Shown here: positions 1-64,000 of the stretch, piece by piece
Numbering within the stretch: the first letter of the stretch is position 1
Layout of the letters: each line of letters opens with the position of its first letter
From: an uncultured Clostridia bacterium
Lineage (GTDB): Bacteria; Bacillota; Clostridia; Christensenellales; UBA1242
DNA length: 64,000 bases
NCBI GenBank assembly: GCA_944380415.1
Contig: CALWHN010000001.1
Span: 1,201 to 65,200, forward strand
Reading direction: 5' to 3'
Translations under genes and position numbers: made by a program
Notes under the pieces: generated by a model
Seen by the model: only the letters and a program-made list of their open reading frames with translations
What the model was told of the DNA's origin: nothing
Database searches by the model: none

Positions 1-43
1 AAAACTGAAAATATTATAAGTGAAACTGATACTATAAGAAATA

Positions 44-913
44 TTAACATTCTATTCGCTCCCTATAATTTTTTATTAATTCCATTATATCTATTAAAAA
101 GATGGTCTTTCCTTTTTTGCTTAAATCTGTTTTAAACTTATTTTTAAATAAATTTAGTATATCATTTGTTTTAAATTGGGAAATTAAAGGAATATTCTTG
201 TGAATATCTTTTATTAATGCCGAAAAGGCATCTTTACCTAAAGTTTCAGTGAGATATATTAGAGTAGATAAAAAGTACTCGTCAACTTTTTTTCTTTTAA
301 CATATCTTTCATAAAAGTTATCTAGCTCACAATTCAAATTAGTTTTTGTTGAATCTATTGTAATTTCCTTGTTCAAGCCCTGATTCAACTTTAAATTTCT
401 TACCTCTAAAATTTGTCTATCTTCGTCACTGTATATTATTTTATAACTATTACTCAAACTTGAAAGAGTTTTTAGAGTAAAGCAATAGTAATCGTATGTA
501 GCAAGAATGTTTTGAGTGGATTTTGTTTCGCGTAAAGTTTTGTGATTTTGCGCTATTTTATCAAAAGGATAAAGAAAAATATAAATAACATCTGGGAAAA
601 ATAAGTCCTTATTTAAAATTGCTCTTTCAATTTTGTCTAGCAGTATCTTCTTGTTTTGTTCTGTTAAATCTTTTGTATATTGGGTATAGATAAATGTGGA
701 AATGATAGATCTATCTAGTAAAATGTTTTTACTGGGGCACTTAGCTTTCTTAGATATTTCCTCATTAATATAGTATTCTTGTTGCTCAAATGGGTTAGGT
801 ATCTTAACAAATTGTGTTTCGGGAATGCATACAAAATCTTTGTGCTTATCAAGAAATTGTTTTATAAAATATGTTTTCCCAGAATGTACGTTACCTTCAA
901 AAGCAATTACCAT
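44..913 (-). CDS. P-loop nucleoside/nucleotide kinase-fold protein (dNK / dTMP-kinase-like) with an uncharacterised C-terminal extension of about 100 aa
   Basis: 289-aa ORF. It has an N-terminal Walker A (FEGNVHSGKTYF) and LLDRSIISTFIY, which resembles the DRY/ERS-type motif of dTMP and deoxynucleoside kinases. AGGAGA lies about 10 nt upstream. The start overlaps the stop of the upstream radical SAM ORF by 7 nt. The sequence is very AT-rich. Confidence 0.55.
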   Translation of the reverse strand: MVIAFEGNVHSGKTYFIKQFLDKHKDFVCIPETQFVKIPNPFEQQEYYINEEISKKAKCPSKNILLDRSIISTFIYTQYTKDLTEQNKKILLDKIERAILNKDLFFPDVIYIFLYPFDKIAQNHKTLRETKSTQNILATYDYYCFTLKTLSSLSNSYKIIYSDEDRQILEVRNLKLNQGLNKEITIDSTKTNLNCELDNFYERYVKRKKVDEYFLSTLIYLTETLGKDAFSALIKDIHKNIPLISQFKTNDILNLFKNKFKTDLSKKGKTIFLIDIMELIKNYRERIEC

Positions 914-2373
914 ACGTTTAAAGTCTCCTGGCCATGTGGTATCATGGAAAACACATCAAAATCCAGAGCCATTAATTTTTTGAAGAAAAACAAATAATTA
1001 ATCTCGCTTTTTGAATATAATGTTTTAAGCGCGTTAATATGGCTCTCTTCTATGCGCTCTGTTCTTATAACATCAATAATTAACTTGTAAATTTTATTAT
1101 TTTTCTCTTTTTTTAACTTATAAAAATTTAACAGGTCACTTTTGTATTTATCATACTTATTGTATCTTTTCAATAAACCTTCAGCAAGTGAGATGCCATT
1201 AAAAAATTGCTCGAAATTGCGGATGTTTATGTTATTAAATAGATCTGTCAGATTATTAAATGCTTTTTCAACCTTTTTATCATCAAAGCTATAGTTATAG
1301 GCCATATCTATTTTGGATTTGTTTTCTGTAAGGAGGTAAGCATCTTTTGTGTTTGGCAAAATTCTTAGCTTCTCTATAATTATTCCTAATCTAAATAATT
1401 TCCCCAATGATTTCAAATACTTTAGGTTATCCAATAAAGATTGAAAAGATACTTGTTTATAAAACAGGATATATCCAATGTGATAAGATATATTCAAAGC
1501 GTCCAATTTTTTAATCATGTTTTCGGTGTTTTTCGTGGATAAAAATTTTGAATAATGACTTGAGAAGTCACTTGAAATATTTTCTACTCCAAAAAAAACT
1601 CTTACAAGGCCAATATCTTTCAGCTCTTTTAGGAGATTATCAGGAATCAAAGGCGCCAATGAGAGATAGACATAAAAACTAAAGACAAGTTTTCTTTTCT
1701 TTACTTCTTTACAAAATGCAAGAATTTTTTCATCATCTTGCTTTCCTGACCAAAAAATACAGTCATTAAATATAAAGAATGTTTTATTGCATTTGATGAG
1801 ATATTCAATTTCATCGACTAGTTCAGATATGCTTTTAGATGTCCTTGTATAATTTAATAAATTAATATGGCAAAATTCGCATTTTTTAATGCAGCCATTG
1901 TTTAGTTCAATGTTTATATATTTCCCGTGTTCGCTCAATTCAATTTCTCTGTCAATATTGCAAATAACTGTATCTTTCTTAACTTTGGGGCCAATACTTG
2001 GAAATGTTAAATTTATGTCATTATCATTAAGGAGGTTAAATATTTCGAAAAAACGATGTTTTTTTTCAATTCTTTTCTTATTTAAGCATGCGAAAACGCC
2101 AGTTAAATATATTTTTTTGTTATATTTTTCATATAAATTTTTAAAATAATTAGCGCCGATTTCATAATCTTTATAATTGCATTTATAAATTATGTAATCA
2201 AAATTTTCTATGTTTTCCATAGCAGCAATATTGTCATAAACATTACTTTGGTTTAGTAAAAATAATTTTACTTCATAACCTTTATGTAAAAGCTTGTTTG
2301 ATAGTTTGCCGACAGAAAGAGAAGCTGCCGATTGAGTATACAATGTTCTAAAATAAAAAATTCCTATTTTCAT
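907..2373 (-). CDS. Radical SAM enzyme with an N-terminal B12-binding-like (Rossmann) domain
   Basis: 488-aa ORF. A CX3CX2C cluster motif (NNGCIKKCEFCHINLL) follows an N-terminal domain of about 150 aa (MKIGIFYF...KGYEVKLFLLN), the layout of cobalamin-domain radical SAM proteins. AAGGAG lies 5 nt upstream of the ATG. It is packed 2 nt from the upstream gene. Confidence 0.65.
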   Translation of the reverse strand: MKIGIFYFRTLYTQSAASLSVGKLSNKLLHKGYEVKLFLLNQSNVYDNIAAMENIENFDYIIYKCNYKDYEIGANYFKNLYEKYNKKIYLTGVFACLNKKRIEKKHRFFEIFNLLNDNDINLTFPSIGPKVKKDTVICNIDREIELSEHGKYINIELNNGCIKKCEFCHINLLNYTRTSKSISELVDEIEYLIKCNKTFFIFNDCIFWSGKQDDEKILAFCKEVKKRKLVFSFYVYLSLAPLIPDNLLKELKDIGLVRVFFGVENISSDFSSHYSKFLSTKNTENMIKKLDALNISYHIGYILFYKQVSFQSLLDNLKYLKSLGKLFRLGIIIEKLRILPNTKDAYLLTENKSKIDMAYNYSFDDKKVEKAFNNLTDLFNNINIRNFEQFFNGISLAEGLLKRYNKYDKYKSDLLNFYKLKKEKNNKIYKLIIDVIRTERIEESHINALKTLYSKSEINYLFFFKKLMALDFDVFSMIPHGQETLNVW

Positions 2374-2375
2374 AA

Positions 2376-3233
2376 TTACTCCTTAACTTGAGCTAATTTG
2401 CAATTGCAGCATAAATCAGGGGCAACTAATTTTTTATCATATAAGTGTTTTCTTAAAGAGTTATATTCTTTAGAATTCCAAATTTCGATGATTGAGTTTT
2501 TATTTAGATTTCCAACAACATATTGATGTTTCCAGTCTTGACAACAAAAAACAACATCTCCATCGGCCAGTATGTGCATTCTTTCTAACGGCCTAAATTG
2601 CTCGCAAAAATTAACCTTATCGTTATAAAAGTTATTGGTCTGGTTCTTAACATTTTTTGCCCGATCAAGAAAACCCCATTTATTAAATTCGAAATTTAGT
2701 TTGGTTGCTAGGGCTTTCATTTTTTGGAATTCTATTTCATTTATTTGCCCGTTATCAATCATAACTATTGATATTTTTGTTTTCGAATCTTTAAAAACTT
2801 TGGATAACTTATGCAAATTTTTAAATACCACACTTTTTGTCAAATTGGGCATCATTTTATTATAAGTTTTCTTATAATAACCAAAGACGCTCAACCTTAA
2901 TTCAGTAATATTTAACTTTAACAATTCGTTCATTATATCTTCTGTTAATAAAGAAGCATTTGTGGAAATTTCTAGTTCCGCATTTGGGCAATTCGCTCGC
3001 AATACTTTTATTTGACTTATATAATTTTTGTCAATAAATGGTTCGTTATTTAAATAGGGTATTATCCTTTTAAGATTTAACATTTTTAACTCGTTGATAA
3101 GCTTTAAAAATAAGGATGTTGACATATATTCTGGTTTATATTTCATATCCTTGTAAGGACAAATTGAACAACAAGAATTGCACAAGTTGCAAAATTGAAC
3201 CTCTATAATTTGCGGGCTTTCAGACAATTCCAT
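2376..3233 (-). CDS. Radical SAM / SPASM(twitch)-domain protein
   Basis: 285-aa ORF. A CX3CX2C motif sits at the extreme N-terminus (FCNLCNSCCSICPY). The C-terminus is Cys-rich (CEQF..., FCCQDW, CCNCKLA), which is typical of SPASM/twitch auxiliary-cluster domains. Confidence 0.65.
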   Translation of the reverse strand: MELSESPQIIEVQFCNLCNSCCSICPYKDMKYKPEYMSTSLFLKLINELKMLNLKRIIPYLNNEPFIDKNYISQIKVLRANCPNAELEISTNASLLTEDIMNELLKLNITELRLSVFGYYKKTYNKMMPNLTKSVVFKNLHKLSKVFKDSKTKISIVMIDNGQINEIEFQKMKALATKLNFEFNKWGFLDRAKNVKNQTNNFYNDKVNFCEQFRPLERMHILADGDVVFCCQDWKHQYVVGNLNKNSIIEIWNSKEYNSLRKHLYDKKLVAPDLCCNCKLAQVKE

Positions 3234-3235
3234 AT

Positions 3236-3838
3236 TTATAATTCCCTTTCTTCAAAATGTTTTCCTATGTTTTCATTTATTATTGATTTTGATTGTTCAA
3301 AGACCTCTTCTATGCTCAAATCAGTCGTATCTATATACTTAAAATTCATATTTTTTGATTTTGCATATATTAATGCTTTATTAGTTCGAAGGCTCAAATC
3401 CCTATGATCAATTTGTTTGTCTCTATCAAGTAATCTCTGTTTTCTTGTGTTGGTATCGGCATCTAACAAAATACTTAGATCGAAACCAATTCCATTTTCT
3501 AAAAGTTTGTCAAATATGTAATTTGTTGTTTCATTGCCATTGTAAATATAGCAAGATAATATCCCTCTATCAATTATATATAATTCATCTTCATTTAAAA
3601 CGTTTTTTAGATAAACTAAAAATTTGCAAACAAACTTTGCCCTATCTTCATTGGGCAAGTTTTCTGCTAAATTGGTTTGCATTGATTTGTCTGCTAGAGC
3701 CTTCCAATTAGCGCCAAATTTTCTTTTATAATATGTATAAATAGGTTTCTCTATTAGAGTGCAATTATAATACATCTTTAATTTTTGTGCTAATGTTGTT
3801 TTCCCAACGCCATCAGCTCCATCTATAGTTATTATCAT
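3236..3838 (-). CDS. Thymidylate-kinase-like P-loop kinase
   Basis: Contains ITIDGADGVGKTTLAQKL (the Tmk-type IxxEGxDGxGKTT P-loop) and IIDRGILSCYIY (a DRY-like motif). I place the start at the second ATG (3838) because GGAGA lies 6 nt upstream and the predicted transcription start falls downstream of the first ATG (3853). Confidence 0.6.
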   Translation of the reverse strand: MIITIDGADGVGKTTLAQKLKMYYNCTLIEKPIYTYYKRKFGANWKALADKSMQTNLAENLPNEDRAKFVCKFLVYLKNVLNEDELYIIDRGILSCYIYNGNETTNYIFDKLLENGIGFDLSILLDADTNTRKQRLLDRDKQIDHRDLSLRTNKALIYAKSKNMNFKYIDTTDLSIEEVFEQSKSIINENIGKHFEEREL

Positions 3839-3855
3839 TTTAATTCTCCGCATTT

Positions 3856-3884
3856 ATTATAACATTACACTGGCTCTATGTCAA
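3856..3884 (-). promoter_or_regulatory. SigA-type promoter for the kinase/radical-SAM operon
   Basis: On the minus strand the sequence reads TTGACA, a 17-nt spacer, then TATAAT, with TGt just upstream of the -10. This is a perfect consensus about 18 nt upstream of the 3838 start. Confidence 0.7.
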
Positions 3885-3946
3885 TGTCGAAAATTTTTTA
3901 AAGGCAAATGAAATACTCCCAATTAAATAAAATTTATTGGAATTGG

Positions 3947-3975
3947 TTGGAGAAAATGACAATTTGTGATAGTAT
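3947..3975 (+). promoter_or_regulatory. SigA-type promoter for the frameshifted membrane-protein gene
   Basis: TTGGAG, a 17-nt spacer, then TAGTAT with an extended -10 TG (tgaTAGTAT). It is followed by AAGGAGG and the ATG at 3997. Confidence 0.55.
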
Positions 3976-3996
3976 GTATTTAGGAAAGGAGGTTAT

Positions 3997-4594
3997 ATGA
4001 AGAAATTTTTATCAATGACGCCGGTTATGGCTGTTTTGCTTGTCTTGGCTTTGGGGGGGCCTTGGGCTTTACATTGGCCTTTTGGCAAGGCCAGTTAGCT
4101 ATGGAATGCCCTACACCTATTCTCAAACCCTTGAAGGAACGGGCTTTGAAGAGGTTGACGGGCAAACGCAAAACGTTACCATCAATTTTGAAAGTGATGA
4201 GAAGGCAGTTTTGAAAATGGAAATGAATGGCGAGGTTAGCAAACTTACATATTGGACCGTTAGAAACGGCAACAAAGTTTGGTTTGTTGCAGACGCAAAT
4301 TCTTTTACATACGAGCAGTTTAAAGAGGCAATTAAAGAAATTAAAGCAGACGCTAACGAGTGGGACGCAATTTGGAGCGAAGATAGCAGCGATATCCAAA
4401 TCCTTCACGTTAATGCTTTTGAGATTTCAAGCAATTTATCCCCCGACACATTTAAATGCACGGGCGCAATTGTCTTTGCAGCAGTTTGGGGAGCCATTGA
4501 AGTTGCGCTAATTGTCTTTGCAGCTCTTTCACTCAACTTTTATCTTAAAGGGAAAAAACAAGAAAGCAAGCCCGCTGAAACAGAGCGGCAATAA
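3997..4594 (+). pseudogene. Bitopic membrane/secreted protein gene interrupted by a +1 frameshift in a G7 tract
   Basis: A strong RBS (AAGGAGG) sits 5 nt before ATG 3997, which encodes MKKFLSMTPVMAVLLVLALGG. That frame stops at about 4096. The long ORF (track 4040..4594) continues in the +1 frame from the G7 run at 4053-4059. Removing one G gives a continuous 198-aa protein with an N-terminal signal/TM segment and a C-terminal TM segment (AIVFAAVWGAIEVALIVFAALSL). Confidence 0.6.
4053..4059 (+). repeat. Homopolymeric G7 tract at the frameshift point
   Basis: The sequence reads ttGGGGGGGcc. It is the only position where the two reading frames of the gene can be joined. Confidence 0.9.
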
Positions 4595-4611
4595 AAGGAT
4601 TGTAAACAATT

Positions 4612-4645
4612 AAAAAGCCCATGATTACATGGGCTTTTTTGTTTT
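4612..4645 (+). terminator. Rho-independent terminator
   Basis: The stem aaaaagccc / gggcttttt encloses a 10-nt loop and is followed by a T-run. It lies 18 nt after the stop at 4594. Confidence 0.7.
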
Positions 4646-4691
4646 ATGAATTACAACTAATAGTTTAGAACAAATTGAACATATTAATAGC

Positions 4692-5519
4692 ATGAAAAAA
4701 AGTTTTCTGTTGGCCACTGTTTTAATAGTTTTGCTAGGTTTGTGTTTTGGCGGATGCTCTAAAAGCACAATTGGAATAAATTTAATTGAGGAGTGTAATT
4801 CGCTTTCAACAACCTTGGTTAGCGCGTTTTTTAATCAAGATAGTCTTCCAAAGGCAACGGAGGAAAATTTTTATGTTTTGGTTTCGCAAGAGGAGGAGCA
4901 AGATTTAACAGCGGTAACAATTAACAATGTTATATACAAAAAAGATATGCTGGTTAAGTTCAGCGTTGGAAACAACAATTTTTTGGAAGAGCCAGTTTGG
5001 CGGCTTGAGGAAGGAAAATTTTATGTTGCGCTTCCAACGCTTTTTGTTGAGGCAAAGGGCGGAATTACAAAAATTGAGGCTGGGAACAAAACTTATATGC
5101 TAAGAGTTTATGAGGATTTTGGGGGAATTAGCCTTGGAAAAGTTGGCGCATATGGGGAAATTGAGGGCGCAGGGGCAAGCAAAACAACAGATTCCTCTGG
5201 AAAAACTGTTGTAACCCACACTCGCCAAAGCGCAAAAACCTTTGTTGGTTGGGAACTTTTAAAGAGCGGAAAGCCAATTGAAGAGGGAAAAATTATCTAC
5301 ACCAAAAAACTCTATGAAAAAGAAAAGACAATTTCCTATGGAGTTGACGTTTCCGTTAACTCAAAAATTAAAGGCTATTCCAGCGGACTTTATAATTATT
5401 ATGAAAACGGAGATGTAAAAACCCCGCTAAACCGAGTTATTGACTACACAATTGCAATTCCAAACATTGGAAACATAAATTTTGAAATAAAAATGTTTGA
5501 AAAAACCCCAGAAGATTAG
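4692..5519 (+). CDS. Hypothetical lipoprotein
   Basis: 275-aa ORF. The N-terminus MKKSFLLATVLIVLLGLCFGGCSKS looks like a signal peptide with a lipobox-like FGGC. I recognise no catalytic motifs and no clear SD. Confidence 0.5.
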   Translation: MKKSFLLATVLIVLLGLCFGGCSKSTIGINLIEECNSLSTTLVSAFFNQDSLPKATEENFYVLVSQEEEQDLTAVTINNVIYKKDMLVKFSVGNNNFLEEPVWRLEEGKFYVALPTLFVEAKGGITKIEAGNKTYMLRVYEDFGGISLGKVGAYGEIEGAGASKTTDSSGKTVVTHTRQSAKTFVGWELLKSGKPIEEGKIIYTKKLYEKEKTISYGVDVSVNSKIKGYSSGLYNYYENGDVKTPLNRVIDYTIAIPNIGNINFEIKMFEKTPED

Positions 5520-5520
5520 G

Positions 5521-5571
5521 GGCCTTTATTGTACAATAAAGACCAGCCCTTTGAATTGGGGCTGGTTTTTT
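5521..5571. terminator. Convergent (bidirectional) terminator region
   Basis: There are two hairpins: ctttattg-ta-caataaag, and accagccc-tttgaatt-gggctggt followed by TTTTTT. They sit between the convergent genes ending at 5519 (+) and 5570 (-). Confidence 0.7.
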
Positions 5572-6391
5572 ATGACGCTGAAAATTCCTTTTTCTTTTCT
5601 TCAAATTTGTCCAAAATGTCGTTATAGGCGCTCATCTTAGTTTTAACAAGGTCTGTTTCCCACGGCTTTATTCGATAGAAAAAATTATTGTTTTTTCTAA
5701 CATTACAGAAGTGGTGGACAACAATTTCTGGATAGTATTTATCTTTTGAATTGAATTTTTCTGGGAGGATTTTTTTATATTTAACTGTTTTGTTAAGCAC
5801 ATCTTGATCTGGATACAACATTTTCTTGTCATGGCAAAGTTTTCTTGCGCGCTCAAACATTCCCGTTTCTCTAATTTTTTTCATGTTTAAAAGCAAAACG
5901 CCAGAATTAAAGTAATCTTTAATTCCCCAGCGAGAAGGGCTTGTCCAGTTGTAAATGTCTTTAACGCAAGCAAGTTCAAAGTTTTCAACGTCAACATTGT
6001 ATAATTCTGAAAGATCGTTGTTGATGATTGTGTCTGTGTCAAGGTAAATTATCTTGTCTGGGATTTGCGGAAGTTTGTCCGCAAAGAGGCGAAGCATTGC
6101 GTAAGGAGTAAAATGATTTCTCATATTAACGCTGTCTAACATTTCCGCCTTAAACATCACTGTTAAATCAATTAATTCAAGGGTGTTTTCTTTGTTTCCT
6201 TCCTTTAAAATTTGCTCTAAAAACATTGCCTGGGCGTTTGAAATTGGAATGAACTTTGGGTTAATTTCCCTTAAATCCATTGTTAGGCAGTATGCGCAAA
6301 TTTTTTCCTTTGTGTGTTTGGTTATTGAAAGAAGCGAAATTAACATTCCGTCAAAAACCTTGTTGTTCCCCGCAAAAAGCAAATTAATCAT
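5570..6391 (-). CDS. Glycosyltransferase family 8 (retaining, LPS/glycan glycosyltransferase-like)
   Basis: 273-aa ORF. It has MINLLFAGNNKVFDGMLISLLS, a DxD motif in IIYLDTDTIINNDL, and NSGVLLLN, all typical of GT8. AAGGAGA lies upstream. The start overlaps the GT4 stop by 8 nt. Confidence 0.7.
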   Translation of the reverse strand: MINLLFAGNNKVFDGMLISLLSITKHTKEKICAYCLTMDLREINPKFIPISNAQAMFLEQILKEGNKENTLELIDLTVMFKAEMLDSVNMRNHFTPYAMLRLFADKLPQIPDKIIYLDTDTIINNDLSELYNVDVENFELACVKDIYNWTSPSRWGIKDYFNSGVLLLNMKKIRETGMFERARKLCHDKKMLYPDQDVLNKTVKYKKILPEKFNSKDKYYPEIVVHHFCNVRKNNNFFYRIKPWETDLVKTKMSAYNDILDKFEEKKKEFSAS

Positions 6392-7538
6392 TTTTCTTCT
6401 CCTTAAAATATATGTTTAAAAGCTTTTCAACAACGCCGTCCCAAGACAAGTATAAATCATTTTTTGCCTGTTTGCAAACGGCTGAATAATTTGTATCATT
6501 AAAAATTTCGATTATTTTTTTTGCAAATGAATTTGGCTCCGCATCTGCAATATATCCGTTAACTCCATTAATACAGCTTGAAGAAGCAACGCTTCCTTTT
6601 GCAAACAGTGTTGGAGTTTCAAAGGCTGCTGCCTCAATTTTTACAATTCCGTCAGTATCGTAAAAGGATGGAAAAACATTTAAATCTGCACTTGCAAGAT
6701 ATGCAGACTTTAAGCTTTGATCGAGAATTTTTCCAACGAAAACAATTTCTTTTGAGAGGTTATTGGCGTTGACTTTTTTCTTAAAATATTTTTCATCTTG
6801 GCCTCCACCAACGATAAACAATTTAAAATGAAAATTTTCTTGTTTTAAGATTTTACATGAATCAATTACCAAATCAATATTTTTTAATTTTGTAAGACGA
6901 CCGATGTTAATTAAGATTTTTTCATCTGTTAAGTTGTTATTTTTCTTTATTTCGGCTATTAAATCGGTCAAGTTCTGGTTTGGAGCAAGGTCTGTTCCGT
7001 TGGGTAAAAGTTCAATTCTGCCCTTATATCCGTAACTTTTTATTATTTCAGAGCATTTTGGATTCATTGTTAAAAGGAGGTTTGCCCGGTTAAAAACTTT
7101 GGTTATAATTTTTAACAAAAGTTTTGTTACAAGCTTGGATTTTGTCGCCCTCATGAAATCTTGCTTGAATTGGCTGTGGAAGGTTGCAACAACTGGAATT
7201 TTGTTTTTGTTGCCAAAGTTTGCCGCCATTTTTCCAATTGAAAAGGGGCTGTGAATATAAATTACATCTAAATTTGCCGCCTTAATTTCCTTTTTAAAAA
7301 CATTGTCAAGCTTTGGAAGCGGAAGGCGATAGTCCAAATTAAAAAACTTTGCGCTTTTGCAAAAAACAATTTTGTATGGAAGGTTTGAGCCTGTGTAATT
7401 TTTGTTAACCTTTGGCGCAAAAACCGTTACATTTGCAAATTTGCAAAGCCTTTTTGCATAGTTGTCAACAACGTTTATAACGCCGTCTACCATTGGAAAC
7501 CATGTGTCAATAAAAAGCCCTATGTTAAGTTTTTCCAT
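6384..7538 (-). CDS. Glycosyltransferase family 4, resembling Firmicute diacylglycerol glycolipid synthases
   Basis: I place the start at the internal ATG (MEKLNIGLFIDTWFPMVDGV...) because AAGGA lies upstream. The N-terminal IGLFxDTxFPxxxGV motif and the C-terminal FPSFYDTDGIVKIEAAAFETPTL are typical GT4 (group 1) signatures. The glycolipid-synthase assignment is family-level inference. Confidence 0.6.
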   Translation of the reverse strand: MEKLNIGLFIDTWFPMVDGVINVVDNYAKRLCKFANVTVFAPKVNKNYTGSNLPYKIVFCKSAKFFNLDYRLPLPKLDNVFKKEIKAANLDVIYIHSPFSIGKMAANFGNKNKIPVVATFHSQFKQDFMRATKSKLVTKLLLKIITKVFNRANLLLTMNPKCSEIIKSYGYKGRIELLPNGTDLAPNQNLTDLIAEIKKNNNLTDEKILINIGRLTKLKNIDLVIDSCKILKQENFHFKLFIVGGGQDEKYFKKKVNANNLSKEIVFVGKILDQSLKSAYLASADLNVFPSFYDTDGIVKIEAAAFETPTLFAKGSVASSSCINGVNGYIADAEPNSFAKKIIEIFNDTNYSAVCKQAKNDLYLSWDGVVEKLLNIYFKEKKND

Positions 7539-7603
7539 AAAATTCCTTGCTTGGACATTATAGCATAACAAGGCCTTCATAGCAAGTTAAAATGAAAAAT
7601 TGT

Positions 7604-7632
7604 TTGACAGAAGGGGAGGATAAAGATATAAT
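7604..7632 (+). promoter_or_regulatory. SigA-type promoter upstream of valS
   Basis: TTGACA (7604-7609), a 17-nt spacer, then TATAAT (7627-7632), a perfect consensus. The leader to ATG 7677 is only about 40 nt. Confidence 0.7.
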
Positions 7633-7676
7633 AATATCGCACACTTTTGTGGGCGATTTTATTACGAGGAAAAGAC

Positions 7677-10070
7677 ATGTTAGAGAGCAAATACAACTTT
7701 TTACAAAGCGAGCCAAAATGGCAAAAATTTTGGCAAGAAGAGGGAATTTACAAGTTTGATAAAAATTCAAACAAAAAGATTTTTTCAATTGACACTCCGC
7801 CACCAACCGTTAGCGGGAAAATTCACATTGGCCACATTTTTTCATACAGCCAAGCGGAGTTTGTTGCAAGATATAAAAGAATGAAAGGGTTCAACGTTTT
7901 CTATCCTTTTGGATTTGACGACAACGGCCTTCCAACCGAACGCCTTGTTGAAAAGGAATTTAAAATTAAGGCCCACGAAGTTTCAAGAGAAGAATTCAGA
8001 GACAAGTGCATGGAAGTTGCAAAGCGCTATGAAGAGGAGTTTAAAAACCTTTTCATCTCCGCAGGAAACAGCGCAGATTTTTCGCTTTGCTATTCAACGG
8101 TTAGTCCGCGCGTTCAAAAAATTTCTCAAAAATCCTTTTTGGATTTGGTTCGCTCTGGCGAAGCATATTACGGCGAAAAGCCTGCAATTTGGTGTCCGGA
8201 GTGTAGAATTTCAATTGCTCAGGCTGAGCTTGAGAGCAAGGACATAGAAAGTTCTTTCAACCACCTTAAATTTAACCTTTCAGACGGAAGCGGATATCTT
8301 GAAATTGCAACAACCAGGCCAGAAATGCTTTGCGCCTGCGTTTGTGTCTTTGTAAACCCAGAAGATGAAAGGTTTAAAAGCTATGTTGGGAAGAAAGTGG
8401 TCGTTCCACTTTACAACTTTGAAGTTGAAATTTTAACAGACGACAAGGCTGCGATAGACAAGGGAACGGGCGTTGTTATGTGCTGCACATATGGCGACGA
8501 AACCGATCTTTATTGGCAAGAAAAACACAACCTTCCAAGAAAAATTGCAATTGACGACGGCGGAAGAATGACAGAGCTTGCAGGCAAATATCAGGGGCTT
8601 AAAATTAAGGCGGCAAGAGAGCAGATTGTTGAGGATTTAAAGGCGGCGGGGCTTTTGATAAAACAAGAGCCAATTGTCCACGCTGTTTCAACCCACGAGC
8701 GCTGTGGAACGCCAATGGAAATAAACGTTAAAAAGCAGTGGTTCATAAAACTTGTTGACCATAAAGAGGAGTTTTTGGAGCGCGGAAAACAAATTTCTTG
8801 GCACCCAGACTTTATGAAGAGCCGCTATTTTAACTGGGTTGAAAATGTTGACAGAGATTGGTGTATAAGCAGGCAAAGATATTTCGGAGTTCCAATTCCC
8901 GTTTGGTATTGCAAAGATTGCGGGGAAATTATTCTTCCAAAAGACGAAGATCTTCCAGTAAATCCGCTGACGGACAGCCCTAAAGGGCCATGCCCAAAGT
9001 GTGGAAGCTTAAACTTTGTTGGAGAGAGCGACATTTTCGACACCTGGCAAACCTCTTCAATCACGCCTCAAATAAACTGCCATTGGAGCGAAGACGACGA
9101 ATTTTATAAAAAACTTATGCCAATGAGCCTTAGGCCTAACGCACACGACATAATTAGAACTTGGGATTTTTACACAATTGCAAAGTCCCACTTCCATTCA
9201 AATTCCTTGCCATGGGAAAACGTCATGATTTCTGGCTTCGTCATGGCAAATAAAGATGAAAAAATTAGCAAGAGCAAATCCAACTCAAAGCTTTCGCCAG
9301 AGGCGCTTTTAAAGGAAAAGGGCGCAGATGTAACGAGGTATTGGGCGTCAACAGGAAGCCTTGGAAGGGACATAATTTTCTCGGAGGAAGAGTTTAAAAA
9401 CGGAGCAAAGTTGGTCAATAAAATTTGGAATGCGTCGCGCTTTGTTCTCTCGCTTTTAGAGGGATATTCTCCAAAGAAAACAAAGCTTTATCCAATGGAT
9501 AGCTATATCATGCAAAAATATAACGAAATGCTTTCTAAATTTGAAGACTATTTCGAAAAATATGAAATTGGCCTTGCAATTGGCGAACTTGAAAAGTTTT
9601 TCTGGAGCTTTTGTGACAATTACATTGAAATTGCAAAGAAAAGGCTTTACAACCCGGATATATATGGCCAAGATGCAACAAATAGCGCGCGCTTTGCATC
9701 ATACAACGTTTTGCTTGGAATGTTAAAACTGTTTGCAATCTATCTTCCACACATAACAGAGGAAATCTATCAAGCATATTTCAGAGAGTTTGAGGGAGAA
9801 AAATCAATTCACCTAACCCAAATTGAAAAACTCGACGTTGAACCAGATCAAAAGATTTTGGACGCTGGCGAAGAGGCGGTTGAAGTTGTTTCAAAAATCC
9901 GCGCATTTAAATCTGAAAACAACTTATCTCTCAAAGAGCCGCTAAATTTAGTTGAAGTTGTTGGTTACAGCGGCGAACTTGAGTTTTTTAAAGAAGATTT
10001 AATGGCCGTTGGTTCAATTGAAAATCTTAAATTTGAAAACGGCGAAAGGGAAGTTAAAATTCAAAGGTAA
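7677..10070 (+). CDS. valS: Valine--tRNA ligase (short form, no long C-terminal coiled coil)
   Basis: Contains the HIGH motif PPPTVSGKIHIGH, the KMSKS-like KISKSKSN, the ValRS editing-domain signature ATTRPEMLCACVCVFVNPEDERF, and DWCISRQRYFGVPIP. The start is at MLESKY, preceded by AGGAAAAG. Confidence 0.85.
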   Translation: MLESKYNFLQSEPKWQKFWQEEGIYKFDKNSNKKIFSIDTPPPTVSGKIHIGHIFSYSQAEFVARYKRMKGFNVFYPFGFDDNGLPTERLVEKEFKIKAHEVSREEFRDKCMEVAKRYEEEFKNLFISAGNSADFSLCYSTVSPRVQKISQKSFLDLVRSGEAYYGEKPAIWCPECRISIAQAELESKDIESSFNHLKFNLSDGSGYLEIATTRPEMLCACVCVFVNPEDERFKSYVGKKVVVPLYNFEVEILTDDKAAIDKGTGVVMCCTYGDETDLYWQEKHNLPRKIAIDDGGRMTELAGKYQGLKIKAAREQIVEDLKAAGLLIKQEPIVHAVSTHERCGTPMEINVKKQWFIKLVDHKEEFLERGKQISWHPDFMKSRYFNWVENVDRDWCISRQRYFGVPIPVWYCKDCGEIILPKDEDLPVNPLTDSPKGPCPKCGSLNFVGESDIFDTWQTSSITPQINCHWSEDDEFYKKLMPMSLRPNAHDIIRTWDFYTIAKSHFHSNSLPWENVMISGFVMANKDEKISKSKSNSKLSPEALLKEKGADVTRYWASTGSLGRDIIFSEEEFKNGAKLVNKIWNASRFVLSLLEGYSPKKTKLYPMDSYIMQKYNEMLSKFEDYFEKYEIGLAIGELEKFFWSFCDNYIEIAKKRLYNPDIYGQDATNSARFASYNVLLGMLKLFAIYLPHITEEIYQAYFREFEGEKSIHLTQIEKLDVEPDQKILDAGEEAVEVVSKIRAFKSENNLSLKEPLNLVEVVGYSGELEFFKEDLMAVGSIENLKFENGEREVKIQR

Positions 10071-10079
10071 GAGGGAAGA

Positions 10080-11327
10080 ATGAAAGATCACATAACGCCA
10101 AACCTGTTAAAGCTTGCACGTCTTTTTAAAAAGAAAGGCGAGCTTTATATTGTTGGCGGATATGTTAGAAATGCGCTTTTGGGCGTTTTTGAAACGGATA
10201 TTGACCTTGCAAGCAGGCTCACCAATGACGAGATCAAGGAAATCTTGTTTGGAACAAAATATGAAGTTAAAGAAACTTCAAGGAAGCTTGGAACGCTTGT
10301 GATTTCGCTTGGCGAGGAAAAGTGGCAGCACACAACTTTTAGAAGGGAAGAATATCCAAACGGCGGCGACCACACTCCAACCAAAGTTGAGTTTATTGAC
10401 GACATAAGAGAAGATGCAAAACGAAGGGATTTCACAGTAAACGCAATTTATTACAACATTTTAAAGGATAAAATTGAGGATTTCTATGACGGGGTTGGAG
10501 ACGTAAAGAAGAAGATCATTAGAACGATTGAAACTCCGGACCATGTCTTTGCGTCGGACGGACTTAGAATTTTAAGAATGGTTAGGCAAGCCTCTGAGCT
10601 TGGCTTTAGAATCAACGGCGAAACAATGCTTGGCGCATATGATATGAGGGAAAATCTTTCGGACATCTCTGGGGCAAGAAAACTTGCCGAACTTGAGCTA
10701 ATTTTAAATTCTCCTAAAAGATATAAAATTAGTAAACCAAACGCCTTTATGTTTGGCCTTCAGGTTTTCAACATGCTAAGGCTTTGGAAATATTATAACA
10801 GCCCAGTTTTAAAGGTTAAGTTTAATCTTGTTGAAAAGGTTGCACCAGAAAACAGATTTGTTGCGCTTTTGATTGATATAATTTCATCTTCAAAATATAA
10901 GAGCGACCATGCAGAACTTGTCAATCAAATTTTGGGGAAATTTGGGCTTGGAATGGCGGAAAATAAAATTGAAAAATATCGAAAAATTGTCTGCGCCTAT
11001 TTTGATGCGCTTGCAAAAGTTGAAAATAAAGAATTTTTTATTAATTATTTTGATGATTTTAAAATAATTTCTGATTTATTAGAAAAAAAATCTAAAAAAA
11101 TATATAGAAAATATAATTTTTTCTACAATTATTTAATAAATAACAAAGTTCCAATTAGGCTAAAAGACCTTAAAATAAACGGTCAGGATATAAAAGAAAA
11201 ATATCCAAAAATTAAAGAAAAATATTATAAGGTTATTTTAACAGAACTTTTAAGCAGGGTTTTTGACGGTGCGCTTAAAAACGAAAGAGATGTCCTTTTG
11301 GAAGAAGTTTCAAAGGTTAAAGTTTAA
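10080..11327 (+). CDS. cca: CCA-adding tRNA nucleotidyltransferase (PolyA_pol family)
   Basis: Contains GGYVRNALLG...DIDLA and RRDFTVNAIYY head-domain motifs. An RBS (GAGGGAAG) lies upstream. The gene starts 9 nt after valS. Confidence 0.75.
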   Translation: MKDHITPNLLKLARLFKKKGELYIVGGYVRNALLGVFETDIDLASRLTNDEIKEILFGTKYEVKETSRKLGTLVISLGEEKWQHTTFRREEYPNGGDHTPTKVEFIDDIREDAKRRDFTVNAIYYNILKDKIEDFYDGVGDVKKKIIRTIETPDHVFASDGLRILRMVRQASELGFRINGETMLGAYDMRENLSDISGARKLAELELILNSPKRYKISKPNAFMFGLQVFNMLRLWKYYNSPVLKVKFNLVEKVAPENRFVALLIDIISSSKYKSDHAELVNQILGKFGLGMAENKIEKYRKIVCAYFDALAKVENKEFFINYFDDFKIISDLLEKKSKKIYRKYNFFYNYLINNKVPIRLKDLKINGQDIKEKYPKIKEKYYKVILTELLSRVFDGALKNERDVLLEEVSKVKV

Positions 11328-11354
11328 AAAAGAGCAATTTTTTGCTCTTTTTTT
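11328..11354 (+). terminator. Rho-independent terminator after cca
   Basis: The hairpin aaaaagagcaa-tttt-ttgctct is followed by TTTTTT. Confidence 0.75.
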
Positions 11355-11383
11355 AATATTTTTTATAAATAAATTCAAAAAAT

Positions 11384-11413
11384 AAAAAAACCTATCAAAA
11401 GAATAGGTTTTTT
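11384..11413 (-). terminator. Rho-independent terminator after gyrA
   Basis: The hairpin cctat-caaaaga-atagg is flanked by an A-run and a T-run, so the minus strand reads stem then T-run. It lies 8 nt beyond the gyrA stop. Confidence 0.65.
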
Positions 11414-11420
11414 AGCTATT

Positions 11421-13970
11421 TTATTCTTCTGGTTTTAATTCCTCAGTTGCATATTCAATTTCTTCGTCAGAGAGAGAAACATCTTGAACGTCTGTTGTTG
11501 CAAGAGGAGTTGTTTCGTTCTCTTCATGAATTGTTGTTGCAACGCTAACGATCTTACTTCCTGGGCGAAGGCGCATAACTTTGACACCAAGCGAGCTTCT
11601 TCCAACCATTCTGATGTCTGAGGCCGCCATTCTGATTATAACTCCGTTGTCAGAGATAAGCATCAAATCTTCATCTTCATTGATCATTTTTAATGCAACA
11701 AGTTTTCCTGTTTTTTCGTTGAAATTTCCGGCCTTAATTCCCTTTCCGCCACGAGTTTGAAGGCGATAGTCCTCGCTAACTGTTCTCTTTCCAAACCCGT
11801 TTTCTGTTATTGTTATAAACTGGGAGTTTTCATTTATTATTGCCATGTCAACAACAAAGTCGTCTTCGTCAAGCTTCATGCTTCTAACGCCTTGGCTTGT
11901 TCTTCCCATTGGCCTTACGTTTTTCTCGCTGAAGCGAATACATTTTCCTTTGCTTGATGCGATTAAAATTTCGTTTTCTCCATTTGTTAAGCCAACCCCA
12001 ATCAATTTGTCGCCGTCAACAAGTTTAATTGCAATCTTTCCGCTCTTCATGATGTTTGCAAACTCTTTTAAATTTGTCTTTTTAATCAGCCCGTTTCGAG
12101 TTGCAATTATCAAATTCCCTTCTTGTCCCTTTTCAAAGGAAATCATTGCCTCAACTTTTTCCTCTGGCATAAGTTGGAGAAGGTTGATTATAGCGCGGCC
12201 CTTTGCTTGACGCTGGGCTTCTGGAACTTCATAAGCCCTAATTGAATAAACTTTTCCAAAATTTGTGAAGAAAAGAAGGTCGCTGTGGGTACTCGTTATA
12301 ACAATTCTTTCAACAAAGTCCTCGTCTTTTGTCTTGTGGGCGGAAATTCCAACGCCGCCTCTTCTTTGAGCGTGATATTCGCTAACACTCATTCTCTTAA
12401 TATAGCCGCCATGGGTTAGAGAAATTACAACATCTTCTTTTTCAATTAAATCTTCGTTGTCAATTGTTCCAATTTCCATGCTAATTTCTGTTTTTCTTGG
12501 CGTTCCAAACTGATTCTTAACATTTTCAAGTTCATCATAGATTATTTGAAGAACGCGCTCTGGACGAGCCAAAATGTCGTTTAAATCTGCAATTAGCGCT
12601 TCAAGTTCTGCAAGTTCTTCCTTAAGTTTTTGAACTTCAAGGCTTGTCAAGCGGGAGAGTTTCATCTCCAAAATTGCGTTTGCCTGCTTTTCAGATAGTT
12701 CGAATGAGGCCATAAGCTTTGAAACAGCGTCTTGTTTGTCGTCTGATGTTTTAATGATGTTGACAACTTCGTCTATATTTGCAAGGGCAATTACAAGGCC
12801 TTTAACAATGTGTTCTCTTTCAAGAGCCTTTCCAAGGTCAAACTGGGTTTTTCTAAGCAAAACTTCCTTTTGGTGTTCCAAATAATAATACAAAATTTCT
12901 TTTAGGTTTAAAATTTTTGGAGCGCCGTCAACGAGGGCAAGGAAGATTATTCCGCCGCTGGACTGAAGTTGGGTGTGTTTGTAGAGCATGTTTAAAACAA
13001 CTTGTGCATTTGCGTCTCTTTTAACGTCGACAACAATTCTCATTCCGTCTCTGTCTGACTCTTCTTTGATGTCTGCAATTCCTTCAATTCTCTTGTTTTT
13101 AACAAGGTCTGCCATTTGAACTATTAGCCTTGCCTTGTTAACTTGATAGGGCAGTTCGGTTATAACAATTCTGTGGCGCCCGTTTTCTGTTTCCTCAATT
13201 TCTGCGCGGCCACGAACAACAATTCCTCCACGTCCTGTTTTATATGCGTGTTTAACAGCGGCACGGCCCATAATTATTCCGCCAGTTGGATAATCTGGCG
13301 CGGGAATTAATTTAATTAGGTCGTCAATTTCAATATCTGGGTTTTTAATTAGAGCCTGAACGCCGGAAATAACCTCAACAAGGTTGTGTGGAGGAATGTT
13401 TGTTGCCATTCCAACCGCAATTCCGTCCGCGCCGTTAACCAAAAGGTTTGGAAACTTTGCTGGAAGAACAGAAGGTTGCATCAAGGTGTCATCAAAATTT
13501 GGATAGAAGTCAACGGTGTTTTTGTCAATATCCTCAAGCATAAGCCCGGCAATTTTTGAAAGACGGGCTTCTGTGTATCTCATAGCTGCCGGGCTGTCGC
13601 CGTCAACCGAGCCAAAGTTTCCGTGGCCGTCTACAAGAGGGCAGCCAATTGAAAAGTCTTGGGCCAAACGAACGAGGGCATCGTAAACAGAGCTGTCGCC
13701 ATGAGGGTGATATTTACCCATAACTTCACCAACAATTCTTGCAGATTTACGATATGGCTTGTCGTTGAACAGGTTTAGTTCGCCCATTGAATATAAAATT
13801 CTTCTGTGGACGGGCTTTAAGCCATCTCGAACATCTGGAATTGCACGCGAAACGTTAACCGCCATTGCGTAGGAGATGAAGGATTTTTTAAGTTCGTCGT
13901 TGACTTCAACCTTAACAACTTTTGTGTCCTTAAAAATTTCTTCTAATGACTTTTTCTTATCATCTTTCAT
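11421..13970 (-). CDS. gyrA: DNA gyrase subunit A
   Basis: 849-aa ORF. Contains [26 protein letters not shown] and the QRDR region [21 protein letters not shown], plus C-terminal beta-pinwheel repeats. GAGGTGG lies upstream. Confidence 0.95.
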
Positions 13971-13971
13971 T

Positions 13972-14286
13972 TTATTCCACCTCTTTAAGAAGATTTAAAG
14001 TTCTTCTAATCTTTTCACTTCGAATTTTTTCAATTTCCTCTGTTCCATAGAAAATTTCAAGTTGTTCGGCCATATTTAAAACATCTGCAATTTCTTCCTT
14101 TATGTGGCCAATGTTATCTTCAATTTTTTCATTTGGAACATTTTCAAATTTGTCTCTGTTAAATCTAATTTTTTTGCAAAGTTCTTTAATTAGCTCGCTC
14201 ATTTCTTCAATTGCCATTCTTTCTTGGGCTTCTTGCCCCCACTCTTTTAAAAAAATTTCATAAGCAGCTTTAAATTCCTCTTTCAT
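13972..14286 (-). CDS. Small MazG-like nucleotide pyrophosphohydrolase-family protein
   Basis: I place the start at MKEEFKAAYE because GGGAGGA lies 3 nt upstream. The protein is 104 aa, all-helical, with AIEEMSELIKEL and IKEEIADVLNMAEQL (an EExxE...E/D pattern). It overlaps the GNAT stop by 17 nt, and its stop abuts the gyrA ATG. Confidence 0.5.
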   Translation of the reverse strand: MKEEFKAAYEIFLKEWGQEAQERMAIEEMSELIKELCKKIRFNRDKFENVPNEKIEDNIGHIKEEIADVLNMAEQLEIFYGTEEIEKIRSEKIRRTLNLLKEVE

Positions 14287-14830
14287 AATCCTCCCTGATG
14301 ATGGAGCGGTAGGCCATGTCCACATAGTTTCCATCTTTGAATTTGACCGAGTGTCTGAATGTTCCCTCATAATCCATTCCAATTTTTTCCATAACTTTTC
14401 CGCTTCCAATGTTTTCCTTTATGTGTCTGGCTTGAATTCTTTCAATTGGCGTGTTTTCAAAAACAAACTTGATAAGCGCCTTCCCAGCTTCAGAAGCAAT
14501 TCCTTTCCCCCAAAAGTTTTCGCCGATGCAAAAACCAAGATCACAGTTGTTGTCGACAAGGTTAACTCTGGATATGCTTATGCTTCCAACAACTTGGCCA
14601 ATCTCTTTGAAAACAATTGCAAGATCAAGGCGATTGCTTTCCTTGTCGTTGTAAGAATTTAAAACCGTTTGCAGATATTCTTTTGTTGCCTCAATGTTTC
14701 CGTGAGGAGACCAGGGCATGAACTGGCAAACACTCTCACTGTTGCAATAGTTTTTAAACATGTCCGCTGCATCAGAAGGTAAAAACTTTCTCAAAATCAA
14801 TCTTTCGGTTTCTATCTGATTAAAGTTCAT
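14270..14830 (-). CDS. GNAT family N-acetyltransferase (RimJ/RimL-like)
   Basis: 186-aa ORF. Contains ETERLILRKFLPSDAADMF and GFCIGENFWGKGIASEA (the acetyl-CoA-binding Q/RxxGxG/A region). AAGGAGA lies upstream. The gene starts 8 nt after the gyrB stop. Confidence 0.75.
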   Translation of the reverse strand: MNFNQIETERLILRKFLPSDAADMFKNYCNSESVCQFMPWSPHGNIEATKEYLQTVLNSYNDKESNRLDLAIVFKEIGQVVGSISISRVNLVDNNCDLGFCIGENFWGKGIASEAGKALIKFVFENTPIERIQARHIKENIGSGKVMEKIGMDYEGTFRHSVKFKDGNYVDMAYRSIIREDYERGI

Positions 14831-14838
14831 ATTTCTCC

Positions 14839-16767
<1,929 letters not shown>

Positions 16768-16794
16768 TCACATAAAGTAATAGTATTATACCAT

Positions 16795-16823
16795 ACTATA
16801 AATATTAAAGCAACTAAAAACAA
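16795..16823 (-). promoter_or_regulatory. SigA-type promoter upstream of gyrB
   Basis: The minus strand reads TTGCTT, a 17-nt spacer, then TGgTATAAT (extended -10). It lies about 35 nt upstream of the gyrB ATG. Confidence 0.6.
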
Positions 16824-16951
16824 CTAATTTCATAGTAAAAACAATGGCGCCCAAATTTGCCCGGGAAATGGCCCTATTTTAGCGCAGATTTAAAAGATGG
16901 GGCAATTAGCGGAAACGTGCAAGTTTGCCTTTTAGAGGGCAAAATGTCAAC

Positions 16952-16973
16952 AAAAAAAGCCGCGGTGCGGCTT
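16952..16973 (-). terminator. Rho-independent terminator overlapping the stop of the 176-aa ORF
   Basis: A 7-bp GC-rich stem (aagccgc / gcggctt) with a 3-nt loop is followed on the minus strand by a T-run. Confidence 0.6.
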
Positions 16974-17502
16974 AAAGTTCTTGGTTTGGGCTGTCTTGCT
17001 GGACATTTTTTTCAGGGTGGGTTGGCTGGTCGCCTATGTCAAACGAGAATTCTTCAATTGGTTTTTTGCCCCTTAGAGAGGCGTTTTTTGCTTGTATGCT
17101 TTTAAGTTCATCTTCAAGAGCCATAACTCTTTCCAACGAATCACTGTAGTCTTTTAAAAGCTTTTCAAATTTTGGATCGTTTTGAAGAAGGTCTGCCTCA
17201 TCTTTAAGGTCATTTCTGAAAGAAAATGCAGAAATTTTTGCCGCGCAAAAACAGAAAATTGAAAGGCCAAGGAAAATGACGCCAACAGGGCCAACAGGCC
17301 AAAAGGCAAAGGCAAGAAGGAAAAAAGGAATCATCATATATCTCATGAGTGTTTCACAACCTTCCAAATATTTTCCAGCAGTGCCCATAACAGCTTGGGG
17401 AGATGTTAACTTTTCGTGTTCGATTCTTCGCTCTAATTCTGCTTTTCTAATTCTTTCAGCTCTGAGCTGCTCTTCAGTTTTTTCTGTCTCTTGATCTGGC
17501 AT
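16972..17502 (-). CDS. Hypothetical membrane protein (two predicted TM helices flanked by charged, helical segments)
   Basis: 176-aa ORF. GGAGGG lies 5 nt upstream of the ATG. A hydrophobic core (MMIPFFLLAFAFWPVGPVGVIFLGLSIFCFCAA) is flanked by E/K/R-rich segments. I recognise no family. Confidence 0.55.
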   Translation of the reverse strand: MPDQETEKTEEQLRAERIRKAELERRIEHEKLTSPQAVMGTAGKYLEGCETLMRYMMIPFFLLAFAFWPVGPVGVIFLGLSIFCFCAAKISAFSFRNDLKDEADLLQNDPKFEKLLKDYSDSLERVMALEDELKSIQAKNASLRGKKPIEEFSFDIGDQPTHPEKNVQQDSPNQEL

Positions 17503-17525
17503 TTTATCCCTCCTCTGTTAGTATG

Positions 17526-17554
17526 ATAATACTACATTTTAAGTTAAATGTCAA
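17526..17554 (-). promoter_or_regulatory. SigA-type promoter for the 176-aa membrane-protein gene
   Basis: The minus strand reads TTGACA, a 17-nt spacer, then TATTAT. GGAGGG and the ATG follow. Confidence 0.6.
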
Positions 17555-17630
17555 CACCAATTTTAAATCCAAAAAAAGGTTAAAAAAATTTAAAAAAAAT
17601 AGAAAAAAAATTAGAAAAATAATTTATTTT

Positions 17631-18341
17631 TTAATTTTTATCGAATAAATTATATCTTTCTGAGGAAATAATTGCATTTAGCGTTTTTTCCTTGAATTTA
17701 GGGAATTTTTCCTCTGTTTCTTGCAAAAAAAGTTTAATTTCTTCCCTTTTTGTTTTGTGATTTGCGGGGCAAATATTTTTAATTATTGGTAGATTTTTTG
17801 AGGAATTTATTATAGATTTTTCGCTTGTAAAAATTAGCGGCCTAATTGCCGTTATATCAACGTTTGAAAGGTATGTTTTTGGCTTGAAAGTGCTTAGGCG
17901 GCCCTCATATATCAGCGAGAGAAAAAATGTTTCAATTAGGTCGTCACAGTGGTGGGCCAGGGCAACCTTGTTACACCCAAGTTTTTTCGCCTCCCCGTTC
18001 AAGGCCCCTCGGCGCATTTTTGCGCATAAACTGCAAGGATTTTTCTCTTTTCTAATATTGAAAACAACATCAAAAATTTGGGAAGGAACAATTGTTAATT
18101 CAACCCCAATTTTCTTGCAAAAATCAAGAAGAGGCTGGAGGTTCGTTTGGCCGTTTGTTTGGTCAATTGTTATAGCAATTAGCTGGAATTTTTCCTTTGA
18201 ATGTTTTTGGTATTCGCTCAAGGCATAAAGCAAAACAAGGCTGTCTTTTCCTCCGCTTAAACCAACTGCAATTTTGTCGCCATCTTCAATTAATGAATAT
18301 TTTTTACAAGCGCGAGAAATTTCTCCAATTATTTTTTTCAT
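17631..18341 (-). CDS. ttcA: TtcA-family tRNA thiolation PP-loop ATPase
   Basis: Contains the PP-loop VGLSGGKDS and PCSLCAKMRRGAL, which matches the TtcA CSLCSRLRRG motif. I place the start at MKKIIGEI because AAGGAAA lies 6 nt upstream. Confidence 0.7.
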   Translation of the reverse strand: MKKIIGEISRACKKYSLIEDGDKIAVGLSGGKDSLVLLYALSEYQKHSKEKFQLIAITIDQTNGQTNLQPLLDFCKKIGVELTIVPSQIFDVVFNIRKEKNPCSLCAKMRRGALNGEAKKLGCNKVALAHHCDDLIETFFLSLIYEGRLSTFKPKTYLSNVDITAIRPLIFTSEKSIINSSKNLPIIKNICPANHKTKREEIKLFLQETEEKFPKFKEKTLNAIISSERYNLFDKN

Positions 18342-18364
18342 TTTTAATTTCCTTTTATTTTCAA

Positions 18365-18393
18365 ATTTTAACAAAAAACATTATTTTATGCAA
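18365..18393 (-). promoter_or_regulatory. SigA-type promoter for ttcA
   Basis: The minus strand reads TTGCAT, a 17-nt spacer, then TGtTAAAAT. Confidence 0.55.
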
Positions 18394-18464
18394 ATTTAAA
18401 TTTCTAAAAAAGTTTAAAATTCGAAATTTAACTTAAAAAAATTGTTTTTTAATGCGAAAATGTT

Positions 18465-18492
18465 TTGATTTCGACATGAAAAGTATTATATT
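18465..18492 (+). promoter_or_regulatory. Candidate promoter for the giant-lipoprotein operon
   Basis: TTGATT, a 16-nt spacer, then TATATT. Alternative registers exist in this AT-rich stretch (TCGACA-17-TATATA). It lies about 60 nt upstream of the start at 18558. Confidence 0.35.
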
Positions 18493-18557
18493 ATATATAA
18501 ATCTTGGCTAGTACTAAATAAATTTGGACTTTTTTGGAATATTAATTGGGAGGAAAC

Positions 18558-18629
18558 ATGAAAAAATTTTTGGGGATTGTAAGCTGTTTGGTTTTAATCT
18601 TGGTTGCAGGTGTTACTTTTGCTGCCTGC
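18558..18629 (+). other. Lipoprotein signal peptide of giant protein 1
   Basis: MKK, a hydrophobic core, then TFAA|C. The Cys codon is at 18627-18629. Confidence 0.65.
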
Positions 18630-21600
18630 GGCTCATCTTCTCCAAACATAACGATATCTTCAAACGTAACGGAACTTGAAATCGTTTTGGGTTCTGGCGA
18701 GGAAACAAAAACTGTTGAGTTCAACGTTGAAGGCTATGGAAACGGAAGTGGCCAGCTTACTTTTAGCGTTGAAGAGCAGGAGCTAAACACAATTTCTTGC
18801 ACCCCAACCTATCAAGGAAACGGACGAACAACGCTAACCATAACTGGAAAGAATAGAGGAACGGCAACGATAACTGCAACTTCAATGCAGGGCAGCGTTA
18901 GTTATGTCATAACGGTTAAAGTCGTTCAGCCGATAACTGGCCTGAATCAAGCGGACGAGTTTAAAGATAAACTTTATGTAATAAGCGGAAGCTCGCTAAA
19001 CTTGTCGCAAGAAAAAATTTGGAATTATTCTCCTTCAAACACAAATCAGCGCGATTTAGTTTTTTCATTTGTTGGAGAAAGTCAGGGCTGCCGAATTGAA
19101 GATGGAAATTTGGTTGTAGACCAAGATTGCGGCCTCTCAAGCGTTACAATCAGGGCAGAATCCGCCTTCAATTCTTCTGTTTACTGTGAAATTCCTGTTA
19201 CAATTTTAAGTCCAATTGAAGTTGTTGCTCAAACGAACGGAAAGACAATCGTTGAAAGTGTGACGGACCCTAACTCCCAGGTTTCAAACTTTTTTGAAAT
19301 ATTCCCAAGGGAAACTGAATATCAAAACAGCCTAACAGTAACGCTGATTATCAGTGCGGGAAATGAGAAACAAGCGCTGAATGTTGAAGCTGTCTTTAGC
19401 TCTGGGGAAGAAAAGTTTGCTGCTCCTCAAACAGGTTACTATTTCGACAGAGCCTCCCAAACCCACAGATACACCTTTTTAATTCAAGCAAATTCTCAGG
19501 ATGCAGGGAAAATTGATTCTCTAACTTTCCGCGTTTCATACAGCGGATATGCAGCGGGGGAAAGCGATTACAGCAGCGATTCTATTGCTTTAAATGTTAG
19601 TTCATACAACAAAGCGCTTCAGGTTGATGTAAACGGCCAAACTGGCCGAGTTGAAATTGATGTGTTTGAAAGCTCAATTAACTTGGTTGACGGAGAAATT
19701 CTTGAAATTTCTCTTCTTCCAGGGAATTTAAAACAGGATCAAAATTACATAATTCTTTGGGCGGAAGATTTTGAAAACCTTCCAATTTCGCTTTATAAGC
19801 TAGATTCAACGAGGAGAAATTACATTTGCGTGTTTGGATATGACCAAAACGGAAATGCCGTAGGTTCAGTTGAAAACGGAATTAGATATGCAAAAATTCA
19901 GTCTGGGACAAAGCTTTATGCATTTATAAATAACAACTATGAGGGTTTGACAGGAACGAACAAACAATCGACAATCTATGCTCAAGCAGTTGAGTTTTGG
20001 AATTCAGAAATTAGCGCAAATGAAAGAGCTTTTACATCAATAGATTTTGTAATTAATCCAAACGCTAAAGATATATTCCTTGCGCAGCCAAATGATCAAG
20101 GCGTTTTAGAGGCGGATAAAGACAATAAAACAATCTTTATTGAACTTGGGGAAACAGAAATTGCTTATATTGCAGTTGACCCAAGCACTTTCACAATTGG
20201 AGCAAATTCCGTTGTTACAATCGCAAATGAAAGTTTGGCGGAAATTGGCGAACTTGTTGAACATGCAGTTAGCGAAGACTATGTCTTTGCAAGGTTTGAA
20301 ATTGTTGCAAATAAAGTTGGTTCAACAACATTGACAGTAACTCTTTCAGATGGCAAACAAGTTGACTTTAACCTTGTTGTTATAAGCCCGCTTGAAGAAC
20401 TTGAAATGGGCCTTGAAAGCGTTGTTGTTGGCGAAACTGAAATTGGAAGCGACATAGTTCCATATAGACATCTTCCAGACACAACAGTTATAGTTGGTGA
20501 AACAACGCCATTTATTGCGCTTAACAAGCTTTCAATTTCCAACAACGGCGGGGCGGGAATTAGATTAACAAAAAATGCAACGCCTGAAACTGCGCAATAT
20601 TACTTAGGTTATCATTATTATGACTATACATTTGAAAATGGTCAGGACATTAAGAACATAACACTAGAAGACATAGACGTAGAAAACATAGACTTTAATA
20701 CAACAAGTTCAATAATCAACACCTCGCTTTTAGCTAATCAAACAATTATAGAAGCTGTAAACTCTTCAACCGAAGGGGCAGTTTTGGTTAGAATTTCAGT
20801 TTATGCAATGGGTGCAGACGGCGAATATGGAGATCAACCTGTTGGATATTTCTATTATTTAATAGACTTCTTCATTCCAACAAGTGGACTCACTCTTTCA
20901 AGTGGAACACTTGAGCTTTATACTTATGACACAATTGGAGACAAATTTCTTGTAAACGATGTCAGTGCTTCAATTGGAGAAATCTCTGTAACGGTAAATC
21001 CTGTTAACCAAGGTTTGACTCCAACTTACATAAATAACTTAAAAATATATGTAAACGGAAATTCCGTAAACATCATGGAACATTTTACAAATGATGTGCT
21101 TTATCTGTATTTCGATGGCTCAATTGCATCTAGCCGCAACAATGCTGCGCTAGAAATTGTTAGATCATTTGAGAACAACACCTTTACTTTCAGATTCCAA
21201 GCGCTTAGAAGAGAGGCTAATTATATCTTTGCAATGGTTCTTTCCGAAGTTGATGAATCTAAAACATTCACGGCTCTTGGAAGAATAATTGCAAAAGAAG
21301 CAGTTGAAATAACCGACATTGAAATGATAAATGCAAATGAGGAAAGCCCAATTTATATTGAGAATGTTTTCCTAACGCAGGATGACTTTGAAAGCGAAGA
21401 AGCTTACTTAGAATATATTAATGATATTATAGATAACCCATATCAGTTGGAATTAATCTATAATTTATATTCAAGCAATGGGAATGAAATAACAAATCCT
21501 TCGCTTGAGTTTGAAATTGACTTTAATTTAATTTCTGGTGAACGAGAATATTACACAGATATTAATGGAAATAAAGTAAACTATATTCAAATAATACAAG

Positions 21601-24600
21601 AAAATGGAAAGACATATGTAAGAGTTGAGCGCGCAGCATGGGATTATTCAAGTTACTATGCACTTTCTGAAGAAGAGCGCGAACAAACAAGTTTGGAAGC
21701 ACATAAGGTTTTGGTTCAGTTTGGTGCAAATGCAACAATATCTGTCTATCCAACATCAAATTACTATAACTCATACAACGGCTGGAATGGCGAGGAGCCA
21801 ATTGTTTACATTCCAATAACTGTTGCGGATGGAAAAACAAGCGAAACATCTCTTCAACTTTGGGATTTAGATGATTTGGACTTGCTAAGGCTTTATCCAG
21901 CAGCAAATTTTACAATCATGGCCAATATCTCAATGATTCAAGAATCAAGCGGAAGTGTTTCTGGAGTTTATCAAGACTATATTCCGGTTGAAGAGTTCTA
22001 TGGAACGCTTAGGGGAGATCCAAACTTTGCAGATGGCGGCTCCATGCCTTTAATCATTTCAATTTCGCCTCTTTTCAAGAAAATTGCAAGTGATGCAGTT
22101 GTTGAAAACTTTAGTTATATCGTAACAGAAGCATATTCCTCAGAAGATATCGTAATTGATAACACAAAGAATGTTTCGATGGTCAACGGAGAAACCTATC
22201 TTGGCGGTCTTGCGAACGTAAATGAAGGGACTATTAGAAATGTTGCAGCAATTGGCGAATATATGGAGGATACCAGTGATCTTTCAACTTTGTCAATGTT
22301 TTCTGGGGCTCAATTATATATGAGTGGCCAAAGAGTTCCGGCTTCTCAAATTATTTTACTTGTGGGGATTAACTCAACTTATGATAATAATGCACTTCTT
22401 GTGGAAATGATTTCACAAATGGATATTAGAGCGGGCGAACTTGTTAGATATACTGGGCTTTTGGTTGGATTAAATAGAGGAACAATTGAAATAACAGACA
22501 CATCAACAGTTGACGGAATTGGCGCAATGGCCGTCTTTGGAGCAAATGTAGGCGGAATTGTTGGTGTAAATGACACAACAGGGAAAATTGTTGGCTACAA
22601 TTTCTATGGAAATGCGCTTGGAACGGAAAGCGCAGGAGGAATTGCGGCTTTAAATAGAGGAGAAATTAAAAACTGTAACGTTTTAAATGGCGGAGCCTCA
22701 TTGTATGGAATTAATGTCTTTGTTCTAGGAGACAATGTTTATAGTTATGCTAGTGAACAAGACATAGACATACAATTTGCGTCAGGTGGAATTGTTGCAA
22801 TTAGTGAAGGCGGGATAATTCAAGGCTGCAGCGCAGAATTTGGAACGGGAACAAATCCGCCAGACTCTTCAGTTGGAGAAGGAGGAATTTTCGAGCAATT
22901 AATTGAACCTGAACTTGGCTCAAGCGTTTGGGGTAAAAGGGTTGCACAAGCGGGAACATACACCATTAAACAACAGGCAGAGTATGATTTTAATGTTTCT
23001 GGAAGGAATTCTGGTTCTGTAATAACAGGAACACTTGAGTTTTTTGCATTAAGTGGCGGTCAATTTGGCGGCTTTGAAAATGTTGTTATTCAAATTCCAG
23101 AACTTTCTGCGGATAGTCCTTCTCACTACTTTGAGGCAAATGGAAGGAATTATAGAATTTATGCCGATTATGAAACGAATATCAACTATGTTTATATAAC
23201 AATTTATGATGTTACGGGCGAAGAAACTACACTTAGAACAATCAACGTTTATAGGAACAAAGGTTCACAAAATATAGATGGTAAATTTGAAACCCTAAAT
23301 AGCGTCGATCTTGTAATTTCAAGCAGCCCAATTTATAGCGGTGGCCTTGTTGGAATTCTATCTGAAACAAAGCTCAGCCAAAGTTTCTTTGATGGAACTC
23401 TTGGCGTTAGAGATACAAACGGCGGAGGCCTTATTGGGCTTTTGAATGAAAGCGGACAAACAGAGCCTTTGGTTGAAAACTGCTATGCTGTTTTAGGATA
23501 TAACAATTCATATGTTGATAGACTTTCAAATTCTGGATACATATTAAGACAAGGGCTTTTCATTTGCAGCGGTTCGCTTAATGAAATTAAATATTGCTAT
23601 GTTTCTTCAAACAACAGCGGGTTTAACCCAAGCTACAATGGAGATGGTCAGGCAACAGGAAGCTTCCATTCGGCAATAAGGAATTCAAATCTGACCTCAA
23701 TTTTTGACATTCTTGATTACAACGACGAGTTTTTGGGATATGATATTGAGGAATGGAGGGATAAAACCTTTGTAGATTTAGTAAATCAATATAATTACAT
23801 TGAAGGATCAATGAATGTTACGCTTGGAAACAGCATATTGAGCGCCAATTCTCAAATTGTTGGAGACAGGCTTTATGGTAGTTTTGAATTGAATGTTTCG
23901 TTAAATAACACAGATTACGGCAATGGAACATTAAGTTTGATGCTTTATAAAAACGGAAGCCAAATTGAAACAAAAACAATTGAATTTAGAAACTTTTCTG
24001 CTGTTGGCGATTCTTCAATTGAATATACTTTTGACGACCTTGGAATTAAAGTTGTTTTAACTCCAGAATATTTATCTTCGACTTCTTCCAGAGGGATAAA
24101 TTTTGTTGCAATGGATGTTTCCAGCGGCGAAACGCTCTATCAGTCCAAAATTTCGGCTTGGGAGAGTACAAGCACGAATAACGGAGTTACAAACAGAACG
24201 CTTCGCTCTTCTGGCAACTTCGGCTTTAGAACTGTTGAAACAACGATCAATCATGATGGCCAAAGCCAAGTTGTTTCACAAAATCTTTACACCTATCCTA
24301 GCAACTCTCAAAGCTATGAAATCTATAGATTTACATACAACGGAAGAATTTACACGGTTAATTTAAGCGACAGTGGTTCGCAAAGCTATAATCTTGAAAT
24401 AAAATATCTTCCATATGAAACTGCAACCTATGGAACAACAGTTTTAAGAAAATGGGTCAATGTTGAAAACAGCATAACTCAAGGGCAAATTCAATTTACA
24501 GACTCAATTACTGTTAGCGCAAATCTTAATCTTTTCCCAGACAGCATAAACGAGCAATTAAACCAGAATTTCACGTTTACGGCAACATTTGACGGCGAAG

Positions 24601-27600
24601 AATTTGTTTCAGAAGAGCAATATGAGCTTCTTCCAGTTTTTGGCGGACACACTTCCTATCTTGTTTTAGAGATCAATTCATCTGGCATAATGTCACTCAT
24701 GGTTAAAACTTACAAAGAAAGCTCAGGAGGAGCTTATATAGACACTCTTTGTTCCCCAAGCCTTGAAAATGGTTCGGTTGTAGTTAATTATGGCGAAGAT
24801 ACAAAAGCTTTCCTTGAACTTGCAGAGCAAGGGGAAATTCTTTACAGCAAGATTTCTATGGAGGGAATGACAACGGCTTTTGGCCCAATTTCACTCTTGT
24901 ATATGAAAGGTTTTTATCTATATCTGTATGACAACTATGAAATATTGGTTGCAGATGGGACGTGGGAAGGCGTTTCCTATGGAGATATAAGCGGAATTAC
25001 TGGCGCCGAAATTAAAGAACTTATTTGCCAGCTGTTTGGAATTTCTTCAGCGCAAACAGATTCTGAAATTAAGGCGCAAATTAAAGAAATAATCGACGAA
25101 AAGGTTATTGCGCCCTTCAATAATTCATTAAATTCAATAAAAACAGACCTTGCGGCACTGCAAACCGAGTTAAACGACTTTATTTCAGAACTTGAAGGTC
25201 TTTTAACTGCTGCGGGCTATGAAAGTTCAGAATATAGCGAATTGTTGGAAAAGATTAATTCTTATTCAGCCTTAATTTCTCAGGCAAATACAGCAGTTTC
25301 TGGGATTTCTTCAATTTCTAGTGGAGAAGATGTTAAGAATTTACTCTTAAACGCAATTGAACCTGTAAGAGAAGGTATAACTGGTGCTTACTATGACTTT
25401 ATAATGTTCATGGAATCTAATGGCAATAAATTAGAGGAATACATAAACAACAACTTCTCAAGCGAAGAAGAAGTGATGGAAGCAATGAGCGGAATCTATT
25501 CGTTCATGATAGCTCTCGAATACGACAGATATGATATTATTGAAGAAGACGGAGGAATGACAAACGAGCTAATTAGCGGACTTGCTAAACTCTATGCTTT
25601 TGACGCTAGCGCTGGTTATGACACAATTCCAGTTGATATTGACGGCTTTATTGACGCTGGCTGGGATATTGCAAATAAGGGCGAAGAAAGCGAGTCAATT
25701 TGGATTTTCGAAGAAGGAAAACTTCCATATTTCAGACAAAACGAAGAAACTCAAAGAATTTATGATTTTGAAATTGAAGTAAATCCAAATAAAAATCAAA
25801 ATTCAATGATTAACAAAGATAATTCTTCTGTTGTTCTCTTCTACTATGACGTTGCAGATAAATCATTGCTAACAAATACTCAGCTTGCACAACTTGCAAA
25901 TAAAAACACTATTGCAATCGACGATTTCGTTAGAATTTTCAACATAAATGGAAATTTAGATTCAATTGGAAACTTTGAGCAATTTATCTTCCAAAGCTCA
26001 AATAGAAGCGTTGTTAGAATTATCAACGGTCAAGTTCAAATTGTTGGAACTGGATCAGCAACAATTACAATAACCCCAATGTATGGGCCTTCGCTCGGAG
26101 AGGTTCCATCATATTCAATCAACGTATATGTAATCTATCCGTTTGGAGAAACAAACATTTACAATGGAATTAGTGCTGAAACGGGAACAAACTCTTCAAA
26201 TAATCCAATAAACGTTGAAGAAGGCGAAGAGAGCGAGCCAATTACAATTATTAAAGGCGACGTTAACTATATAACGATCAAAACAGAAAGCAACATTGCT
26301 CTTGAAAACACTGTTTACAACTTCTTAACAAATTCAATTGCGCTTGATGTTTCAATCACACACCAAGGTGAAAATGGAACCGAGGTTGATTATGTTTCTG
26401 GCGGAGAAGACAACAAATTTAATATAAGCGGTCTTGCAGGGCAAGATGCAAACAAATTTATCGAAGGAACGCTTGGAATTACCGTCAATGAAGATGTAAG
26501 CGAGGACACAACATTTACATTCTTAGTTAACATCTTGCTTCAATCTGGCTCTCAGCCGTTCCCAAATTCATCTCCATATTTCATAAGCCAAGTTAACAAC
26601 ATTCTTTCTGGTTTGTTCAATGAATATTTCAACTTCAAAGTTTCTGTTAGAGCAGAAAGGCTTTTGCTTTCAATAAAAGAAGCTGAGATCGACCCTTCAA
26701 CAATAATTTCTGTTGATACAGAGCTTCATACAAACAGAGACGAAGACAGAGTTAAAGTAATGATAAAAGATGAAGCCGGAAACATTGTTTGGGCTTCTGA
26801 AAGCGTTGTTGAAGATTCTGACGGCAACATAAGATTTGTTACAGCAGAAGATTACGAAAATGGAACATTAATAAGCGGCCTTGTTTATGTCTTTGAAAAA
26901 GGCGCAACAAGTTCAATTTTCGAGGTCAATGGCGCAGGCCTTTGGGAGGACAACAGCACTAATTACAATGGCAATATAACCATTGCAAATGGTGTTTTGA
27001 GCGGGAATGTTTTAATTAGCGTTAGAGAAGATGCAAGAAAGACAATTGACACAACAAAGACCTACACTGTTGTTTTAACAGATTCCAACGAAGATGTTTC
27101 AAATTCGTTTAACTTTGTTTTAAAACCACAGCAAATTGTCAATGTTACCTACACCCACCACAACAGAACAGACGATTCAACAGAGAGTGGAATTAAAATT
27201 CAAGACGAGCCAAGTTCTGTTCTTGTTCCTGGTGACAACGGAATTTTAACAATTGGCCTCTATCCAACCTATGGAAGCTATAGCCGAATTGTTTTAGAGA
27301 GCCAAATTATTGATAACAACTACTACGTTTTGATGGAGCAGATGTATAAATCTGGTGACTTCTATCTTTCAACATCAACAACTGTTGGCTACAACAGCGA
27401 AAGAGACGTCAACAGGCTAACAATCTATAAGCCATCGGATTCAAACCTCAACACGGGTTACATCTATGTTAGAACAAGAATTTTGGAGAGCGTAAACCAA
27501 GGGCTTTACTTCCCAATTACAATAACAATCTATGACAAAGATGAGAACGGCGAAGAATATGTTGTAAAATCTGAAACAATAACGCTTGTTTCACAGGTCA

Positions 27601-30600
27601 TTGACGGGGCAGAAATCACAATTGACGGCGAAAAGGATGCAACAGTTGTAAGAGGCTATACCTATCCAATTCAAATTAGCGTTGAAGAAAGCCAAAGCCT
27701 TGCTGATTACAATTTGGTTGACTTTGACACAACGGGAGATGCAGACGACTCTGTAACAGTTTACTTCAATAGATCAGAATATGAAATTGTTGACGGAAGA
27801 AAGATTTACAACGGAACAGTTTCAATTGGTTTGGACGCAGAATTAAACGGCGACGGTGTCTTTAAAATTGAGACAATTGTTCAAAAAATTGTCAACGGGA
27901 GAATTGAAAGCACAACGGACAGCATTGAGCTCAGGGTTGTTGATTTCCTAATTGAAAGCGTTCAGATTAAAGGAAATGCAGAAGGAGACAATGTTTTCAA
28001 CACACCAGCTGCAATTGAAAAGGACTTATCGTTTGAGTTTATTTTAACCGAAACGCCTGAAATTTTCAGCGCAAGCCAAGAGGATTCAATTGATAGAATC
28101 AACAACGCAAAAGAAGAGTTCTTAAAATCGCTTTCATATAAACAATACGTTACAAACAAAGATAAAATATATCAGTATATTGTAAATACAGATAGAATTT
28201 TTGGTGTAAACAGAGAATATAACAATGGTGATAAATCTCAGCCAAGCCACATTTCAACCTCTCAAATGAGTGTTGTCTATGACCTCTTCTATTCTGGAGA
28301 TTTAACAGCGCTTGTAAACGGAACAAAAGTTCAAGAAAATGAATATTTCTCATTCGCTTATGACGGAGACTCAAACGGAACAAGCGGCCTTGGCGCAAGA
28401 ACAATTAGAGTTATCGGAAAGAGAATGGGAGCAATTAATTTAACATTAAGAATCGGCTATCAGCTTCCAGGAGTTGCAGAGGTTCAATATTTCAATTATA
28501 ACTTTACAATCAACGTTCAAATGTATTCAGATGAGGACAAACCAACCCCAATAGAAACAGAAGAGCAGTTTATTGAATATTTAAGTTCAACTTCTGATCA
28601 ATATGGCGAAACAAACTTCATTTTAATGAATGACCTTGTTTTGGAAAACTTTGTTCCATTTACAACGACAAACTTTGCGAGTTTAGATGGAAACAACAAG
28701 GTTATAACAATCAAAAGCTTCGACCTTTCAAATCAACCTGGTTCGCTCAACATTGGGCTTTTCCAAACTGTTTCAGAGGGCTCAACTCTTAAAAATCTTG
28801 TTGTAAATTACAATGAAACAGAGGGAATTTTCGTTGACGAAAGCCTCTATTCCTCAGTTAACTTTGGCGGAATTGCCGTTACAAACAATGGCGTTATCTA
28901 CAACTGCGAGGTTGTTTCAATTGATATGTCGTCAAACAACATGGTAACAGACGACGGCGGAATTGAAATTTACTTCAGTCAAACAAACAAAGATGCGCCA
29001 AAACTTGACAGCACAACTGTTCAAATTGCAGGCCTTGTTGTTACAAACTCGGCAACTGGAAGCATAACAAACAGCCGCGTTGGCGGAAAGGGAAGCTTTA
29101 CAAAAGTTGTTTACAACGAGGGAACTGGCGCAAGCGAAATTAATTATGATTACAGCAGAATAAACTTAATTGGCCAGGGGAATATGGCAGGCTTTGTTAT
29201 AACAAACAACGGAACAATTTCTGCATCATACTTTGCAAATGGCTTTATAACAAACAAGACGATTTCTGGGGCTCAGTGTGCAACAGCAGGCTTTGCAATT
29301 ACAAACACTTTAAGCTCAACAATAACCGGCTGCTACGCAGAAGGTTTCAGGCTTTCTTCAGACGGCCTAGATCAATTTATAACTGGCGGAGGAATAACTT
29401 CTCAGGGAGTTGCAGCAGGCTTCATCTATGAAAATGCTGGAACAATTTCCGACTGTTATTCTAACATTAAACTTGCAGGAGATAGTACAGGAAGGCTTGT
29501 TTCTGGGTTTGTGTACAGCAATGCAACAACCGGAACAATTGCAAGGTGCTATTCTGCTTCAACAATTGTTGGCGAACTTACAACCCAAATGCCATTTACT
29601 GGAAAAGATGCAAGAGAAAATTCTCTTCAACTAAATCCAGAGGGAATTATCAACAGCTATTATTTGGTTAAGAGATATGACACCGAAACTGTTTTAGAAG
29701 AGAAATATAACACTGGCGCAACCGCGCTTCAAGCCTCAACGTTAAATTCTTCAACCTTCTATGGCTTTGCAATGGCTTGGGAGGACGACGAGAACAACGG
29801 AATTTGGATTTGGAACGAAACATACAAATATCCAGAGCTTGTTTCAGCAAATCAAGTTGCAATTTCTGTTAGAAGAGTAATTGAAAACTATTCTTCGCTA
29901 ATAACTGGCGGAACTTCAACAGAAAGCTTAGATATATTCCCTTATATTCAAGGTTATGAATATGGAAGCGTAATTAATCCAATTATAATAAGAACTGCGG
30001 ACGAATTTAACAGAGTTTTCGGCCAGGAAACAAACCTTGTTGAAAACGCTTACTATGCAATCAGCCAAATGTATGACAAGGATCTTGGAATTGTTTTCGG
30101 AAGTTATCGCCTTGTTTCGTCGGTCAACTTTGAAGAACTTACAACAATTGAAAACATAAGAATTTCATCTTCAATCATGAATTTGGCGCAAAATAACAGT
30201 TATTTTGGAACTTTTGACGGAAATGGACTTGTAATTAGAAACGTTGAAATTGCGCTTGACAGCCAAAGCTCTGTTGGCCTCTTCTCAATGATAACTAGCG
30301 GAGGAGTTTTTAAGAACGCAACGATAACTGTTGTAACAGTTGCCGGCGGACAGCGAAGCGTCTATGCCGGAGCGGTTGCAGGGCTTGTTCAAAATTCTTC
30401 GGTTTCAAACGTAACAGTTCAACCTGTTACAACTTCTGGCGACAACCGCTCAAGAGTTTCTGGCCAAAATATAGTTGGCGGTGTTGTTGGAGCAGTTGTT
30501 GGAAATTCAAAAGTTTCAAACCTTGTTTCAAACATCTCTGTTGTCTCTGGAAATGCAAATGGATTGACCGACGCGCAATATTACTATGAAAACATTTTGA

Positions 30601-33600
30601 GGTCCAGCTCAATTATTCAAAACGGCGTGATTATCGACCAAAACAGCAACTACAGCTTTGCTGGCGGCGTCATCGGCGTTTTGGATATCTATCAAGATAT
30701 CAATGACAACATGGTAACATTCAGCGATCCAAACGCAATTCGCCTTCAATATGCGGGTCAAAACATCTCAATCCAGGGCGGTTTTGTTGGCGGAGTTGTT
30801 GGGTTTGTTGGCCCAAGCACATATCTTGCAGATGCAAGCTTTGTTCTAACGGGGCAACAAGATCAACTTAACCAAAGGTTAATCACCTATGGAAACACAA
30901 TTGGCGGCGTTGTTGGCGTTAACTACGGCGAACTTTATGAGCTTAAAATTGAACATTCAACAGAACTTCAACTTGCAATTGAAGACAACATGGAGGGCTA
31001 TTACAACAGCGCATCAACCTCAATCTTCCGCGGAAATTCAAGGCTCTTTAATTCAACAACATCAAGCCTTGTTGCAATTGGCGGGCTTGTTGGACAAATG
31101 ATGGACGGAGAGCTAACCGTTTCCTATTCAAAAGTTGACGTTTCTGCTTCTGCATCGTCATACTCCGGCGGCGTTATTGGAATTAACAATGCGTCAACAG
31201 ATTTCTATGAAATTTATTCCTTCGGAGATGTAAGCGGAAAGAAGGCAGGGGGGCTAATTGGCCTTAATAACGCAGAAATAACACTTGATAAGTGTGTTGC
31301 CTTCACATATTACTCAAAGGAAAATGCGGGCTTGAATGAAATAATAAACGTTGCTCAAGACTTTAACAGCGGAAATTTAACGTTTGCAGGCGCAAATATC
31401 ACAACGGGAGAGCCGTATAGCGGAAGACTTCAATTTACAACCGGCTCGAATAAAACGATTCTCGTTGAGTTTGCTGCCCAACCCCAAAGCCAAAACGCAA
31501 ATGCAAGCTATTTGACAATTAATATTGATGCCGCTAACATCATAAAACAGTGGGATATAAACGGCTATAATTTCTACACATACAGCAATGGAACAAACGA
31601 ATATGGCTTGATTAGAGAGCGTTTGTATAACAGCGATTTCACATATGGCTATTATTACACCAATCAAGAAAACAACAAGGTAACAGTTCTTTGGGAAACA
31701 GAGGACGGTCAGTTCTATTTTAGCACCGGAAGTGAACCAGATCTCAACGCAGATGGTGTTGCTCCAATTGAGTTTAGCGGCTCTCAATCCTATGTTTCAT
31801 TCACAAACATAAACTATGTGGATTTAACTGTAACAGATGCGGAAGACAAAGACGATTATGACACTGTTGATTCACTCACTAGCACGGGCAATGACAAAGT
31901 TGTAACTTATGCGTCATTTGAAATGACTCAGCTTCAAATTACTGAAATTCAGCTTAAAAAACTTACAATTGGCGCAATTTTGGGAGAAAACAGTGGAAAT
32001 GTTTTAATTACAAACGCAAGCCAAGCAAGCGTTTATGGAAATTTGGAGTTCGATTACAACGGCTTTACAATCAAGCTTTGGAACAGCGGCCTTGTAAACA
32101 GCGGCGCAACGAACAACCTTTTGGGGCTTACGGTCAACCTTTCAAACTATCAAGGCTATGAAATTGACGGCCAAACAATAAACAAAATGTTCTTTGGAAG
32201 CGAGTGGAGGCCAAACCTTTGGGAACTTAGAGATGGCTTCATCTTCCCAACTTTCAACTATGAAATCTCTTCAAACACGCTTTACATTGAAAAACCGCTT
32301 GACCTTTTGAAGTTGAACAACTATAACAAAGCGGACAACGTTGTAATCTTTGGCGATGACCCAGCAACAGTGTTCAATCCATATGATTATGAAGCTGGAA
32401 ACGTTTCAACATATGGCGAATTCACAGCGGCAGAGCTTGTTGGTTTAAGCAAAGGGCAAAATGGCGAGCTGATTTATGACATTAGCGTAATTCGCGGCAA
32501 CCTTTCTGTTAACTATTCAGATTACTACTTCAGTTCGTTCATGGGAACAATGTATGGAGAAAGCGATGAGACTCCGGTTTTAACCAATATTGACAAGGCG
32601 CTTTTCAACTTGATCTATGGCGGCGAAATCAGCAATTTGGTTTTCGACAATGATGTATCTCGCGAAACAACCTCAATGGGCGCGGTTCTTGCAAACTCAA
32701 TTGAAGGTCAAACAACTCTTGAAAACTTAATCTTCCAAAATATAACAATTGAAACGCAAAGAGAGCAGATTGGCGTAATTGCAAACAACATGGCAAACGT
32801 CTTTGATATTTCTAATGTTGAAATAAGAAATGTAACAATAACTTCAACTAATACAAGCAGAGATGCAAACCTTTCAATTGGTGCAATTGCGGGCGCAAAT
32901 ACTCCGGCAAGCGGGACTGTTTCAGCCTCAATTACCCTTAGCAATGTTTCCGTTTCTAACTTAACAATTGAAGCACAAACCAATGCTTTGTCAACTAGCG
33001 TCGGCGGCCTCTTTGGAAAGGTTGGCTATGGAACAACCTATGAAAATGTCAATGTTTCTGAAATTAAAATCAACGTTGGCTTAGGGGAAAGCAAAAATTC
33101 TACAAACCAAATTTTCGCCGGCGGCTTTGTTGGCGATGCAAGCGGAACAACGGCAACTTTTGGAAGTAACACAGTGGAAAGTGGTGGCGCATACACTCTT
33201 GCCCAAGAAATTGTAATCAAATTAGGAAAGGCGGCGGTTACATACGCCGGAGGAATCTTTGGATATATCGACTCAATTAATACAAACAATGGCGAATTAA
33301 CCATAAAAGACATCAATATTAGCTCTGTTACTGAAAATGACGACTCAGAAACCATTTCCTCAATGATTGTTGGCGGATTTGCCGGCCATGTTTCAACAAG
33401 CGGAAATTTAACCAACGTAGAAATTGATTTCGGAAAAGACACTGAAGGGGAGAATGAGGAAATCAAAACAACTAACGGTTCAATCGTCCTCAACACGGAC
33501 GTTTTCGACTCAACAAGCTCAATTCCATCTTCGGTTGGCGGCGTCTTTGGCGAGGCAACAAGCGGAACGCTTTCAAACGTTTCAGTTTCCAACGTTGAAA

Positions 33601-36600
33601 TCAATTTAACAAACAAGGGAGCAAATTCAAGTTATATAACAATCTTCGGCGGCCTTGTTGGCGAGGTGGAAACGTTGACAATTTCCGGAAACTCAAGTTT
33701 CACGGGAACAATAACAATTGACGGAAACGCAGGAACTTTCTATGGCGGCGGAATTGTTGGAAGCGCAACTGGAACAACAAGCGGCGGAATTGTTGGAAGC
33801 GCAACTGGAACAACAAATAGCCTAAACATTGGGAACCAAGAAGGTGTTAACAACGACATTGTTTCAAACGCAACAATCAACTTTAACAACACTGCATCCG
33901 GCTCAACCTACTATGTTGGCGGAGTTCTTGGAACGGGAACAACTGATTCAACAGATTCAACTGATACTGTTTACACAATTTCAAACTCAACAAATAATGG
34001 AAACATATCATTTAATGGTGTTGAAGTTAATGGCAATGTTTCGTTCGAGGGCGCAAACATAACAGTTGGCGGAATTGCAGGAGCAAACATCAAAAACGGA
34101 AAATTGAGCAACAATAAGTCCTATGGAGATATAACAATTGGAAACCTGGAGGTTGAAACAACAATAAGTTCTTCAACCAACTCAACAACAATTGTTGCCG
34201 GGGGAATTGCCGGAGGAATGACTAATGGCGGAACCGTTTCGGGCAACTGGGTTGGAGGAGACATAATAATTGTTGGAAGTTCAACAGAAAATTCTCCTTT
34301 GACAGGTTTAACCTTTACCGCTGGCGGAGTTGTTGGGTCAATGACTGGAACTGGAGAAATCTCCAACAACTACGCTTGGGGAAACATTGAGCTTAGCAAA
34401 AATGCGGACCTGTTTGATGGAACTGATTACGCAATTGCGGTGCTTAACGTTGGCGGAATTGCTGGTTCTTTCGCGTCAGGAACCTTCAAGGGAAACAACA
34501 GCCTAACTTCAATTTACATTGTTCAAAGGGCGCAAACACACAACGTTTATGCAATGATTGGAGATAAAGGAGATAAAGATGGTGAAGATATTACAGCCAC
34601 CGAAAATTCAAAACAAACTAACTATTACACCCACCAAATAACCTTAACAACGGAGCTTACTAATATTGCAACAAATGTCTATTACAGGCGCGGCTCTGGA
34701 ATGTTAAGCAAGTTTAATGATGTTATAAACAATGAAAAGCTTCCAGCTGATCAAAAGGAAGCAGGCTCTAAACTAAGTCCAACAACTTGGACTGGCGGGA
34801 ATTTAGAAGAAGGCAAATATTACGTCATGACTTCAAGTGTAAGTATTTCCTCAAGCGTAGCAACGTTAAACGGCCACCTTGTTGGAGATGGTTACATAAT
34901 TAATTCAAGCGCAACGCCTTTCACAAGTGTAAACGGCTATGTTTCTGGAATTTTGTTTGGAATTGCTTCGACAAGCGAAGGAACTGGCGCCGGCGGAAGA
35001 GTTTCTGGCTCAACTGACAGCCTTCCAAACGGCGTTGCAACAACAAACAATGGAATAATCTTCGCGGTAAACGTTTCTGCAACCGGTTATTATAACGGTT
35101 CTCTAACCCAGGGAAACGTTAGATATTCAATCCTTTCTGGAATTGCAAACACAAACAACGGTTTAATTTCAGACAGCGGCGTTGTTCTAAACGTTAAAGA
35201 TGCATATGCGGGAATTTCTGCTTCAAACGGCGGAGTTATTGCAAACACATATGTAACCGGCGCGGTTCATGAGGGCGCTAATTGGAGTTTTGCCGGCGGA
35301 AGCGACGGCGGAATTTACAACAGCTATGCCGCAATTAAAGTTCAAAGCGCGGTTGAAAGCATATACCAAACAAGCGGTTTAATTGTTGAAGGCGAAAAAG
35401 TTGAAAACTTCTTCTATGACAGATTTGCAACGGAAACAGCAAGCGTTGCCGATTCAGAGGAAGAAAAAACAACAGACGATATGTCAACGGTTGATGGAAC
35501 GGAAACCGATATTCTGGAAAATGACGACGCTAAAAAGCTTCTTGGCGAAAACTGGACCCAAAGCACTTCCTACAACTTTGGCTATCCATACCTCGGCGGC
35601 GGGGCGTATGTCGAATTTGGTTACATGGCAACATGTATTGGAGATGTGACCTTTTCTCAAACCGGCGTTGTTGACGGAACTGTTAGTGGATCAACGGGAG
35701 ATTATGATGTATATCGTTTCACAATAGCTGGGCAAAATATATATATTGCTTATAGGTCCTTATGGGGAAGGAATTACTATTATAGCTTAACAAAACCTTC
35801 AGGAAGCATTACAACCATGACCCGGTTGAGTGGCAACACATTAACTTTGGAAATAAATGGAAAAACTTATGTAATCGCTCTTTCAAGAAGATTACCTAGT
35901 GGAACAATTTCATGTACTGTTACTTATGGAGAAAATTTTTCAAGCAACTCTTATGTTCCAAACCCAGGAAAGTTGGCTCAGATGCTTGCAAACAATAAAA
36001 ACATAATTCTCCTTACGGATATTGATATCAGCAAATTGGACGGAGAAAAATCCGGAACTCTTGCTAACTTTAATAGCTCAACTTGGACAGGCCAAGATTA
36101 CAGCGCAACATTGGATGGAAACAACTATCAAATCTTCAACCTTCCAAACACAACTGGCGGCTTTGTAAAAGAACTTACCGGAACAATTCAAAACGTTGCG
36201 ATTAATTATGCTTCAGGGACGAATGTTACCGGGGCAAACGTTGGAGGTTTTGACCGTGCAGGAGGAGTTGCTGCGGTTAATAGAGGAACAATTGATAACG
36301 TAAGTTCTTCCGGGGCAACAGTTTCTGCAACCAATGACGCCGGCGGTTTAGTTGGATATAACAGCGGGGTCATAACCGAAACCGGAAGTATAAGCAGTTC
36401 CGGAAGCATAACCCACTCCGCGAACTATAACATTGTTTCTGGAGATAATAATGCGGGGGGAATTGTTGGCTTTGTTGACAACGGCACCTCAACAATTTCA
36501 AATAATTCAAACTATGGAACTGTTGAAGGGACACGTGTTGGCGGAATTGCGGGAGAATTGGGGGCAGATTCAACTGCAGGTATTTCATATGGCTATAACT

Positions 36601-37922
36601 ATGGGGCTATCACTGGAAGTTCTGGAGCCGGAGATCAAGCAGCCGGCGGAATTGTTGGATTAATTAGCAATTCATCATCTAATGTGGAGAATTCTTATAA
36701 CTCTGCTTCTGTTGGAGGAACCGTCAACGCAGGAGGAATAGTTGGACTGGTTGCTAAAAAAGCAGGAACAAAGCCATTTGGTGAGAATAAATATTATATA
36801 TTGACTGAGGTTAATAGTTCAGGTGTGTACTCGTTAGGTAATAGCGAGCATTGGGATGATTGGGAGCATCCGGAGGCAAACAAAACAATGAATGGAATTG
36901 ATCCTTCGGCAACAAATGGGAACAGAGGTGATTCAACTGTTTTTTCAGATTTAGAAAATAGATATAAAGATGGAAATTATAGTCTTGTTTTTAGAGTTTA
37001 TATTGAAGGCAATAATACTATAGAAGCAATGTCTATAAATGGTTATTATAATGGTTACTATACTGATGATGATTATGTCAAAGCTTCATTTTCGGATGAT
37101 GGCACCTGTACTCTAAAAGCCATATTTGGAAATTATTACGTCGAGTTCTCATGCCGGAGATCGAATAATAAGAGGTGGCTTCATGATTTCGACATAACAA
37201 TAACTGATGTTACCAGCAATGTAAATATTTTCGATAATATAAATGAAGGCGCGGTTTCTGTTAGTGGAGACAATTCCTATGCAGGCGGAATTGTTGGAAG
37301 AACCATGCAAAATGTTTCTGTTTCTACTTCTAAAAATTCCGGGAATGTTGAAAACTCTGCCACAAATGGAACCAATTTTGCCGGCGGAATTGTTGGAGGA
37401 TCATACCCAGGCGGAGCTTCAAATGTTGGAAAAGTTGAAAACTGCTTGAATACTGGAGCGATAACCGCTAATGGCGGAGAAGGTTGGGCGCACGGAATAG
37501 GCAACGATCTTGCAACAATTTCGGACAGTAGAAACGATGGGGCGATTTCAGGCAGTTCTGGGGCGACAGATGGAGATAGTGGCACATTAGATGAGGACCG
37601 TCTACCAAGTTTCCAATCTTCAAACAACTGGTCATCACATGTTGACGAAGCTGTTTCTGGCGGGAGCATGGGAAAAGGTGATTATTACTATGACTCTACA
37701 AACAAGACATATTATGTTTACACTGGGCTAGGCCTTGCATATGTCGCTAATGAGGAAGGTTCAGTTGACTCAGAAGCGAAAGTTAACCTCATGAACAACA
37801 TAGATTTAAGCGATTATAATGTTGTTTATGGTATCTTTATTATTAATCTAGCGATAATAATGCAGCATACAACTCTAAACGATTATATAATTATACAGGA
37901 ACCTATTAATAGTCTTTTCTAA
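18558..37922 (+). CDS. Giant surface lipoprotein (6454 aa) with Ig-like segments and multiple GLUG-type repeat modules
   Basis: A single uninterrupted 19.4-kb ORF. GGGAGGAAAC precedes ATG 18558. The signal peptide MKKFLGIVSCLVLILVAGVTFAAC has a lipobox Cys at residue 24. Big_2-like strands are present (RGTATITATS..., VGTGSATITITP). There are dozens of GG[ILV][VA]G...N.G.I motifs (for example NVGGIVGVNDTTGKIVGYNF and AGGIVGFVDNGTSTISNNSNYG), which are characteristic of the GLUG motif family. Confidence 0.85.
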   Translation: MKKFLGIVSCLVLILVAGVTFAACGSSSPNITISSNVTELEIVLGSGEETKTVEFNVEGYGNGSGQLTFSVEEQELNTISCTPTYQGNGRTTLTITGKNRGTATITATSMQGSVSYVITVKVVQPITGLNQADEFKDKLYVISGSSLNLSQEKIWNYSPSNTNQRDLVFSFVGESQGCRIEDGNLVVDQDCGLSSVTIRAESAFNSSVYCEIPVTILSPIEVVAQTNGKTIVESVTDPNSQVSNFFEIFPRETEYQNSLTVTLIISAGNEKQALNVEAVFSSGEEKFAAPQTGYYFDRASQTHRYTFLIQANSQDAGKIDSLTFRVSYSGYAAGESDYSSDSIALNVSSYNKALQVDVNGQTGRVEIDVFESSINLVDGEILEISLLPGNLKQDQNYIILWAEDFENLPISLYKLDSTRRNYICVFGYDQNGNAVGSVENGIRYAKIQSGTKLYAFINNNYEGLTGTNKQSTIYAQAVEFWNSEISANERAFTSIDFVINPNAKDIFLAQPNDQGVLEADKDNKTIFIELGETEIAYIAVDPSTFTIGANSVVTIANESLAEIGELVEHAVSEDYVFARFEIVANKVGSTTLTVTLSDGKQVDFNLVVISPLEELEMGLESVVVGETEIGSDIVPYRHLPDTTVIVGETTPFIALNKLSISNNGGAGIRLTKNATPETAQYYLGYHYYDYTFENGQDIKNITLEDIDVENIDFNTTSSIINTSLLANQTIIEAVNSSTEGAVLVRISVYAMGADGEYGDQPVGYFYYLIDFFIPTSGLTLSSGTLELYTYDTIGDKFLVNDVSASIGEISVTVNPVNQGLTPTYINNLKIYVNGNSVNIMEHFTNDVLYLYFDGSIASSRNNAALEIVRSFENNTFTFRFQALRREANYIFAMVLSEVDESKTFTALGRIIAKEAVEITDIEMINANEESPIYIENVFLTQDDFESEEAYLEYINDIIDNPYQLELIYNLYSSNGNEITNPSLEFEIDFNLISGEREYYTDINGNKVNYIQIIQENGKTYVRVERAAWDYSSYYALSEEEREQTSLEAHKVLVQFGANATISVYPTSNYYNSYNGWNGEEPIVYIPITVADGKTSETSLQLWDLDDLDLLRLYPAANFTIMANISMIQESSGSVSGVYQDYIPVEEFYGTLRGDPNFADGGSMPLIISISPLFKKIASDAVVENFSYIVTEAYSSEDIVIDNTKNVSMVNGETYLGGLANVNEGTIRNVAAIGEYMEDTSDLSTLSMFSGAQLYMSGQRVPASQIILLVGINSTYDNNALLVEMISQMDIRAGELVRYTGLLVGLNRGTIEITDTSTVDGIGAMAVFGANVGGIVGVNDTTGKIVGYNFYGNALGTESAGGIAALNRGEIKNCNVLNGGASLYGINVFVLGDNVYSYASEQDIDIQFASGGIVAISEGGIIQGCSAEFGTGTNPPDSSVGEGGIFEQLIEPELGSSVWGKRVAQAGTYTIKQQAEYDFNVSGRNSGSVITGTLEFFALSGGQFGGFENVVIQIPELSADSPSHYFEANGRNYRIYADYETNINYVYITIYDVTGEETTLRTINVYRNKGSQNIDGKFETLNSVDLVISSSPIYSGGLVGILSETKLSQSFFDGTLGVRDTNGGGLIGLLNESGQTEPLVENCYAVLGYNNSYVDRLSNSGYILRQGLFICSGSLNEIKYCYVSSNNSGFNPSYNGDGQATGSFHSAIRNSNLTSIFDILDYNDEFLGYDIEEWRDKTFVDLVNQYNYIEGSMNVTLGNSILSANSQIVGDRLYGSFELNVSLNNTDYGNGTLSLMLYKNGSQIETKTIEFRNFSAVGDSSIEYTFDDLGIKVVLTPEYLSSTSSRGINFVAMDVSSGETLYQSKISAWESTSTNNGVTNRTLRSSGNFGFRTVETTINHDGQSQVVSQNLYTYPSNSQSYEIYRFTYNGRIYTVNLSDSGSQSYNLEIKYLPYETATYGTTVLRKWVNVENSITQGQIQFTDSITVSANLNLFPDSINEQLNQNFTFTATFDGEEFVSEEQYELLPVFGGHTSYLVLEINSSGIMSLMVKTYKESSGGAYIDTLCSPSLENGSVVVNYGEDTKAFLELAEQGEILYSKISMEGMTTAFGPISLLYMKGFYLYLYDNYEILVADGTWEGVSYGDISGITGAEIKELICQLFGISSAQTDSEIKAQIKEIIDEKVIAPFNNSLNSIKTDLAALQTELNDFISELEGLLTAAGYESSEYSELLEKINSYSALISQANTAVSGISSISSGEDVKNLLLNAIEPVREGITGAYYDFIMFMESNGNKLEEYINNNFSSEEEVMEAMSGIYSFMIALEYDRYDIIEEDGGMTNELISGLAKLYAFDASAGYDTIPVDIDGFIDAGWDIANKGEESESIWIFEEGKLPYFRQNEETQRIYDFEIEVNPNKNQNSMINKDNSSVVLFYYDVADKSLLTNTQLAQLANKNTIAIDDFVRIFNINGNLDSIGNFEQFIFQSSNRSVVRIINGQVQIVGTGSATITITPMYGPSLGEVPSYSINVYVIYPFGETNIYNGISAETGTNSSNNPINVEEGEESEPITIIKGDVNYITIKTESNIALENTVYNFLTNSIALDVSITHQGENGTEVDYVSGGEDNKFNISGLAGQDANKFIEGTLGITVNEDVSEDTTFTFLVNILLQSGSQPFPNSSPYFISQVNNILSGLFNEYFNFKVSVRAERLLLSIKEAEIDPSTIISVDTELHTNRDEDRVKVMIKDEAGNIVWASESVVEDSDGNIRFVTAEDYENGTLISGLVYVFEKGATSSIFEVNGAGLWEDNSTNYNGNITIANGVLSGNVLISVREDARKTIDTTKTYTVVLTDSNEDVSNSFNFVLKPQQIVNVTYTHHNRTDDSTESGIKIQDEPSSVLVPGDNGILTIGLYPTYGSYSRIVLESQIIDNNYYVLMEQMYKSGDFYLSTSTTVGYNSERDVNRLTIYKPSDSNLNTGYIYVRTRILESVNQGLYFPITITIYDKDENGEEYVVKSETITLVSQVIDGAEITIDGEKDATVVRGYTYPIQISVEESQSLADYNLVDFDTTGDADDSVTVYFNRSEYEIVDGRKIYNGTVSIGLDAELNGDGVFKIETIVQKIVNGRIESTTDSIELRVVDFLIESVQIKGNAEGDNVFNTPAAIEKDLSFEFILTETPEIFSASQEDSIDRINNAKEEFLKSLSYKQYVTNKDKIYQYIVNTDRIFGVNREYNNGDKSQPSHISTSQMSVVYDLFYSGDLTALVNGTKVQENEYFSFAYDGDSNGTSGLGARTIRVIGKRMGAINLTLRIGYQLPGVAEVQYFNYNFTINVQMYSDEDKPTPIETEEQFIEYLSSTSDQYGETNFILMNDLVLENFVPFTTTNFASLDGNNKVITIKSFDLSNQPGSLNIGLFQTVSEGSTLKNLVVNYNETEGIFVDESLYSSVNFGGIAVTNNGVIYNCEVVSIDMSSNNMVTDDGGIEIYFSQTNKDAPKLDSTTVQIAGLVVTNSATGSITNSRVGGKGSFTKVVYNEGTGASEINYDYSRINLIGQGNMAGFVITNNGTISASYFANGFITNKTISGAQCATAGFAITNTLSSTITGCYAEGFRLSSDGLDQFITGGGITSQGVAAGFIYENAGTISDCYSNIKLAGDSTGRLVSGFVYSNATTGTIARCYSASTIVGELTTQMPFTGKDARENSLQLNPEGIINSYYLVKRYDTETVLEEKYNTGATALQASTLNSSTFYGFAMAWEDDENNGIWIWNETYKYPELVSANQVAISVRRVIENYSSLITGGTSTESLDIFPYIQGYEYGSVINPIIIRTADEFNRVFGQETNLVENAYYAISQMYDKDLGIVFGSYRLVSSVNFEELTTIENIRISSSIMNLAQNNSYFGTFDGNGLVIRNVEIALDSQSSVGLFSMITSGGVFKNATITVVTVAGGQRSVYAGAVAGLVQNSSVSNVTVQPVTTSGDNRSRVSGQNIVGGVVGAVVGNSKVSNLVSNISVVSGNANGLTDAQYYYENILRSSSIIQNGVIIDQNSNYSFAGGVIGVLDIYQDINDNMVTFSDPNAIRLQYAGQNISIQGGFVGGVVGFVGPSTYLADASFVLTGQQDQLNQRLITYGNTIGGVVGVNYGELYELKIEHSTELQLAIEDNMEGYYNSASTSIFRGNSRLFNSTTSSLVAIGGLVGQMMDGELTVSYSKVDVSASASSYSGGVIGINNASTDFYEIYSFGDVSGKKAGGLIGLNNAEITLDKCVAFTYYSKENAGLNEIINVAQDFNSGNLTFAGANITTGEPYSGRLQFTTGSNKTILVEFAAQPQSQNANASYLTINIDAANIIKQWDINGYNFYTYSNGTNEYGLIRERLYNSDFTYGYYYTNQENNKVTVLWETEDGQFYFSTGSEPDLNADGVAPIEFSGSQSYVSFTNINYVDLTVTDAEDKDDYDTVDSLTSTGNDKVVTYASFEMTQLQITEIQLKKLTIGAILGENSGNVLITNASQASVYGNLEFDYNGFTIKLWNSGLVNSGATNNLLGLTVNLSNYQGYEIDGQTINKMFFGSEWRPNLWELRDGFIFPTFNYEISSNTLYIEKPLDLLKLNNYNKADNVVIFGDDPATVFNPYDYEAGNVSTYGEFTAAELVGLSKGQNGELIYDISVIRGNLSVNYSDYYFSSFMGTMYGESDETPVLTNIDKALFNLIYGGEISNLVFDNDVSRETTSMGAVLANSIEGQTTLENLIFQNITIETQREQIGVIANNMANVFDISNVEIRNVTITSTNTSRDANLSIGAIAGANTPASGTVSASITLSNVSVSNLTIEAQTNALSTSVGGLFGKVGYGTTYENVNVSEIKINVGLGESKNSTNQIFAGGFVGDASGTTATFGSNTVESGGAYTLAQEIVIKLGKAAVTYAGGIFGYIDSINTNNGELTIKDINISSVTENDDSETISSMIVGGFAGHVSTSGNLTNVEIDFGKDTEGENEEIKTTNGSIVLNTDVFDSTSSIPSSVGGVFGEATSGTLSNVSVSNVEINLTNKGANSSYITIFGGLVGEVETLTISGNSSFTGTITIDGNAGTFYGGGIVGSATGTTSGGIVGSATGTTNSLNIGNQEGVNNDIVSNATINFNNTASGSTYYVGGVLGTGTTDSTDSTDTVYTISNSTNNGNISFNGVEVNGNVSFEGANITVGGIAGANIKNGKLSNNKSYGDITIGNLEVETTISSSTNSTTIVAGGIAGGMTNGGTVSGNWVGGDIIIVGSSTENSPLTGLTFTAGGVVGSMTGTGEISNNYAWGNIELSKNADLFDGTDYAIAVLNVGGIAGSFASGTFKGNNSLTSIYIVQRAQTHNVYAMIGDKGDKDGEDITATENSKQTNYYTHQITLTTELTNIATNVYYRRGSGMLSKFNDVINNEKLPADQKEAGSKLSPTTWTGGNLEEGKYYVMTSSVSISSSVATLNGHLVGDGYIINSSATPFTSVNGYVSGILFGIASTSEGTGAGGRVSGSTDSLPNGVATTNNGIIFAVNVSATGYYNGSLTQGNVRYSILSGIANTNNGLISDSGVVLNVKDAYAGISASNGGVIANTYVTGAVHEGANWSFAGGSDGGIYNSYAAIKVQSAVESIYQTSGLIVEGEKVENFFYDRFATETASVADSEEEKTTDDMSTVDGTETDILENDDAKKLLGENWTQSTSYNFGYPYLGGGAYVEFGYMATCIGDVTFSQTGVVDGTVSGSTGDYDVYRFTIAGQNIYIAYRSLWGRNYYYSLTKPSGSITTMTRLSGNTLTLEINGKTYVIALSRRLPSGTISCTVTYGENFSSNSYVPNPGKLAQMLANNKNIILLTDIDISKLDGEKSGTLANFNSSTWTGQDYSATLDGNNYQIFNLPNTTGGFVKELTGTIQNVAINYASGTNVTGANVGGFDRAGGVAAVNRGTIDNVSSSGATVSATNDAGGLVGYNSGVITETGSISSSGSITHSANYNIVSGDNNAGGIVGFVDNGTSTISNNSNYGTVEGTRVGGIAGELGADSTAGISYGYNYGAITGSSGAGDQAAGGIVGLISNSSSNVENSYNSASVGGTVNAGGIVGLVAKKAGTKPFGENKYYILTEVNSSGVYSLGNSEHWDDWEHPEANKTMNGIDPSATNGNRGDSTVFSDLENRYKDGNYSLVFRVYIEGNNTIEAMSINGYYNGYYTDDDYVKASFSDDGTCTLKAIFGNYYVEFSCRRSNNKRWLHDFDITITDVTSNVNIFDNINEGAVSVSGDNSYAGGIVGRTMQNVSVSTSKNSGNVENSATNGTNFAGGIVGGSYPGGASNVGKVENCLNTGAITANGGEGWAHGIGNDLATISDSRNDGAISGSSGATDGDSGTLDEDRLPSFQSSNNWSSHVDEAVSGGSMGKGDYYYDSTNKTYYVYTGLGLAYVANEEGSVDSEAKVNLMNNIDLSDYNVVYGIFIINLAIIMQHTTLNDYIIIQEPINSLF
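33745..33816 (+). repeat. Perfect 36-bp in-frame tandem duplication (2 copies) inside giant gene 1
   Basis: The unit gcggcggaattgttggaagcgcaactggaacaacaa occurs at 33745-33780 and again at 33781-33816. It encodes GGIVGSATGTTS GGIVGSATGTTN. Confidence 0.9.
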
Positions 37923-37939
37923 AAAAAAGGAAAACGAAC

Positions 37940-38011
37940 ATGAAGAAGAAAATTTTTAGTTTGGTTTTGTTGATTTTAGTTGCGGTTTGCGGCGGGGTTT
38001 TTGTTGCCTGC
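37940..38011 (+). other. Lipoprotein signal peptide of giant protein 2
   Basis: MKKK, a hydrophobic core, then FVA|C. The Cys codon is at 38009-38011, residue 24, the same position as in gene 1. Confidence 0.65.
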
Positions 38012-41000
38012 GGCGTTAGCGGAGACAACGCTTCAATTAGCCTTGTTTCCGGGCTTGACAGGCTTTCTTCCGCCGAAACCCTTTCTTCAATTTCAAACGA
38101 GCTGTTTTTAACGGAAACCGAAAGCGGAAACCTTTCTTCGGGAACGGGCTATGACGGAAGCGTTTCTTCAACAAACGCGTTAACTCTTGTTGTTGGAAGC
38201 GAAACAAACGCTTCAAGGCAAGTTACTGTTGACCTTTCGGGCTTTCCAGACGGAACAACGGCAACTTTCTCCTCGGACGCAAAAAACATTTCAATTTCAG
38301 AAGTTTCCTACAGCGGATCGCGCGCAACAGTTACCATAACAGCAACAAGTTCCGGAACGGCGGAGGTTTATGTTCAATCGGGCCAGTTTGGAAAGACGAC
38401 GAGCTTTGTTGTTAAAGCTGTTGAAAAATTGGAGAGTTTTTCCGTTAAAACTGGCGCAACAATTTATTTAGAGCGCGGAAAAACGCTTGAAATTAACCCA
38501 GAGAGCTATTTAAACTTCTATCCTTCTGCTGCGTTGAAGGACGTTCTGTTCTATGACGGAGATGTTCTTTTAACAAGCGATGGAAAAACTGTTTTGTCAA
38601 CAGAAGCGGGAGAGGGAGTTACGGGCGTAATTTCCGAGAGCAAGGAAATTGTTGTTAGGTCAACGCGCCTTTCTGGAAGCGCAAGCGTTCAAACAATTTC
38701 AGTTGTTGTTGTTGAAAACCTTTCTTCGCTTTCCTTAAACAAGATGGTTTATGAGAAAACTGGCGCGGGCTACCAAAAGACATATCAATCTCTTGAAAAC
38801 GGCGGAATTTTAACGGTTATTAGAAACGTTTCAAACGGGGATATAAACTACGGCGTTAGAGAAATCTTTGTTGTTGTTGACTGTTTTGAAGAAAACCTTT
38901 CAATTTCTGCCTCAACAAACCTTGAAGGGGCAAACGTTTTAATTGTTCCAACGGCAATTGAGCAAATTACTCAAGAAGATTACCGAGATTCACAATATTC
39001 AAGCCTTGTTGACACTTCGCGCGAAGAGTTTTCAACCTGGGTTTTCAAATTTGAAATTAAATATGAGGGATATTCAAGCTATCAAATAACCTTCAATTTC
39101 CAAGCGGAAGGCTATCAATATTTCGAAAGTCTCTCTGTTAACGCAGAGTTTAGAAGCGCGTCCAATGTTGTTGAACTTATTCGCGCCGGAAGCGAAGAGC
39201 AAGAGGACGTTTACACGATTTATGATAGCTATGTTGGCCAAAGCGGAACAAGGTTTGTTATTTCAACCAACCAAAGCGACGAATTTTCTCGCGCAAACCT
39301 AAGCTTGATTTTTGGAAGCGATTCTGTTTCCAACTTTGTTCTCTATGACATGGTTGGCAACATCAAGCAAAACGACAACGGAGAATATTCCTTCTCAAGC
39401 GGCGAAAACTTCTTTGTTAGGGCGGTCACCGGAAGCGCGCGAACGGAGCCATATGTTATTACGGCAAAAATTTCCTACACATTTGAAAACGTTGATTTTG
39501 TTGTTGAAAGAGAAATTTCCCTTCTTTCTGTCAATGCACCAAACGACATAATGCTTTCGGACGGAAAGGGCAGCCTTGAAAGCTATAATTTCGACCTGAA
39601 CACCTCCGGGCAAATTGTTTCCGGAATTAACCAAACGGAAAACTATTCTCAAAGGAACACGTTGACGCTTTATGTTAGCGGACTTGTTGGCGCGGCGCTA
39701 ATTGGCGACATTACAGATTTTGCAATTACCAACACATCCGGAATTTTACAGGCAACAAAGGAGGGAAACACAATTGTTCTAACCGCTCTTTCAACCGGCT
39801 CTGGCGAGATTACGGTTACAATTGGAAACGGAGTTTCAAAAGTTTTCAGATTTAATATTGTCAGCAGCGTTGGCGAAGCTTCTGCCTTCATTCCATCTTC
39901 CGACCAAAACCAAAACATTATTGCGCTTTTAACGAACTATGAAAGCGCGGGAAATGTTTATGACCAATATGCAATTGTTAAAAATTCTTCTTCAATTCCG
40001 CTAATTTTGGACTATGTTGGAAACATAGACAGCATTTCTGTTGTCAGCGCGGACGGAAACACAACCTACTTAAACGGCCTTTTAACATTTGTTAACACCT
40101 TCGACAAACAAGAGATTACAGTTAGCATAACCTTTGATTATATTGGCTCAAACGGAGAAATTGAAGAAAGAACGGTTTTAATTCAAAGAATTTTGTTCAC
40201 TTCAATTATTGAGGTTGAAGCCTTTGATCTTTCAACAGATAAAGGCTCTAACACCTTCAATCTCTATGACTATTCAACCGTTGGCTACTATTCAAGCAGC
40301 CTTGCAACGGCCTATGTAACTCTTAACATTCTTCCTTCTGAAATCCAACTGGACATCTTGCAAAACGTTCAGTGGGAAACCAACATTGAAGGTGCAAGCG
40401 TTGTTAGAGAAGACGACCAGATTAGAATTGTTTCAAGTGCATTTGAATTTACATTCTATCTTAGCGGAGCAAACGCTGGAACGGGAGTTTTTGTTTGCAA
40501 CGTGACAGACGAAAGCCTTTATGACCAAAACGGAAACTTTGTTCCGGGAAGGATCATTCTTTCTGCAAGCTATTCGCGCGCAGGGGAGGGAGATGACGAG
40601 GCCGGAGTTTTCTTCCAAACTCTTCAAATTGGCGTTAGACGCGCAAGGCGCGTTGAGGTTATTGACGCCTCTCAATCTTCAATCAACCTAGATCCATACA
40701 CAAGTTCAGTTAAGATTAATGTTGAGGCCTTCCCAATAAACGCAACAAATTTAAGGTTAAACTATGTTTTCATTCCGAACAGCGGAACAATTTCCGCAGA
40801 CACGGTTGAAATTACATATTCAGACAATGAGGCAACGATTACATTAAAGAAATTTGACGTTGCAGGAAACGCAACTCTTAGAATTATTGCTTATGACAGC
40901 TATACAACAGCCGGGTCTTTCACAACTTACCTCGACATTCCAATTAACATTGCAAACGGAAGCGAACAAAATCCATATGTCATTTCAACTGCAAGCGACA

Positions 41001-44000
41001 TCTACAAAATGATTGACACAAATTTTGCATACTACTACAAAGTTGTTGGAACAATTGATGTAAGCAGTATAGATTGGGCGTATGGCCAATATGTTCTAAC
41101 AGGGGTGATAACAAGCGACAACGGCGCAACGTTATCTGGCTTTGAGATTGACAGCTTTACGCAGGAAGGAAATTCATATTATTCTGGAATTTTTAAAGAA
41201 ATTTCAGGAATGATTGAAAATGTTTCATTCGAAACGAGAATAAACCTTGATTTTACTGGAAGCTCCCAGGCAACAGACCAATCTTCCGGATATATTGGCG
41301 CGCTTGCGGCAATTAACAACGGAACAATTAAAGATGTCTATGTAAAGATTGATGGAGGGCAAGTTAGAGCCTCCGGTTCGCTATACCTTAATTTTGGCGG
41401 CCTGGTTGGCCAAAACAATGGGACAATCATAACAGAGATTACTTCCGATTCAATTTTTACAAATCTTGTCAGTTATGAGAATAAATTGGCCTTTGATTTA
41501 GACACAAATTCAACATTCAGCCTGTATATTGGCGGAGCAGTTGGAGAAAATACAAACCGCGGAAGCATTGAAAGAACAATTGAAAGCGGGCTTGTTGAAT
41601 TTAACAATGGCTTTACAACCGCTGATGTAAACATAGAAATTTCAATTGTAAATTCAACAAATTCAACAGTTGCCGTTGGCGGAATTGTTGGTTACAACAG
41701 GGGAAGCGTTTTGAATGTTTCTGCAATTGGAACGCTTTCGGCATCAACTGCTGACAATGTTGGAGGAATTATCGGGAACAACAGCGGAACGCTAAGCGGC
41801 GGGAAAACCCAGGTTTATGTCCTTGGAAGCGAGAATGTTGGCGGAGCTGTTGGCTACAACAGTGGGACAATAACTTCTGTTAAAGTTGAAAACATTTATC
41901 TAGCTGGGCATGAGATAACATTGATTTCAGGCATGAACAACGTTGGTGGAATTGTTGGAAACATGGCCGGCGGAAGCTTAACCTCTTCGTCATTTATCTC
42001 CTATTACACAACTTCACAATCAACAGGTTTTGACCTTGTTGGGACGACAAACTTTGGAAGAATTGTTGGAGCATATGCAAGCGGAACAATTGATTTCGTT
42101 GTTTCAATTGCAAACATTGGCGCAACAGATTCAACGTTTACTTCTAACAACTATGCAATTTATGACAGAGGGGAGGAAACTGGAACTGTTTACGTTGGCG
42201 GAACGGAAGCCTCTCTCAGCCCAACCGAGCTAAAAGAAACTGAGGGCTTTAGTTTCATTTTCCTTCCAACGGGAGAAATTTCAATTGACATTTCAGATGA
42301 CGAGGAAGATTGGAAGGGAATTGGCGGAAAGCTTGAAGGAGAAACGGAGGAGGGCTTCTACTTATATTACTATTCCTCTTCAGATGAAGAAGTTATGGAC
42401 ATCGTTGGCCTAAATTCCGTCTTGCTTTCAGGAATTTTAACAAGCGTTTTGGGCGAAAATTACATGGTCGAATCATTAAATACATCAATTTTAACCATTG
42501 AAAGCGGGAATTTAATTGTTAGAGGCGTTGGTGACGCACAAATTAAAATTACATCGCCATACGTTGCAGGCCAAGAACTAATTTTATATGTAAAAATTGT
42601 CAACTACGCAAACAATGTTCAAGGATATTTGGATCAAAGCAAGAATACGGGAATTGGAAACAATTTAACCTTTGACGCAACAGATCCAACAACGCTTTAC
42701 TTTGATTTCCTAGACAAATTTAACATCGACGGCTTTGCAACGCCATATGATGTAAACCTTCTCTTTATTGCTAAACATGGTGGATATACATGGCTTATAA
42801 CAACGGATGGTGTTATCTATTCAACTGGCGGCGAAGCTCCATTTAGCATCATCAAAAACAGCTACAATAACTATCAACTTGTTCCAAATGGAGTTGAATA
42901 TCAAGGGCTTTCAGTTTCAATTGTTCCATATTTCTCTTATACAGTTAATGGAAATATATTATATTCGTTTGTTTCTGGCGAAAATGTTGAGTCGTATGTT
43001 AATTTTTCAGATTACATTGGCGAAAGACTTGAAAGAAACCCTCTTTTGAGCGTAAACAGCCAAATTCAATTCAATTTAGAGCTGGAAAATCAAACAAAAA
43101 GCATAAATCTTTCTAAAAACTCAATTGAAACAGAGCCATATTATGTTGTTGATGTTGACTTTGTTTTAAACACAACAAAAACAGATGAAATTATTACAAT
43201 AAGCGTCTTTGACTTGAATGGGGACTTGGTTTCCAACCAGGTTGGGCTTTCAACCAGCGCAACAGGGGCGTTTAACTATAGCGGAAGAATTACAATTGAA
43301 AATGTAATGTCTGAGACAATTTACTTTAGAATGAACGATTCTGCTCGTCAGTTTGAAACGACAAAGCAATTTAGAATTGAGTTTAGAAGTTCAAACGGAA
43401 GAACCGCATATTTAACCTTGACCTATCAACCTCAAGAAGTTCTTTCCGTTTCAACAGAACTTTTCCCTCTTCAATCAATTGAAGATGAGCCATACAACTT
43501 CAATGGTGCATTCTCATATATTCCAAGCGGAATTCTAATTCCTGGGCAAAATTCTCTCATTGAATTTAAAATTACGCCAAGTTTCACCTATTTTGAAACA
43601 GTTGAAGTTTTAAATGTTCAAACAAATCAATATAACCTTGTTTTTGACCTCTATGACAGAACAACTGGTGCAATTGTTGGCGGAACAACGATTGATGGAG
43701 GAATTTCAATTTCAAGAGATGAAATTGAAAACGGTTTCTTCAGCTTGAGAACTTTTGCAGATCAAAGACTTGAGGACAATTCATATGTTGGAATAATCTT
43801 AATTTTCAAAGACTCCAACGGAAATCAAATTGGCCAAAGCTATTTGAAAGAGTTCTATGTTGAACACCTTCCTGGCGTTGTTTTAACGGTTGACGGGATT
43901 TCAAGCGGAAACGATGAAAACAATCCGCACAAACTTGCAGAGGGCGTAAGCTATGAGCTTGGAGTTTCAGTTAAGGGATATTCCTTTGGGACATTCAGCG

Positions 44001-47000
44001 GAGGAAACGGCCTCTACACAGACGGCCAAATTGTCTTTGAGCTTTCTGGGAACACAAGTTTAATCTCTATTGTAAAAAATTCAGATGGAACATATGTTCT
44101 TCAAGTTAATGACAATGTCTTAACAGATGGCGCTTCAAGAACGGTTGCAATCAAATCCTATGGAATAAATGCAAGAGGAGAGAGGAGCCGAGAGGTTACG
44201 CTCTATCTTGAAATTGTCAAGTTTGTTGTCAAAGCGCCAAGTGATTCAGGAGACATTATAAGCGGAGTTGTCGACGACATTTATGCATCGGCAACAGGAA
44301 ATTCCTATACGCTTGAAATTTCATTAAATTCAGACATATTAATTTATAACAGGAATAATTCCGAAACAAGACAGGCCGTTTTGAACTTTTTATCTTCGCT
44401 TTCAACTGGAGTTATAGGCAATGATACAAAAACAGACGTTTGGGCTCTTAAAGAAGTTGGCGAAACCTCGAATTGGATTTACATTAACGAAACTGCCCAG
44501 GGCTTTGTTTCGGACACAGGCTTTAACATAAAATATACAACTGCGCAGAACGTCTTTGAAGTTTATTACAATACAGAAACTCACAAAGTTGTAATCAAAT
44601 TTTTAAGAACGGAAACTTCTGCTGCGCCAACATTGCAAATTAGATTTGCGGCCTTCTTTACATACAATAATAATGGAGTTCCAGTTTTGACAACGCAAAG
44701 TGATACACAAAACAAATTCTATTTGGAACAAACAATATCATTTGACATCTCTGAAAGAACAGAGCTTAGAAATCCATTCCCAATCTATACCTATGAGCAG
44801 CTTTTGGATATGAGAGAAGGGAACTATTACATTTTGATGAACGACATAACGCTTCCAGAGGACTTTACGCCAATTCAAACTCAAATTGGAGGATTGGACG
44901 GAAATAATTACAGAATTTATGTAAATAGCATAAGTTTGATGGCTCAGGAAGATCAAACAAGCCTTAACTTTGGACTTTTTGCGTCAACTTCATCAGATTG
45001 TTTGCTTAAAAACATAATTCTCTATGTCAATGGAAACATTGAAATTTCAACTTACAACTATTCAACGGTTGTCTATGGACTTCTGGTTGCAGAAAACCAT
45101 GGAAAAATTACAAATTGCGCCGTTGAAGGGCCAAACCTTGCGATGATCAATTTAAACCTCTTTGGCCCAAGCTCAGCAACTGTTTCAAACCAGGTTGGAG
45201 GGCTTGTTGGAAGCAACTATGGAGATATTTCAAACAGCCGAATGGAAGTTGGAATTTCAATCAACAGTATTCAAACAACTGTAACCGGTTATATGGCGGC
45301 AAACCTTGGTGGCCTTGTTGCAATCAACCAAGGAACGGGCTCAATTTCCTCAAGCTATGTTAAGGCGAGAATTGAAAACAACTCAGCAGGAAGTTCAAGC
45401 GCAATAACTGGCGGCTTTGTTGCCCAGAACCACATGGGAGGAAGAATCTTTGCCTGCTATATAATGGGAGACTCAACAGATGTTTTCCAGACCCAAACTG
45501 AAATTGACAGCGCAATTAACAAGGTTTATTCCGCCTCAGGAAGGGCAGGAGGTTTTGTCTTCTATAACAACGGAACAATTTCAAACAGCTTTTCAAATGT
45601 TCCAATTGTTGCAGTTGAAGGCGCCGCAGGCTTTGTTTATCAAAATGATACAGAGGGCAACATTTCTTATTGCTATTCAAGCTCTGCCCTTGAAAACAGT
45701 GCAAGAAACGGCTCCTTTGTTGGCGTTGTTCCAGGAACAAGCCAAGAAGAAGGTTCAATTTTAAACAGCGGAACTATGGAGGAATGTTATTCGTGGGGCG
45801 AGGGGAGCGACAACAGCGATCCAGAGGCTTCCAACGTTGGCCTTGGAAGCAATGATGGAGTTTCGGGGTTATTCTTAATTTCAAGTGGAGAATTCCAATC
45901 CTCTTTTGAAAAATATGCGTTCACGAACAGCGCAGATCAAACCCAAGCTGTTTGGTTCTGGGCTTCTGCAAATGGGGATGCGGATTTCATCAAAGACGGA
46001 GGACTTTTGAGATTCCCAACAGAAATTCCTCAACTTGTCTCCCCAAACATAATAGCCGCTGGCCACAAAACTCTTCTTCGAACAGAATACAATGAGGAGA
46101 CCGAAACGACAATATACTATTACAGCGATGATCCAAATTATCAGGAGGGTTCGCAATATAACCCATATATCATTTCAAACCAGGAAGACATTGAGTTCTT
46201 GGTTTCAAGTCAATCTGGCTTCACAAATGGAAATTTGATTACTTGCGCCTACAGCAGGTTGATTGGCGACATTATCTATGAGAGTTCAACAATTTCAAGC
46301 AGCCTCTATCAATATTCTTTCGTTGGCAACTTGGAAGGAAACGGATATGTAATAGGAAACTATGTTTTAGATAGCTCAAGTCAGATGACAAACGCCGGCT
46401 TCTTTGCAACAATTGGAACTGCGTCAAACAACGGCGGCAGCGTTAAGAACATTACTTTCGCGCCAAGATATATCAGCCTTACAAACGGCAATGCTGTTGG
46501 CGCGGTTGCTGGAGCAATTTACGGAGGAACGTTGGTTAACATAATTGTTGACGGTCAAACATATGCTTCGGAAATTGACGGCGTAACAATTCTTGGAAAG
46601 AATGCAGTTGGTGGAGTTGTTGGCCTTGCCGAAGGGCAGTTTGTTATTAAAAACGTTGAGGCAAACATCTCTGTTAACTCAACCTATCGTGCAAGCCTTA
46701 ATAACCACAATGTCATGGAGTATGAACGGGCTCCGCTCTCTCAGGTTTCCTATGCGGGCTTAATTGCCGGGGTTTTAAACGGCTATGGGACAATTACATA
46801 TGCAGAGGCCTATGGCGACAATGTTTCCGTTGGCGAAAACGCAGCATTGCTGTTTGGTTATGTTGGAAGAAACGTTGTTGCAAGTAATTTAACAGCAACT
46901 GGTTCTTTAAATCAATTCATTAAGGCCGATGTCTATGGCGGAGTTATTGCCGCAAGAAACCTCGGAACGCTTTCAGATATTGTTGTAAATGGAGACACAA

Positions 47001-47695
47001 GCGCAAGTTACACGGGCTTCTTTGCATATGACAACTTCGTTCCGCTTGCAATTGGAAACATCGTTGGTTACATGACAAATGGAACAATTAGCAATGCAAC
47101 TGTTTCAACAAGGCTAAGAGCGCAATCTGGCGTTGAATCTCTTGGCGGAGCAGTTGGACTTATGAGCGCTGGAAGGTTGGAAGACATCATAGTTGTTGGA
47201 GACATAACCGGAGGCTATAAAATTGGCGGGCTTGTTGGCCAGGTTAGAGATGCAACCGGGAACACAATTAGAATTGAAAATAGCTTCCATGGAGGAATGT
47301 TGACCTCAAATTCTTCCTCGGACATTGTTGCCGTTGGAAAGATAATTGGCTTTGTTTCAAACTATGGAAAGGAGGGGACTACAACGACAATTGCTTCTGG
47401 TGATGATGAAAGCGATCTTGGGAACTCAACAATTGGAATTATATTTACCAGTAAATTCAGCGCAGAATATACAAACCTAATTGACAGCGGTGTTTACGAC
47501 ATGTCTGTCAGAGTTACGACATACTCATCCGCAAGCAGAACGGAAATTTGGGTTGGGGCAATTGTTGTTGAAAACGCAGGAACTTTTGCAAAAGAAGAAT
47601 TAAACTATGATGTAATCTACTCGCCGTCAATCTCAGTTGAGAATATTTATGCGCCGCTTAGCGGGAGTTATTATTTGAACGGAAATATTGTTTAA
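37940..47695 (+). CDS. Giant surface lipoprotein 2 (3251 aa), a paralogous architecture with GLUG-type repeat modules
   Basis: Starts 17 nt after giant gene 1 (AAGGAAAACGAAC then ATG). The signal peptide MKKKIFSLVLLILVAVCGGVFVAC has a lipobox. An Ig-like strand is present (RATVTITATSSGTAEVYV). GLUG-type runs occur (NVGGIIGNNSGTLSGG, NVGGAVGYNSGTITSV, NVGGIVGNMAGGSL), and module-start motifs are shared with gene 1 (YYILMNDITLPEDFTPI...LDGNNYRI). Confidence 0.85.
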   Translation: MKKKIFSLVLLILVAVCGGVFVACGVSGDNASISLVSGLDRLSSAETLSSISNELFLTETESGNLSSGTGYDGSVSSTNALTLVVGSETNASRQVTVDLSGFPDGTTATFSSDAKNISISEVSYSGSRATVTITATSSGTAEVYVQSGQFGKTTSFVVKAVEKLESFSVKTGATIYLERGKTLEINPESYLNFYPSAALKDVLFYDGDVLLTSDGKTVLSTEAGEGVTGVISESKEIVVRSTRLSGSASVQTISVVVVENLSSLSLNKMVYEKTGAGYQKTYQSLENGGILTVIRNVSNGDINYGVREIFVVVDCFEENLSISASTNLEGANVLIVPTAIEQITQEDYRDSQYSSLVDTSREEFSTWVFKFEIKYEGYSSYQITFNFQAEGYQYFESLSVNAEFRSASNVVELIRAGSEEQEDVYTIYDSYVGQSGTRFVISTNQSDEFSRANLSLIFGSDSVSNFVLYDMVGNIKQNDNGEYSFSSGENFFVRAVTGSARTEPYVITAKISYTFENVDFVVEREISLLSVNAPNDIMLSDGKGSLESYNFDLNTSGQIVSGINQTENYSQRNTLTLYVSGLVGAALIGDITDFAITNTSGILQATKEGNTIVLTALSTGSGEITVTIGNGVSKVFRFNIVSSVGEASAFIPSSDQNQNIIALLTNYESAGNVYDQYAIVKNSSSIPLILDYVGNIDSISVVSADGNTTYLNGLLTFVNTFDKQEITVSITFDYIGSNGEIEERTVLIQRILFTSIIEVEAFDLSTDKGSNTFNLYDYSTVGYYSSSLATAYVTLNILPSEIQLDILQNVQWETNIEGASVVREDDQIRIVSSAFEFTFYLSGANAGTGVFVCNVTDESLYDQNGNFVPGRIILSASYSRAGEGDDEAGVFFQTLQIGVRRARRVEVIDASQSSINLDPYTSSVKINVEAFPINATNLRLNYVFIPNSGTISADTVEITYSDNEATITLKKFDVAGNATLRIIAYDSYTTAGSFTTYLDIPINIANGSEQNPYVISTASDIYKMIDTNFAYYYKVVGTIDVSSIDWAYGQYVLTGVITSDNGATLSGFEIDSFTQEGNSYYSGIFKEISGMIENVSFETRINLDFTGSSQATDQSSGYIGALAAINNGTIKDVYVKIDGGQVRASGSLYLNFGGLVGQNNGTIITEITSDSIFTNLVSYENKLAFDLDTNSTFSLYIGGAVGENTNRGSIERTIESGLVEFNNGFTTADVNIEISIVNSTNSTVAVGGIVGYNRGSVLNVSAIGTLSASTADNVGGIIGNNSGTLSGGKTQVYVLGSENVGGAVGYNSGTITSVKVENIYLAGHEITLISGMNNVGGIVGNMAGGSLTSSSFISYYTTSQSTGFDLVGTTNFGRIVGAYASGTIDFVVSIANIGATDSTFTSNNYAIYDRGEETGTVYVGGTEASLSPTELKETEGFSFIFLPTGEISIDISDDEEDWKGIGGKLEGETEEGFYLYYYSSSDEEVMDIVGLNSVLLSGILTSVLGENYMVESLNTSILTIESGNLIVRGVGDAQIKITSPYVAGQELILYVKIVNYANNVQGYLDQSKNTGIGNNLTFDATDPTTLYFDFLDKFNIDGFATPYDVNLLFIAKHGGYTWLITTDGVIYSTGGEAPFSIIKNSYNNYQLVPNGVEYQGLSVSIVPYFSYTVNGNILYSFVSGENVESYVNFSDYIGERLERNPLLSVNSQIQFNLELENQTKSINLSKNSIETEPYYVVDVDFVLNTTKTDEIITISVFDLNGDLVSNQVGLSTSATGAFNYSGRITIENVMSETIYFRMNDSARQFETTKQFRIEFRSSNGRTAYLTLTYQPQEVLSVSTELFPLQSIEDEPYNFNGAFSYIPSGILIPGQNSLIEFKITPSFTYFETVEVLNVQTNQYNLVFDLYDRTTGAIVGGTTIDGGISISRDEIENGFFSLRTFADQRLEDNSYVGIILIFKDSNGNQIGQSYLKEFYVEHLPGVVLTVDGISSGNDENNPHKLAEGVSYELGVSVKGYSFGTFSGGNGLYTDGQIVFELSGNTSLISIVKNSDGTYVLQVNDNVLTDGASRTVAIKSYGINARGERSREVTLYLEIVKFVVKAPSDSGDIISGVVDDIYASATGNSYTLEISLNSDILIYNRNNSETRQAVLNFLSSLSTGVIGNDTKTDVWALKEVGETSNWIYINETAQGFVSDTGFNIKYTTAQNVFEVYYNTETHKVVIKFLRTETSAAPTLQIRFAAFFTYNNNGVPVLTTQSDTQNKFYLEQTISFDISERTELRNPFPIYTYEQLLDMREGNYYILMNDITLPEDFTPIQTQIGGLDGNNYRIYVNSISLMAQEDQTSLNFGLFASTSSDCLLKNIILYVNGNIEISTYNYSTVVYGLLVAENHGKITNCAVEGPNLAMINLNLFGPSSATVSNQVGGLVGSNYGDISNSRMEVGISINSIQTTVTGYMAANLGGLVAINQGTGSISSSYVKARIENNSAGSSSAITGGFVAQNHMGGRIFACYIMGDSTDVFQTQTEIDSAINKVYSASGRAGGFVFYNNGTISNSFSNVPIVAVEGAAGFVYQNDTEGNISYCYSSSALENSARNGSFVGVVPGTSQEEGSILNSGTMEECYSWGEGSDNSDPEASNVGLGSNDGVSGLFLISSGEFQSSFEKYAFTNSADQTQAVWFWASANGDADFIKDGGLLRFPTEIPQLVSPNIIAAGHKTLLRTEYNEETETTIYYYSDDPNYQEGSQYNPYIISNQEDIEFLVSSQSGFTNGNLITCAYSRLIGDIIYESSTISSSLYQYSFVGNLEGNGYVIGNYVLDSSSQMTNAGFFATIGTASNNGGSVKNITFAPRYISLTNGNAVGAVAGAIYGGTLVNIIVDGQTYASEIDGVTILGKNAVGGVVGLAEGQFVIKNVEANISVNSTYRASLNNHNVMEYERAPLSQVSYAGLIAGVLNGYGTITYAEAYGDNVSVGENAALLFGYVGRNVVASNLTATGSLNQFIKADVYGGVIAARNLGTLSDIVVNGDTSASYTGFFAYDNFVPLAIGNIVGYMTNGTISNATVSTRLRAQSGVESLGGAVGLMSAGRLEDIIVVGDITGGYKIGGLVGQVRDATGNTIRIENSFHGGMLTSNSSSDIVAVGKIIGFVSNYGKEGTTTTIASGDDESDLGNSTIGIIFTSKFSAEYTNLIDSGVYDMSVRVTTYSSASRTEIWVGAIVVENAGTFAKEELNYDVIYSPSISVENIYAPLSGSYYLNGNIV

Positions 47696-47709
47696 ATAAA
47701 CTAAAAATT

Positions 47710-47739
47710 GAAGGCGGAGGATATCCTGCCTTCTTTTTT
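47710..47739 (+). terminator. Rho-independent terminator after giant gene 2
   Basis: The hairpin gaaggcgg...cctgccttc (about 8 bp, GC-rich) is followed by TTTTTT. It lies 15 nt after the stop. Confidence 0.75.
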
Positions 47740-47758
47740 GAAAATTTGTTAAAAACTG

Positions 47759-47787
47759 TTGACATAATTGAAAAATCATGGTAAAAT
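47759..47787 (+). promoter_or_regulatory. SigA-type promoter for rpoBC
   Basis: TTGACA, a 17-nt spacer, then TGgTAAAAT (extended -10). The leader to the rpoB ATG is about 110 nt. Confidence 0.65.
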
Positions 47788-47851
47788 CCTACTCTGTATA
47801 GGCTAAAGTGGACAAATTTTGGGCATTTTTTAGTTTTTAATAAGTTTTTTA

Positions 47852-47886
47852 GGCAAAAAACAGCTTTTTTTGCCACTCTTTTTTTT
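47852..47886 (+). promoter_or_regulatory. Leader hairpin plus T8 run (attenuator-like) in the rpoB 5' UTR
   Basis: ggcaaaaaa-cagct-ttttttgcc forms a 9-bp, mostly A-U stem. After 4 nt comes TTTTTTTT, and AAGGAGA and the ATG follow immediately. Confidence 0.3.
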
Positions 47887-47903
47887 GCTGTTAAGGAGAA
47901 ATT

Positions 47904-50900
47904 ATGGTAGAAACAATGGTTAAAAAAATCAAATGTGGGAAAACGGAGCGCTATTCTTTTGGAAAACTTGAAGAAGTTTGTCCAACTCCAAATCTCTTGG
48001 AAATTCAAAGGGACACATATCGAAAGTTTTTGGAGCAGGGAATTGACGAAGTTCTAACAGAATTTTCGCCAGTTGTTGATTACAGCGGAAAGGGAAAATT
48101 GTATTTTCTCTCTTCTTCAATCGACGAAACACCAAAAGTTTCAAGAGACGAATGCAAGAGACGGGGAATTTCTTACACTGCGCCATTAAAAGTTAAAGCA
48201 AGGTTTGTAACAGAAGAAAACCAAGCTGGCGTTGAGCAAGAAGTTTTCATGGGGGACATTCCTCTTATGACGGAAGAAGGCTCGTTCATCTTTAACGGAA
48301 TTGAAAGAGTTGTTGTCTCTCAAATCGTTCGTTCTCCAAGCGTATATTTCTCTAAAGAGACGGCAGACAATGTTCAAACAATTAAAGGCCAAATGATTCC
48401 AACAAGAGGAATGTGGCTTGAATTTGAGCAAGCAGCTAACGATATTTTAAAAGTTGTTATCGACAGGGGAAGCAAAGTTACCCTTGGCGTATTTTTAAAG
48501 TGCTTCGGCTACACAAATGAGGAAATTTTGAACCTTTTTGGAAACAATAGATACATTAAAACAGTTTTGGAAAAGGAACCTCAAACAACCCAAGAGGAAG
48601 CTTTAATTGAATTTAGCAGAAAAACAAGGCCAACCGAAGTTCCTTCTGCTGAAAGCACAAGAAGTTATTTAAACCTTTTCTTCTTCTCAGATCAATATTA
48701 CAACCTTGGAAGAGTTGGAAGGTATAAATTTAACAAAAAACTTTCAATTGCAACAAGAATTTCAAACCAAATTTCTGCTGATAACATTGCAATTGAAGAC
48801 GAGGTTGTTGTTAAGGCTGGGGAAGTTATTAAACCAGAAGTTGCAAGGCAAATTCAAGATGCGGGAATTAACGAAGTTTGGATTTTGCTTGGCGGAAATC
48901 GCCATTTAATTAGAGGAAACAACAGGGTTAAACTTTCAAAAGTTTTTCCATGCAATGAGGAAGAACTTGGAGTTTTGGAGGAAGTTTACTATCCAACCCT
49001 TATGCAAATTTTAAAAGATAACAAAACAAAAGAAAAACGCCTTAACGCAATTAAAGAAAACGCAAAGCAGCTTATGATAACAACGCTTACAATTGACGAT
49101 ATTTTAGCAAGCATAAGCTACTATTTAGATGTTTTGGCTGGAATTGGTGAGTTTGACAACATTGACCACCTTTCAAATAGAAGAATTCAATCTGTTGGCG
49201 AACTTATGAGAAACGCTTTCCGTTCTGGCGTTAACAAACTTTGTGCAAATATGAAGGAAAGCCTTCAAGGAAAGGATTTGGCAGAGGTTTCGCCAAGCCA
49301 AATTATCAATCCAAGACCAATTAACAAAGCTCTTAAAGATTTTGTTGCTTCTTCTCAGCTTTCTCAACTTATGGATCAAGCAAACCCACTTTCTTCACTT
49401 ACACAAAAGAGAAGGGTTTCTGCTGTTGGCCCAGGAGGAATTAAAAAGGAGAGGGCTAGCGACGAAGTTCGTGATATCCACTACACCCACTTTGGAAGAA
49501 TTTGTGTTATTGAAACGCCAGAAGGCCAAAGCATTGGTCTTATCAGCACTCTTGCTTCCTACGCAAAGATAAACGACTATGGTTTCTTGGAAACACCTTA
49601 TAGAAAAGTTGACAAGGAAACGGGAATTGTTTCCAAGGAAAGCGAATATAAAATGGCGGATATTGAGGATACATGTTACATTGCTCAATCAATTGAACCA
49701 TTGACAGAAGACGGAAGGTTCTTGAACGACAGAATTGTTTGCCGCTATAAAAACTCAATTGTTGAAGTTCCAAGAAAGATGGTTGACTATGTTGACGTTT
49801 CGCCAAGGCAGTTTATTTCTGCTGCAACGGCGTTAATTCCTTTCTTGAACAGCGACGACAGTATGCGTGCTCTTATGGGTGCAAACATGCAGAGGCAGGC
49901 AGTTCCTGTTCTAAGGCCAGAATCTCCAATTGTTGGAACTGGAATGGAGGCAAAGGTTGCATATGACTGCGGCGCTATGGTCATTGCAAAAAATGACGGC
50001 GTTGTTTCTTATGTAAGCTCTTCTGTTATTAAAGTTTTAACAAAAGATGGAGAGGAAGTTTACAACTTAATTAAGTTTAACAAAACAAACCAAGACACAT
50101 GCATCAACCAAAAACCAATTGTCAAACACGGCGAGAAAGTTAAGAAGGGCGACATTTTGGCAGATGGCTATTCAACTCAAAACGGAGAACTTGCCCTTGG
50201 AAAGAACGTTCTTGTTGGCTATATGAACTGGGAGGGCTACAACTACGAAGATGCTATCCTTGTTTCAGAAAGAATGGTTAAGGAAGATGTTTACACTTCA
50301 ATTACATTAAAAGCAGAAGAAATCAAGTGTAGAACAACAAAACTTGGCGATGAAGAAATTACAAGGGACATTCCAAACCTTGGCGAAGAAGCTCTTAAAA
50401 ACCTTGACGAAAACGGAATTGTTAGAATTGGAGCAGAGGTTGTTCCAGGAGATATTCTTGTTGGAAAGGTTACACCTAAGGGCGAAACTGAATTAACACC
50501 AGAAGAAAGGTTGCTTAGAGCAATCTTTGGCGAAAAGGCAAGAGAAGTTCGCGACACATCGCTTAGAGTTCAACACGGCCGCGGCGGCGTTGTTGTTGAC
50601 GTTCAAGTTTTCTCAAGGAAAAACAAAGACGAGCTTGAGCCAGGAGTTAACATGATGGTTAAAGTCTATGTTGCCCAAAGAAGAAAGCTTTCGGTTGGAG
50701 ATAAAATGGCGGGACGCCACGGAAACAAAGGCGTTGTTTCAAGAATTCTTCCTGAATGTGACATGCCATTTATGGCAAACGGCCAACCACTTGACATAGT
50801 TTTGAACCCGCTTGGAATTCCTTCTCGTATGAACGTTGGCCAGGTTTTGGAAACACACCTTGGTTTGGTTGCTCAAAGCCTTGGCTGGAAAGTTGCAACT

Positions 50901-51578
50901 CCGGTTTTTGATGGAGCAACAGCGGAAGACATTCAAAAACTTTTAGTTGAAAACAACTTCCCTGCAAACGGAAAAATTCAACTTTACGATGGAAGAACAG
51001 GCTATCCATTCGACAACCCAGCAACAGTTGGATATAAATATATGTTAAAGCTGGATCACATGGTTGACAGCAAGATGCACGCTCGTTCAATTGGGCCATA
51101 TTCTCTTGTTACTCAACAACCTCTTGGCGGAAAGGCAATGTTCGGAGGTCAGAGATTTGGTGAGATGGAAGTTTGGGCCCTTGAGGCTTATGGTGCATCA
51201 AATGTCCTTCAAGAAATTTTAACTGTCAAATCCGATGACGTTGTTGGAAGAGTTAAAACATATGAGGCAATTGTTAAAGGTCAACCAATTGCAGAGCCTG
51301 GAATTCCAGAATCGTTTAAGGTTTTGGTTAAAGAACTTCAAGCGCTTGGCTTGGATATCAAAATTTTAACTGAAAACGAGCAAGAAATTTCAATTGGCGA
51401 AATAACACAAGACGACATCTCGCCGCTTACAAAGGAAGTTGAGGACGAACTTAAAGAAATTAACATCGACTTTGACACTCCAGACGAAGCAACGAGCGAT
51501 CTCTTGAGCGAAATTGAAAAAGAAACAACAGCTTTTGATGCTGGCTCACTTTTGGAAGATATTGAAGATTTAGATTAA
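47904..51578 (+). CDS. rpoB: DNA-directed RNA polymerase subunit beta
   Basis: 1224-aa ORF. Contains [29 protein letters not shown] and [23 protein letters not shown] lies 4 nt upstream. Confidence 0.95.
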
Positions 51579-51607
51579 GATAAACATTAGAATTTAGGAG
51601 AAAAACA

Positions 51608-54600
51608 ATGTTTGAGTTAACAAATTTTGATTCCATTAAAATTGGAATAGCCTCCCCGGAAAAAATTAGAGAATGGTCTCACGGGGAAGTTACAAAACCA
51701 GAAACAATTAACTACCGAACCCAAAAGCCGGAAAAGGACGGCCTTTTCTGCGAGCGAATTTTCGGACCTAGAAAGGACTGGGAATGTCACTGCGGAAAAT
51801 ATAAAAGAATTAGATATAAGGGCGTTGTTTGCGATAAGTGTGGCGTTGAGGTAACAAGTTCTAAGGTTAGAAGAGAAAGAATGGGCCACATTGAGCTTGC
51901 CGCACCTGTTACTCACATTTGGTTTTTCCGCTCTGTTCCATCAAGAATTGGAACACTTTTGGACATTTCTCCAAAACTTTTAGAGCAGGTTGTTTACTAT
52001 GTTAGTTACATTGTTTTAGATCCTAAGGCAACTCATTTTGAGTATAAACAAGTTATTTCAGACAAAGAATATCGCGAAGGGCTTGAAACCTATGGCCCAA
52101 ATTCATTCACTGTTGGAATGGGGGCAGAGGCGGTTAAAAAGCTTCTGTCTGAAGTCGACCTTGAGAAAGAAGAGAAAGAATTAAAACAAATTTTGCAAAC
52201 GGCAAAGGGCCAAAAGAGGCTTAAAGCAATCAAAAAGCTTGAGATTGTTGATGCATTTATCAAGAGCGGAAACAAGCCACAATGGATGGTTATGGACGTA
52301 ATTCCAGTTCTTCCTCCAGAACTTAGGCCAATGGTTCAACTTGACGGTGGAAGATTTGCAACAAGCGATTTAAACGACCTTTATAGAAGAGTTATCAACA
52401 GAAATAACCGTCTTAAAAAACTTTTGGAACTTGGCGCTCCGGAAGTTATTGTTAGAAACGAAAAGCGTATGCTTCAAGAGGCGGTTGACGCTTTAATTGA
52501 AAATGGAAAGCGCGGAAAGGCAATTCAAGGCGCAAAATCAAGAGATTTGAAGTCTTTAACCGCAATGTTAACAGGAAAACAGGGCCGTTTCAGACAGAAT
52601 TTGCTTGGAAAGCGTGTTGACTATTCCGGCCGTTCTGTTATCGTTGTTGGACCAGAACTTAAAATGTATCAATGCGGCCTTCCAAAGGAGATGGCGCTTG
52701 AACTTTTCAAACCGTTCATTATAAAAAGGCTTGTTGAATTAAATCAATCAAACAACATCAAAAGTGCAAAAAGGCTTATTGAAAGAGAAAAACCAATTGT
52801 TTGGGACGTTTTAGACGAGGTTATCAAAGACCACCCAGTTTTGTTAAACCGTGCTCCAACGCTTCACAGGCTTGGAATTCAAGCTTTTGAACCTGTTTTG
52901 GTTGAGGGAAGGGCAATTAAGCTTCACCCGTCAGTTTGTTCTGGCTTTAACGCGGACTTTGACGGAGACCAAATGCCGGTTCACGTTCCTCTTTCAATTG
53001 ATGCAAGAACAGAAGCAAGAACTCTCATGCTTGCATGCAACAACATTTTAAAACTTTCAGACGGAAAACCAATTTGTAGCCCCGCTCAGGACATTGTTCT
53101 TGGCTGTTACTATTTAACGGTTATAAGGCCGGGCGCTAAAGGTGAAAACAACGTCTATGCTTCTTGCAACGAGGCAGTTATGGCCCATCAAACTGGAAAT
53201 TTGGACATTCAAGCTCAAATTCAAGTTAGAAGAAGCACAACAGTTGACGGAATTAAATATACAGACAGAATTACAACTTCTGTTGGAAGAATTATTTTCA
53301 ACTGGGCAATTCCACAAAACTTGGGTTGGGTTGACAGAACAAAGCGCGAAAATTACAATGCGCTTGAAATCAACCAAGTTGTTAAAAAGGGAGAACTTAG
53401 CAAAATTGTTGACATGGCGTTTAACAATCTTGGAACAACAGAAACTTCCAAAATGCTTGATAAAATCAAGGCAACAGGCTTCAAGTATTCAACACTTGGC
53501 TGCATGACAATCAACGTTTATGACATGCAAGTTCCAAATCAAAAAGACGAAATAATTGAAGAAGCAAACAAAAAGGTTTTGGAAAACGATAAATTCCTTG
53601 CAAGAGGATTGATCACAGAAGAAGAAAAAGTTAATGCAAACATTTCAATTTGGAATGATGCGACAAAGAAAGTTCAAGATGCTCTCATTGCACAGCTTAG
53701 CGACTTCAACCCAATCAAGATGATGGCCGTTTCTGGCGCCCGTGGTTCAAACGTTCAAGTTAACAGTATCTGCGGAATGAGAGGTATTATGGCTGGTGCT
53801 TCTGGTCAAAAGGTTGACGTTCCAATTCGTTCCAACCTTCGTGATGGTCTTACACCTCTTGAATATTTCCTTTCATCTCGTGGTGGACGTAAAGGTTTGA
53901 CGGATACGGCTCTTAAAACAGCAGACTCTGGTTATTTGACCAGAAGATTGGTTGACATTTCTCACAACGTTGTCATAACAGAGGACGACTGCTTCGAAAG
54001 CCTTGGCGAAAAGGTTAAGGGAATGAAGGTTACTCCAATCATTTCAGACGGAGTTGTAATTGAGCCAATTGAAGACAGAATTGCTGGAAGATTCACGGTT
54101 GACCCGGTTGTAAATCCAGTAACGGGCGAAGTTATTGTTCCTGCAAACACAATGATAACCGAAGATAAAGCGAAGGAAATTGCCGCTGCGGGAATCAATG
54201 AAGTTACAATTAGAACACTTTTAACCTGCAAGAGCAAACATGGCGTTTGTGCAAAATGTTATGGAAGAAACATGGCAGGTAAGGATAAAGTTAACATTGG
54301 AGAAGCTGTTGGAATTATTGCAGCTCAATCAATTGGTGAACCTGGAACACAGCTAACAATGAACAACAAGCACTTCAGTGGTGCGGTTGTTGCATCGGAT
54401 ATCACAAAAGGTCTCCCACGTGTTGAAGAAATCTTTGAAGCTAGAAAACCAAAGGGCGAGGCTCAAATTAGTGAAATCTCTGGCGTTGTAACAGTTAAGG
54501 AAGAGCCTAAGTCATTCTTGATCAATGTTAGAGGAACAGACAACGAAGCAGACTATGAAATTAAAAAACCTGCATATCTTAAGGTTAAGAGCGGAGATAA

Positions 54601-55120
54601 AATTGAGGCCGGAACACCTCTTATGGAAGGTTCAATCAACCCAACAGATCTTCTTAGAACGAAGGGCTTGAAGGGCGTTCAAGATTATCTTCTTTCAGAA
54701 GTCATTTCAGTTTATCGTTCACAGGAAGTTAAGATTAACGATAAGCACATTGAAGTTATAATTCGTCAAATGCTTAGAAAAGTTAAGATTGAAGATGCTG
54801 GAACAACTTCATTGCTTCCAGGCGAAATTGTTGATGTCCACGACTATGAAGAAGAGAACATGAGGGTTCTTAGCGAGGGTGGAATTCCTGCAACGGCAAA
54901 GAGAATGCTTCTTGGAATTACAAAAGCTTCGCTTTCAACAGAATCCTTCCTCTCAGCGGCTTCCTTCCAAGAAACTTCAAGAGTTTTGACAGATGCTGCG
55001 CTCAAAGGAAAGGTTGACAAACTTCGTGGGCTTAAAGAGAACGTCATAATCGGAAAGCTAATTCCAGCTGGAACGGGTTTGAAGAGATATAGAGGCGTTA
55101 TGCCAGTTGAGGCAGAATAG
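51608..55120 (+). CDS. rpoC: DNA-directed RNA polymerase subunit beta'
   Basis: 1170-aa ORF. Contains the zinc-binding [20 protein letters not shown] and the catalytic [20 protein letters not shown] lies upstream. Confidence 0.95.
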
Positions 55121-55130
55121 GAAAGAACAA

Positions 55131-55164
55131 ATAAAGAGAATGAAAAATTCTCTTTATTTTTTTT
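55131..55164 (+). terminator. Rho-independent terminator after rpoC
   Basis: A perfect 10-bp stem (ataaagagaa / ttctctttat) with a 7-nt loop is followed by T7. Confidence 0.8.
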
Positions 55165-55181
55165 ACGAAAAAATGTATAAT
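55153..55181 (+). promoter_or_regulatory. Candidate promoter placing the transcription start at or next to the miaB ATG
   Basis: TATAAT sits at 55176-55181 with TG immediately upstream. The -35 is weak (TTTATT at 17-nt spacing). The ATG at 55188 is 6 nt after the -10, and there is no SD. Confidence 0.3.
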
Positions 55182-55187
55182 ATTGTC

Positions 55188-56330
55188 ATGAATTATCACA
55201 TTACAACTTTTGGTTGCCAGATGAATGTTCATGAATCGGAAAAACTTGCCGGAATTTTAGAGAGGCAAGGTTTTTTGCCGTGCGAAAATATTGAAGATGC
55301 GGACATAATTGTTTTTAACACTTGCGCAATCCGCGAAGGCGCCCAGGACAGGGCGGTTGGAAACATTGGCGCACTCAAAGGTTTGAAGAAAAAGTTTCCA
55401 AACAAGATAATTGCCGTTTGCGGTTGCATGACGCAACAGAGCCAAGTTGCAGATAGGCTTCAAAGAACCTTTCCGTTTATAGACATAATTTTTGGAACAA
55501 AAAATTTTGACAAATTTGAAGAATTTATCAAAAAAGTTCAAATTGAAAGAGAAAACAACAAAAAAATTAGAATTTTAGAGATTGAGCAAGAGGATAAAAT
55601 TGTTGAGGACCTTCCAATTGTTCGTTCAAGCGGAAAGAATTTTTGGGTTAACATAATTTATGGCTGCAACAATTTTTGTTCATATTGCATCGTTCCATAT
55701 GTTCGCGGGCGAGAGCGAAGCCGCGAAAGGGAGGCAATTCTTTCAGAAATTGAGGAAATTTTAAAAAATAATCGCGAAAAAATTAAAATAACGCTTCTTG
55801 GGCAAAATGTTAATTCTTATGGGAAGGACAGATATCAAGACTATGGTTTTGCAAATCTTCTGGAGGACATTTGCAAGCTTGAGGGAGATTTTGAGCTTGG
55901 TTTTATGACCTCTCATCCAAAGGATATAACAGACGACGTAATCCATCAAATTGCAACTCAGCCAAAAATTGTTAAAGAGCTTCACCTTCCGGTTCAATCT
56001 GGAAGCAACAAAATTTTAAAGGCGATGAACAGAAAATACACCGTTGAAAGTTATCTTGAAAAAGTTGAAAAACTTAGAGCTCTTGTTCCAAACATAAGGC
56101 TGACGACGGACATAATTGTTGGCTTTCCGGGGGAGACGGAAGAGGATTTTAAACAAACTTGCAACTTAGTTGAAAGGGTTGGCTATTCTGGAATATTCGG
56201 CTTCATGTTCTCGCCAAGGGAGGGAACTGTTGCAGCTAAAATGGAAAATCAAATCCCACTTGAAATAAAAAACAAAAGGGTTAATATTCTTTTGAATTTG
56301 GAGAAGGAAATTCAAAAGAAACTTGCATAA
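55188..56330 (+). CDS. miaB: MiaB-like tRNA methylthiotransferase, apparently lacking the C-terminal TRAM domain
   Basis: I place the start at MNYHITTFGCQMNVHESE (MTTase N-domain). The radical SAM motif is GCNNFCSYCIVPYVRG, and SGSNKILKAMNR and GFPGETEEDF are present. The protein is 380 aa and ends 13 nt before the mutS ATG. The upstream ORF-track extension (55107) overlaps rpoC and its terminator, so I rejected it. Confidence 0.75.
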   Translation: MNYHITTFGCQMNVHESEKLAGILERQGFLPCENIEDADIIVFNTCAIREGAQDRAVGNIGALKGLKKKFPNKIIAVCGCMTQQSQVADRLQRTFPFIDIIFGTKNFDKFEEFIKKVQIERENNKKIRILEIEQEDKIVEDLPIVRSSGKNFWVNIIYGCNNFCSYCIVPYVRGRERSREREAILSEIEEILKNNREKIKITLLGQNVNSYGKDRYQDYGFANLLEDICKLEGDFELGFMTSHPKDITDDVIHQIATQPKIVKELHLPVQSGSNKILKAMNRKYTVESYLEKVEKLRALVPNIRLTTDIIVGFPGETEEDFKQTCNLVERVGYSGIFGFMFSPREGTVAAKMENQIPLEIKNKRVNILLNLEKEIQKKLA

Positions 56331-56343
56331 CAAAGGAGAAACC

Positions 56344-58938
56344 ATGGCTTTAAGCAATATGATGAAACACTGGTTTAGCATTAAAGAAAAATATCCTGAC
56401 TGCATAATTTTTTACAGGTTGGGAGATTTTTATGAAATGTTTTTTGATGACGCAATTGAAGCATCAAAGGTTTTAGATTTGACGCTTACGGGAAGAGATT
56501 GTGGGCTTGAACAGCGCGCGCCAATGTGTGGCGTTCCTTTTCATGCTTGCGAGGGCTACATTGCAAAATTGATTGAGAACGGCTATAAAGTTGCAATTTG
56601 CGAACAGCTTTCCGAGCCAAAACCGGGGAAGGAGCTTGTTGTTAGAGATGTTATTCGAGTTGTCACGCCTGGAATTTTAATGGACGAAAACATGTTGGAT
56701 CGCGACAGAAACAACTACATTGTTGCGCTTTTTATCCCAGAAGAAAGGCCGGTTGGTCTTGCATACTGCGACGCCTCAACAGGCGAGTTTTCAGTTTTAG
56801 AAATTGCAAACGATTCGCAAATGCTTCAGGAACTTGAAGAAGCGCTGACCAGAATTTCTCCCTCTGAAATTTTTTGCAACGAAAGCGCGCTTAAAAAAAT
56901 TGAGGGCCTTTCAATTATCAAAACAAAGTCCGTTGCATACATTGGAAGATATGTTGACGACCAATTTCCAGAAGATGAGCTTGAGGACGGCCTTTTAGCG
57001 CAGTTTGGAGAGGATTGTTTTGTTAAAATGAAGAGAAAATCCAGCGCGGCCTATGCCGCTGGCGCTCTTTTAAGTTATCTTAAAACAACCCAAAAGCGCG
57101 GCCTTGAACACATCAATCAAATTATTCTAGACAGCGAAAGCTCGGTTATGCACCTTGACCTTGCAACCAGACGAAATTTGGAGCTAACAGAAACAATTAG
57201 AGACCACAAAAAGCGCGGCTCATTGCTTTCTGTTTTAGATAACACAACAACCTGCATGGGCGGGCGTCTTTTTAGAAGTTGGCTTTCAAGCCCTCTTCAA
57301 AATGAAGAGGCAATTTCTCAAAGGCTTGATGCAACAGAGGATTTGATTTCCAACATAATTGTTCGCGAGGACATAAAGCGCCTGCTTTCAAAAGTTTCGG
57401 ACATAGAGAGAATTGCCGGGCGAATTGCATATGGAAATTTCAATCCAAAGGACGCTCTTTCACTCAAGACAACTTTAATTCAGCTTCCAGACCTTGGAGA
57501 GCTTTTAACGAAGTTTAAGGCTCCAAAGCTTGTCATGTTCGCTGAGGAATTTGACACGCTTTCCGACCTTAGGAACCTTCTTGAACAAACAATTTCAGAA
57601 GATGCGCCCGCAATGCTGAGAGATGGAAACATAATTAAAGAGGGCTATAATAAAACGCTTGACGACTATCGAAATTCAAAGCAAATGGCAACAACCTGGC
57701 TTTCGGAACTTGAAGCAAAGGAGCGCGAGCTTACTGGAATTAAAAACTTGAGGATTGCATACAACAAAGTCTTTGGCTATTTTATTGAAGTTAACAAATC
57801 TCAAGTTGCAAATGTTCCATATAGGTATATGCGCAAGCAAACTGTTGCCAACAACGAAAGATATATAACGGAAGAGTTAAAGCAAATTGAAGAAAAGGTT
57901 GAGTCTTCAAAGGAAAATGCGCAAAAACTTGAAATTGAAATTTTCAATTCTGTTAGACAAACGCTTTTAGACAACCTCAAGCGAATTCAAAAGGTTGGGA
58001 AGATAATTGCGGAATTAGATTGCCTTTTAAGCTCTGCAATTACTGCCGTTAAAAACAACTACTGCAAGCCAAAGGTTTCAAAGAGGATAAAACACATAAA
58101 AATTGTTGGCGGGCGCCACCCAGTTGTTGAAGCAATCAACAGGTCGGAGCCCTTTGTTCCAAACGACACCTATTTAAATTCAGACACGGACAAGTCCATG
58201 ATAATAACCGGCCCCAACATGGCCGGAAAGAGCACATATATGAGGCAGGTTGCGCTAATTGTTTTAATGGCACACGTCGGCCTCTATGTTCCTGCAAGCT
58301 CCGCAGAAATTTGCATAACGGACAGAATTTTTACAAGAATTGGCGCAAGCGATGATGTTGCATTTGGCCAAAGCACGTTTATGGTTGAAATGGTTGAAGT
58401 TGCAAACATTTTAAACAATGCAACGAACAAAAGCTTGGCGCTTTTAGATGAAATTGGAAGGGGAACATCAACTTTCGACGGTCTCAGCATCGCTTGGGCG
58501 GTTATGGAATATATAAGCGAAAAAATGAACATGAAAACGCTTTTTTCAACCCACTATCACGAACTTACAGAGCTTGAGGGCGTTTTGCCTGGGGTAAAAA
58601 ACTATCGAATAACAGTTAAAGAGTTCAACGATGAAATAATCTTTTTAAGAAAAATAGTTAGAGGCGGAGCAAACAAAAGTTTTGGTGTTGCGGTTGCAAA
58701 GCTTGCAAACCTTCCAAGCGAAGTTATTGCGCGAGCAAAAGAAATTTCGGACAATTTGGAAAAAGCAGACATAAATAGGAAAATTGCCGAAAGCAATTTG
58801 GGCAATAATTCTTTATACAGCGAAAATGTTCAATCCAACTCAAACGTTGTTGGAATTTTAAGGGACATCGATTTGAACAAGCTAACTCCGCTTAGTGCAT
58901 TCGAAATTTTGGCGGATTTAGTTCAAAAAGTTAAATAG
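56344..58938 (+). CDS. mutS: DNA mismatch repair protein MutS
   Basis: Contains MMKHWFSIKEKYPDCIIFYRLGDFYEMFFDDA, the Walker A GPNMAGKSTYMRQ, DEIGRGTSTFDG and STHYHEL. AAGGAGA precedes ATG 56344. Confidence 0.95.
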   Translation: MALSNMMKHWFSIKEKYPDCIIFYRLGDFYEMFFDDAIEASKVLDLTLTGRDCGLEQRAPMCGVPFHACEGYIAKLIENGYKVAICEQLSEPKPGKELVVRDVIRVVTPGILMDENMLDRDRNNYIVALFIPEERPVGLAYCDASTGEFSVLEIANDSQMLQELEEALTRISPSEIFCNESALKKIEGLSIIKTKSVAYIGRYVDDQFPEDELEDGLLAQFGEDCFVKMKRKSSAAYAAGALLSYLKTTQKRGLEHINQIILDSESSVMHLDLATRRNLELTETIRDHKKRGSLLSVLDNTTTCMGGRLFRSWLSSPLQNEEAISQRLDATEDLISNIIVREDIKRLLSKVSDIERIAGRIAYGNFNPKDALSLKTTLIQLPDLGELLTKFKAPKLVMFAEEFDTLSDLRNLLEQTISEDAPAMLRDGNIIKEGYNKTLDDYRNSKQMATTWLSELEAKERELTGIKNLRIAYNKVFGYFIEVNKSQVANVPYRYMRKQTVANNERYITEELKQIEEKVESSKENAQKLEIEIFNSVRQTLLDNLKRIQKVGKIIAELDCLLSSAITAVKNNYCKPKVSKRIKHIKIVGGRHPVVEAINRSEPFVPNDTYLNSDTDKSMIITGPNMAGKSTYMRQVALIVLMAHVGLYVPASSAEICITDRIFTRIGASDDVAFGQSTFMVEMVEVANILNNATNKSLALLDEIGRGTSTFDGLSIAWAVMEYISEKMNMKTLFSTHYHELTELEGVLPGVKNYRITVKEFNDEIIFLRKIVRGGANKSFGVAVAKLANLPSEVIARAKEISDNLEKADINRKIAESNLGNNSLYSENVQSNSNVVGILRDIDLNKLTPLSAFEILADLVQKVK

Positions 58939-58949
58939 GGGAGGATTTT

Positions 58950-60824
58950 ATGGCAATTAATTTGCTTCCAAGTGAAATATACAACAAAATTAGCGCGGGC
59001 GAAGTTGTTGAAAGGCCGGCAAGCGTTGTCAAAGAACTTGTTGAAAACAGTATAGACGGCGGTGCAACGCGAATTTCTGTTGAAGTTTTTGGCGGAGGAA
59101 TTGATAAGATTGTTGTTTCAGACAACGGCTGTGGAATTTCTCCAGATGATTTGGAAAAGGCTTTCATGCCACACGCAACAAGCAAAATTTCAAAGGAAGA
59201 AGACCTTTTCACAATTGCTTCTCTTGGCTTTAGAGGAGAGGCGCTTGCAAGCATTTCTGCGGTTAGCAAAGTTGAAGTTTTTTCAAAAACAGAGGACAAC
59301 GACTTTGGAACCAAGTTAAAGATTGAAGGTGGAAATTTCGGCGAAAAGCACGAAATTGGCTTTGAAAATGGAACGCGAATTGTCGTTTCCAATTTGTTTT
59401 ACAACACACCTGCCAGGTTAAAATTCTTAAAAAAGCCAAAATCTGAGGAGGGCGAAATTACAAATTTGATGGCAAAGATAATAATGGCAAACCCTCAAAT
59501 TTCTTTCAGATATTGCGCGGACGACAAGGTTGTTTACAACACCTTTGGCAACGGTTTGGCAGAAGCAATGTACATCATTTATGGAAAGGAAACCTATGAC
59601 AACCTGCTTGAAGTAAATTACGAGCGCGATGGAATTAGCGTTTTTGGCTATATTGCGCGCCCAACTTTTTGCAAGCCAAACAGAACCTATCAAACAATTT
59701 TTGTAAACGGAAGAGTTGTTTCAAACTACATGATTTCCGCCGCTGTTCAAGACGCGCTTGAGGGTTACATTATGAAGGGGAAATTTCCGCTCTTTGCCCT
59801 CAACCTAACGCTTCCATACGACGGAGTTGATGTAAACGTCCACCCCTCTAAGCAGGAGGTTAAATTTGAATATCCAAACAAGATCTATTCAATTGTTAAC
59901 AACGCAATTTTTAAAGCTGTTGCAAATGCAAATTATATTCAAAGGGCAGAGGAAAAAGAAGAAATAACTCCAGAAAAAAACAATGAAAAAGATCAATTAT
60001 TTAAAATAATTTCAGATACAGACAAAAAAACTTCTGAAATTGAATTTAAAAGTTCAGATAATTTGCTTTCAAAAATATTTTATGAAAAATATTTAAAAAA
60101 TGAAAATTTAGAAAATAATAACACTGAAAATAACGAGAAAAAAGAAAATAAATTCGAAAATTTTCAATTTGAAGAGGTTGAAATAAAATCTGAAGAAAAA
60201 GAAAAGGAAAATTCGGAGGAAATTGTTCAAAACAAAATTGAAGAAGTTTTTGAAAACTATAAATTGATTGGCGTTGCCTTTGAAACGTATATTCTTGTTG
60301 AGAAGGAAAACAACCTTTTAATAATCGACCAACACGCTGCCCACGAGCGCCAACTTTTTGACAAGTTTAAAAGCGAAATTGAGCAAAGCGAAATTCCAAG
60401 CCAACAGCTTTTGGTTCCATATATTCTTTCAACCAATCAGAAGGAAACCGAGTTCTTAGAAGAAAATATCAAGCTTTTGACGGATTTTGGAATTGAAATT
60501 TCTCAATTTGGAGACAACACCTTCAAAGTTTCGGCTGTTCCATCAATTTTGTCAGAAATGAATTTGAAAGTCTTTTTTGACGGCGTTTTAGATGACATTT
60601 CAAACTATTTAAAAAAGCCAATAGATCTTATAAAAAAGAAAATTGCAACAACGGCTTGCCGCGCGGCAGTTAAGGCAGGGGACAAGCTCTCTGAGGGCGA
60701 AATTTCTATTCTGCTTAAAAACTTTAAGGAAAATGGAAACGTTCTTCTTTGCCCACACGGAAGGCCGGTTATTGTTTCTGTTTCAAAAACAGAAATTGAA
60801 AAATGGTTTAAAAGGATTGTTTAA
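58950..60824 (+). CDS. mutL: DNA mismatch repair protein MutL
   Basis: Contains ISAGEVVERPASVVKELVENSIDGGA (GHKL ATPase), GFRGEAL, and the C-terminal endonuclease motif DQHAAHER. GGGGAGG lies upstream. The central linker is K/N/E-rich and AT-rich. Confidence 0.9.
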   Translation: MAINLLPSEIYNKISAGEVVERPASVVKELVENSIDGGATRISVEVFGGGIDKIVVSDNGCGISPDDLEKAFMPHATSKISKEEDLFTIASLGFRGEALASISAVSKVEVFSKTEDNDFGTKLKIEGGNFGEKHEIGFENGTRIVVSNLFYNTPARLKFLKKPKSEEGEITNLMAKIIMANPQISFRYCADDKVVYNTFGNGLAEAMYIIYGKETYDNLLEVNYERDGISVFGYIARPTFCKPNRTYQTIFVNGRVVSNYMISAAVQDALEGYIMKGKFPLFALNLTLPYDGVDVNVHPSKQEVKFEYPNKIYSIVNNAIFKAVANANYIQRAEEKEEITPEKNNEKDQLFKIISDTDKKTSEIEFKSSDNLLSKIFYEKYLKNENLENNNTENNEKKENKFENFQFEEVEIKSEEKEKENSEEIVQNKIEEVFENYKLIGVAFETYILVEKENNLLIIDQHAAHERQLFDKFKSEIEQSEIPSQQLLVPYILSTNQKETEFLEENIKLLTDFGIEISQFGDNTFKVSAVPSILSEMNLKVFFDGVLDDISNYLKKPIDLIKKKIATTACRAAVKAGDKLSEGEISILLKNFKENGNVLLCPHGRPVIVSVSKTEIEKWFKRIV

Positions 60825-60826
60825 TT

Positions 60827-61726
60827 TTGGAAAGGACTGTAATTGCTATTTTGGGGCCAACGGGCTCTGGAAAATCAAAACTTTCAATTTCGCTTGCTAA
60901 AAAAATTGGCGGCGAAATTGTTTCGTGTGACAGCATGCAAATCTATCGAAGAATGGACATTGGAACGGCAAAGATTTCAAAAAATGAAATGGAAAATATT
61001 CCCCACCACATGATTGACATAGTTGAACCAAACGAAGAGTTTAGCGTTGGAGAATATGTAAAACAAGCAAAGAAAATTATTGCTGAAATTTTTGAAAGGA
61101 ACAAAGTTCCAATTGTTGTTGGAGGAACAGGGCTTTATGTTAAGGCTTTAACTCAAAATTATGATTTTGGTAACACAGAAAAAAATTTAGAAATTAGGGA
61201 AAAATATAAAAAAATATTAAAGGAAAAAGGAAATGAATTTTTATTTAATATATTAAATGAAAAAGACCCAGAAATTGCAAAAAAAATTCACGTCAACGAT
61301 ACAAAAAAAATAATTCGCGCGCTTGAAAAAATTGAAAACAAAAAAAATTCGGAAAAAGATTTAGAAATTCAAGATTGGAAATATTTAATTTTTGGTTTAA
61401 ATCTGCCAAGAGAAGAGCTTTATAGGCGAATTAATTTGAGAACGGAAAAAATGTTCGAAGACGGGCTTGAGAATGAAGTTTCAAATTTAATTGAAAGCGG
61501 GGTCAGCCCAAGAGCCCAGAGTATGGAAGGAATTGGATATAAACAAGTTATCTATGCAAAGGAAAACAATTTAACACGCGAGGAGCTAATTGGGCTTGTT
61601 CAACAAAAGACAAGAAATTATGCAAAACGCCAATTGACTTTTATGAGGGGAATTGAAAATCTTATTTGGGTTGACGCCAAAGACGCGGAAAAGAAGATTT
61701 TAGAGGTGTATTATGGAAACAATTGA
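60827..61726 (+). CDS. miaA: tRNA dimethylallyltransferase
   Basis: Contains ILGPTGSGKSKLSISLA and SCDSMQIYRRMDIGTAK. It appears to use a TTG start 2 nt after the mutL stop, so the start codon is uncertain. Confidence 0.85.
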   Translation: MERTVIAILGPTGSGKSKLSISLAKKIGGEIVSCDSMQIYRRMDIGTAKISKNEMENIPHHMIDIVEPNEEFSVGEYVKQAKKIIAEIFERNKVPIVVGGTGLYVKALTQNYDFGNTEKNLEIREKYKKILKEKGNEFLFNILNEKDPEIAKKIHVNDTKKIIRALEKIENKKNSEKDLEIQDWKYLIFGLNLPREELYRRINLRTEKMFEDGLENEVSNLIESGVSPRAQSMEGIGYKQVIYAKENNLTREELIGLVQQKTRNYAKRQLTFMRGIENLIWVDAKDAEKKILEVYYGNN

Positions 61727-62921
61727 AACAATCGAGAAGAACTTGGAGGGAGTTTTTGCCCATCTTAGCGACGTTGCACTTTTCAATCAAGAAAAAGTTT
61801 TGAAGGCTTTTCAAAAGAACAGGGTCAGCGCGAACAGTTTTTTTGGAACAACGGGATATGGATATGATGATGTTGGACGTCAAACGCTTTCAAAGATCTA
61901 TGCAGATTGCTTTGGGGCAGAAGATGCAATTGTTTCTCCAAATATAACTTGCGGAAGCCATGCGATTACAATTGTTTTGTTTGGACTCTTGCGCCCGGGC
62001 GACACAATGCTTTCCGTTACGGGTAAGCCTTATGACACCTTGGACGAAACAATTTTTGGCGAGAGCGAGGACAATGGCTCACTAAAAGATTTTAACATTT
62101 CATATGAGCAGATAGATTTTTTAGATGGGAAGTTAAATTTGGCCGAAATTGAAAGCCAAGTTTCAAAAATAAAGCCAAAAGTTGTCTACGTTCAGCGTTC
62201 AAGAGGCTATGCTAAAAGAAAAGCGCTTTTAATTTCGGACATAAAGGAAATTGTTGAAATTGTTAGAAAAACAAGCCCAAAAAGCTTTGTTGTTGTTGAC
62301 AATTGCTATGGCGAATTTGTTGAAAAAATGGAGCCAACCGAAGTTGGGGCAGATGTAATTGTTGGCTCGCTAATCAAAAACCCGGGAGGAGGCCTTGCCT
62401 CAACAGGCGGATATATTGCGGGAACAAAGCGGGCAATTGACCTTATTTCTTCGCGCCTAACATCTCCGTCGCTAAAAACCGAAGTTGGCTCATATGAGCG
62501 CGGCTATCGCGAATTTTTCCAAGGCTTTTTCCTTGCGCCCCATGTTGTTAAAGAAGCTTTAAAAGGGGCCTATTTAATTGGCGAAGTTTTGGCACAAAAG
62601 GGGGCGGAAATCTTTCCAGCTTCAACGCAAATTTCTGGAGATATAATAAAGTCTATTGAGTTTAAAACAGAGGAGGAAATGGTTTCCTTCGTTCAAAAAA
62701 TTCAAAAATTTTCGCCAGTTGATAGCTTTGTTACTCCGATGCCTTGGGACATGCCAGGTTACCTTGACCCAATTATAATGGCCGCAGGAACTTTTGTTTC
62801 CGGCGCATCAATCGAGCTTTCATGCGATGGCCCGGTTAAGCCGCCATATATTGCATATTTCCAAGGTGGAATTACCTATGAGCAAATAAAACTTCTTGGA
62901 ATTGAACTTTTAAATGAATAG
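61713..62921 (+). CDS. YnbB / 'aluminium resistance' family PLP-dependent enzyme (Met_gamma_lyase-like)
   Basis: 402-aa ORF. Contains FFGTTGYGYDDVGRQTLSKIYADCFGAEDAIVSPNITCGSHAI and LRPGDTMLSVTGKPYDTLDE, which I recall as characteristic of this family. It overlaps miaA by 14 nt. Confidence 0.65.
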   Translation: METIETIEKNLEGVFAHLSDVALFNQEKVLKAFQKNRVSANSFFGTTGYGYDDVGRQTLSKIYADCFGAEDAIVSPNITCGSHAITIVLFGLLRPGDTMLSVTGKPYDTLDETIFGESEDNGSLKDFNISYEQIDFLDGKLNLAEIESQVSKIKPKVVYVQRSRGYAKRKALLISDIKEIVEIVRKTSPKSFVVVDNCYGEFVEKMEPTEVGADVIVGSLIKNPGGGLASTGGYIAGTKRAIDLISSRLTSPSLKTEVGSYERGYREFFQGFFLAPHVVKEALKGAYLIGEVLAQKGAEIFPASTQISGDIIKSIEFKTEEEMVSFVQKIQKFSPVDSFVTPMPWDMPGYLDPIIMAAGTFVSGASIELSCDGPVKPPYIAYFQGGITYEQIKLLGIELLNE

Positions 62922-62951
62922 ACGCAGCATTGAGGTTTTTCAATAGAATAG

Positions 62952-62977
62952 GCCAAGATGTTTCAGTCTTGGCTTTT
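62952..62977 (+). terminator. Rho-independent terminator after the mutSL-miaA operon
   Basis: The hairpin gccaaga-tgtttcag-tcttggc is followed by TTTT. Confidence 0.65.
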
Positions 62978-63019
62978 AAAAAAACGGTAAAAAACTAATT
63001 AGAAAATTAACAAAAATTG

Positions 63020-63048
63020 TTGACAGTTTCATAAAAATAGTGTAATAT
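63020..63048 (+). promoter_or_regulatory. SigA-type promoter of the tRNA operon
   Basis: TTGACA, a 17-nt spacer ending in TG, then TAATAT. It lies about 20 nt upstream of tRNA-Pro. Confidence 0.65.
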
Positions 63049-63068
63049 AACACTTGCCTGTTATGTTT

Positions 63069-63144
63069 CGGGGTGTAGCGCAGTTGGTAGCGCACGTGGT
63101 TTGGGACCATGGGGCCGGGAGTTCGAGTCTCTTCACCCCGACCA
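63069..63144 (+). tRNA. tRNA-Pro (anticodon TGG), CCA encoded
   Basis: Hand-folded cloverleaf. Acceptor is cggggtg/caccccg, the anticodon loop is ttTGGga, the T-loop is ttcgagt, and the length is 76 nt. Confidence 0.85.
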
Positions 63145-63178
63145 AATAACATAGCAGTTGCCGCAAAAGGATTTTGTC

Positions 63179-63255
63179 GGACCTTTAGCTCAGTTGGTTA
63201 GAGCAACCGGCTCATAACCGGTCGGTCCTAGGTTCGAGTCCTAGAAGGTCCACCA
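63179..63255 (+). tRNA. tRNA with CAT anticodon (elongator Met or lysidine-dependent Ile2), CCA encoded
   Basis: Acceptor is ggacctt/aaggtcc, the anticodon arm is accgg-ctCATaa-ccggt, and the length is 77 nt. It is not an initiator: there is no GGG/CCC anticodon stem, and positions 1 and 72 are paired. Confidence 0.8.
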
Positions 63256-63259
63256 TTGC

Positions 63260-63336
63260 GGCTCGGTAGTTCAGTTGGTTAGAACGCCAGCCTGTCACGC
63301 TGGAGGTCGTGGGTTCGAGCCCCATCCGAGTCGCCA
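63260..63336 (+). tRNA. tRNA-Asp (anticodon GTC), CCA encoded
   Basis: Acceptor is ggctcgg/ccgagtc, the anticodon arm is ccagc-ctGTCac-gctgg, and the length is 77 nt. Confidence 0.85.
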
Positions 63337-63340
63337 TTAT

Positions 63341-63416
63341 GCCTTGATAGCTCAGTCGGTAGAGCAAGGGACTGAAAATCCCTGTGTCGGTGGTTCGATT
63401 CCGCCTCAAGGCACCA
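63341..63416 (+). tRNA. tRNA-Phe (anticodon GAA), CCA encoded
   Basis: Acceptor is gccttga/tcaaggc, the anticodon arm is aggga-ctGAAaa-tccct, the T-arm is ggtgg-ttcgatt-ccgcc, and the length is 76 nt. Confidence 0.9.
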
Positions 63417-63600
63417 ATGTGCATTGAGAAGGAGAGAACCAACAAATCTCCTGAAAGGGAGGGTTCGATTCCGCCTCAAGGCACCAATGTGCATTGAGAG
63501 GAGAGAACCACAAAATCTCCTGAAAGAGAGGGTTCGATTCCGCCTCAAGGCACCAATGTGCATTGAGAGGAGAGAACAAGGGTTCGACTAATCTCAAGCA
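63392..63600 (+). repeat. Tandem array (periods 70, 69 and 50 nt) of tRNA-Phe-derived units
   Basis: An identical 38-nt block, ggttcgattccgcctcaaggcaccaatgtgcattgaga, starts at 63392, 63462 and 63531. A degenerate fourth copy (ggttcgactaatctcaagca) starts at 63581. The inter-block segments are near-identical to each other. Confidence 0.9.
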
Positions 63601-63613
63601 TAAGCCGCAGCTA

Positions 63614-63698
63614 GGTTGGGTTGTAGAGTGGTCAAATACATCAGACTGTAAATCTGACGCCTCCGGCTTCGATGGTTCGAATCCATCCCCAACCACCA
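63614..63698 (+). tRNA. tRNA-Tyr (anticodon GTA), class II long variable arm, CCA encoded
   Basis: Acceptor is ggttggg/cccaacc, the anticodon arm is tcaga-ctGTAaa-tctga, the variable arm is 13 nt, the T-arm is gatgg-ttcgaat-ccatc, and the length is 85 nt. Confidence 0.85.
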
Positions 63699-63732
63699 AT
63701 AAAATTAATTGCTTTTAATTGGCAAATAAGAA

Positions 63733-63757
63733 AGGGCAAAACATTGCTCTTTATTTT
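63733..63757 (+). terminator. Candidate terminator of the tRNA operon
   Basis: The hairpin agggcaa-aaca-ttgctct (7 bp, one G-U pair) is followed by ttatttta. Confidence 0.45.
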
Positions 63758-64000
63758 ATGCCAATTCTCAACCCAAAACGCCTTTAAATTTTCCGGATAT
63801 TGATAAAAACCTTTTAAAAAACAAAGGAAAGGGCAATAAACACGAGGGCGATAATTACACAATTTCTATAATATTTTCTCATATAATTATCTTATCAGAA
63901 GAAATTTTTGATTTAAACGGGAAAACTGGCAATTTATGTCGAAATATGGCAAATAATAAACGATATTTGGAGGCGTGGCGGATTGTTATAAAAAACTTTC

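Follow-up and report, generated by a model that had tools for sequence, protein, structure and literature searches.

A strain-variable tandem array built on the 3' end of tRNA-Phe in a tRNA operon of gut Clostridia resembles the tRNA-linked repeats of Escherichia coli

Results

Organization of the tRNA operon

The window, by which we mean the whole analyzed stretch of 64,000 nt, ends with a tRNA operon on the plus strand. The tRNA genes for Pro, Met, Asp, Phe and Tyr were identified with ARAGORN and Rfam (Table 1), and the spacers between them measure in this order 34, 4, 4 and 197 nt. The original prediction had pointed out that the 197 nt between tRNA-Phe and tRNA-Tyr stand apart from the 4 to 34 nt elsewhere in the operon, and both programs confirmed this. 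The genes upstream of the operon are miaB, mutS, mutL, miaA and a gene of the Met_gamma_lyase family. A promoter-like site precedes tRNA-Pro, and the same TTGACA/TAATAT motif is also located 5' of tRNA-Pro in related genomes; a terminator-like hairpin with a T-run follows tRNA-Tyr. Because the segment between tRNA-Phe and tRNA-Tyr, which is filled by an array of repeats, lies between these two candidate signals, the array is most likely transcribed inside the pre-tRNA.

Table 1. Position of the tRNA genes, the repeat units and the putative transcription signals in the window
Feature	Position	Strand	Length (nt)	Basis or remark
Promoter-like site TTGACA-17-TAATAT, upstream of the tRNA operon	63020-63048	+		consensus match only
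tRNA-Pro(tgg)	63069-63144	+		ARAGORN, Rfam
tRNA-Met(cat)	63179-63255	+		ARAGORN, Rfam
tRNA-Asp(gtc)	63260-63336	+		ARAGORN, Rfam
tRNA-Phe(gaa)	63341-63416	+		ARAGORN, Rfam; repeat template: final 25 nt (63392-63416)
Full repeat unit 1	63417-63486	+	70	predicted rod fold -28.6 kcal/mol, z -4.3
Full repeat unit 2	63487-63555	+	69	94% identical to unit 1; fold z -3.6
Terminal unit without CCA, compact hairpin GTGCATTGAGA...TCTCAAGCAT	63556-63613	+	58	predicted fold -19.4 kcal/mol, z -3.3
tRNA-Tyr(gta)	63614-63698	+		ARAGORN, Rfam; final gene of the transcription unit
Terminator-like hairpin and T-run, 3' of tRNA-Tyr	63731-63760	+		consensus match only; hairpin 63731-63752

An AT-rich spacer of about 390 nt follows the terminator-like site (window 63699-64000; positions 4350-4815 in the contig L103 of the same species). 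In conspecific contigs a separate TTGACA...TAATAT promoter-like site is located beyond this spacer ahead of a tRNA-Thr gene, which would be positioned just outside the 3' end of the window. Elsewhere in the window, one ORF on the plus strand (18546-37922) would encode a giant protein of 6458 aa, and positions 1-4000, which hold four ORFs on the minus strand, show a GC content of 0.28 compared with about 0.38-0.41 in the remaining window.

Composition of the array

Tandem Repeats Finder identified positions 63392-63577 as a tandem repeat with a period of 69, 2.7 copies, 96% matches and a score of 342. The original prediction had described the gap as a 38-nt block present three times free of mismatches, followed by a decayed fourth copy, with a block tail that mimics the 5' acceptor strand of tRNA-Phe. 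Each of these points proved correct. The block GGTTCGATTCCGCCTCAAGGCACCAATGTGCATTGAGA occurs in exact copies at 63392, 63462 and 63531, with 0 copies expected in shuffled sequences; the decayed copy at 63581 begins with GGTTCGA; and the mimic GCATTGA can form six of seven pairs with TCAAGGC.

The array starts at the first base 3' of the CCA of tRNA-Phe. The repeated part corresponds to positions 52-76 of this tRNA and comprises the T-loop, the 3' strands of the T-stem and of the acceptor stem, the discriminator A and the CCA; it is identical at 25 of 25 nucleotides in both full units. Unit 1 is composed of a linker of 4 nt, GCATTGA as the 5' mimic, the purine-rich segment GGAGAGAACC, the core CAAATCTCCTGAAAGG and the exact 25 nt of the tRNA-Phe 3' end with the terminal ACCA, and the units contain purine runs with GGA. 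The two full units of the window differ from each other at 4 positions. The terminal unit retains the initial 22 nt and a decayed 3' part and has neither the core nor the CCA.

Neither the rest of the window nor about 1.3 Mb of related loci contained further copies of the units, and an assignment to a dispersed or mobile family was rejected on this ground. The segments of 31-32 nt between the blocks are near-identical and not unrelated spacers, which excluded a CRISPR array. A coding function was also rejected: a frame of 26 codons starts with an ATG after each CCA, but this ATG is missing in other species and the period of 70/69 nt moves the reading frame from unit to unit.

Predicted fold of the units

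The 5' and 3' parts of a unit (GTGCATTGAG..GGAG.GAACC and GGTTC..TTCC..CTCAAGGCAC) are degenerate inverted complements of each other, and the predicted fold is therefore a rod. The rod is closed by an acceptor-like stem of 9-10 bp with the pair G1-C72 and a single A·G mismatch at position 3. Two additional helices, which use up the T-loop, and a small apical hairpin of the GNRA type form the interior, and the CCA or ACCA tail remains free. For the units of the window the calculated energies range from -25 to -29 kcal/mol with z values between -3.2 and -4.3, and the terminal unit also keeps the rod.

Each unit had originally been regarded as a relic of tRNA-Phe that had lost the D-arm. This description holds for the last 25 nt, but it is not supported for the body of about 41 nt in front of them. 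In semi-global alignments, the first ~41 nt of a unit matched the tRNA-Phe body no better than shuffled sequence did (z -0.5 to 0.9, p 0.18-0.92), and the match to Phe was no better than the match to the other four tRNAs. A search with the Rfam model RF00005 produced no match on the units at E up to 10, and ARAGORN in its pseudogene-sensitive and D-armless modes (-ps, -ps80, -mt) made no call on the plus strand, so that the pseudogene-sensitive tRNA scan suggested at the outset did not recognize the units as tRNA. Weak ARAGORN calls on the minus strand only reflect the palindromic character of the units. Folding pointed in the same direction and gave the rod hairpin with its free ACCA tail and not a D-arm-less cloverleaf: a cloverleaf-like fold reaches -11.1 kcal/mol compared with -25.2 kcal/mol for the rod and is thus about 14 kcal/mol worse.

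Two details of the relic description can be treated in the same way. The motif cctGAAAg was thought to be a remnant of the Phe anticodon loop, but the GAAA is replaced by GCAA in five other species. The proposed hairpin AGGAGA...TCTCCT does exist in the sequence, and an analogous pairing is available in some relatives, for example AAGAGA/TCTCTT in L011; as a fold it loses against the rod, with an ensemble probability of about 0. A tRNA pseudogene was rejected on the basis of the missing plus-strand calls by Rfam and ARAGORN, relaxed and D-armless modes included, and a relic of the whole tRNA with an anticodon remnant on the basis of the alignment test and the GAAA/GCAA variation. A derivation from a tRNA can thus be demonstrated for the final 25 nt of each unit and no further.

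Homologous arrays in related species

The genomes closest to the window are MAGs of uncultured gut Clostridia/Christensenellales. The synteny from the upstream genes to the tRNA operon is common to twelve species, and homologues of the array are present at the same locus in about 10 related gut Clostridia species. Homologous units follow tRNA-Phe in L003, L005, L007, L009, L011, L014 and L085, and decayed units in L004 and L010. Units are absent from L008, in which Phe and Thr are separated by 12 nt, and from L013, which has an AT-rich spacer only.

Across species the length of the units varies from 66 to 84 nt. Copies inside one genome are 94-100% identical and between species only parts are common, a pattern which points to concerted evolution or recent re-expansion. 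The inter-block segments of 31-32 nt are homologous between species. A core of 16 nt, CAAATCTCYTGMAAGG (CAAAUCUCCUGMAAGG as RNA), is shared by all full units, which are otherwise diverged. The 5' mimic varies together with the 3' acceptor strand of its own locus: GCATTGA is combined with TCAAGGC in the window, GCATCGA with TCGAGGC in L004 and GCAGCGG with CCGCGGC in L085.

The unit of every species is predicted to fold as a rod with an ACCA overhang, and the predicted apical structure differs between subgroups. In an alignment of 12 units the rod pairing is realized in 78% of the cells compared with 36-55% for slid partners. Six pairs change on both sides, a number which is also reached in 31 of 500 shuffles of these few and related sequences. 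The comparison thus argues for retention of the rod fold with modest support from covariation.

In L085 (2441-2690) the acceptor stem of tRNA-Phe contains a U4·C69 mismatch, and the 5' mimic of the unit has a G4 that pairs with C69. This may mean that an exchange with the array altered the 3' strand of the tRNA, or it may be an error of the MAG. A metagenome scan for a pattern of two core copies recovered one new relative and three unrelated coding repeats. The latter, in L083, L086 and L087, are matches to a coding tandem repeat of 18 nt (AAATCTCCTGCAAGGAAA), which agrees with the pattern by chance and is unrelated to the tRNA array.

Copy number in strains of the same species

For the strain-level comparison we searched the 90% cluster of a neighbouring protein, which has 60 members. 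The conspecific set consists of the window and five contigs from independent samples that span the locus. These contigs share 96.7-97.9% identity with the window over 3.3 kb upstream and 96.9-99.5% downstream, and we therefore assigned them to the species of the window. The flanking regions are collinear.

All copy numbers are derived from short-read assemblies, in which many contigs end at the array locus, and are provisional. With this proviso, four full units were counted in L090, three in L098 and two each in L095, L099 and the window, and L103, a contig with 6.5x coverage, contains none and carries only the terminal hairpin of 58 nt in front of tRNA-Tyr. The comparison of copy number in related genomes, which had been proposed together with the original prediction, accordingly gave 0, 2, 2, 2, 3 and 4 full units in the six spanning assemblies. 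The 13 full units represent seven sequence types, which are mosaics of 5 variable columns; three of the 5 are located in predicted loops and one is a change from C-G to U·G. The range from 0 to 4 units among conspecific strains indicates that the array expands and contracts rapidly and that full units are dispensable.

The window shares the 58-nt terminal hairpin with L103. In L090 (5012-5080), and also in L095, L098 and L099, an AT-rich tail of 99 nt is found in place of this hairpin, and two haplotypes can therefore be distinguished at the 3' boundary of the array. The 99-nt tail holds a terminator-like hairpin (AAAATCGTTT...AAACGATTTTT) directly before tRNA-Tyr.

Discussion

A slippage-driven array that is probably processed like tRNA

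We consider the array to be of the same type as the tRNA-linked repeats (TLRs) of E. coli, that is, driven by slippage, hypervariable and dispensable, co-transcribed with the tRNAs and probably cut out by the tRNA-processing enzymes. We assign a probability of about 0.68 to this reading as a whole. The head-to-tail arrangement of the units, their homology across species, the likeness of the copies within a genome and the strain counts of 0-4 argue for rapid expansion and contraction by slippage or unequal crossing-over. The first of the readings offered originally was amplification of a tRNA 3' half by unequal crossover. Amplification by this route or by slippage is supported by the head-to-tail units, their within-genome likeness and the 0-4 full units.

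At the level of DNA, slipped-strand mispairing or unequal crossing-over between the exact 38-nt blocks changes the length of the array, and the 3' end of the functional tRNA-Phe gene is itself one of the repeat copies. At the level of RNA, each unit would fold on itself during transcription and give a rod which resembles a minihelix and ends in an unpaired (A)CCA. Since a rod of this kind is similar in shape to the tRNA half formed by the acceptor and the T-arm, the units are probably released in the way tRNAs are, with RNase P as the presumed activity at the 5' side and exonucleolytic trimming to the CCA at the 3' side. The products would be short-lived by-products of about 65 nt ending in CCA, and removal of the units would leave tRNA-Phe with a trailer of 4 nt instead of a structured trailer of 197 nt.

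According to this proposal, selection would act only on the processability of the units, because an uncut unit would hinder the maturation of tRNA-Phe and tRNA-Tyr; this would explain why the closing stem and the CCA are kept while the interior drifts. The units would have no essential function in trans. For the units of the window, folding predicts base pairs of U(-1) and G(-2) with A73 and C74, which could shift or hinder cleavage by RNase P. In the global MFE structure of the Phe-array-Tyr transcript the 5' strand of tRNA-Phe is mis-paired with a later unit, a possible folding cost if local folding fails.

A possible function of the array in trans or in cis

A model in which the array is a purely neutral spacer leaves the sequence conservation of the 16-nt core unexplained, and the fact that most species of the clade still have the array may indicate some benefit. 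For these two reasons we reserve a minor, though clearly not negligible, share of probability for a function of the array in trans or in cis.

In the first variant, which takes up the third of the original readings (processed minihelix-like small RNAs or decoys), the units would be functional small RNAs: excised CCA-ended mimics of a minihelix would act in trans as a decoy or sponge for RNase P, the CCA-adding enzyme, a tRNA-targeting toxin, a T-box leader or an RNA-binding protein, with a dose that depends on the copy number. In agreement with such a role, most species keep the acceptor-like closing stem and the ACCA overhang with compensatory changes, and the 16-nt core is conserved in sequence; in E. 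coli, the RNA that accumulates from the TLR rtT has the CCA of a repeat as its end. Moreover, three rRNA-linked TLRs of E. coli (rrA/B/F) bind Hfq and CsrA in vitro (PMC8144298). By analogy the units might bind CsrA or Hfq, and the purine runs with GGA are the only hint in this direction. On the other side, the TLRs of E. coli tRNA operons are still without an established function, and an early claim that linked rtT to the stringent response was withdrawn (PMC8144298). In the Clostridia, one conspecific strain and two related species do without full units, the apical structure changes from subgroup to subgroup, and no partner gene is linked to the locus. A small-RNA function thus appears rather improbable to us.

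Regulation in cis, which we regard as even more doubtful, would mean that the number of rods modulates read-through, folding or processing and in this way sets the output of tRNA-Tyr (or tRNA-Phe) in a strain-variable, contingency-like manner. The location of the array immediately in front of tRNA-Tyr, with which the transcription unit closes, would suit this role, as would the variable copy number, the terminator-like tail which some strains have ahead of tRNA-Tyr, and the possibility, seen in the MFE structure of the whole transcript, that repeated complementary segments mis-pair with the acceptor strand of tRNA-Phe. The rods, however, are not followed by a U-tract and are hence not intrinsic terminators, and neutral slippage predicts the variation in copy number equally well.

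A more far-reaching formulation combines both variants. In this formulation the rods are deliberate CCA-tailed mimics of the tRNA acceptor, cut by RNase P, which act as decoys or sponges in trans or set tRNA-Tyr in cis with the copy number as a dosage switch. It seems to us improbable as well; if it were true, these acceptor mimics and the E. coli TLRs would represent a general, convergently evolved class of small RNAs embedded in tRNA operons.

Integration scars and assembly artefacts

The second reading offered originally traces the units to scars which a mobile element left by integrating and excising repeatedly at the 3' end of tRNA-Phe. In the form considered here, with att duplications that were amplified later, it is very improbable. 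It has a basis in the fact that integrases leave direct repeats of tRNA 3' ends, and in related genomes 3'-end duplications with inverted partial copies are found at tRNA-Ser and tRNA-Trp. Downstream of the operon, however, the relatives that span the locus contain the housekeeping genes spoIIAA/AB, sigF, an aaRS, dnaG and rpoD, and the inspection of the sequence past the operon, which had been recommended, revealed no integrase or island beside the locus in any of them. Neither the 25-mer of the tRNA-Phe 3' end nor the core of the units had an exact match in viral contigs, and a phage attP was rejected on these grounds. In addition, only 31-32 nt lie between the blocks and these segments are homologous across species, and no dispersed copies occur in about 1.3 Mb of related sequence. 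The reading of the array as integration scars is therefore unsupported, and an ancient origin of this kind is at most conceivable.

That the array is an artefact which would collapse to one copy is hardly credible: short-read contigs often end at the array locus and the units at the contig ends of L007, L009, L011 and L085 are 100% identical, but the two units of the window differ, unique sequence borders the array on either side, repeats are present at the same site in about 9 other species, and of the five further independent conspecific assemblies four contain the array and one the terminal hairpin only. The recurrence of the same array with unit-specific variants in independent assemblies thus rules against a simple assembly duplication and leaves the exact copy numbers uncertain.

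Comparison with known systems

The array shares single features with several known systems. Its likeness to the attL/attR duplications which integrative elements generate at tRNA 3' ends is the direct repetition of the 3' part of a tRNA gene; the differences are the spacing of only 31-32 nt, the missing integrase or cargo and the homology of the units between species. With tRNA pseudogenes and tRNA-like minihelices the units share the perfect T-loop, the 3' strands of the T-stem and the acceptor stem, the discriminator A and the CCA, and their 5' strand pairs with the 3' strand of the acceptor. They differ in that they have no 5' strand of the T-stem, are predicted to fold as rods and are missed by the tRNA models, and compared with a tRNA pseudogene the body of the unit shows no significant similarity to tRNA-Phe. 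A period of about 70 bp, near-identical units and a strain-variable copy number are also typical of bacterial minisatellites (VNTRs). Here, in contrast, an essential tRNA gene includes one of the copies, and the surrounding operon encodes stable RNAs with which the array is presumably transcribed.

Duplications of a TLR-like kind were also observed at other tRNAs in related Clostridia. In L023 (20035-20330) tRNA-Ser(gga) is concerned, and its 3' 19 nt recur 92 nt downstream. Behind both copies stand the T-arm in inverted orientation (CGGGATTCGAACCCG) and T8, which resembles a terminator made from a reversed tRNA fragment. In L060 (11683-11960) the duplicated segment is the 3' ~20 nt of tRNA-Trp, with the second copy 178 nt downstream, and an inverted partial copy (GGGGACCGATTCGAACAC) together with a hairpin similar to one in L023 lies between the duplicates.

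The closest counterpart is provided by the TLRs, which have been known in E. coli since 1978. They include the 178-bp repeats of tyrT with the rtT/RttR RNA and were reportedly described by Egan and Landy in 1978 and by Rudd in 1999. E. coli contains 22 TLRs at ten loci with 1-5 repeats per locus, and their hallmark is that the last 18-19 bp are identical to the 3' end of the upstream tRNA or rRNA (PMC8144298). In the tyrT-tyrV region of E. coli K-12 we found the 3' 19 nt of tRNA-Tyr six times with a period of 178 nt downstream of tyrV, and the annotated 3' end of rttR coincides exactly with the CCA of a repeat. In the MFE fold of a tyrT unit the internal segment GGGGAAGGAU is paired with the repeated AUCCUUCCCC, and CACCACCA is free.

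Both kinds of repeats are located in a tRNA operon immediately after a tRNA, and both end in an exact copy of the 3' end of this tRNA with its CCA, which measures 18-19 nt in E. coli and 25 nt in the array of the Clostridia. Both occur in tandem: E. coli has 1-5 units, the window two full units and a decayed one, and the conspecific strains 0 to 4 full units. In both an internal segment is predicted to pair with the repeated 3' end and to leave an NCCA overhang. The sequences themselves are not similar: the Rfam family of the RtT RNA (RF00391) was without a match both over 62900-64000, with E values up to 10, and in the entire window at the gathering score. The units are also shorter, with 69-84 nt compared with about 100-180 nt in E. 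coli, the host belongs to a gut lineage of the Firmicutes/Clostridia and not to the Enterobacteria, and the family to which the array belongs was seen at only one locus in the Clostridia clade. A further difference is the strain-level variation in copy number, which is documented for the array of the Clostridia. From the agreement in architecture and the missing match to RtT we infer that the array is an analogue of the E. coli TLRs in another phylum and not a homologue.

In practice the array breaks short-read assemblies at the locus, and a naive repeat finder could misread it as a cluster of tRNA pseudogenes or as a CRISPR-like array. With units of about 70 nt and a natural variation from 0 to 4 copies it provides a compact system for studying tRNA-like processing and questions of cost and benefit. 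As an independent, non-homologous case in a distant phylum it shares with the E. coli TLRs the copy of a tRNA 3' end, the internal complement and the NCCA overhang, and the recurrence of this design suggests that it arises repeatedly from the way in which tRNA operons mutate and are processed.
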